A stretch of DNA of 20,000 nucleotides, taken from the IMG/VR virus record IMGVR_UViG_3300035520_000941; one strand, 5' to 3'. Positions 1 to 20,000 of this stretch are shown here, one piece after another. The notes below the pieces were generated by a model that saw only the letters and a list, made by a program, of their open reading frames with translations, searched no databases and was not told the DNA's origin. How positions within the stretch are numbered: the stretch's first letter is position 1; the number at the start of each line of letters is the position of its first letter. The DNA comes from an uncultured virus (IMG/VR IMGVR_UViG_3300035520_000941) (Duplodnaviria; Heunggongvirae; Uroviricota; Caudoviricetes). Both the position numbers and the translations under genes were made by a program.

Positions 1-6
1 ATAAAA

Positions 7-117
7 ATGAATGGGATTAAAATTTTGTGGCTTTTTATATTTATTATAGGTGTGCCACTAACAGTTTCATTAATATTATTAATTTATGAATATTGTCAAT
101 TGATTAAAGAAAGGTGA
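7..117 (+). CDS. Small single-TM hypothetical protein (36 aa)
   Basis: Read manually: MNGIKILWLFIFIIGVPLTVSLILLIYEYCQLIKER*. Hydrophobic stretch; stop overlaps the RBS (AAGGTGA) of the next gene. True start may lie upstream of the window. Confidence 0.55.
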   Translation: MNGIKILWLFIFIIGVPLTVSLILLIYEYCQLIKER

Positions 118-121
118 TGTT

Positions 122-370
122 ATGAACATGATAGATGACGTAATGGAAAGAATATTAACGGGGAAAGGAGAAAACAATGATTTTATTACATTAAATAATT
201 ATATGTATTATTGTTTTACAAATGAAGAATTAGATTTGATTATATGGAAATTTAAGGAACTTGAAAGTGTTTTAGGGATGGATGTTTCATTTCTGCTATG
301 GAAGGCAGAACAACAAAAGAAGTTCCTTAAAGAAAGGGAAATGGAAATTGAAGTTGTTTATTATGATTAA
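122..370 (+). CDS. Hypothetical phage protein (82 aa)
   Basis: ORF track; RBS GAAAGGTGA just upstream. Confidence 0.75.
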   Translation: MNMIDDVMERILTGKGENNDFITLNNYMYYCFTNEELDLIIWKFKELESVLGMDVSFLLWKAEQQKKFLKEREMEIEVVYYD

Positions 371-417
371 TAACAAATTGACTAAACTGATTTAAAAAAG
401 TAGAAAGGATTAGAAGA

Positions 418-672
418 ATGATTAAGACAGACAATTTAAACGAATATATAGCATTATCAAGTTTAATCAATTATTGTGAAAGTAAAGATTGTAATAGATG
501 CGTGTTGTATAATGTGGTTTGTAGATTTATTCCAATATCATTTGAAAAAATGAAATTAGATAAAGAACAAAATGAGATAATGAAAAACACGTTAAAAAAT
601 TCTTACAAACAAGAACAAGAAAAACAAAGTGAAGAAAAAAGTGAGGAAAAATCGAACAATGAAATTATATGA
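418..672 (+). CDS. Hypothetical Cys-cluster phage protein (84 aa)
   Basis: RBS GAAAGGA; YCESKDCNRCVLYNVVC cysteine cluster; low-complexity EK-rich tail. Confidence 0.75.
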   Translation: MIKTDNLNEYIALSSLINYCESKDCNRCVLYNVVCRFIPISFEKMKLDKEQNEIMKNTLKNSYKQEQEKQSEEKSEEKSNNEII

Positions 673-988
673 CATGTTAAATGATACGCTTTTTTATCAA
701 AAAACAAGAATATATTATTGCGATTGTTTTGGGAGATACATCCCAATATTTAAAGGTAAAGTAAACAACGCAAGAGGTGATGTAGATGAAGTATGGAGTC
801 ACCTTAAAGATGATATTGATATTTACTTTTGTAAAAATGACACATTAATTATTTTTACTAAAGATGAATATTATGAAGTTGGATTAGATAAAAGATACGC
901 AAATTCATCACAATGGAACGAAAAAAATAGACCTTACAAAAAGTATTCAGAGATTATGGGAGAAATAAATAATGATGAATTATTGTAG
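659..988 (+). CDS. Hypothetical phage protein (probable start MKLYDML at 659)
   Basis: ORF track 629-988; in-frame ATG at 659 preceded by GAGG and overlapping the end of the upstream gene. Confidence 0.75.
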   Translation: MKLYDMLNDTLFYQKTRIYYCDCFGRYIPIFKGKVNNARGDVDEVWSHLKDDIDIYFCKNDTLIIFTKDEYYEVGLDKRYANSSQWNEKNRPYKKYSEIMGEINNDELL

Positions 989-1009
989 AAAGAAAGGATA
1001 TGAGGTGAG

Positions 1010-1057
1010 ATGAAATTTAGAAAGAAACCTGTGATTGGTGAAGCATTATATGTATAA
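1010..1057 (+). pseudogene. 15-codon N-terminal stub MKFRKKPVIGEALYV*
   Basis: Strong RBS (GAGGTG). The start resembles the common phage protein N-terminus MK(F/Y)RKKPVxxEA but the frame stops immediately. Confidence 0.45.
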
Positions 1058-1214
1058 GACATTAATAATATTAGCAATATTAAACATTATTATATTTTTA
1101 TTAATGATTTTAAATGTTGATAGTTTGGTTATTGAAACATTTTATAAAATTATGAGTGGCATAACGTTGGCAATTGCTATCTTTGTGCTTTTTTATGAAT
1201 GGGGTAAACCATAA
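1050..1214 (+). CDS. Small two-TM membrane protein (54 aa), below the ORF-track cutoff
   Basis: Manual translation MYKTLIILAILNIIIFLLMILNVDSLVIETFYKIMSGITLAIAIFVLFYEWGKP*; two hydrophobic segments; GGTG upstream. Confidence 0.6.
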   Translation: MYKTLIILAILNIIIFLLMILNVDSLVIETFYKIMSGITLAIAIFVLFYEWGKP

Positions 1215-1232
1215 GAATAGAGGTAAAAATGT

Positions 1233-1400
1233 ATGACACTAGAAGAAATGAATTATTTACAAGAAAAATATGGCATTGAATTTATGCCAGATATGGACAA
1301 TTTGGAAAATTTGAACAAAGAGCAAGTAGAAAAGCAAATGCAAACATTAAAAGAGGTATTTATGAATATCTATAATGATGAGGGAGAAGATGATATTTAA
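1233..1400 (+). CDS. Small acidic hypothetical protein (55 aa)
   Basis: Manual translation MTLEEMNYLQEKYGIEFMPD...EGEDDI*; RBS GAGGT; TAATG stop/start overlap with the next gene. Confidence 0.65.
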   Translation: MTLEEMNYLQEKYGIEFMPDMDNLENLNKEQVEKQMQTLKEVFMNIYNDEGEDDI

Positions 1401-1777
1401 TGGATAAAATGAACAAATATGAAACGGCAATAAATGAACTTGTTAGCATTGCATACGGAAATTGTAGATTATCTAAAAATGGTATTGCATGTGAAGAATG
1501 TTTAGATATAAATAATTGCAAATTTAGAAAAACCATTAATATATATAAAGATATATTAATAGAACTTATCGACAACCCACCATTAAAAAAAGAAGATTTA
1601 AAAGATGGCATGTGGATTTGGGATAACAAAGAAAAAGTTTATATTGAAGTTGGTTTTGATGATGATAATGATAAATGGGTATTCTATTTCTATGATGACC
1701 CTTTGTTTGATGTAATGTATGCTTATCCATTAAAATTAGAAGATGAAAGATACTATAAGAGAGGAGTGAAACAATGA
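1400..1777 (+). CDS. Hypothetical phage protein, paralogue family A (NPPLK..L..GMWIWD...RYY)
   Basis: ORF track; RBS GAGGGAG; C-terminal module shared with 1774-2151 and 5308-5634. Confidence 0.82.
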   Translation: MDKMNKYETAINELVSIAYGNCRLSKNGIACEECLDINNCKFRKTINIYKDILIELIDNPPLKKEDLKDGMWIWDNKEKVYIEVGFDDDNDKWVFYFYDDPLFDVMYAYPLKLEDERYYKRGVKQ

Positions 1778-2151
1778 AATTGAATGAAGAAGAATACTTA
1801 GATATAATTAATTTTATTGAATTTTTTTATGTTGATAATTTGCAAGCAACAGCAGGATTGCGCAAAGAAAAATCTAAAAGTTTACAAGATAAAGATACTA
1901 AAAGCATGAAAGATAAACTAAATTTATTGAGGGATTTAGTATATGAATACTTTGATACCCAACCTTTGACTTTTAAAGAATTAAAAAATATGCTAGGTGA
2001 ATGCGTTTATGATAGTAAAAAGAAAAAATTAACATCAATTACTTTAGTAGGAACTGACCTTTTAATGTTTAAAGATAATGATAGTTTATTTTATATAATC
2101 CCTAGTTACGAATGTAATAATAGATTTTATAGAAAAGAGGTTGAAAAATGA
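1774..2151 (+). CDS. Hypothetical phage protein, paralogue family A
   Basis: ATGA overlap; RBS GAGGAG; LVYEYFDTQPLTFKEL...VYDSK...NRFYRK. Confidence 0.82.
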   Translation: MKLNEEEYLDIINFIEFFYVDNLQATAGLRKEKSKSLQDKDTKSMKDKLNLLRDLVYEYFDTQPLTFKELKNMLGECVYDSKKKKLTSITLVGTDLLMFKDNDSLFYIIPSYECNNRFYRKEVEK

Positions 2152-2267
2152 AAAATTTTGAAAAATTTGAAGATGAAATAAAACGTTATGGCTCATATTT
2201 TGGTATAAACAAAATAACAGGAAAAATAGGAAAAATAGGAGGAACAAAAAATGGGCGTAACAATTGA
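2148..2267 (+). pseudogene. Truncated N-terminal fragment (39 aa) of paralogue family B
   Basis: MKNFEKFEDEIKRYGSYFGINK aligns with MKNLEKYESAVKDYGIYFGLDK (11478) and MTNFEKFKNEVK (11920). Upstream GAGGTTGAAAAATG context matches that of 11478. Ends after a 9-bp tandem duplication (AGGAAAAAT)x2. Confidence 0.6.
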
Positions 2268-2676
2268 AAACAAAAACAAATCCATTGATATGGGCTATGG
2301 CGGTTTTCATCGTCTTAGAACGAAAGTTGCTTATTTGACAAATGAGGAATTGGGAAAGTTCTATGAAAAATCCGTTGAAGGAATGGGGTTGCTTGATGAA
2401 GAAAGAAAAAAATTCTACAAAGAATATGATGAAAGATTAAACCAAATTGATAAAGAATTGAATGTTTCACCGTACATCTTAGATTTTTTGTATGCTTCAG
2501 ATTGTGAAGGAAAATTATCAGCAAAACACTGTAGAAGAATATACAATGTCATCAAGGATTATGATGACGATGTCTTATATGGATATTGTGGAAGACCTGA
2601 TTGTGCCAAATTCAAAGATTTTAAGGCAATAGTCAAGGATTGCGTTGACCATAATATTCAAATGCGTTGGTGGTAG
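2251..2676 (+). CDS. Hypothetical phage protein (141 aa)
   Basis: RBS AGGAGG; ORF track; motif-like segments DMGYGGF and FLYASDCEG. Confidence 0.85.
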   Translation: MGVTIENKNKSIDMGYGGFHRLRTKVAYLTNEELGKFYEKSVEGMGLLDEERKKFYKEYDERLNQIDKELNVSPYILDFLYASDCEGKLSAKHCRRIYNVIKDYDDDVLYGYCGRPDCAKFKDFKAIVKDCVDHNIQMRWW

Positions 2677-2706
2677 AAGAAATATAATAAAAAAAGGAGA
2701 TAAAAA

Positions 2707-2894
2707 ATGAGTTATTTTAAACATCAAAAATTAATCAGATTAAAATTAACGAACAGAATGTTCAAAAAATACCATATAGATGAAATATGTCCCGATAATT
2801 TTCTTTTTGATAAGGAGATTGAATATGAGGGAACAGATAAAGAAAGATATTTTAATGAAAATCCTAGCAAGACTAGAACTAGAAAGAACTTCTT
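2707..2894 (+). repeat. Direct repeat copy 1 (188 bp; copy 2 at 12749-12936)
   Basis: Base-by-base comparison shows only two differences (T2790/C12832 and T2853/C12895), both synonymous. Confidence 0.95.
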
Positions 2895-2916
2895 CACAAT
2901 GCCACCTACCGATTAA
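2707..2916 (+). pseudogene. 5'-only duplicate of gene 12749-13192 (69 aa, truncated)
   Basis: First 63 residues identical to the 147-aa protein at 12749, then diverges and stops; RBS AAGGAG. Confidence 0.7.
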
Positions 2917-3104
2917 AAGATAGAAATAATAGCAAAACAAAAGACGAATATTTACAAGTCTTAAAAAAATTTAAAATGGACTATATTTATCAAGATAAAT
3001 CGTATAAAATGGAAACATACATTAATGAAAATTTTGAAAAATTAATGCAAACGATATATTCTATCAATAATATCTATGAACATGATGATTGGATTGATAA
3101 ATAA
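2883..3104 (+). pseudogene. Start-less 3' remnant of another gene (73 open codons)
   Basis: Stop-free frame KELLHNATYRLKDRNNSKTKDEYLQVLKKFKMDY...HDDWIDK* begins at the duplication breakpoint, in a different frame from 2707. Confidence 0.5.
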
Positions 3105-3151
3105 TCGTTTATAAACATTAAGAAAAGAATAAAAGGAAAAGGGAGAAAAAT

Positions 3152-4267
3152 ATGAAGATAAACATTAACAAAGATGAATTACTTGAAAACTTAAGAAAGG
3201 CAAATATGATTGTCAATAAAAGCCACCCTAACGAAGTGCTAAAAAACGTATTAATTGATATTAAAGGTAGCACAATGGATTTAACGACAAGTGATGGAAC
3301 AATGCGAACTATATTAAGTATTGAAGAAATAAATAGTGACGAAAATACAAGTTTTTGTGTCAATAGTCAATTGTTCTTAGATTGTTTGAAGAAGATTAAT
3401 AAAAATGAAGTAACAATCAATACTAGTGATAAAGATTTTATCATCAAGAGTGGAAATAGAAAGTTTAAATTGAATATTATTAGTAGTGATAAATACCCTA
3501 ATTTTGCTGATAATGAAAATATTGGTATCATAATTATAAATGCAAACGATTTATTAAGAGGTGCTATGTCAACAGTTAAAACAGCCTCAAGAAATGAAAC
3601 ACGACCTATCTTAACTGGTATCAATCTAAGCAATAGCGAAGATTTAAAAAGCATTGTCTTAAGTGCAACAGATAGTTACAGATTATCAAAAATAACATTG
3701 CCAATTAGTAACAAATTAAATAAAAATATAAACGTTACTATTCCATATCAATTTTTTGAATATTTAAACAAAGTCATTGATGATAGCGAAGAAGAAGTTA
3801 CAATCTTATTTAATGATACTGAAATAAAACTTGAATATAAAAATCAATATATCACAACAAGATTAATTGATGGAAGTTATCCTAACATTAATAGAATTTT
3901 ACAAGGTGAAAGAAGAAATAGAGTTAAAATCAACAAAGAGTATCTAAATGATATGATTGAATGTTCATTCTTTAAAGATGATAAGAATTATATTATCACA
4001 ATGGATTTTGATGATAATAAAATGACATTATTAAACAAGAATAACGAAATGGGCGAGTTTAAAGAAACTTATGAGATTGAACATAATGGAAATAATTTAA
4101 GCGTTTCCGTTAATGGTGAATACTTGAAACAAGCATTAAGCACATTTGAGAGTGATTATGTCAATTTATATTTTGAGGATACACCTTTAAAACCTTTTGT
4201 AATTGTTGGTTGTGAAGATGTTGATAGAACGCTTATTCAATTAATGTTGCCAGTAAGAACGTATTAG
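3152..4267 (+). CDS. dnaN: DNA polymerase III beta subunit / sliding clamp (phage-encoded)
   Basis: 371 aa, the typical beta-clamp length. Hallmark motifs ETRPILTGI, ATDSYRLS, RLIDGSYPN, NGEYL and C-terminal LMLPVR. Confidence 0.95.
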   Translation: MKININKDELLENLRKANMIVNKSHPNEVLKNVLIDIKGSTMDLTTSDGTMRTILSIEEINSDENTSFCVNSQLFLDCLKKINKNEVTINTSDKDFIIKSGNRKFKLNIISSDKYPNFADNENIGIIIINANDLLRGAMSTVKTASRNETRPILTGINLSNSEDLKSIVLSATDSYRLSKITLPISNKLNKNINVTIPYQFFEYLNKVIDDSEEEVTILFNDTEIKLEYKNQYITTRLIDGSYPNINRILQGERRNRVKINKEYLNDMIECSFFKDDKNYIITMDFDDNKMTLLNKNNEMGEFKETYEIEHNGNNLSVSVNGEYLKQALSTFESDYVNLYFEDTPLKPFVIVGCEDVDRTLIQLMLPVRTY

Positions 4268-4277
4268 CGTATATTCA

Positions 4278-4372
4278 AAAATGCTGTTTTAAGGCATTTT
4301 AAGGGTTTTTAATTAAACACTATAAATTTATAAAGGAATAATAAAACGCTTGTCAAAAGCGTTTTAAACGCT
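4278..4372. other. Intergenic symmetric element: hairpin, central palindrome, hairpin (possible terminator or single-strand/primosome signal)
   Basis: AAAATGC(4278-4284)/GCATTTT(4294-4300); perfect palindrome TATAAATTTATA (4321-4332); perfect 10-bp stem TAAAACGCTT(4342-4351)/AAGCGTTTTA(4357-4366). Confidence 0.55.
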
Positions 4373-4403
4373 GTTTAAGAGTAAAAAGTAAGGGAGTGGC
4401 AAC

Positions 4404-5087
4404 GTGAAAAGATATTATGTTTTAGACAAGAAAGATATTACAAATATTGTTGATGTTGGAGATAAGAAAACATTAATGAAAAAGTATAATTTTGAAGATG
4501 AAAAGAAGTTTATTTATGTAACAACTATAGGAACTGAATTTAATGGATATTATTTTATTCCTACAGATGATGACAAGATACAAAGAGATGAGATGTTTGA
4601 GGACGTTTTATTTCATGTGAACGAAAAAGCAAATATTAAATATTATGTTAATTGCAATGGCTTTTTCTTTTCTATTAATCAAAAAGGGCAAAAAAGAATG
4701 TTAAACCCGTGGTATGATAAAAGTTGCGATAAGTTGAAGTTAAAAATAGGCAAAAAAGGATATTATTGTGCCACGTTGATTGCTAAAACATTTAGAAAAG
4801 ATGAATATAATGAAAAAGATATTATTTTGTATAAAGACAACAACCCCAAAAACTTAAACTATAAGAATTTAGTTTTTGTAAGCAAAAGTTTCTTTGTAAA
4901 CAATATTGCTAAAAGACATCCAAAAGCACGTAAATTAGGTGTATTTGATGAAAATAATAATTTAATTAAACAATATGATAGTATCAGAAAAGCAAGTAAG
5001 GATTTATATGTTGATAGAAATTGCATTGTTGCAATCTTAAAAGGAAAAACTAAACATAAAATGTTTGATATTAGATATATAGAATAA
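4404..5087 (+). CDS. HNH-endonuclease-like protein with C-terminal NUMOD1-type DNA-binding module, catalytically degenerate
   Basis: YCATLIAKTF...IILYKDNNPKNLNYKNLVFV resembles the HNH_3 pattern (xHRLVAxxF...HxDxxxxNNxxxNL) with both His replaced. Tail FDENNNLIKQYDSIRKASKDL...ILKGK is NUMOD1-like. GTG start with RBS AAGGGAG. Confidence 0.7.
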   Translation: MKRYYVLDKKDITNIVDVGDKKTLMKKYNFEDEKKFIYVTTIGTEFNGYYFIPTDDDKIQRDEMFEDVLFHVNEKANIKYYVNCNGFFFSINQKGQKRMLNPWYDKSCDKLKLKIGKKGYYCATLIAKTFRKDEYNEKDIILYKDNNPKNLNYKNLVFVSKSFFVNNIAKRHPKARKLGVFDENNNLIKQYDSIRKASKDLYVDRNCIVAILKGKTKHKMFDIRYIE

Positions 5088-5112
5088 TATTAATCAATTT
5101 TATGAAAAACAC

Positions 5113-5141
5113 TTTACATGGTTATATTTTGGTATTATAAT
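5113..5141 (+). promoter_or_regulatory. Sigma-A type promoter for the replication gene block
   Basis: TTTACA (5113-5118), 17-bp spacer, TATAAT (5136-5141), within a 220-bp intergenic gap. Confidence 0.8.
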
Positions 5142-5246
5142 AGTAAATGTAAATTAAATAAAAAAGTCCAACAAGAATGAATGGGGTCATTCAAGTGAAC
5201 TTTACAAGAGTATTTTATCATATAGATAATAAATATTCAATGAATT

Positions 5247-5288
5247 TCTCACTTAGTGAATACCCTTTCATTTAAGTGAGATTTTTTT
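5247..5288 (+). terminator. Intrinsic terminator-like hairpin in the 5' leader (candidate attenuator)
   Basis: TCTCACTTA(5247-5255)/TAAGTGAGA(5273-5281) stem extended by TGAA/TTCA, followed by T7 (5282-5288), directly before RBS AGGAGGGAGG. Confidence 0.65.
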
Positions 5289-5307
5289 GTAGGAGGGAGG
5301 AAATTTT

Positions 5308-5634
5308 TTGAAGTTAAACAAGGAAAGGTGTATAGAGGCATTAGAGTTTTATCATACTAAAATATCTGGCTATGAAAAAAGCATAACCTCATATACTATC
5401 CTAAAAAATTTGATTGATGAGTATTTTAATGATAAGTCTTTGAAATTTGAGGATTTAGAATTTGAAATGCCTATCTGGGATAGTAAGGATAAGGAATGGT
5501 GTATACTCAAAAATGCCACATCTTCATTATTTTTTGGTAAACAATATATTTCATTAATTTGTTTTTCAAACACAAATGATATTGTTGACTTGGAATGGGA
5601 AGATGATAGATTTTATAGAAAGAAAAAGGAATAA
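5308..5634 (+). CDS. Hypothetical phage protein, paralogue family A
   Basis: TTG start with RBS AGGAGGGAGG; LIDEYFNDKSLKFEDL...IWDSK...DRFYRK. Confidence 0.82.
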   Translation: MKLNKERCIEALEFYHTKISGYEKSITSYTILKNLIDEYFNDKSLKFEDLEFEMPIWDSKDKEWCILKNATSSLFFGKQYISLICFSNTNDIVDLEWEDDRFYRKKKE

Positions 5635-5636
5635 AA

Positions 5637-5819
5637 ATGAATTTGACAAAAAAAGAAATTGATATTCTCATTGAATTAGCAAGAGAGAAAAAAGATTATT
5701 GCGAAAAGAAAATGATATGGTATGAAAAAAATCATGAAATTGAAGAAGAAGAAAAATATAAATGGTTAACAAAAGAATACCTTATCATTATTCAAAAACT
5801 AAAAAATATGAAAGGGTGA
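5637..5819 (+). CDS. Hypothetical protein (60 aa)
   Basis: RBS AAGGA; ORF track; tightly packed with neighbours. Confidence 0.7.
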   Translation: MNLTKKEIDILIELAREKKDYCEKKMIWYEKNHEIEEEEKYKWLTKEYLIIIQKLKNMKG

Positions 5820-5825
5820 TTGTAA

Positions 5826-6464
5826 TTGTTAGCGATTAATGGATTTAATCAAGATAAAATGAATATATATAATATTGATGTTGCTGATACTTGCATTATT
5901 GACTACATTATTTATATTTATTCATGTGATATTGTGCCAAGTATTATTATTAATGATACAAAGTACATATCATTTAATAAAGAGAAAATTAATAAGAACC
6001 TAAACGCTTTAAATCTAAAAGAGCGTGGATTAGAGCAAAGAATTAACAATTTAATTGCAAGTGGGTTCTTTGAAAGGAATGTTAAATTTGTAGATAAAAA
6101 GAAACGTAGTTTCATAAAACCAACTAATTTATGCTTGTTTATTAAAGACTTTAGTTATAACATTTATGAAGAATTTGTGAAACATGAATGTGCAGACTAT
6201 AATAAAGAAGATGTTGAAAAAAGAACTATCAAAGTCAAACATCTTTATAAGGAGTGTAAACATGTTAAGTTCACTGATGAGGAATTAAGTAAACTTAAAC
6301 AAGAATTTCCTTTTGATTATGAAACACAAATAATGAATTGCGAAAATTATTGTGAGTCAAAAGGTAAGAATTATTCCAATTATTTACAAACAATAAGGAA
6401 TTGGAACAAAGGAAAGAAAAATATGAAAAATACAAATATTGATGTTGGAGGGCTTGAATTTTAG
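5826..6464 (+). CDS. Phage replication initiator / replisome organiser-like protein
   Basis: Predicted N-terminal wHTH-like segment (LEQRINNLIASGFFER). C-terminal HVKFTDEELSKLK...YCESKGKNYSNYLQTIRNW is typical of phage initiators. Lies upstream of loader and helicase. Confidence 0.75.
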   Translation: MLAINGFNQDKMNIYNIDVADTCIIDYIIYIYSCDIVPSIIINDTKYISFNKEKINKNLNALNLKERGLEQRINNLIASGFFERNVKFVDKKKRSFIKPTNLCLFIKDFSYNIYEEFVKHECADYNKEDVEKRTIKVKHLYKECKHVKFTDEELSKLKQEFPFDYETQIMNCENYCESKGKNYSNYLQTIRNWNKGKKNMKNTNIDVGGLEF

Positions 6465-6467
6465 AAA

Positions 6468-6728
6468 ATGGAAGTGAACAAAATAAAATTAAGTCACGAC
6501 CAATTAACAAGTATTTTTCAAGAATTACGCTTGTATTATCCTAATAACCCATACAAAGATTATAATGCGAATGAACTTAAAGTGATTTTAAAAATGTATT
6601 ATGAGTCTTTGAAATATTATGATGAAAGTATAATACGAAAACGAATGACAAAGTATGTCGAAAAAGAAAAATTTTTTCCTCAAATTTGTGACTTAATCCC
6701 CCAAGAGAGCGATTTTAGAGGATATTAG
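6468..6728 (+). CDS. Helicase loader/inhibitor, SPP1 G39P-like
   Basis: 86 aa; LRLYYP...YYESLKYYD...YVEKEKFFPQICDL pattern; sits between initiator and DnaB. Confidence 0.65.
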   Translation: MEVNKIKLSHDQLTSIFQELRLYYPNNPYKDYNANELKVILKMYYESLKYYDESIIRKRMTKYVEKEKFFPQICDLIPQESDFRGY

Positions 6729-6730
6729 AT

Positions 6731-7942
6731 ATGAACGAAACTGAATATGAATATGAAATAATTTGTATGTTGATATGCAACCCCCAATGTATCAACGAAT
6801 GTGAATTAGAGAGTAAACACTTTTCAAATGATTTTTATAAAAAGATTTACCCTTTAATTGAAAAACAATACAAAGAAAAAGGGATTATAGATTTCTATGA
6901 AATAGAAAATAAATTTAGTGGCTTTTATTCTTTTGCGTTAGAATGTATAGAACATTATGTTACATCTGCAAATTTACATTATTATATCGAAAAAGTTGAA
7001 AACAACTATAAATTAAGGAAATATAATGAAATAATTGATAAATGCAACAATGGTTATATAGATTTTGAAGAAATGCAAAATGAATTAGATAGCGTTAAAA
7101 ATGAGTTTATTAAAACTGGTGATAAGAATAAATTGAGTGAAGAAGAAATTTATAGAGTTATCACAAAAGAGAATGAAATGCTTGAATTTGATAATTTTAA
7201 GCAATTAGAAAACAATATATCATTTATTAAAAATGGTATTCATGTTATTTCTGCACGTACAAGTGTAGGTAAAAGTGCTTTGGCAATCAATCTAATGAAT
7301 GATTTGTCAAAAAAGTACAAGTGTATATATCTCAATATGGAAATGAATGAACAAAAGATATATCAAAGAATGATTGCTTGTGAGTCGAATATTCCAATTA
7401 GCAATTTTACTAATTTAAGTGAAACGCAATCAAATACTATCAAAAGAACTATTAAAAATATTCATAATAGAAATTGGAAAATCATGAACGGCTCAAAAAG
7501 TGTAAGAGGTATCAAGTCGATTATTGCTAGAGAGAGCAGAGATGAGCATTTGATATTATTTGTCGATTACATTGGGTATGTGACAACTGGCAAAAAACAA
7601 AACGATAGAGAGCGTATTGGTGAGGCTGTAAGAGAGATACAATTAATGACAAAAGATTATGATGTAACTGTATTTCTATTGGCTCAAATTAATAGAGATG
7701 GAAATGATGAGCCTACTTTAGTTAATTTGAAAGATAGTGGAGAAATTGAACAGAGTGCCGAAACTGTATTGATTTTACACAATACATGCAAAGACTTAAA
7801 CGAAGAACAGCCAATTTATAGTATACTTGTACCCAAAAATAGAAATGGAAAACAAGGAAAATTAGAAATAAAATTCAATAAGCCTTGTCAAAAATTTGAA
7901 GAAATAGTAGAGGGTTATGGTTATGGAAACAGAGTTTATTAA
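6731..7942 (+). CDS. dnaB: Replicative DNA helicase, DnaB family
   Basis: Walker A ARTSVGKS, H1a YLNMEM, Walker B FVDYIG, LAQINR, LKDSGEIEQSAE, KNRNG. Confidence 0.93.
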   Translation: MNETEYEYEIICMLICNPQCINECELESKHFSNDFYKKIYPLIEKQYKEKGIIDFYEIENKFSGFYSFALECIEHYVTSANLHYYIEKVENNYKLRKYNEIIDKCNNGYIDFEEMQNELDSVKNEFIKTGDKNKLSEEEIYRVITKENEMLEFDNFKQLENNISFIKNGIHVISARTSVGKSALAINLMNDLSKKYKCIYLNMEMNEQKIYQRMIACESNIPISNFTNLSETQSNTIKRTIKNIHNRNWKIMNGSKSVRGIKSIIARESRDEHLILFVDYIGYVTTGKKQNDRERIGEAVREIQLMTKDYDVTVFLLAQINRDGNDEPTLVNLKDSGEIEQSAETVLILHNTCKDLNEEQPIYSILVPKNRNGKQGKLEIKFNKPCQKFEEIVEGYGYGNRVY

Positions 7943-8318
7943 AGAAAATGATAATTATATTTTGATTATCCATATCAACGATAATCAAGATGATAATGTT
8001 TATGTTAAGTGTGAAAAAGCAAGTATTGAACAAATGTACAAAAATAAAAGTATTGATTATGAAAGCCAAAAAAATATTGATTTTATAATGAAAAAAACAA
8101 AGTCATTATATTATGAACTTAAAAGCAATTTGGATTTATTAAATAATTTACCAATATTACTTGATAAAAATAAAATAAATGATGATGAATATGTCTTTAA
8201 TCTTATTATTTACATGGTAAAATATTGCACACATGAGGCTTTTGAAATGTATTATAGTGTTTATAAATCATTAGAAAATATTTGCTATACGCAACACATA
8301 AACAAAAAATTCAATTAA
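7917..8318 (+). CDS. Hypothetical protein (~132 aa)
   Basis: ORF track; RBS GAGGG; overlaps the helicase 3' end; start at 7917 or 7923. Confidence 0.7.
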   Translation: MVMETEFIKENDNYILIIHINDNQDDNVYVKCEKASIEQMYKNKSIDYESQKNIDFIMKKTKSLYYELKSNLDLLNNLPILLDKNKINDDEYVFNLIIYMVKYCTHEAFEMYYSVYKSLENICYTQHINKKFN

Positions 8319-8333
8319 TAAAGGGAGATATTA

Positions 8334-8642
8334 ATGGAAACAGAAAAAACAAAGATTATAGAAATAATAAAAGACAAATACAGATGTCAATATTATTATT
8401 TAGCAACAACTAAAGACTTCAAATTAGAAGAATTTAAGTTGATTAAAAATGCAAAAACGAAAGAAGAAAGATATGGTTGGGTATTTATTGGTTGGTTTTA
8501 TGGCATTGAAAATGTATTGAAATGGATTATTAAAAATGGGTGCTTAGAAAACGAAGATATAAGCACATTAGAGAAATATGTTGAAATGCAACAAAAAATG
8601 TTGAACGAATGTTTAAAGTCAAAGAATAATGAGGGCATTTAA
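8334..8642 (+). CDS. Hypothetical phage protein (102 aa)
   Basis: RBS AGGGAG; ORF track. Confidence 0.8.
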   Translation: METEKTKIIEIIKDKYRCQYYYLATTKDFKLEEFKLIKNAKTKEERYGWVFIGWFYGIENVLKWIIKNGCLENEDISTLEKYVEMQQKMLNECLKSKNNEGI

Positions 8643-8645
8643 AAA

Positions 8646-9011
8646 ATGGATGAAACATATAAAAAAATTTATTCATTTGATTTTGACGGAACAATTGTAG
8701 AAAATAAATATCCACAAATTGGCAAACCAATTAAAGAAGTAGTCGATTTAATAAAATGCGTTAAAAGAAATGGTGATTATATAATTTTGAATACAATGCG
8801 TGAAGATGAAAAATTAACAGAGGCTGTTGAATTTTGTAAAACATTAGGGATTGAATTTGATGCAATTAATGATAATCTTGAACATATGAAAAAATTTTAT
8901 AGGAATAACCCTAGAAAGATTTTTGCAAATTATTATATAGACGACCATAACGCATTTTTACCAAGCATAAATAATTATTTTGATTTATTTGGTGATGATG
9001 TATCATTATAA
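8646..9011 (+). CDS. HAD-superfamily phosphatase-like protein (cap-less phage type)
   Basis: Motif I DFDGTI, motif II LNTMR, K and YYIDD motif IV. Confidence 0.85.
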   Translation: MDETYKKIYSFDFDGTIVENKYPQIGKPIKEVVDLIKCVKRNGDYIILNTMREDEKLTEAVEFCKTLGIEFDAINDNLEHMKKFYRNNPRKIFANYYIDDHNAFLPSINNYFDLFGDDVSL

Positions 9012-9063
9012 TGGTAAATTAAAAGTAAACAATGTAATTAAAAATAACTATAGGAGTGTAAAC

Positions 9064-10008
9064 ATGGAAGAAAATATTAAGGTATTAGATAGTAAAATAA
9101 CAGACAAATATGCAATTTATAATGGTGATAGTTGCGAAATACTAAAAGCGTTTGAAAATAATTCAATTGATTATGCAATATTTAGTCCACCATTTGCAAG
9201 TTTATATACATATAGCGATAGTGCAAGAGATTTAGGAAATTGTAAAAATGATGAAGAATTTTATAAACAATTTGAATATATCGTTGAACAATTATACAGA
9301 GTTATTAAAGATGGCAGATTAATAAGTTTTCATTGTATGGATTTACCAACAGTAAAATCAAGAGATGGATTTATTGGTATAAAAGATTTTAGTGGTAAAT
9401 TGATTGAATTGTTTGAAAAAAAAGGATTTATTTATCATTCAAGAGTTACAATTTGGAAAGACCCAGTTGTGGCAATGCAAAGAACAAAAGCATTAGGATT
9501 GTTACACAAACAAATCAAAAAAGATAGTTCTATGTGCAGACAAGGGATAGCAGATTATGTAATCACAATGAGAAAACGAGGCGAAAACAAAGAAAGAATA
9601 ACTCATACTAATGAAACATTCCCAGTTGATTTATGGCAACAATATGCTAGTCCCGTTTGGATGGATATAAAACAATCAAACACTTTACAATCAAAAAGTG
9701 CTAGAGATGAAAAAGACGAAAAACATATCTGCCCTTTGCAATTAGATGTAATTGAAAGATGTGTGAAATTATGGAGTAATGAGGGTGATGTTGTTTTGAC
9801 ACCTTTTATGGGTATTGGTAGTGAAGTTTATCAATCAATTTTAATGAATAGATATGGTGTAGGAATTGAATTAAAAAGAAGTTATTATAATCAAGCAGTC
9901 AAAAATTGTGAAAATGCCGTTAATAAACCTAAACAAATATCATTATTTGATGAATTAAATGAAGAAGAAAAAGATGAGGTAATAGCATGGAATATAGCAA
10001 GTTTATAG
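9064..10008 (+). CDS. DNA N4-cytosine/N6-adenine methyltransferase, beta class (orphan)
   Basis: Catalytic FSPPF near the N-terminus; HICP and SAM-binding VLTPFMGIGS...GIEL near the C-terminus. Start placed at ATG 9064 after AGGAG (ORF track gives 8980). Confidence 0.92.
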   Translation: MEENIKVLDSKITDKYAIYNGDSCEILKAFENNSIDYAIFSPPFASLYTYSDSARDLGNCKNDEEFYKQFEYIVEQLYRVIKDGRLISFHCMDLPTVKSRDGFIGIKDFSGKLIELFEKKGFIYHSRVTIWKDPVVAMQRTKALGLLHKQIKKDSSMCRQGIADYVITMRKRGENKERITHTNETFPVDLWQQYASPVWMDIKQSNTLQSKSARDEKDEKHICPLQLDVIERCVKLWSNEGDVVLTPFMGIGSEVYQSILMNRYGVGIELKRSYYNQAVKNCENAVNKPKQISLFDELNEEEKDEVIAWNIASL

Positions 10009-11394
10009 AAAATAAAACAAAATATACAATCAATACTGGATTTGATGTGAAAGATGAAGAATTAAATGAAAATTTATTTGACTTTCAAAGAGCGATTGTA
10101 AAATGGGGATTAAAAAAAGGTAAATGTGCATTTTTTGAGGATACTGGATTAGGTAAAACAATTCAATTATTATCTTTTTCACAAGCCGTATATGAACATG
10201 AGAAAAAAATGACGGGGGGGCAAGATAATTATATTATCACCCCTTGCTGTTGCTGAACAAACAAAAAATGAGGGTTTAAAATTTGGAATTGATGTTAATA
10301 TTTGTGAAAACAAAGATGATGTTAAAGAGGGCATAAACATAACTAATTATGAAAAAATACATAAGTTTGATATGAGCGTTTTTGATGGTGTTGTATTAGA
10401 CGAAAGTTCAATCATTAAAAATCAATATGGAAAAATTAAAAATCAAATTATAGAAGAATTTAAGGATACAAAATATAAGTTATGTTGCACTGCAACACCT
10501 AGCCCAAATGATTTTACAGAAATAAGCACTCATGCTGAATTTTTAGATATCATGTCAACCAATGAAATGTTAGCAATGTTTTTTATTAACGATTGTATGG
10601 GAAAAAAAGGTTCTGGTGCTAATGGTTGGAGATTAAAAAAACACGCTGAAAAGGAATTTTATAAATGGCTTGCCAGTTGGTGCGTTATGATAAAAAATCC
10701 TAGTGATATAGGCTTTAATGGTGATAAATATATTTTACCAAAATTAAATATTATTGAGCATATCATTGAAAGTAAAGCAGATGAGGGAAGTTTATTTGTT
10801 GATTATGCCGAAACTTTAACAGAGAGAAGATTAGCCAGAAAAGATAGTCTTGAAGATAGAGTTGAATTAACTAATAAAATTGTATCAAAAACTGATAATT
10901 GTTTAATATGGTGTAATTATAATGATGAAAGTAACTTGTTAAAGAAAACTATAAAAGATAGTGTTGAAGTAAAAGGTAGTGATGACTCTGAACATAAGAA
11001 AAATAGCATGATTGGTTTTTCTAATAATGAAGTAAAATATCTTGTTAGCAAGCCGTCAATTTGTGGTTTTGGTATGAATTGGCAGAATTGCCATGATATG
11101 GTTTTTTGTGGATTAAGTGACTCTTACGAACAATTTTATCAAGCAATAAGACGTTGCTATAGATTTGGACAATCAAATGAAGTTAATGTTCATATTGTGA
11201 TAAGCGAAAAAGAAACGAACACTTTATTAAATATTCAAAAGAAAAAGAAAAATCACGATAGAATGATGAATGAAATGATTAAAATTATAGGTGATTTATC
11301 TAAACAAGAAATATTTAAACTTGAATATAGACACACTGATTATAATCCCAAAAAAGAAATTGAACTACCTAAGTTTATGAAAAAGAATAAGTAA
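9987..11394 (+). CDS. SNF2/SF2-like helicase split by a +1 frameshift at a G7 tract (468 aa if one base is removed)
   Basis: Frame 1 holds the Q-motif LFDFQ and Walker A DTGLGKT. Immediately after G7 the +1 frame reads GKIIILSPLAVAEQ (motif Ia), ITNYEK, DESS, TATP, GFGMNWQ and QAIRRCYRFGQ, continuous with ORF 10372-11394. Confidence 0.88.
10214..10220 (+). repeat. G7 homopolymer at the helicase frameshift (preceded by A7 at 10203-10209)
   Basis: ...AAAAAAATGACGGGGGGGCAAG...; the longest G run noticed in the window. Confidence 0.95.
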
Positions 11395-11404
11395 GGAGAA
11401 AAAA

Positions 11405-11461
11405 ATGAAACAATATTGTAGATATTGCATTTATATCTGTTATAGCAATATTTTATATTGA
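11405..11461 (+). pseudogene. 18-codon stub MKQYCRYCIYICYSNILY*
   Basis: Strong RBS TAAGGAG; CxxC start resembling small phage Zn-binding proteins, then a premature stop. Confidence 0.4.
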
Positions 11462-11477
11462 AAGTGAGGTTGAAAAA

Positions 11478-11927
11478 ATGAAAAATTTAGAAAAATATGA
11501 AAGTGCAGTAAAAGATTATGGAATTTATTTTGGTTTAGACAAAAACACAAGAGAATTATTTGAATGTTGCACAAAAGATGATTGCGAAAAATGTTCATTC
11601 ATGAACCATAATTGCCATAATAAAAAAATGGAATGGCTTTATCAAGAATATAGAGAGCCTATCAAATTAAAAAAAGTTGAATTTGAGTTTTTAAAATATA
11701 TTTATAAACTTGGATTTTTATACATTTCAAAAGATAGTTACGGTGCTTTAGAAATTCATATTGATAAGCCAATAGAAACAGAAAAAGGATATTTTGTGAG
11801 TGATGATTGTTGCGATTTTAACCAGTTTACATATTTTGGATTGTTTGAATTTGTAAAGTCAAAAAACCTAATAAGCATTGAAAATTTATTAAGTTTTGGA
11901 ATTGTGGAGGAAGTAGAAGATGACTAA
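11478..11927 (+). CDS. Hypothetical Cys-rich phage protein, paralogue family B
   Basis: C-x4-CxxC-x5-C cluster followed by WLYQEYREPIKL..VEFEFLKY; similar to 11920-12375. Confidence 0.85.
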   Translation: MKNLEKYESAVKDYGIYFGLDKNTRELFECCTKDDCEKCSFMNHNCHNKKMEWLYQEYREPIKLKKVEFEFLKYIYKLGFLYISKDSYGALEIHIDKPIETEKGYFVSDDCCDFNQFTYFGLFEFVKSKNLISIENLLSFGIVEEVEDD

Positions 11928-12375
11928 TTTTGAAAAGTTTAAAAATGAAGTAAAGGGATGTAATTATAATTTTAGTATTACTAAAGACAACAAAATAATA
12001 CCTTGTGAAATAGCAAAATGTAGAGATTGTATTTTTATGGAAATACCTAAATCTTGTTCTCATCAAAGAATTATGTGGCTTTATGAAGAATATAAAGAAC
12101 CACCTATTTACCTAAGTAAAGTGGAATACGAATTATTGAATTATATTCTTAATAATAAAAAATGCGAATGGATTATAAAAGGAACAAGCAATAAAACTTT
12201 ATATGTATGCAAAGATAAGCCAATTAAAGAAGAAACAAATTGGATAATTGGAAGTGTTGAGTGTCAAGTTATTGATGGTATATTTTGTGATTTATTTCAT
12301 TTTATAAAAGCAGAAGATGGAGAACCTTACTACTCAATAAAAGAAATTTTAGATAATTGCATAATTGTGAATTAA
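11920..12375 (+). CDS. Hypothetical Cys-rich phage protein, paralogue family B
   Basis: CEIAKCRDCIF...C...WLYEEYKEP...VEYELLNY; tandem paralogue of 11478; RBS GGAGG. Confidence 0.85.
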   Translation: MTNFEKFKNEVKGCNYNFSITKDNKIIPCEIAKCRDCIFMEIPKSCSHQRIMWLYEEYKEPPIYLSKVEYELLNYILNNKKCEWIIKGTSNKTLYVCKDKPIKEETNWIIGSVECQVIDGIFCDLFHFIKAEDGEPYYSIKEILDNCIIVN

Positions 12376-12394
12376 TAAAAAGGAGAATAATAAC

Positions 12395-12589
12395 ATGAAT
12401 AAATATGAAAAGGCTTTATATGGTGCGATTGAAAGAAGTTCAATAATGAATAATTGTTGTGCCTTTGTAAAAGAATGTATTAAAAACAATAAATGTCATT
12501 ATGCTAATTTTGATAAAAATGAATGCGAAGATTATGAAGTGTTTCATAATTTGAAAGAATTGGTTGATATGGAGATTAAACAAAAATGA
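12395..12589 (+). CDS. Hypothetical Cys-rich protein (64 aa)
   Basis: RBS AAGGAG; MNKYEKA...Cys cluster...LKELVD resembles the N-terminal half of 1400-1777. Confidence 0.72.
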   Translation: MNKYEKALYGAIERSSIMNNCCAFVKECIKNNKCHYANFDKNECEDYEVFHNLKELVDMEIKQK

Positions 12590-12744
12590 TTTTAAGTAAA
12601 AAAACAATTAAAGCAATGTATGAAATAAATTGGGGGATACATCATTTGTTTGGCAATTTCTATTTGGTTAAAATGTATTCACCAAGAACAAAAGGCTTAA
12701 GAAGATTAATATGGGTTATTGATTATGCAAAGGAAAGGAAATAA
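12586..12744 (+). CDS. Small hypothetical protein (52 aa), below the ORF-track cutoff
   Basis: Manual translation MILSKKTIKAMYEINWGIHHLFGNFYLVKMYSPRTKGLRRLIWVIDYAKERK*; ATGA overlap, RBS GGAG; fills the gap between neighbours. Confidence 0.65.
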   Translation: MILSKKTIKAMYEINWGIHHLFGNFYLVKMYSPRTKGLRRLIWVIDYAKERK

Positions 12745-12748
12745 AACA

Positions 12749-12936
12749 ATGAGTTATTTTAAACATCAAAAATTAATCAGATTAAAATTAACGAACAGAA
12801 TGTTCAAAAAATACCATATAGATGAAATATGCCCCGATAATTTTCTTTTTGATAAGGAGATTGAATATGAGGGAACAGATAAAGAAAGATATTTCAATGA
12901 AAATCCTAGCAAGACTAGAACTAGAAAGAACTTCTT
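12749..12936 (+). repeat. Direct repeat copy 2 (copy 1 at 2707-2894)
   Basis: 186/188 identical to copy 1 by direct comparison; offset 10042 bp. Confidence 0.95.
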
Positions 12937-13192
12937 TGCAATGACGTCCACTGGCAAAAATCAATACATCGACTTTGTATTAGAGGAAGATGAGAACTTT
13001 CAAGGTCAATTTGGCTATGTTCAAAAGTTAAGTAATGATGACTTCAATAAATATCGAGAATTGTTCGTAGACCTACTTGGTTTCAATTACTGTGATATCA
13101 AATCGTTATGCTTTGTCGAACATTGTTGGTATGACGGAGCGGACGAACCTGATTACTATGTAGAAGAATTGGGGTGGCTAGATGAACGCTAA
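12749..13192 (+). CDS. Hypothetical phage protein (147 aa), full-length version of the duplicated gene
   Basis: Start MSYFKHQK after AAAGGA (ORF track gives 12719); C-terminal WYDGADEPDYY. Confidence 0.85.
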   Translation: MSYFKHQKLIRLKLTNRMFKKYHIDEICPDNFLFDKEIEYEGTDKERYFNENPSKTRTRKNFFAMTSTGKNQYIDFVLEEDENFQGQFGYVQKLSNDDFNKYRELFVDLLGFNYCDIKSLCFVEHCWYDGADEPDYYVEELGWLDER

Positions 13193-13424
13193 TGAAATGT
13201 TTAAAAAATTGGGTTATACCTATAGGGAAATGGGCAAAAATAAAAATCTTACTATTGTATATAAAGATGAAAAAAATAAAAAATATATGATTTTTCAAGG
13301 AAAATATAAAACAGTAACAAGTGCATATTTAGATGATAATCACGAAGTATATCGTGCAGAATTAAATTTTAAAGAATTACAAGCAATCTTAGAAAAAATG
13401 AAAGAGTTGGGGTGGGAACATTGA
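13182..13424 (+). CDS. Hypothetical phage protein (80 aa)
   Basis: MNANEMFKKLGY...ELQAILEKMKELGW pattern; RBS GGGGTGG. Confidence 0.8.
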   Translation: MNANEMFKKLGYTYREMGKNKNLTIVYKDEKNKKYMIFQGKYKTVTSAYLDDNHEVYRAELNFKELQAILEKMKELGWEH

Positions 13425-13735
13425 CATATGAAGATTATCAAAAAAGTGTTAATCAAATTTGCTTAATATTTAATAAATATTACGAATTTTATAAAAACAC
13501 AACGCATTCAGAAGAACAAGATTATATGATTTTTAACTATAATATAGATAAAATTATGAAGTTTCAATTTGAAAGCGAAGTAGAAAAACAATCAAAATTA
13601 AATAAAGAAGAATGGCATTTTATTAAAACAACAATAGAATGCAATAAAAGTATATTAGATTTTGATAGTGATGATATGATTAAGTTACTGAATAAAATTA
13701 AAAAACAAGAAAGGCTATTAGAAAAAAATAAATGA
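13421..13735 (+). CDS. Hypothetical protein (~104 aa)
   Basis: ORF track 13412-13735; TTG at 13421 overlaps the upstream stop (TTGA) and follows GGGGTGG. Confidence 0.7.
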   Translation: MTYEDYQKSVNQICLIFNKYYEFYKNTTHSEEQDYMIFNYNIDKIMKFQFESEVEKQSKLNKEEWHFIKTTIECNKSILDFDSDDMIKLLNKIKKQERLLEKNK

Positions 13736-13760
13736 TTTGAATTTATGAAAGGACAAAAAA

Positions 13761-14775
13761 ATGAATAACATAAATATTTTTGATATACTATATGATAATT
13801 TCAAAATAACAAAACCAATTAGATTAATAGAATTATTTGCGGGCATAGGCTCACAAGCAAAAGCATTAGAAAGATTAAATGTTGATTTTGAGCATTATAA
13901 AGTTTGCGAATATGATAAATACGCTATACAAAGTTATAACGCTATTCATGGTACTAATTTTAAAACTAGCGATATAACAAAAATACACGCTAAAGATTTA
14001 AATATTATTCAAACATATATATATATATATATTGACATACTCTTTTCCTTGTCAAGACTTGTCAAATGCAGGGAATAAAAAAGGAATGTCAAAGGGCAAA
14101 AATACACGTAGTGGATTATTATGGGAAGTCGAAAGAATATTAGATGAGTGTGAAGAATTGCCACAAATACTTTTAATGGAAAATGTACCAGAAATAATTG
14201 GAAATAAGAATATAAATGATTTTAAATTATGGATAAAAAAATTAGAAAGTTTAGGGTATTCAAATTACATAAATATTTTAAATGCTAAAGATTATGGAAT
14301 ACCTCAAAATAGAAAAAGGTGCTTTATGGTAAGCGTTTTAGGTGAATATAATTATACATTCCCAAAAGGATTTGACTTAGATAAAAATTTATATGATTTA
14401 TTAGATGAAAAAGTAGATGATAAATACTTTTTATCAGAAAAAATGGTTGACACATTCACTAAATATAAAAGTAAAACATATAATCGAAAATACAAATTTA
14501 ATAGGAATTTTATTCACACAAAAAAATTGGCATTTACATTGAATACATGTTGCAATGGTAGAGATACCGATAATTATTTGTATGATAAAATGAAAAATGG
14601 TGAAATAAATATTAGATGTCTGACACCTTTAGAGTGTTTTAGATTAATGGGTTTTGAAGATGAAGATTATCAAAAATGCAAAAATATTGGTATGAGTGAT
14701 AGACAATTATATAAGCAAGCAGGCAATAGCATTGTTATTAATGTATTATATTATCTTTTTAAACAATTTTTTTAA
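13761..14775 (+). CDS. DNA (cytosine-5) methyltransferase split by a frameshift at an (AT)9 microsatellite (338 aa with (AT)10)
   Basis: Frame 1 holds motif I ELFAGIG, motif II CEYD and motif III SDITKI. After the repeat the +1 frame reads LTYSFPCQDLS (motif IV), LLMENV (VI), PQNRKR (VIII), LTPLECFRLMGF (IX) and YKQAGNSI (X). Confidence 0.92.
14015..14032 (+). repeat. (AT)9 dinucleotide microsatellite inside the C5 methyltransferase gene
   Basis: CAAAC-ATATATATATATATATAT-TGACATAC; the longest dinucleotide run noticed in the window. Confidence 0.96.
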
Positions 14776-14776
14776 G

Positions 14777-14805
14777 TTTACAATTTAACAATAAAATGTT
14801 AAAAT
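14777..14805 (+). promoter_or_regulatory. Sigma-A promoter with extended -10 and overlapping inverted repeat, driving the recombination block
   Basis: TTTACA (14777-14782), 17 bp, TG-n-TAAAAT (14797-14805); inverted repeat TTTAACA-N6-TGTTAAA (14784-14803). Confidence 0.75.
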
Positions 14806-14836
14806 AGAGTATATGAAAGGAAGGAATTAAACGAAA

Positions 14837-16843
14837 ATGGAAGAAGAAAAAATACTTGTAATTGACAAAATAAGAATTGAAAATTTTATGTCAATTGCAA
14901 AAAAAGAAATTGAGTTTAGCAAGAACTTTAATGAATTTGTAGGATTTAATGGAGTTGGTAAAACAACTGTATTAAGTGCGATTAACTGGTGCTTATTTGG
15001 TAAAGATTATTATGATAAAAGCCAGTTTGATATTTTCCCAATCATTGAGGGAAAAGTAAGGAAAGAATTAAAACCACATATTGAAGTTGATGTTATTTTT
15101 GGTAGTGAAAAATATACTATTACACGTTCAATTGTTGGAGATAAGGATTTAACGCAACTTGAAGTCAATGGATTAAAAGTTAAGAAAAATAGCGAATACC
15201 CTACTTTCTTAAAGGAGAAATTAAACATCAATGATGAAGAATTTAAAATGTTATCCAATATCAATTACGCAATCAATCTACCACAAAATGATTTAAGAAA
15301 TTTGATTGTAAATTTGATTGGTGATATTAGCGATGTAGAAATGTTTACACATGAAGAAATTGAAAACAAATATAGTTCAATTAAAAATAAAGTAATTGAA
15401 GTGGGAACAGAGGAATTAAAGCAAAATATCACTACAAGCAAAAAAAATAGGAATACTGAATTGCTAAAAACGATTGGGGCGATTGAGCAAGAGGAGTCAA
15501 ATATCCAAAAATTTAATTTTGATGATAAGTACATTGAAAACATCAAAAAAAGACGTGATGAATTGTTTGAAATTAATGACAACTATTCTAAAAAAGTTGA
15601 TATCGAAAACAAAAAAAGAAGTGATATCAATAATTTAAAATTAGAAATATCAAAGAAAGAAAATGAATGTCAAAGATTAAAAAATGAATTTGATGCGAAA
15701 AATAGAGATGGAGTAGCAATCAAAGAAAAAATCAATAGAATAACAAATATTGATAACATGAGAAACAATGACATTCATAAAATTGAACTTGAAATTCAAA
15801 ACATAGATTTTGAAATTGAAAGTACCGATAATCATATTAACAATCTAAAAACTCAAAAGCAAAATATTGTTAATGAGTTTAATTCTTTAAAAGGATTAGA
15901 AATTGTTGTTGAAAATACTGTCTGTGAAAGTTGTGGGCAAGAATTACCAAAAGAAAAAATCAATGAAATTCTTGAATTTAAGAAAAAATCACATGACAAT
16001 AAACTTCAATCATTAAAAGATGAAAACGACAAATACAAAGAAATGATTGAAAACGAAGAAAAGCATATTGTTTATATAAAAAGTGAAAAAGAAAGAAAAA
16101 TGGCAAAAATAAAAGAACTTGAAACAAAAGATTACTCACAAGAAATTATGAGCAATCAAGAAGTCAATAGTTTGAATATTGAAATACAAAACAAAAGAAA
16201 TGAATGTATTGAAATTAAAGGCAAGATACAAGAAATTTCAAAAAGCATTGTATTATTAAAACAACAATTAGAAAGATTGCCACTACCTTTAGATGTTCCG
16301 TCAATAAACAATATTAAGTTAGAATTAGAAAATATCAATAAGAATCTAGCAAATTATGAAGTATTGAATGAGCATAAAGGCAATCTTGAAAAATTGAAAG
16401 AAAAGAAAGAAAAACTAGATAAAGATATAATCTTATTAAATCACATGGAAATGCTTTTAAAGGATTATAAAACAACTAAAAGTGAAATGATGACAAAGAA
16501 ATTAGAAAGCAAATTTAAACTTATTTCATTCAAAACAAAAGAAATTAATAAGAGTGGGAATATTATAGATTGCTTTAAAGTTACAATGAATGGAAAAGAC
16601 TTTGTTTCGTTATCTGGTGGCGAAAAAATGAGAGCAAGTATTGATATGGTATGTGGTATTCAAGAGTTAAAGCAAAAGAAAATACCATTATTAATAGATT
16701 GTATGGGTGAATTAGATGAGTTCCCAGAATTTGTAAATACGCAAGTTATCTCATGTAGAGCAATGCAAAAAATCAAAGAAACACACCCTAAATACAACGA
16801 ATATATGACAACTTATAATAAGTTGCAAATGATAAAAAGATAA
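14837..16843 (+). CDS. Rad50/SbcC-like coiled-coil ABC ATPase (phage recombination ATPase)
   Basis: N-terminal IENF, Walker A GFNGVGKTT, long coiled coil with zinc hook CESCGQ, signature LSGGEK, Walker B LLID. Confidence 0.9.
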   Translation: MEEEKILVIDKIRIENFMSIAKKEIEFSKNFNEFVGFNGVGKTTVLSAINWCLFGKDYYDKSQFDIFPIIEGKVRKELKPHIEVDVIFGSEKYTITRSIVGDKDLTQLEVNGLKVKKNSEYPTFLKEKLNINDEEFKMLSNINYAINLPQNDLRNLIVNLIGDISDVEMFTHEEIENKYSSIKNKVIEVGTEELKQNITTSKKNRNTELLKTIGAIEQEESNIQKFNFDDKYIENIKKRRDELFEINDNYSKKVDIENKKRSDINNLKLEISKKENECQRLKNEFDAKNRDGVAIKEKINRITNIDNMRNNDIHKIELEIQNIDFEIESTDNHINNLKTQKQNIVNEFNSLKGLEIVVENTVCESCGQELPKEKINEILEFKKKSHDNKLQSLKDENDKYKEMIENEEKHIVYIKSEKERKMAKIKELETKDYSQEIMSNQEVNSLNIEIQNKRNECIEIKGKIQEISKSIVLLKQQLERLPLPLDVPSINNIKLELENINKNLANYEVLNEHKGNLEKLKEKKEKLDKDIILLNHMEMLLKDYKTTKSEMMTKKLESKFKLISFKTKEINKSGNIIDCFKVTMNGKDFVSLSGGEKMRASIDMVCGIQELKQKKIPLLIDCMGELDEFPEFVNTQVISCRAMQKIKETHPKYNEYMTTYNKLQMIKR

Positions 16844-16866
16844 AAAGATAAAAAGGAGATATATAA

Positions 16867-17817
16867 ATGGCTGAAATTAAAAAGAATGAAGTTGTATACA
16901 CACAAGAAGAATTATCTAAGCATAGCCTTGTTTTACCTAAAAATATAGGCGACCAAGTGTACAATACCTTAAGTTTACAACAACAAAATAACAGATTGTC
17001 ATTTCCTAAAAATTATGATTTAGGGAACGCTTTAACAAGTGCTTATTTAATTATTGCACAAGATAACAAATTAAAATGTTGCGATAATCAAAGTATTGTA
17101 CAATCTATGATTGATATGGCAACAATGGGATTGAACCCAAGCAAAAAACAATGTTATTTTATTCCAATGGGAAATAAATGTACATTAATGACTAGTTATT
17201 TCGGAAAACAAACAGCATTAAAAAGAATTAAAGGTATCAAAGATATTAGAAGTGATGTTATCTATGAGGGTACAGAATATGAATTGTTTGTTGATGAATA
17301 TGGCAATGATGATATTAAAATAATTAAGCCTTGTCCTTTGAAAGATAGAAAACAAGATAAAATTGAGGGTGCTTGGGCAAGAATTATCATGGATAAAGAT
17401 GTATGGGGAGTTGATAGTTATGTTTCAATTATGACAATTGAAGATATCAAAAACGCTCATAAATTAGGCAGTGCAAGAGGTGGCTCAAAGGCTCATCAAG
17501 ACTTCTTGAATGAAATGGCTAAAAAGAGTGCTATCAATAGATGTGTGAAAAACTTTATTAACACAAAAGCAGATGAAGATTTAATTATTGAAAGTTTCAA
17601 TAATGTTGTGAACAACGAATATAAAGAAGAAAAACAACAAGAAGAATATTATGTACAAAAAGATGTAAATACTAATGATATTTTCAATCAAGAAGTAGTT
17701 GAAGAAGAAAAAGAAAGCAAAGTAAAAGAAGAAACTCAAAATATCAAACAAGATGATAATGTTATTGATGTTGAAATAGAAAAAGAAACATTATTTGATG
17801 ATGACATTCAATTTTAA
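16867..17817 (+). CDS. recT: RecT-family single-strand annealing recombinase
   Basis: MATMGLNPSKKQCYFIPMG, SYFG and EMAKKSAINR motifs; acidic tail; follows the Rad50-like ATPase. Confidence 0.9.
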   Translation: MAEIKKNEVVYTQEELSKHSLVLPKNIGDQVYNTLSLQQQNNRLSFPKNYDLGNALTSAYLIIAQDNKLKCCDNQSIVQSMIDMATMGLNPSKKQCYFIPMGNKCTLMTSYFGKQTALKRIKGIKDIRSDVIYEGTEYELFVDEYGNDDIKIIKPCPLKDRKQDKIEGAWARIIMDKDVWGVDSYVSIMTIEDIKNAHKLGSARGGSKAHQDFLNEMAKKSAINRCVKNFINTKADEDLIIESFNNVVNNEYKEEKQQEEYYVQKDVNTNDIFNQEVVEEEKESKVKEETQNIKQDDNVIDVEIEKETLFDDDIQF

Positions 17818-17836
17818 ATAATGATGAGGTTAAAAA

Positions 17837-18445
17837 ATGGAAACAAATACATTTGATTATGAAAAAAACAAAAAAAGATATATTGATATATGTAAAAGTA
17901 ATATTCATAGAGATGGAATTGAAAAACTTTTGGATTGGCTAGATAGGAGCGATTTTTATAACGCTCCTGCTAGTTCCAGATATCATTTAGCATGTAAAGG
18001 TGGATTATGTCAACACTCTTTAAACGTTTATAAACGCTTATTTAAGGAGTTTTGTAATGAATGTGATATAAATAACATAGATGATGAAAAAGTGCTTGAA
18101 ACAGTGACTATTGTGTCTTTATTCCACGATTTATGCAAAGTAAACTTTTATAAAGAAGATGTTAGAAATGTAAAAGAAAATGGAGTATGGGTGCAAAAAC
18201 CATATTATACAATTGATGAAAAAATCTCGTTAGGTCATGGAGAAAAAAGCGTTATTATATTGCAACAATTCATGAAATTGACAATGGAAGAAATAGTATC
18301 AATTAATAGTCATATGGGATTTAGTGATAATCGTGTTAAGGGTGGCGATTATTCAATTATCAATGTGTGGGATAAATATAAACTTGCATTATTATTACAC
18401 GTTGCAGATTTAAAAGCAACTAAAATAGATGAAGTTAATATGTAA
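17837..18445 (+). CDS. HD-domain phosphohydrolase
   Basis: APASSRYH...GGLCQHSLNV, LFHDLCK, GHGEKS, HMG and LHVAD. Confidence 0.9.
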   Translation: METNTFDYEKNKKRYIDICKSNIHRDGIEKLLDWLDRSDFYNAPASSRYHLACKGGLCQHSLNVYKRLFKEFCNECDINNIDDEKVLETVTIVSLFHDLCKVNFYKEDVRNVKENGVWVQKPYYTIDEKISLGHGEKSVIILQQFMKLTMEEIVSINSHMGFSDNRVKGGDYSIINVWDKYKLALLLHVADLKATKIDEVNM

Positions 18446-18459
18446 TAGGTAAAATAAAT

Positions 18460-18789
18460 ATGATTAAAAAATATATTAGCAAAAATGAAGATGGTATAGA
18501 AGTTTGTAAAAGATATGAAATTTTTTGTGATACTTGCAAAATGCGTTTGAAAGCAGATGGAGATAAGGTTATCAAGTTTAAGAAATATCCAGTTAAATAT
18601 TTCAATGTAAAAATTGAATATGCAAATGGAAAAACAGATAATCTAGTGTTATGTCATACATGCTTTAACAACTTTATTGATGATTTTATACATGAATGTA
18701 AAAAAGGCGATAAGTTGAATATTGTTTATAGTGATAATGCTCAACTTTATCTATGTGGAAATATAGAATATGATTATACAACAGATTAG
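18460..18789 (+). CDS. Hypothetical Zn-ribbon-like protein (109 aa)
   Basis: CDTC...CHTC cysteine pairs; RBS AGGT. Confidence 0.72.
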   Translation: MIKKYISKNEDGIEVCKRYEIFCDTCKMRLKADGDKVIKFKKYPVKYFNVKIEYANGKTDNLVLCHTCFNNFIDDFIHECKKGDKLNIVYSDNAQLYLCGNIEYDYTTD

Positions 18790-19276
18790 AGCATTTCATA
18801 ATCACACAAAATATCGTATATCTTGCACTAATAAAAAAGATTTAGGCACACCAAAAGTTACAGTAAAAATAACAAAAGATGGTAAAATACTTAAAATATT
18901 TAAAAATGGCAAAAAATGTTATATACCAATTCAAGATATGATAACTTATTATACAATAGTAGATAAAATACCATATTTTAATTGTGGTTACAATAAAACT
19001 ATAAATGAATATACTATAAAACATAAAATTGCGATAAGATTGAATGAAACTAGCATTAGATTATTATACAAAGAATTAGGGTATGCAACAAATATAAATC
19101 TTTGCTTTTATCCAGATATCAAAAACACAAATATTATTAAAATCGAACCACATATTATTGGAATTGAACAGAATATAGATTTGCTAAATGCAATTATTAA
19201 TAACACAAATGGATATGAAAAAGCATTTTGTTATATAGGTATTAAAGATGATTTTGTTTACTTCATTCAATATTAA
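18770..19276 (+). CDS. Hypothetical protein (168 aa)
   Basis: ORF track; long stop-free frame in AT-rich DNA, co-directional with neighbours. Confidence 0.68.
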   Translation: MIIQQIRAFHNHTKYRISCTNKKDLGTPKVTVKITKDGKILKIFKNGKKCYIPIQDMITYYTIVDKIPYFNCGYNKTINEYTIKHKIAIRLNETSIRLLYKELGYATNINLCFYPDIKNTNIIKIEPHIIGIEQNIDLLNAIINNTNGYEKAFCYIGIKDDFVYFIQY

Positions 19277-19302
19277 TAAAAAAAGAAATTAGGTGAAATT
19301 AT

Positions 19303-19536
19303 ATGGATATATTAAAAAAGGACGTTGTTAAATGGGACAGTGACAAACAAGAATATGAAGATTATACACTTCCAGAGGGTTCATCTTTATATGAAACAGA
19401 TATGAATAAAATAGTGTCTTGTGCTTGTTGTGGAAAGAAATTAAAATTTGGAAATTGTTATACTTCACGTACAATTTATAATACATATGGATTGGGATAT
19501 GCTATATGTAAAAATTGTCATAGAAAAGAGGTATAA
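19303..19536 (+). CDS. Small Zn-finger-like phage protein (77 aa)
   Basis: CACCGK...CKNC; RBS AGGTG. Confidence 0.8.
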   Translation: MDILKKDVVKWDSDKQEYEDYTLPEGSSLYETDMNKIVSCACCGKKLKFGNCYTSRTIYNTYGLGYAICKNCHRKEV

Positions 19537-19538
19537 TA

Positions 19539-20000
19539 ATGAAACACATTGTTAGTTTAAGTGGTGGAATAGGTAGTTATTTCACTCTAAAAAGAGTATT
19601 AGAAAAGCAACCCAAAGAAGATGTAATAGCCGTATTTTGTGATACACTTGCTGAGGACGGCGATTTATATAGATTTTTAAACGATATAGAAAATAAATTA
19701 GATATTAAAATATTAAAATTGTGTTATGGTAAATCACCTATAGAGTTAGCATATGAACAAAACTTTGTATATAATTCAAGAGTCGCAAATTGTTCAAAAA
19801 TATTAAAATCAAGATTATTTAAAAAATGGCTAAAAGAAAATTTCAAACAAAATGAATGTATATTGTATTTAGATATAGATTTTACAGAAAGTCATAGATG
19901 TAATGCAATAATTAAGAATTATAAACCATATAAAGTTGAATTTCCTATGTTAGAAAAACCATATATATATAAAAGTGAAATGATAGATATGTTATCAAAT
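19539..20000 (+). CDS. PAPS-reductase / adenine nucleotide alpha-hydrolase (PP-loop) family phage protein, 3' end beyond the window
   Basis: Not in the ORF track (no stop in window). Manual translation MKHIVSLSGGIGS...FCDTLAEDGDLYRFL...NSRVANCSKILK...IDFTESHR...FPM; PP-loop SGGxxS; RBS GAGGT. Confidence 0.8.
   Translation, partial: MKHIVSLSGGIGSYFTLKRVLEKQPKEDVIAVFCDTLAEDGDLYRFLNDIENKLDIKILKLCYGKSPIELAYEQNFVYNSRVANCSKILKSRLFKKWLKENFKQNECILYLDIDFTESHRCNAIIKNYKPYKVEFPMLEKPYIYKSEMIDMLSN

Follow-up and report, generated by a model that had tools for sequence, protein, structure and literature searches.

Two genes in a 20,000-nucleotide stretch of DNA from an uncultured virus (IMG/VR IMGVR_UViG_3300035520_000941; this whole stretch is called the window below), one encoding an SNF2-like helicase and the other a C5 cytosine methyltransferase, are broken by real frameshifts that lie exactly in a G7 and an (AT)9 tract (Table 1). 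We consider it probable (at roughly 60%) that both repeats are slippage-driven on/off switches (contingency loci), read in this sequence in the OFF state, because the breaks fall exactly at slippery repeats and because related phages are found in and out of frame at the same site of the methyltransferase. Each tract has one of the properties expected of a contingency locus: it is a perfect repeat within an ORF, whose reading frame shifts when a single unit is gained or lost.

Table 1. Positions of the two broken genes, their repeat tracts and the adjoining methyltransferase gene in the window
Feature	Position	Strand	Evidence or remark
N6/N4 DNA methyltransferase, intact, 314 aa	9064..10008	+	PF01555 positions 1-221 of 221, 68.5 bits
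Helicase N-terminal fragment, 89 aa, motif I GLGKT	9987..10256	+	translation; PHROG 62
G7 tract, helicase break point	10214..10220	+	G6 or G9 joins both frames
C-terminal frame of the helicase, from motif Ia on, with Helicase_C	10213..11394	+	PHROG 62, E 2.9e-47
C5 methyltransferase N-terminal fragment, 105 aa	13761..14078	+	PF00145 positions 1-59
(AT)9 tract, C5 methyltransferase break point	14015..14032	+	(AT)10 or (AT)7 joins frames
C5 methyltransferase C-terminal frame, 247 aa	14032..14775	+	PF00145 positions 66-321 of 324, 178.5 bits

Both tracts stand out in the window (26.0% G+C): G7 is its only run of G or C of at least six, and (AT)9 its only dinucleotide repeat of more than five units, so that the first-pass annotation was right to call them the longest of their kind. 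Their uniqueness extends to the 46.4 kb composite of the window and the remaining part of contig G001, where the sole other G run, a G6 (composite position 27456), is found shortly before a start codon; it was set aside, as it does not break a gene. Among 200 dinucleotide-preserving shuffles, none contained (AT)9 and 18 contained at least one copy of G7 (expectation 0.12). There are 35 runs of seven or eight A or T in the window, and the ORFs are intact at all of them, including the A8 runs at 9416-9423 and 15440-15447, as the first-pass annotation had noted. Its statement that only two genes are broken is borne out as well: when the other ORFs in the window were scanned against Pfam and PHROG, no additional family proved to be divided between adjacent frames.

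The two helicase frames together contain what is expected of an SNF2-like SF2 helicase, namely motif I (GxGKT), a DExx box and Helicase_C. The N-terminal fragment, which terminates 12 codons past the G tract, matches SNF2-rel_dom over positions 2-56 with 22.1 bits, below the Pfam cut-off of 24.9. The C-terminal frame opens just past a TGA (its first ATG is at 10372) and contains KIIILSPLAVAEQT, a VLDESS box and Helicase_C (positions 7-110 of 110, 37.7 bits; 25.5 bits for SNF2-rel_dom); it is 78-79% identical to intact relatives of 460 aa. Joined, the protein would have about 465 aa, with SNF2 and Helicase_C as its only Pfam domains and without a nuclease domain. The G tract lies in the loop between motifs I and Ia, which has four residues more than its counterpart in the sisters of 78-79% identity. 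Its codons (ACG-GGG-GGC) are rare in this phage (7.7%, 8.7% and 15.7%, respectively), and none of the eight other Gly-Gly pairs uses a G run. None of the 43 related helicase loci has the tract, nor has any of the 120 protein relatives listed; it is lineage-specific, without evolutionary depth.

The N6/N4 methyltransferase is a conserved partner of the helicase, in agreement with the coupling of the two that was claimed at first pass: its gene overlaps the helicase start by 22 nt, and homologues of the two genes are adjacent in all 45 related loci (in 18 of them the methyltransferase lies upstream of the helicase, in 27 downstream of it). Both proteins match PHROG 16, which is one fused profile, at different profile positions. 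A DISARM-like or Zorya-like system was also considered for this locus and rejected, as the defence models gave only generic methyltransferase matches and weak matches to DrmD, ZorD and DpdF.

The C5 methyltransferase belongs to both PF00145 and TIGR00675 (158.4 bits, with a cut-off of 100.65), as the profile is covered end to end over the two fragments and the key motifs are present. The N-terminal fragment consists of about 90 native residues, with motif I (FAGIGSQ), followed by an out-of-frame tail of 15 codons; the C-terminal frame has motifs IV (FPCQ), VI (ENV), IX and X, and reads MENVP, RLMGF and QAGNS. The (AT)9 tract encodes YIYIYI in the strand leading to the catalytic motif IV, and with (AT)10 the frame would be restored and the strand as long as in the homologues. 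A relative, P0002 (342 aa, 80% identical), is an intact single chain with YIYIYI-LTYSFPCQ at this site; it reads PYIYIYILTYSFPCQ, and its 12 residues between AKDL and TYSFPCQ are as many as in homologues without the repeat. Since the YIYIYI-L of P0002 equals the homologue length, the (AT) allele of the window is probably one unit short; judged from the protein alone, P0002 appears to carry one AT unit more than the window. Metagenome and genome scans with the C-terminal fragment returned only relatives of at most 57% identity, all of them intact at the site. The C5 methyltransferase of Dulem virus 39 has no repeat, and the two helicases annotated in that virus (‘helicase (x2)’) are an intact helicase and a methyltransferase annotated as a helicase rather than a split gene.

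The furthest-reaching result lies outside the window. In a search by sequence pattern, 57 IMG/VR phage contigs had (TTAC)3-6 immediately ahead of SFPCQ, i.e. at the same site before motif IV that (AT)9 occupies: 42 of these contigs are in frame (ON), in 14 one unit too many or too few breaks the frame (OFF), and one is cut by the contig end. In 13 of the 14 out-of-frame contigs motif I is open in the shifted frame. One OFF contig (L162) and one ON contig (L164) are near-isogenic, differing over 830 nt by one mismatch and one gap of 4 nt. Among 54 non-redundant loci from relatives, methyltransferase spans hold 14 of the 27 repeats in 12.3% of the DNA (binomial p 7.6e-7; nine loci), a figure for which the repeat thresholds were of our own choice and in which several repeats share one gene. 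RERER peptides at the site before motif IV may be a third kind of repeat. Contingency loci of phages and phase-variable C5 methyltransferases of bacteria have both been published; our literature search found no published description of repeats at the pre-motif-IV site of phage C5 methyltransferases. With ON and OFF alleles one unit apart, this site offers a direct, testable system.

Allele forms of the window phage itself were counted by exact-protein look-up over contigs of two source collections (the contigs are not counted as independent samples). The 89-aa helicase fragment of the G7 form occurs on one contig and the G8 form on four; the 105-aa methyltransferase fragment of the (AT)9 form occurs on five contigs, from both collections, and is invariant. 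As to the check proposed at first pass, whether tract length varies between conserved flanks, the G tract does vary (G7 and G8 among near-identical genomes), and (AT)9 has the same length on all five contigs. All five contigs are OFF at both loci, the state that had been read from the window. Protein searches for full-length forms at 90% identity or more found no ON allele of the window phage for either gene, and no near-identical sequence turned up when the phage collection was searched for one. ON and OFF alleles are both seen at the (TTAC)n site of relatives, and OFF alleles alone in the window phage. The missing ON allele, the invariance of (AT)9 and the lack of evolutionary depth of the G tract speak against a switch, and two G tract lengths that are both OFF are also consistent with drift in a dead gene.

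These same observations favour the strongest competing explanation, one-way loss, in which repeat hot spots recently knocked out two dispensable accessory genes that are now decaying, without adaptive switching: every contig is OFF at both loci, the ON allele is absent from the protein collection, G7 and G8 are consecutive lengths and both OFF, and the G tract is confined to one lineage. The downstream halves of both genes, however, show no sign of decay or relaxed constraint. Neither the 247 codons of the C5 methyltransferase nor the 393 codons of the helicase, at 26% G+C, contain another stop or indel, and the downstream motifs are intact, as had been noted before. Compared with intact sisters there is no excess of amino-acid change either: in the C-terminal fragment of the methyltransferase the changes specific to the window are no more numerous than those of the intact sister for all nine outgroups, and none of 24 comparisons for the C-terminal fragment of the helicase gives a significant excess in the window. 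Against one-way loss we can also set the perfect repeat that is kept at the (AT)9 site in P0002 at 80% identity, the frequency of ON and OFF alleles across phages at the pre-motif-IV site of the C5 methyltransferase, and the fact that a break carried by a repeat can be reverted by the same slippage. The first-pass annotation had named homologues without repeats, together with downstream decay, as the pattern that would speak against its reading; the first part of that pattern is found for the G tract (absent from 43 of 43 loci), and decay is found in neither gene. We consider one-way loss rather unlikely, though it is the most probable of the alternatives.

A second alternative is that the frameshifts are sequencing or assembly errors and that both tracts are in frame in the true genome. 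Homopolymers and dinucleotide repeats are classic sites of indel errors, G7 and (AT)9 are of just these types, and two assemblies disagree at the G tract. But contig G001 matches the window over 6,372 bases, and contig G002/L018 matches it over 7,070 bases with G8 for G7 as the sole difference, so that the comparison with the second assembly covers 13,442 bases in all, many A7-A8 runs included, and only this one base differs. The exact (AT)9 form, moreover, recurs on five contigs from two collections, and consensus lengths of G7 and G8 would both be odd if the truth were G6 or G9. We regard sequencing error as very unlikely, as the first-pass annotation had argued from the A8 runs.

Programmed recoding, in which ribosomal or transcriptional slippage would yield the full-length protein at a constitutive low level, appears even less likely. 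Sequence and codon usage suggest that peptidyl-tRNA(Gly) could re-pair in +1 on GGG-GGG before a rare codon; however, the shift would have to run one way on G7 and the other way on G8, the sequence has no evident stimulatory element, all relatives have single ORFs, and we know of no case of recoding on (AT)n. Least probable of all is a natural two-subunit C5 methyltransferase, whose N- and C-terminal pieces would be made separately and then assemble: the 105-aa fragment does match NCBIfam NF045953 (C5 methyltransferase N-terminal subunits, 107 positions), but weakly (35.6 bits, the cut-off being 93), its last 15 residues are out of frame, the closest relative (P0002) is a single chain, no Shine-Dalgarno sequence was found before TTG 14032 (the sole start codon that would retain PCQ), and the first ATG, at 14086, lies past the catalytic PCQ.

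If the two tracts are switches, slipped-strand mispairing during replication of the phage DNA would add or remove one G or one AT unit. An (AT)10 tract would give a full-length orphan C5 cytosine methyltransferase, and G6 or G9 would give an SNF2-like helicase working with the adjoining N6/N4 methyltransferase. As unit slippage would restore or break both enzymes, the phage population would be made up of sub-populations that differ in DNA methylation. The OFF state would pay in hosts that restrict methylated DNA, and the ON state where methylation blocks the cognate restriction enzyme. Two proposals made at first pass, ‘four modification states’ and a hedge of modification-blocked against modification-dependent restriction, are what we would infer from this scheme.

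More tentatively, orphan C5 methyltransferases of gut-type phages might share a switch site in the strand before the PCQ loop, occupied by (AT)n or (TTAC)n without a change in protein length and with about one quarter of natural alleles OFF; the window phage would add an independent G-tract switch in its helicase, so that one stock could hold several methylome states, hedging methylation-blocked against methylation-requiring restriction. This wider proposal is possible rather than probable. Should the reading of such repeats as switches hold, a phage methylome would be no fixed property of its genome but a mixture of states determined by slippery repeats, which would bear on host-range prediction, on restriction escape in phage therapy and on how ‘pseudogenes’ in viral metagenomes are interpreted.

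The components of the proposed switches have relatives in several known systems. Phage pairs and fusions of an SNF2 helicase with an N6/N4 methyltransferase (PHROG 16 and 62) have the same two domains, adjacent in 45 of 45 loci in either order; the window differs in that its two genes overlap and that the motif I-Ia loop of its helicase is extended and carries a G tract peculiar to this lineage. Among solved structures the best match to P0002 is to the chains 4dkj and 8c56 (E 8e-39; IYILTYSFPCQDLS aligns with IDIFTYSFPCQDLS), which we take to be M.MpeI; these are cellular C5 methyltransferases and have no repeat at the strand before motif IV.

The first-pass annotation had likened the window to the Type III mod phasevarions, which carry repeats; examples are those of Haemophilus (PMC1976455) and M.MmyCI of Mycoplasma mycoides, with (AG)12 (PMC3498834). 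The likeness holds for the mechanism, by analogy, in that slippage in a repeat toggles a DNA methyltransferase; it does not extend to membership. In phasevarions a PF01555 Mod subunit is paired with a Res nuclease, and the regulation of host genes is affected, whereas the PF01555 gene of the window is unbroken and free of out-of-frame repeats, a nuclease and a Res helicase-nuclease partner are absent, and it is the helicase and the C5 enzyme that contain the repeats. Helicobacter pylori has a solitary C5 cytosine methyltransferase, hpyAVIBM, that is phase-variable and contains (AG)n within its ORF (PMC3411764). It resembles the window gene as an orphan C5 methyltransferase in which a change in the number of coding dinucleotide units truncates the enzyme; it is bacterial and chromosomal, with four or five units at another site, whereas the window gene is phage-borne, with nine units directly before motif IV.

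Among phages, poly-G tracts are described in receptor-binding genes of Campylobacter Fletchervirus and in a methylase gene of Bordetella phage BPP-1, and an A-run contingency locus in agt of phage T2 trades TgvAB against McrBC (Gomez, Barrick and Waters, bioRxiv 10.1101/2025.10.21.683753). These tracts are homopolymers, and switching was measured; the window phage, which is known from sequence alone, has a dinucleotide repeat in its C5 methyltransferase and a G run in a helicase partner. The locus of phage T2 is a precedent for the proposed hedge: a simple repeat in a phage DNA-modification gene undergoes reversible frameshifts, and its ON and OFF states trade one restriction system against another.

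The window (G+C content of 26.0%) appears to be the part of an uncultured phage genome that serves replication and recombination, with every gene on the + strand, and named relatives point to a low-G+C gut Bacillota or Mollicute-like host group. The free-standing gene with HNH and NUMOD domains between dnaN and dnaB is probably a homing endonuclease. The two PHROG 22292 paralogues are tandem, Cys-rich proteins of 149 and 151 aa; a second copy of 11460-11657 (198 nt, 92% identical) lies elsewhere in the phage (19380-19577 of G001, an IMG/VR contig of the same phage) and may explain the IMG/VR assembly gap between 11352 and 13629. Outside the window, G001 carries a G6 run (composite 27456-27461) located 9 nt 5' of a start codon: its position suggests a ribosome-binding site, and a change in its length would shift the spacing to the start codon.

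Genes of the window, from ORFs with Pfam and PHROG scans
Feature	Coordinates	Strand
DnaN clamp	3152-4267	+
HNH/NUMOD endonuclease	4404-5087	+
DnaB	6731-7942	+
N6/N4 methyltransferase	9064-10008	+
SNF2-like helicase (broken)	9987-11394	+
Two PHROG 22292 paralogues	11478-12375	+
C5 methyltransferase (broken)	13761-14775	+
SbcC/AAA_23-like ATPase	14837-16843	+
RecT	16867-17817	+
HD phosphohydrolase	17837-18445	+
PAPS-reductase-like gene	from 19539	+

The frame changes of the two broken genes sit in G7 at 10214-10220, the sole G or C run of at least 6 in the window, and in (AT)9 at 14015-14032, its sole dinucleotide repeat of more than 5 units. In dinucleotide-preserving shuffles G7 is expected 0.12 times (present in 18 of 200) and (AT)9 was found in 0 of 200. 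Frame 0 of the helicase reads ...GLGKTIQLLSFSQAVYEHEKKMTGG and the next frame ...GGKIIILSPLAVAEQT..., and G6 or G9 would join them; for the C5 methyltransferase, frame 0 (...DLNIIQTYIYIYI) and the next frame (LTYSFPCQDLS...) are joined by (AT)10 or (AT)7. The first piece of the latter covers PF00145 positions 1-59 and the second 66-321 of 324; Pfam and PHROG scans of the window found no further family split across neighbouring ORFs. The first-pass annotation had placed both breaks at the longest repeats of their kind, read both genes as OFF (out of frame) and described the A8 runs in two other genes as in frame; all of this agrees with our results. We consider both tracts to be real slippage loci, each read in its OFF position, with a probability of roughly 60%.

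Other assemblies of this phage cover both tracts. Window 13629-20000 is matched at 100% in G001, (AT)9 included, and 4283-11352 aligns to a second IMG/VR contig (G002, 7071 bases) with 0 mismatches and one gap, G8 for G7. Exact-protein look-ups in a collection of 15 billion proteins found the G7-form helicase N-fragment (the piece upstream of the repeat; 89 aa) in 1 contig of 73,643 bases and the 80-aa G8 form in 4 contigs (the longest of 73,422 bases); the methyltransferase N-fragment of 105 aa, a form that only (AT)9 can encode, is in 5 contigs. The suggestion that tract length varies in near-identical genomes is therefore supported for the G tract (G7 and G8, OFF lengths only) but not for the AT tract, (AT)9 in 5 of 5 contigs.

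The helicase site is in frame and lacks a G run in 43 out of 43 other loci that cover it (e.g. KHTGGTVLIL, with GGAGGT coding for the glycines), and the three nearest proteins (78-79% identity, 460 aa) read KHENGSVIILSPL. The window loop, EKKMTGGK, is four residues longer than in these proteins and holds an A7 as well as the G run; read in frame, the run would be ACG-GGG-GGC, where ACG makes up 7.7% of the window's Thr codons and GGG and GGC make up 8.7% and 15.7% of its Gly codons, and none of the 8 other Gly-Gly pairs in the window uses a G run. Given its absence from relatives, the rare codons and the G7/G8 difference, the G tract is, on these comparisons, young and atypical of the genome, and its length differs between assemblies. 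Two helicase relatives (P0146 and P0237, one representing 53 member sequences) begin (MILAPLAV...) at motif Ia or shortly upstream of it; they may reflect frameshifts in the equivalent loop of another lineage, or gene calls at contig ends.

Comparisons with relatives favour a switch site at the methyltransferase tract. The closest relative of the C5 methyltransferase (P0002, 342 aa, 80% identical) is intact and reads ...AKDLNIVLPYIYIYILTYSFPCQ, with the same six residues that the window would encode with one added AT unit. Its AKDL-to-TYSFPCQ spacing is 12 residues, equal to that of homologues reading DKFCYVM or DKYEYIM; judged from this alignment, the AT repeat is thus a recoded strand leading into the catalytic PCQ loop (the pre-motif-IV site), not an insertion. 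In solved chains 4dkj/8c56 the aligned strand reads IDIFTYSFPCQ. Relative loci are in frame across the site in 25 out of 25 cases (a few phages counted twice), mostly with no repeat there.

TYLLTYSFPCQ, encoded by (TTAC)n, is found at this site in 22 of the 120 methyltransferase relatives listed. A pattern scan of IMG/VR gave 57 contigs with (TTAC)3-6 immediately before SFPCQ: the frame is kept in 42 and shifted by +/-1 unit in 14 (motif I is open in the shifted frame in 13 of these), and one is cut by the contig end. Over 830 nt, a single mismatch and a single 4-nt gap separate locus L162, which has four units and is OFF, from L164, which has five and is ON; P0004 and P0118 are OFF-type proteins with one additional LLTY. 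The proposed variation of repeat length among relatives is thus seen for (TTAC)n at the methyltransferase site, in a near-isogenic pair one unit apart. Methyltransferase spans hold 14 of 27 repeats yet 12.3% of the DNA (54 non-redundant relative loci, 533 kb; binomial p 7.6e-7, with repeat thresholds of our own and the 14 repeats falling in 9 loci, so partly non-independent). Among these repeats are a G7 that keeps the frame in L109 and L119, and an in-frame (AG)10 in a 49% relative (L064:5480-5499), encoding ERERERE in the stretch that separates the target-recognition region from motif IX.

Further repeats were observed in related phages. RERER lies just upstream of the pre-motif-IV site in proteins P0021, P0033 and P0109, and may point to a third type of repeat at that place. 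In L128 (5656-7515), a phage contig of 50% G+C, a long gene for a C5 methyltransferase has four G runs (G9, G7, G8, G8) separating stretches that resemble target-recognition modules; the frame changes at three of the four, and these runs may toggle specificity modules in addition to turning the gene on and off. These four runs are also among the repeats counted above. A related 26% G+C phage (L036), whose N6/N4 methyltransferase is 73% identical to that of the window, has a second PF01555 methyltransferase (45-1044) split exactly at G7 (202-208). A small gene 3' of a helicase-methyltransferase pair (L019:5564-6254) is split at G9 (5716-5724) and has FFPCTYF and ENP motifs, with no Pfam match.

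What speaks most against active switching is that no ON allele of this phage was found. A protein search with the methyltransferase C-fragment (downstream of the repeat) gave its own 229-aa fragment and then an 80% relative, with nothing between; the best match to the helicase C-fragment was 79%; and all 5 contigs are OFF at both loci. A recent one-way knock-out of both genes, with no switching, would fit these observations, and we regard it as unlikely though worth serious consideration. Relative rates were counted at the protein level with an intact sister and 8-9 outgroups. Window- versus sister-specific changes in the methyltransferase C-fragment were 11/14, 14/18, 11/13, 7/15, 6/13, 8/13, 13/16, 10/16 and 11/14 for 9 outgroups, and the helicase C-fragment had a significant window excess in 0 of 24 comparisons (lowest p 0.096). 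The downstream halves, whose motifs the first-pass annotation read as intact with no further stops, have no significant excess of amino-acid changes over intact sisters in either gene; by these counts the breaks are recent or intermittent, and switching and one-way loss both fit. It is very unlikely that sequencing or assembly error made the OFF tracts, as generic homopolymer error would also hit A7-A8 runs, every one of which is spared, and if the tract were really G6 or G9, one assembly would not have a G7 consensus and four a G8 consensus. Recoding that yields full-length protein from the broken templates is slightly less probable still, and a two-subunit C5 enzyme made from separate pieces is hardly credible.

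An N6/N4 methyltransferase homologue adjoins the helicase homologue in 45 out of 45 loci (upstream in 18, downstream in 27), and a single profile, PHROG 16, covers both proteins at separate positions, meaning that fused forms exist. The pairing is solid; the helicase may contribute to methylation. A Type III system is ruled out: the mod-type gene is intact, Pfam finds no nuclease domain, and the joined helicase would have ~465 aa. If the tracts are slippage loci, slipped-strand mispairing in replication would toggle each gene; the C5 enzyme, when ON, would place 5mC on phage DNA, the helicase would help the N6/N4 enzyme, and OFF would be the better state in hosts that cut methylated DNA.

The accessible portions of the literature searched, including a 2026 review, gave no repeat-switched phage C5 methyltransferase and no account of the pre-motif-IV site, and this family-wide site is a more interesting by-product than the window's own case. 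According to the available text of one study (10.1101/2025.10.21.683753), a hedge of this kind between restriction systems has experimental precedent in T2 agt, and contingency loci have been published for phages (T2/T4, with Campylobacter phages and BPP-1 cited there). Among bacteria, a C5 methyltransferase made phase-variable by (AG)n has likewise been published (PMC3411764, in the part available).

Follow-up and report, generated by a model that had tools for sequence, protein, structure and literature searches.

A C5 cytosine DNA methyltransferase gene encoded in 20,000 nt of an uncultured Caudoviricetes genome (hereafter the window, meaning the whole stretch of DNA analyzed) was found to be broken by a perfect (AT)9 repeat directly in front of its catalytic motif, while related loci carry (AT)n, (TTAC)n or (AG)n repeats in the same short segment, at lengths that keep the gene open as well as at lengths that close it. 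We lean towards the view that the repeat acts as a slippage-driven on/off switch of phage 5mC that is currently off, the main rival being a pseudogene fixed after a slippage event. We infer that such switching would be adaptive ('contingency'), that it would be reversible in this phage, that the restored enzyme would have 5mC activity and that the phage would benefit from it. The features of the locus are:

13747 to 13753, + strand: Shine-Dalgarno-like GAAAGGA, 7 nt upstream of ATG 13761, read in the sequence
13761 to 14775, + strand: disrupted orphan phage C5 cytosine DNA methyltransferase gene, with Pfam PF00145 on both pieces and a length of 338 codons in the case of (AT)10
13761 to 14078, + strand: N-terminal ORF in frame A, 105 aa, comprising SAM-binding motifs I–III, YIYIYI, a 14-residue out-of-frame tail and the stop
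14015 to 14032, + strand: (AT)9 frameshift site, in frame if (AT)10 or (AT)7, with (AT)10 fitting the homolog spacing
14002 to 14775, + strand: C-terminal frame with motifs IV–X, shifted by +1 against frame A, earliest possible start at TTG 14032

Tandem Repeats Finder reported 14015–14032 (+) as a perfect (AT)9 of 100 % purity, and no other AT tract in the 20-kb window reaches 7 units. All matches to an (AT)7 pattern in the window lie inside 14015–14032 (3 overlapping matches); in dinucleotide-preserving shuffles of the window (n = 200), 0.01 such matches were expected per shuffle and 3 matches were reached in 0 of 200. As would be expected of a contingency locus, the tract is thus pure, lies in a coding region and is longer than chance would produce. 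Frame A, starting from ATG 13761, reads ...DLNIIQTYIYIYI and continues as DILFSLSRLVKCRE up to the stop at 14076–14078, crossing the repeat as TYIYIYI after motifs I–III and then running through 14 out-of-frame codons. Open from 14002 up to its stop at 14773–14775, the +1 frame reads HIYIYILTYSFPCQDLS..., followed by motifs IV–X. The first-pass annotation, which had claimed a frameshift by (AT)9 just before the catalytic PCQ motif, was therefore right, as the two frames differ by +1 at the tract, and the allele lengths it had given are arithmetically correct: 13761–14772 amounts to 1012 nt, so that (AT)10 (+2 nt) corresponds to 338 codons and (AT)7 (−4 nt) to 336. The number of units sets the reading frame, with (AT)10 and (AT)7 in frame and (AT)9 and (AT)8 out of frame. 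Its further claim that a restart at TTG 14032 would have no ribosome-binding site holds as well. The preceding 20 nt contain zero G, for which reason there is no Shine-Dalgarno sequence at this position; the real start is preceded by GAAAGGA at a distance of 7 nt. In public gene calls, the C-terminal piece begins past PCQ and the catalytic cysteine (P0122, 238 aa; P0002, 229 aa). With TTG 14032 devoid of a ribosome-binding site and the called starts located past the catalytic cysteine, a restart apparently cannot rescue the gene. An internal promoter is not supported either, with 15 promoter-like sites detected against 14.6 expected.

C5 methyltransferases are recognized by motif I (FxGxG), motif IV (PCQ with the catalytic cysteine), motif VI (ENV), motif VIII (QxRxR) and motif X (GNS). 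Across the two pieces we read motif I as LFAGIGS, IV as SFPCQ, VI as MENV, VIII as QNRKR, IX as LTPLECFRLMGF and X as AGNSI. Both pieces match Pfam PF00145 (cut-off 22), the N-terminal piece at profile positions 1–59 (E 6.4e-10, 39.4 bits) and the C-terminal piece at positions 66–321 of 324 (E 2.9e-52, 178.5 bits). The break falls between motif III and the catalytic PCQ motif, and the SAM-binding and catalytic parts are not joined by a single uninterrupted frame in the (AT)9 allele, which as it stands cannot, judging from its sequence, yield an active single-chain enzyme. The closest relative is the intact protein P0003 (342 aa), to which the C-terminal piece is 80 % identical, and a megablast search of 13700–14800 against GenBank phages gave no match. 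The nearest solved structure by sequence is PDB 8c56/4dkj, a 'cytosine-specific methyltransferase' (E 8e-39) that we take to be M.MpeI, the CpG methyltransferase of Mycoplasma penetrans. It shares the fold of the phage enzyme and the IDIFTYSFPCQDLSV type of its motif IV, but is devoid of a repeat tract at the site preceding motif IV.

The spacing between DLxI and TYSFPCQ is exactly 10 residues in all 11 full-length close homologs read, P0003 included. (AT)10 would encode IQTYIYIYIL and thereby 10 residues, compared to 8 residues for (AT)7, and as (AT)10 restores the homolog spacing we regard it as the working length. The homolog alignment that the first-pass annotation had suggested as a check thus gave (AT)10 as the gap-free length, and its assumption that the alternating Tyr-Ile stretch is tolerated at the protein level is supported by P0003, which is intact on 3 contigs and reads VLPYIYIYIL and then TYSFPCQ. 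In the AlphaFold model of P0003 (23 homologs; mean pLDDT 83.7, pTM 0.86), I89–S95 form a strand running into the catalytic loop, with the early Tyr-Ile run located in the loop before the strand; since the model places these residues in the strand ahead of the catalytic loop, YIYIYIL is predicted to fit the C5 methyltransferase fold. The family can do without this stretch: of 113 stored homologs that match motif IV, P0003 alone features a YI run. The consensus at this position in those homologs is K-Y-[C/E/D]-Y-I-M, and AT runs at the loci found by protein similarity measure at most 7 nt there. Given this rarity of YI among homologs, the tract is, on sequence comparison, driven at the DNA level and not at the protein level. 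The conserved codons AAA TAT nnn TAT ATA (K-Y-x-Y-I-M) represent a proto-repeat from which the tract can grow. The DNA encoding P0003 was not found in viral contigs, which were searched with its own peptides, or in AT-pattern scans of metagenome and genome contigs.

The off allele is reproduced across assemblies. The exact 105-aa product, which requires (AT)9, was detected on 5 contigs from JGI/IMG and Logan, the longest of them spanning 73,643 nt, and the C-terminal piece is called on an equal number of contigs (4 + 1). With the tract included, the IMG/VR record G001 shows no difference from the window over 13629–20000 (6,372 nt). L070, which has the same dataset prefix as G001, corresponds to the window at 8373–11353 except for a poly-G tract, which is G8 in L070 and G7 in the window; because of this difference in tract length, the window represents an assembly separate from G001/L070. 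All sightings of the tract of this phage (5 of 5 assembled contigs) are (AT)9 and hence off. No on allele of this phage was present among the matches to the C-terminal piece, the next best match being 80 % identical, and the length polymorphism among near-identical genomes that would be expected of a contingency locus was not seen in this phage.

A scan for (AT)≥6 followed by TYSFPCQD within 24 nt in viral, metagenome and genome-contig collections returned a second clade of longer homologs that carry the tract at the same site, with flanks 65–93 % identical:

L015 = L016 = L017: (AT)9, in frame
L019: (AT)9, in frame
L020: (AT)7, in frame
L021: (AT)8, in frame, from a 'Bacilli bacterium' MAG, in which the locus is prophage-like
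L018: (AT)11, out of frame, N-terminal ORF ending 15 codons past the tract

The sole comparison between an off and an on locus in the AT class is that of L018, located on a contig of 1,806 nt, with L015, at 79–93 % identity. L015 and L019 both have a pure (AT)9 while their third codon positions are 66 % identical (200/303), which by chance would be expected at about 0.08 for six codons; this is weak, the loci were selected for pure tracts, and we do not count it as evidence. A protein-similarity search with the L015 protein returned L015's own contig only.

The second clade shows further peculiarities. At TTMGG(E)N it carries a poly-G run (G10 in L015:1881–1960, G7 in L019:1215–1300 and G6 in L021:1883–1930) that is out of frame in L015/L016 and L019. 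Its motifs IX–X (MNNLRIRKLTPRECFRLMG) begin as a separate overlapping ORF, which could reflect either a natural split or one more switch. Downstream of its C5 methyltransferase, L015 has a gene with an NPPF motif that resembles an adenine methyltransferase; this gene contains an in-frame (AT)9, read as PYIYIYIL, at L015:2370–2390.

Repeats of other types occupy the same segment. Searching with the 105-aa N-terminal piece listed 119 other short N-terminal fragments, 64 of them without motif IV, and most of these 64 have frameshifted tails starting inside the same 10-residue segment. Sorted by the pattern that precedes them, the tails comprise 3–4 cases with YI runs, about 23 with FTYLLTYLL and at least 10 with RERE, which are to be read as examples and not as frequencies, the frameshift tail of the query favoring fragments broken at the same site; the short frameshifted proteins ending in YI runs are P0127, P0131, P0218 and P0150. 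The DNA behind FTYLLTY is (TTAC)n and that behind RERE is (AG)n. Because the pattern scans demanded pure tracts and the query tail favors same-site breaks, the on/off proportions and the tract purity given here are biased; with this proviso, a viral-contig scan for (TTAC)≥3 before SFPCQD yielded (TTAC)3–6 at 55 loci with 44 distinct flanks, of which 40 are on, 14 off and 1 ambiguous, the off alleles lying in both alternative frames, and an (AG)≥5 scan yielded 10 loci with (AG)5–11, 6 on and 4 off. Within one (TTAC)n lineage with flanks at least 96 % identical, 5 units are on (L143, L146, L155, L164), and both 4 units (L120, L141) and 6 units (L117, L131) are off. One viral contig of 39,358 nt even contains (AG)7 at L168:111–124 and (AG)5 at L175:1301–1310 in terminal copies that share 110 + 117 nt of identical flanks. 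Both are off and located in the segment ahead of motif IV of the contig's C5 methyltransferase, so that tract length differs inside a single assembly.

Relatives are accordingly polymorphic at the homologous site in the AT, TTAC and AG classes. The recurrence of the repeat in homologs, another check proposed by the first-pass annotation, was found at on and off lengths alike. Its claim of a dinucleotide contingency locus gains support from related loci, which come in on and off lengths and extend to (TTAC)n and (AG)n, whereas in this phage itself no length variation was seen, with (AT)9 on 5 of 5 contigs.

Two observations concern the surroundings of motif IV in other homologs. P0209 (132 aa) reads TYSFPC and then FTADSLVL... 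and matches the Hint/intein domain PF13403, an intein apparently being inserted at the catalytic cysteine. P0160, P0175, P0201, P0220 and P0222 are frameshifted a few codons past motif IV at GMxKG(G), a stretch that, seen at the protein level only, may represent another hotspot, possibly a run of G or A.

The broken methyltransferase gene shows no sign of further decay. Of 125 columns with a conservation of 90 % or more across 117 other homologs, it departs from the consensus at 4, compared to 9 departures for the intact P0003 and a median of 2 for the other homologs. On and off relatives alike often end 150–250 codons after motif IV, or else relatives have an additional poly-G frameshift, and for this reason some of them may be decaying genes.

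The window has a G+C content of 24–28 %, and its ORFs with family matches are all located on the + strand. They make up a replication/recombination module, in which the C5 methyltransferase gene is located, with a sliding clamp, an HNH endonuclease, a DnaD-like loader, a DnaB-like helicase, an N6/N4 methyltransferase, an SNF2 helicase, an SbcC-like ATPase, RecT, an HD phosphohydrolase and a PAPS-reductase-like protein. No restriction gene was found beside the C5 methyltransferase among the ORFs of the window, and as none adjoins it, the enzyme is regarded as an orphan phage methyltransferase. As leads to the host, the DnaB-like helicase is 43.7 % identical to that of a [Clostridium] innocuum phage, and relatives of the methyltransferase occur in an Anaeroplasmataceae phage and a Bacilli MAG. 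The window contains another gene broken by a repeat:

10214 to 10220, + strand: G7 tract frameshifting the SNF2-type helicase gene (9987–11394), in frame if G6 or G9

This G7 is the longest G run in the window, and the helicase gene adjoins that of the N6/N4 methyltransferase. The helicase gene of L070 has G8 and is otherwise identical over 1,848 + 1,132 nt, G7 and G8 both being out of frame; 21 more distant helicase homologs (L071–L091) are intact and have no G run there. With the helicase off in both records, the finding fits relaxed selection as well as switching. Elsewhere in the window, 11478–12375 holds two tandem paralogous ORFs (149 + 151 aa), both matching phrog_22292 (function unassigned), and G001 contains a 198-nt stretch 92 % identical to them at another place in the phage. 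The PAPS-reductase-like gene (19539 onward) includes an (AT)5 at 19961–19970 that is still in frame.

Phage methyltransferases are generally known to have a protective role. The gene described here would encode an orphan C5 methyltransferase of the TYSFPCQDLS type that presumably serves anti-restriction by methylating the phage's own DNA. Its 10-residue segment before motif IV would be encoded by a pure (AT)n with (AT)10 as the working length, from which the (AT)9 of the window may have arisen by loss of one unit through slipped-strand mispairing. With (AT)9, translation would therefore stop 14 codons past the tract, cutting off the catalytic cysteine and motifs IV–X from the SAM-binding N-terminal part, and with only a 105-aa stub being made the enzyme would be off. 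Given the length and purity of the tract, addition of a single unit should bring the enzyme back far more often than ordinary mutation would, and the phage population would hold methylating and non-methylating variants. The benefit would lie in bet-hedging between hosts, methylation being protective in those with Type II restriction but harmful in those with methylation-dependent Type IV restriction. Protection of phage DNA by orphan phage methyltransferases is described in PMC12707154. More tentatively, we put forward a generalization that we hold to be plausible, though somewhat short of probable: a large family of C5 methyltransferases of the TYSFPCQDLS type in gut- and rumen-type phages may feature a 10-codon dedicated switch segment that was independently taken by (AT)n, (TTAC)n or (AG)n, with phase-variable methylation hedging restriction types and the (AT)9 of the window representing one off state.

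The main rival to a switch is a fixed loss of function, according to which a slippage deletion at a chance tract hit a dispensable gene, the off allele swept and a young pseudogene was left behind. We consider this possible, but rather doubtful. It agrees with the same off length on 5 of 5 contigs and the lack of any on allele found, as well as with the SNF2 helicase of the same phage, which is also repeat-broken and occurs in two different off lengths. Moreover, tracts can arise without selection because AAA TAT nnn TAT ATA already is a proto-repeat. On the other hand, the gene bears no additional damage, with 4 changes at 125 conserved columns, fewer than in the intact sister P0003, and three unrelated repeats on one 10-residue segment, on and off among near-identical relatives and varying within one assembly, are hard to explain as accidents. 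A pure (AT)9 should furthermore revert by slippage, whether selected or not. A sequencing or assembly error hiding a real (AT)10 and an intact gene is quite unlikely. Dinucleotide tracts are prone to PCR stutter, all sequences compared are metagenome assemblies and the neighboring poly-G differs between two records, but two assembly sources yield the (AT)9 product, on 5 contigs in all, and it is also present in an assembly separate from G001/L070. Two A8 runs (9416–9423 and 15440–15447) lie inside unbroken ORFs, so that the window assembly is not generally indel-prone, and the off alleles of (TTAC)n differ by whole 4-nt units at 14 loci, a pattern that short-read error does not produce.

Two further explanations would leave the enzyme functional despite (AT)9. 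Recoding would generate the full-length protein if the ribosome slipped by −2 or RNA polymerase inserted one AU unit, and the period-2 (AU)n should indeed let tRNAs re-pair perfectly two bases back to give the same protein as (AT)10. We regard it as very unlikely, since no stable downstream RNA structure is predicted (z = −0.69; 45 of 200 shuffles fold as well) and intact relatives are simply in frame; nor can one fixed frameshift direction rescue the relatives, because their off alleles lie in both alternative frames. A functional split enzyme, assembled from the 105-aa SAM-binding piece and a C-terminal piece started at TTG 14032, has a precedent in natural two-subunit C5 methyltransferases such as M.AquI, and the second-clade relatives seem to have motifs IX–X in a separate ORF. 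It is nevertheless highly improbable here, as TTG 14032 is without a ribosome-binding site, the public calls of the C-terminal piece start past the catalytic cysteine, the break lies inside a repeat at one unit off the in-frame length and the tail of the N-terminal piece is out of frame. Among the homologs read (113 stored), none was seen to be cleanly split here.

If protective methyltransferases of phages switch in the proposed way, phage epigenetic marking would be a population-level trait that is heritable yet unstable, which would affect the prediction of host range and restriction escape from phage genomes as well as models of the arms race between Type II/Type IV restriction and phages. 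Many 'broken' methyltransferase genes in viral metagenomes would then be off states instead of pseudogenes, with consequences for annotation. As three repeats converge on a single short segment, the proposed switch can be tested directly.

On/off switching of DNA methyltransferases by repeats is already known from host-adapted bacteria, as is that of receptor-binding proteins in phages. The hifA/hifB promoter of Haemophilus influenzae contains a (TA)n tract of about 9–11 units that works as a slippage switch; there the repeat is a promoter spacer altering transcription, whereas the phage (AT)9 causes an intragenic frameshift. M.HpyAVIB (hpyAVIBM) of Helicobacter pylori is a phase-variable C5 cytosine methyltransferase with intragenic AG repeats (PMC3411764). 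Like the phage gene, it encodes a C5 enzyme without a working restriction partner and has a dinucleotide repeat inside the ORF, with unit loss leading to truncation in some strains, but it is a bacterial chromosomal gene with short (AG)4–5, as opposed to (AT)9–10 immediately before catalytic motif IV. Among Type III mod genes, M.MmyCI of Mycoplasma mycoides carries (AG)12 (PMC3498834) and mod1 of M. hyorhinis 11 AG repeats (PMC13736764). In these phasevarion genes, too, an intragenic dinucleotide repeat decides on the full translation of a DNA methyltransferase; they differ in encoding N6-adenine enzymes of cellular restriction-modification systems that change host gene expression, whereas a 5mC enzyme is predicted for the phage gene. 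Campylobacter phages possess hypermutable poly-G tracts (Sorensen et al. 2021, Cell Rep 35:109214, as cited in PMC11868660, PMC12823448) and hence likewise show repeat-mediated phase variation in a phage genome, but those tracts are homopolymers in genes for receptor-binding proteins, in contrast to the dinucleotide in a DNA modification gene described here. Within the search terms used and the literature covered, including PMC13076061 and PMC12707154, we found no report of a repeat-switched C5 methyltransferase encoded by a phage. Compared to these systems, the novelty lies in the location in a phage, in AT as the repeat unit and, most of all, in three repeat types having converged on the short segment preceding the catalytic motif.
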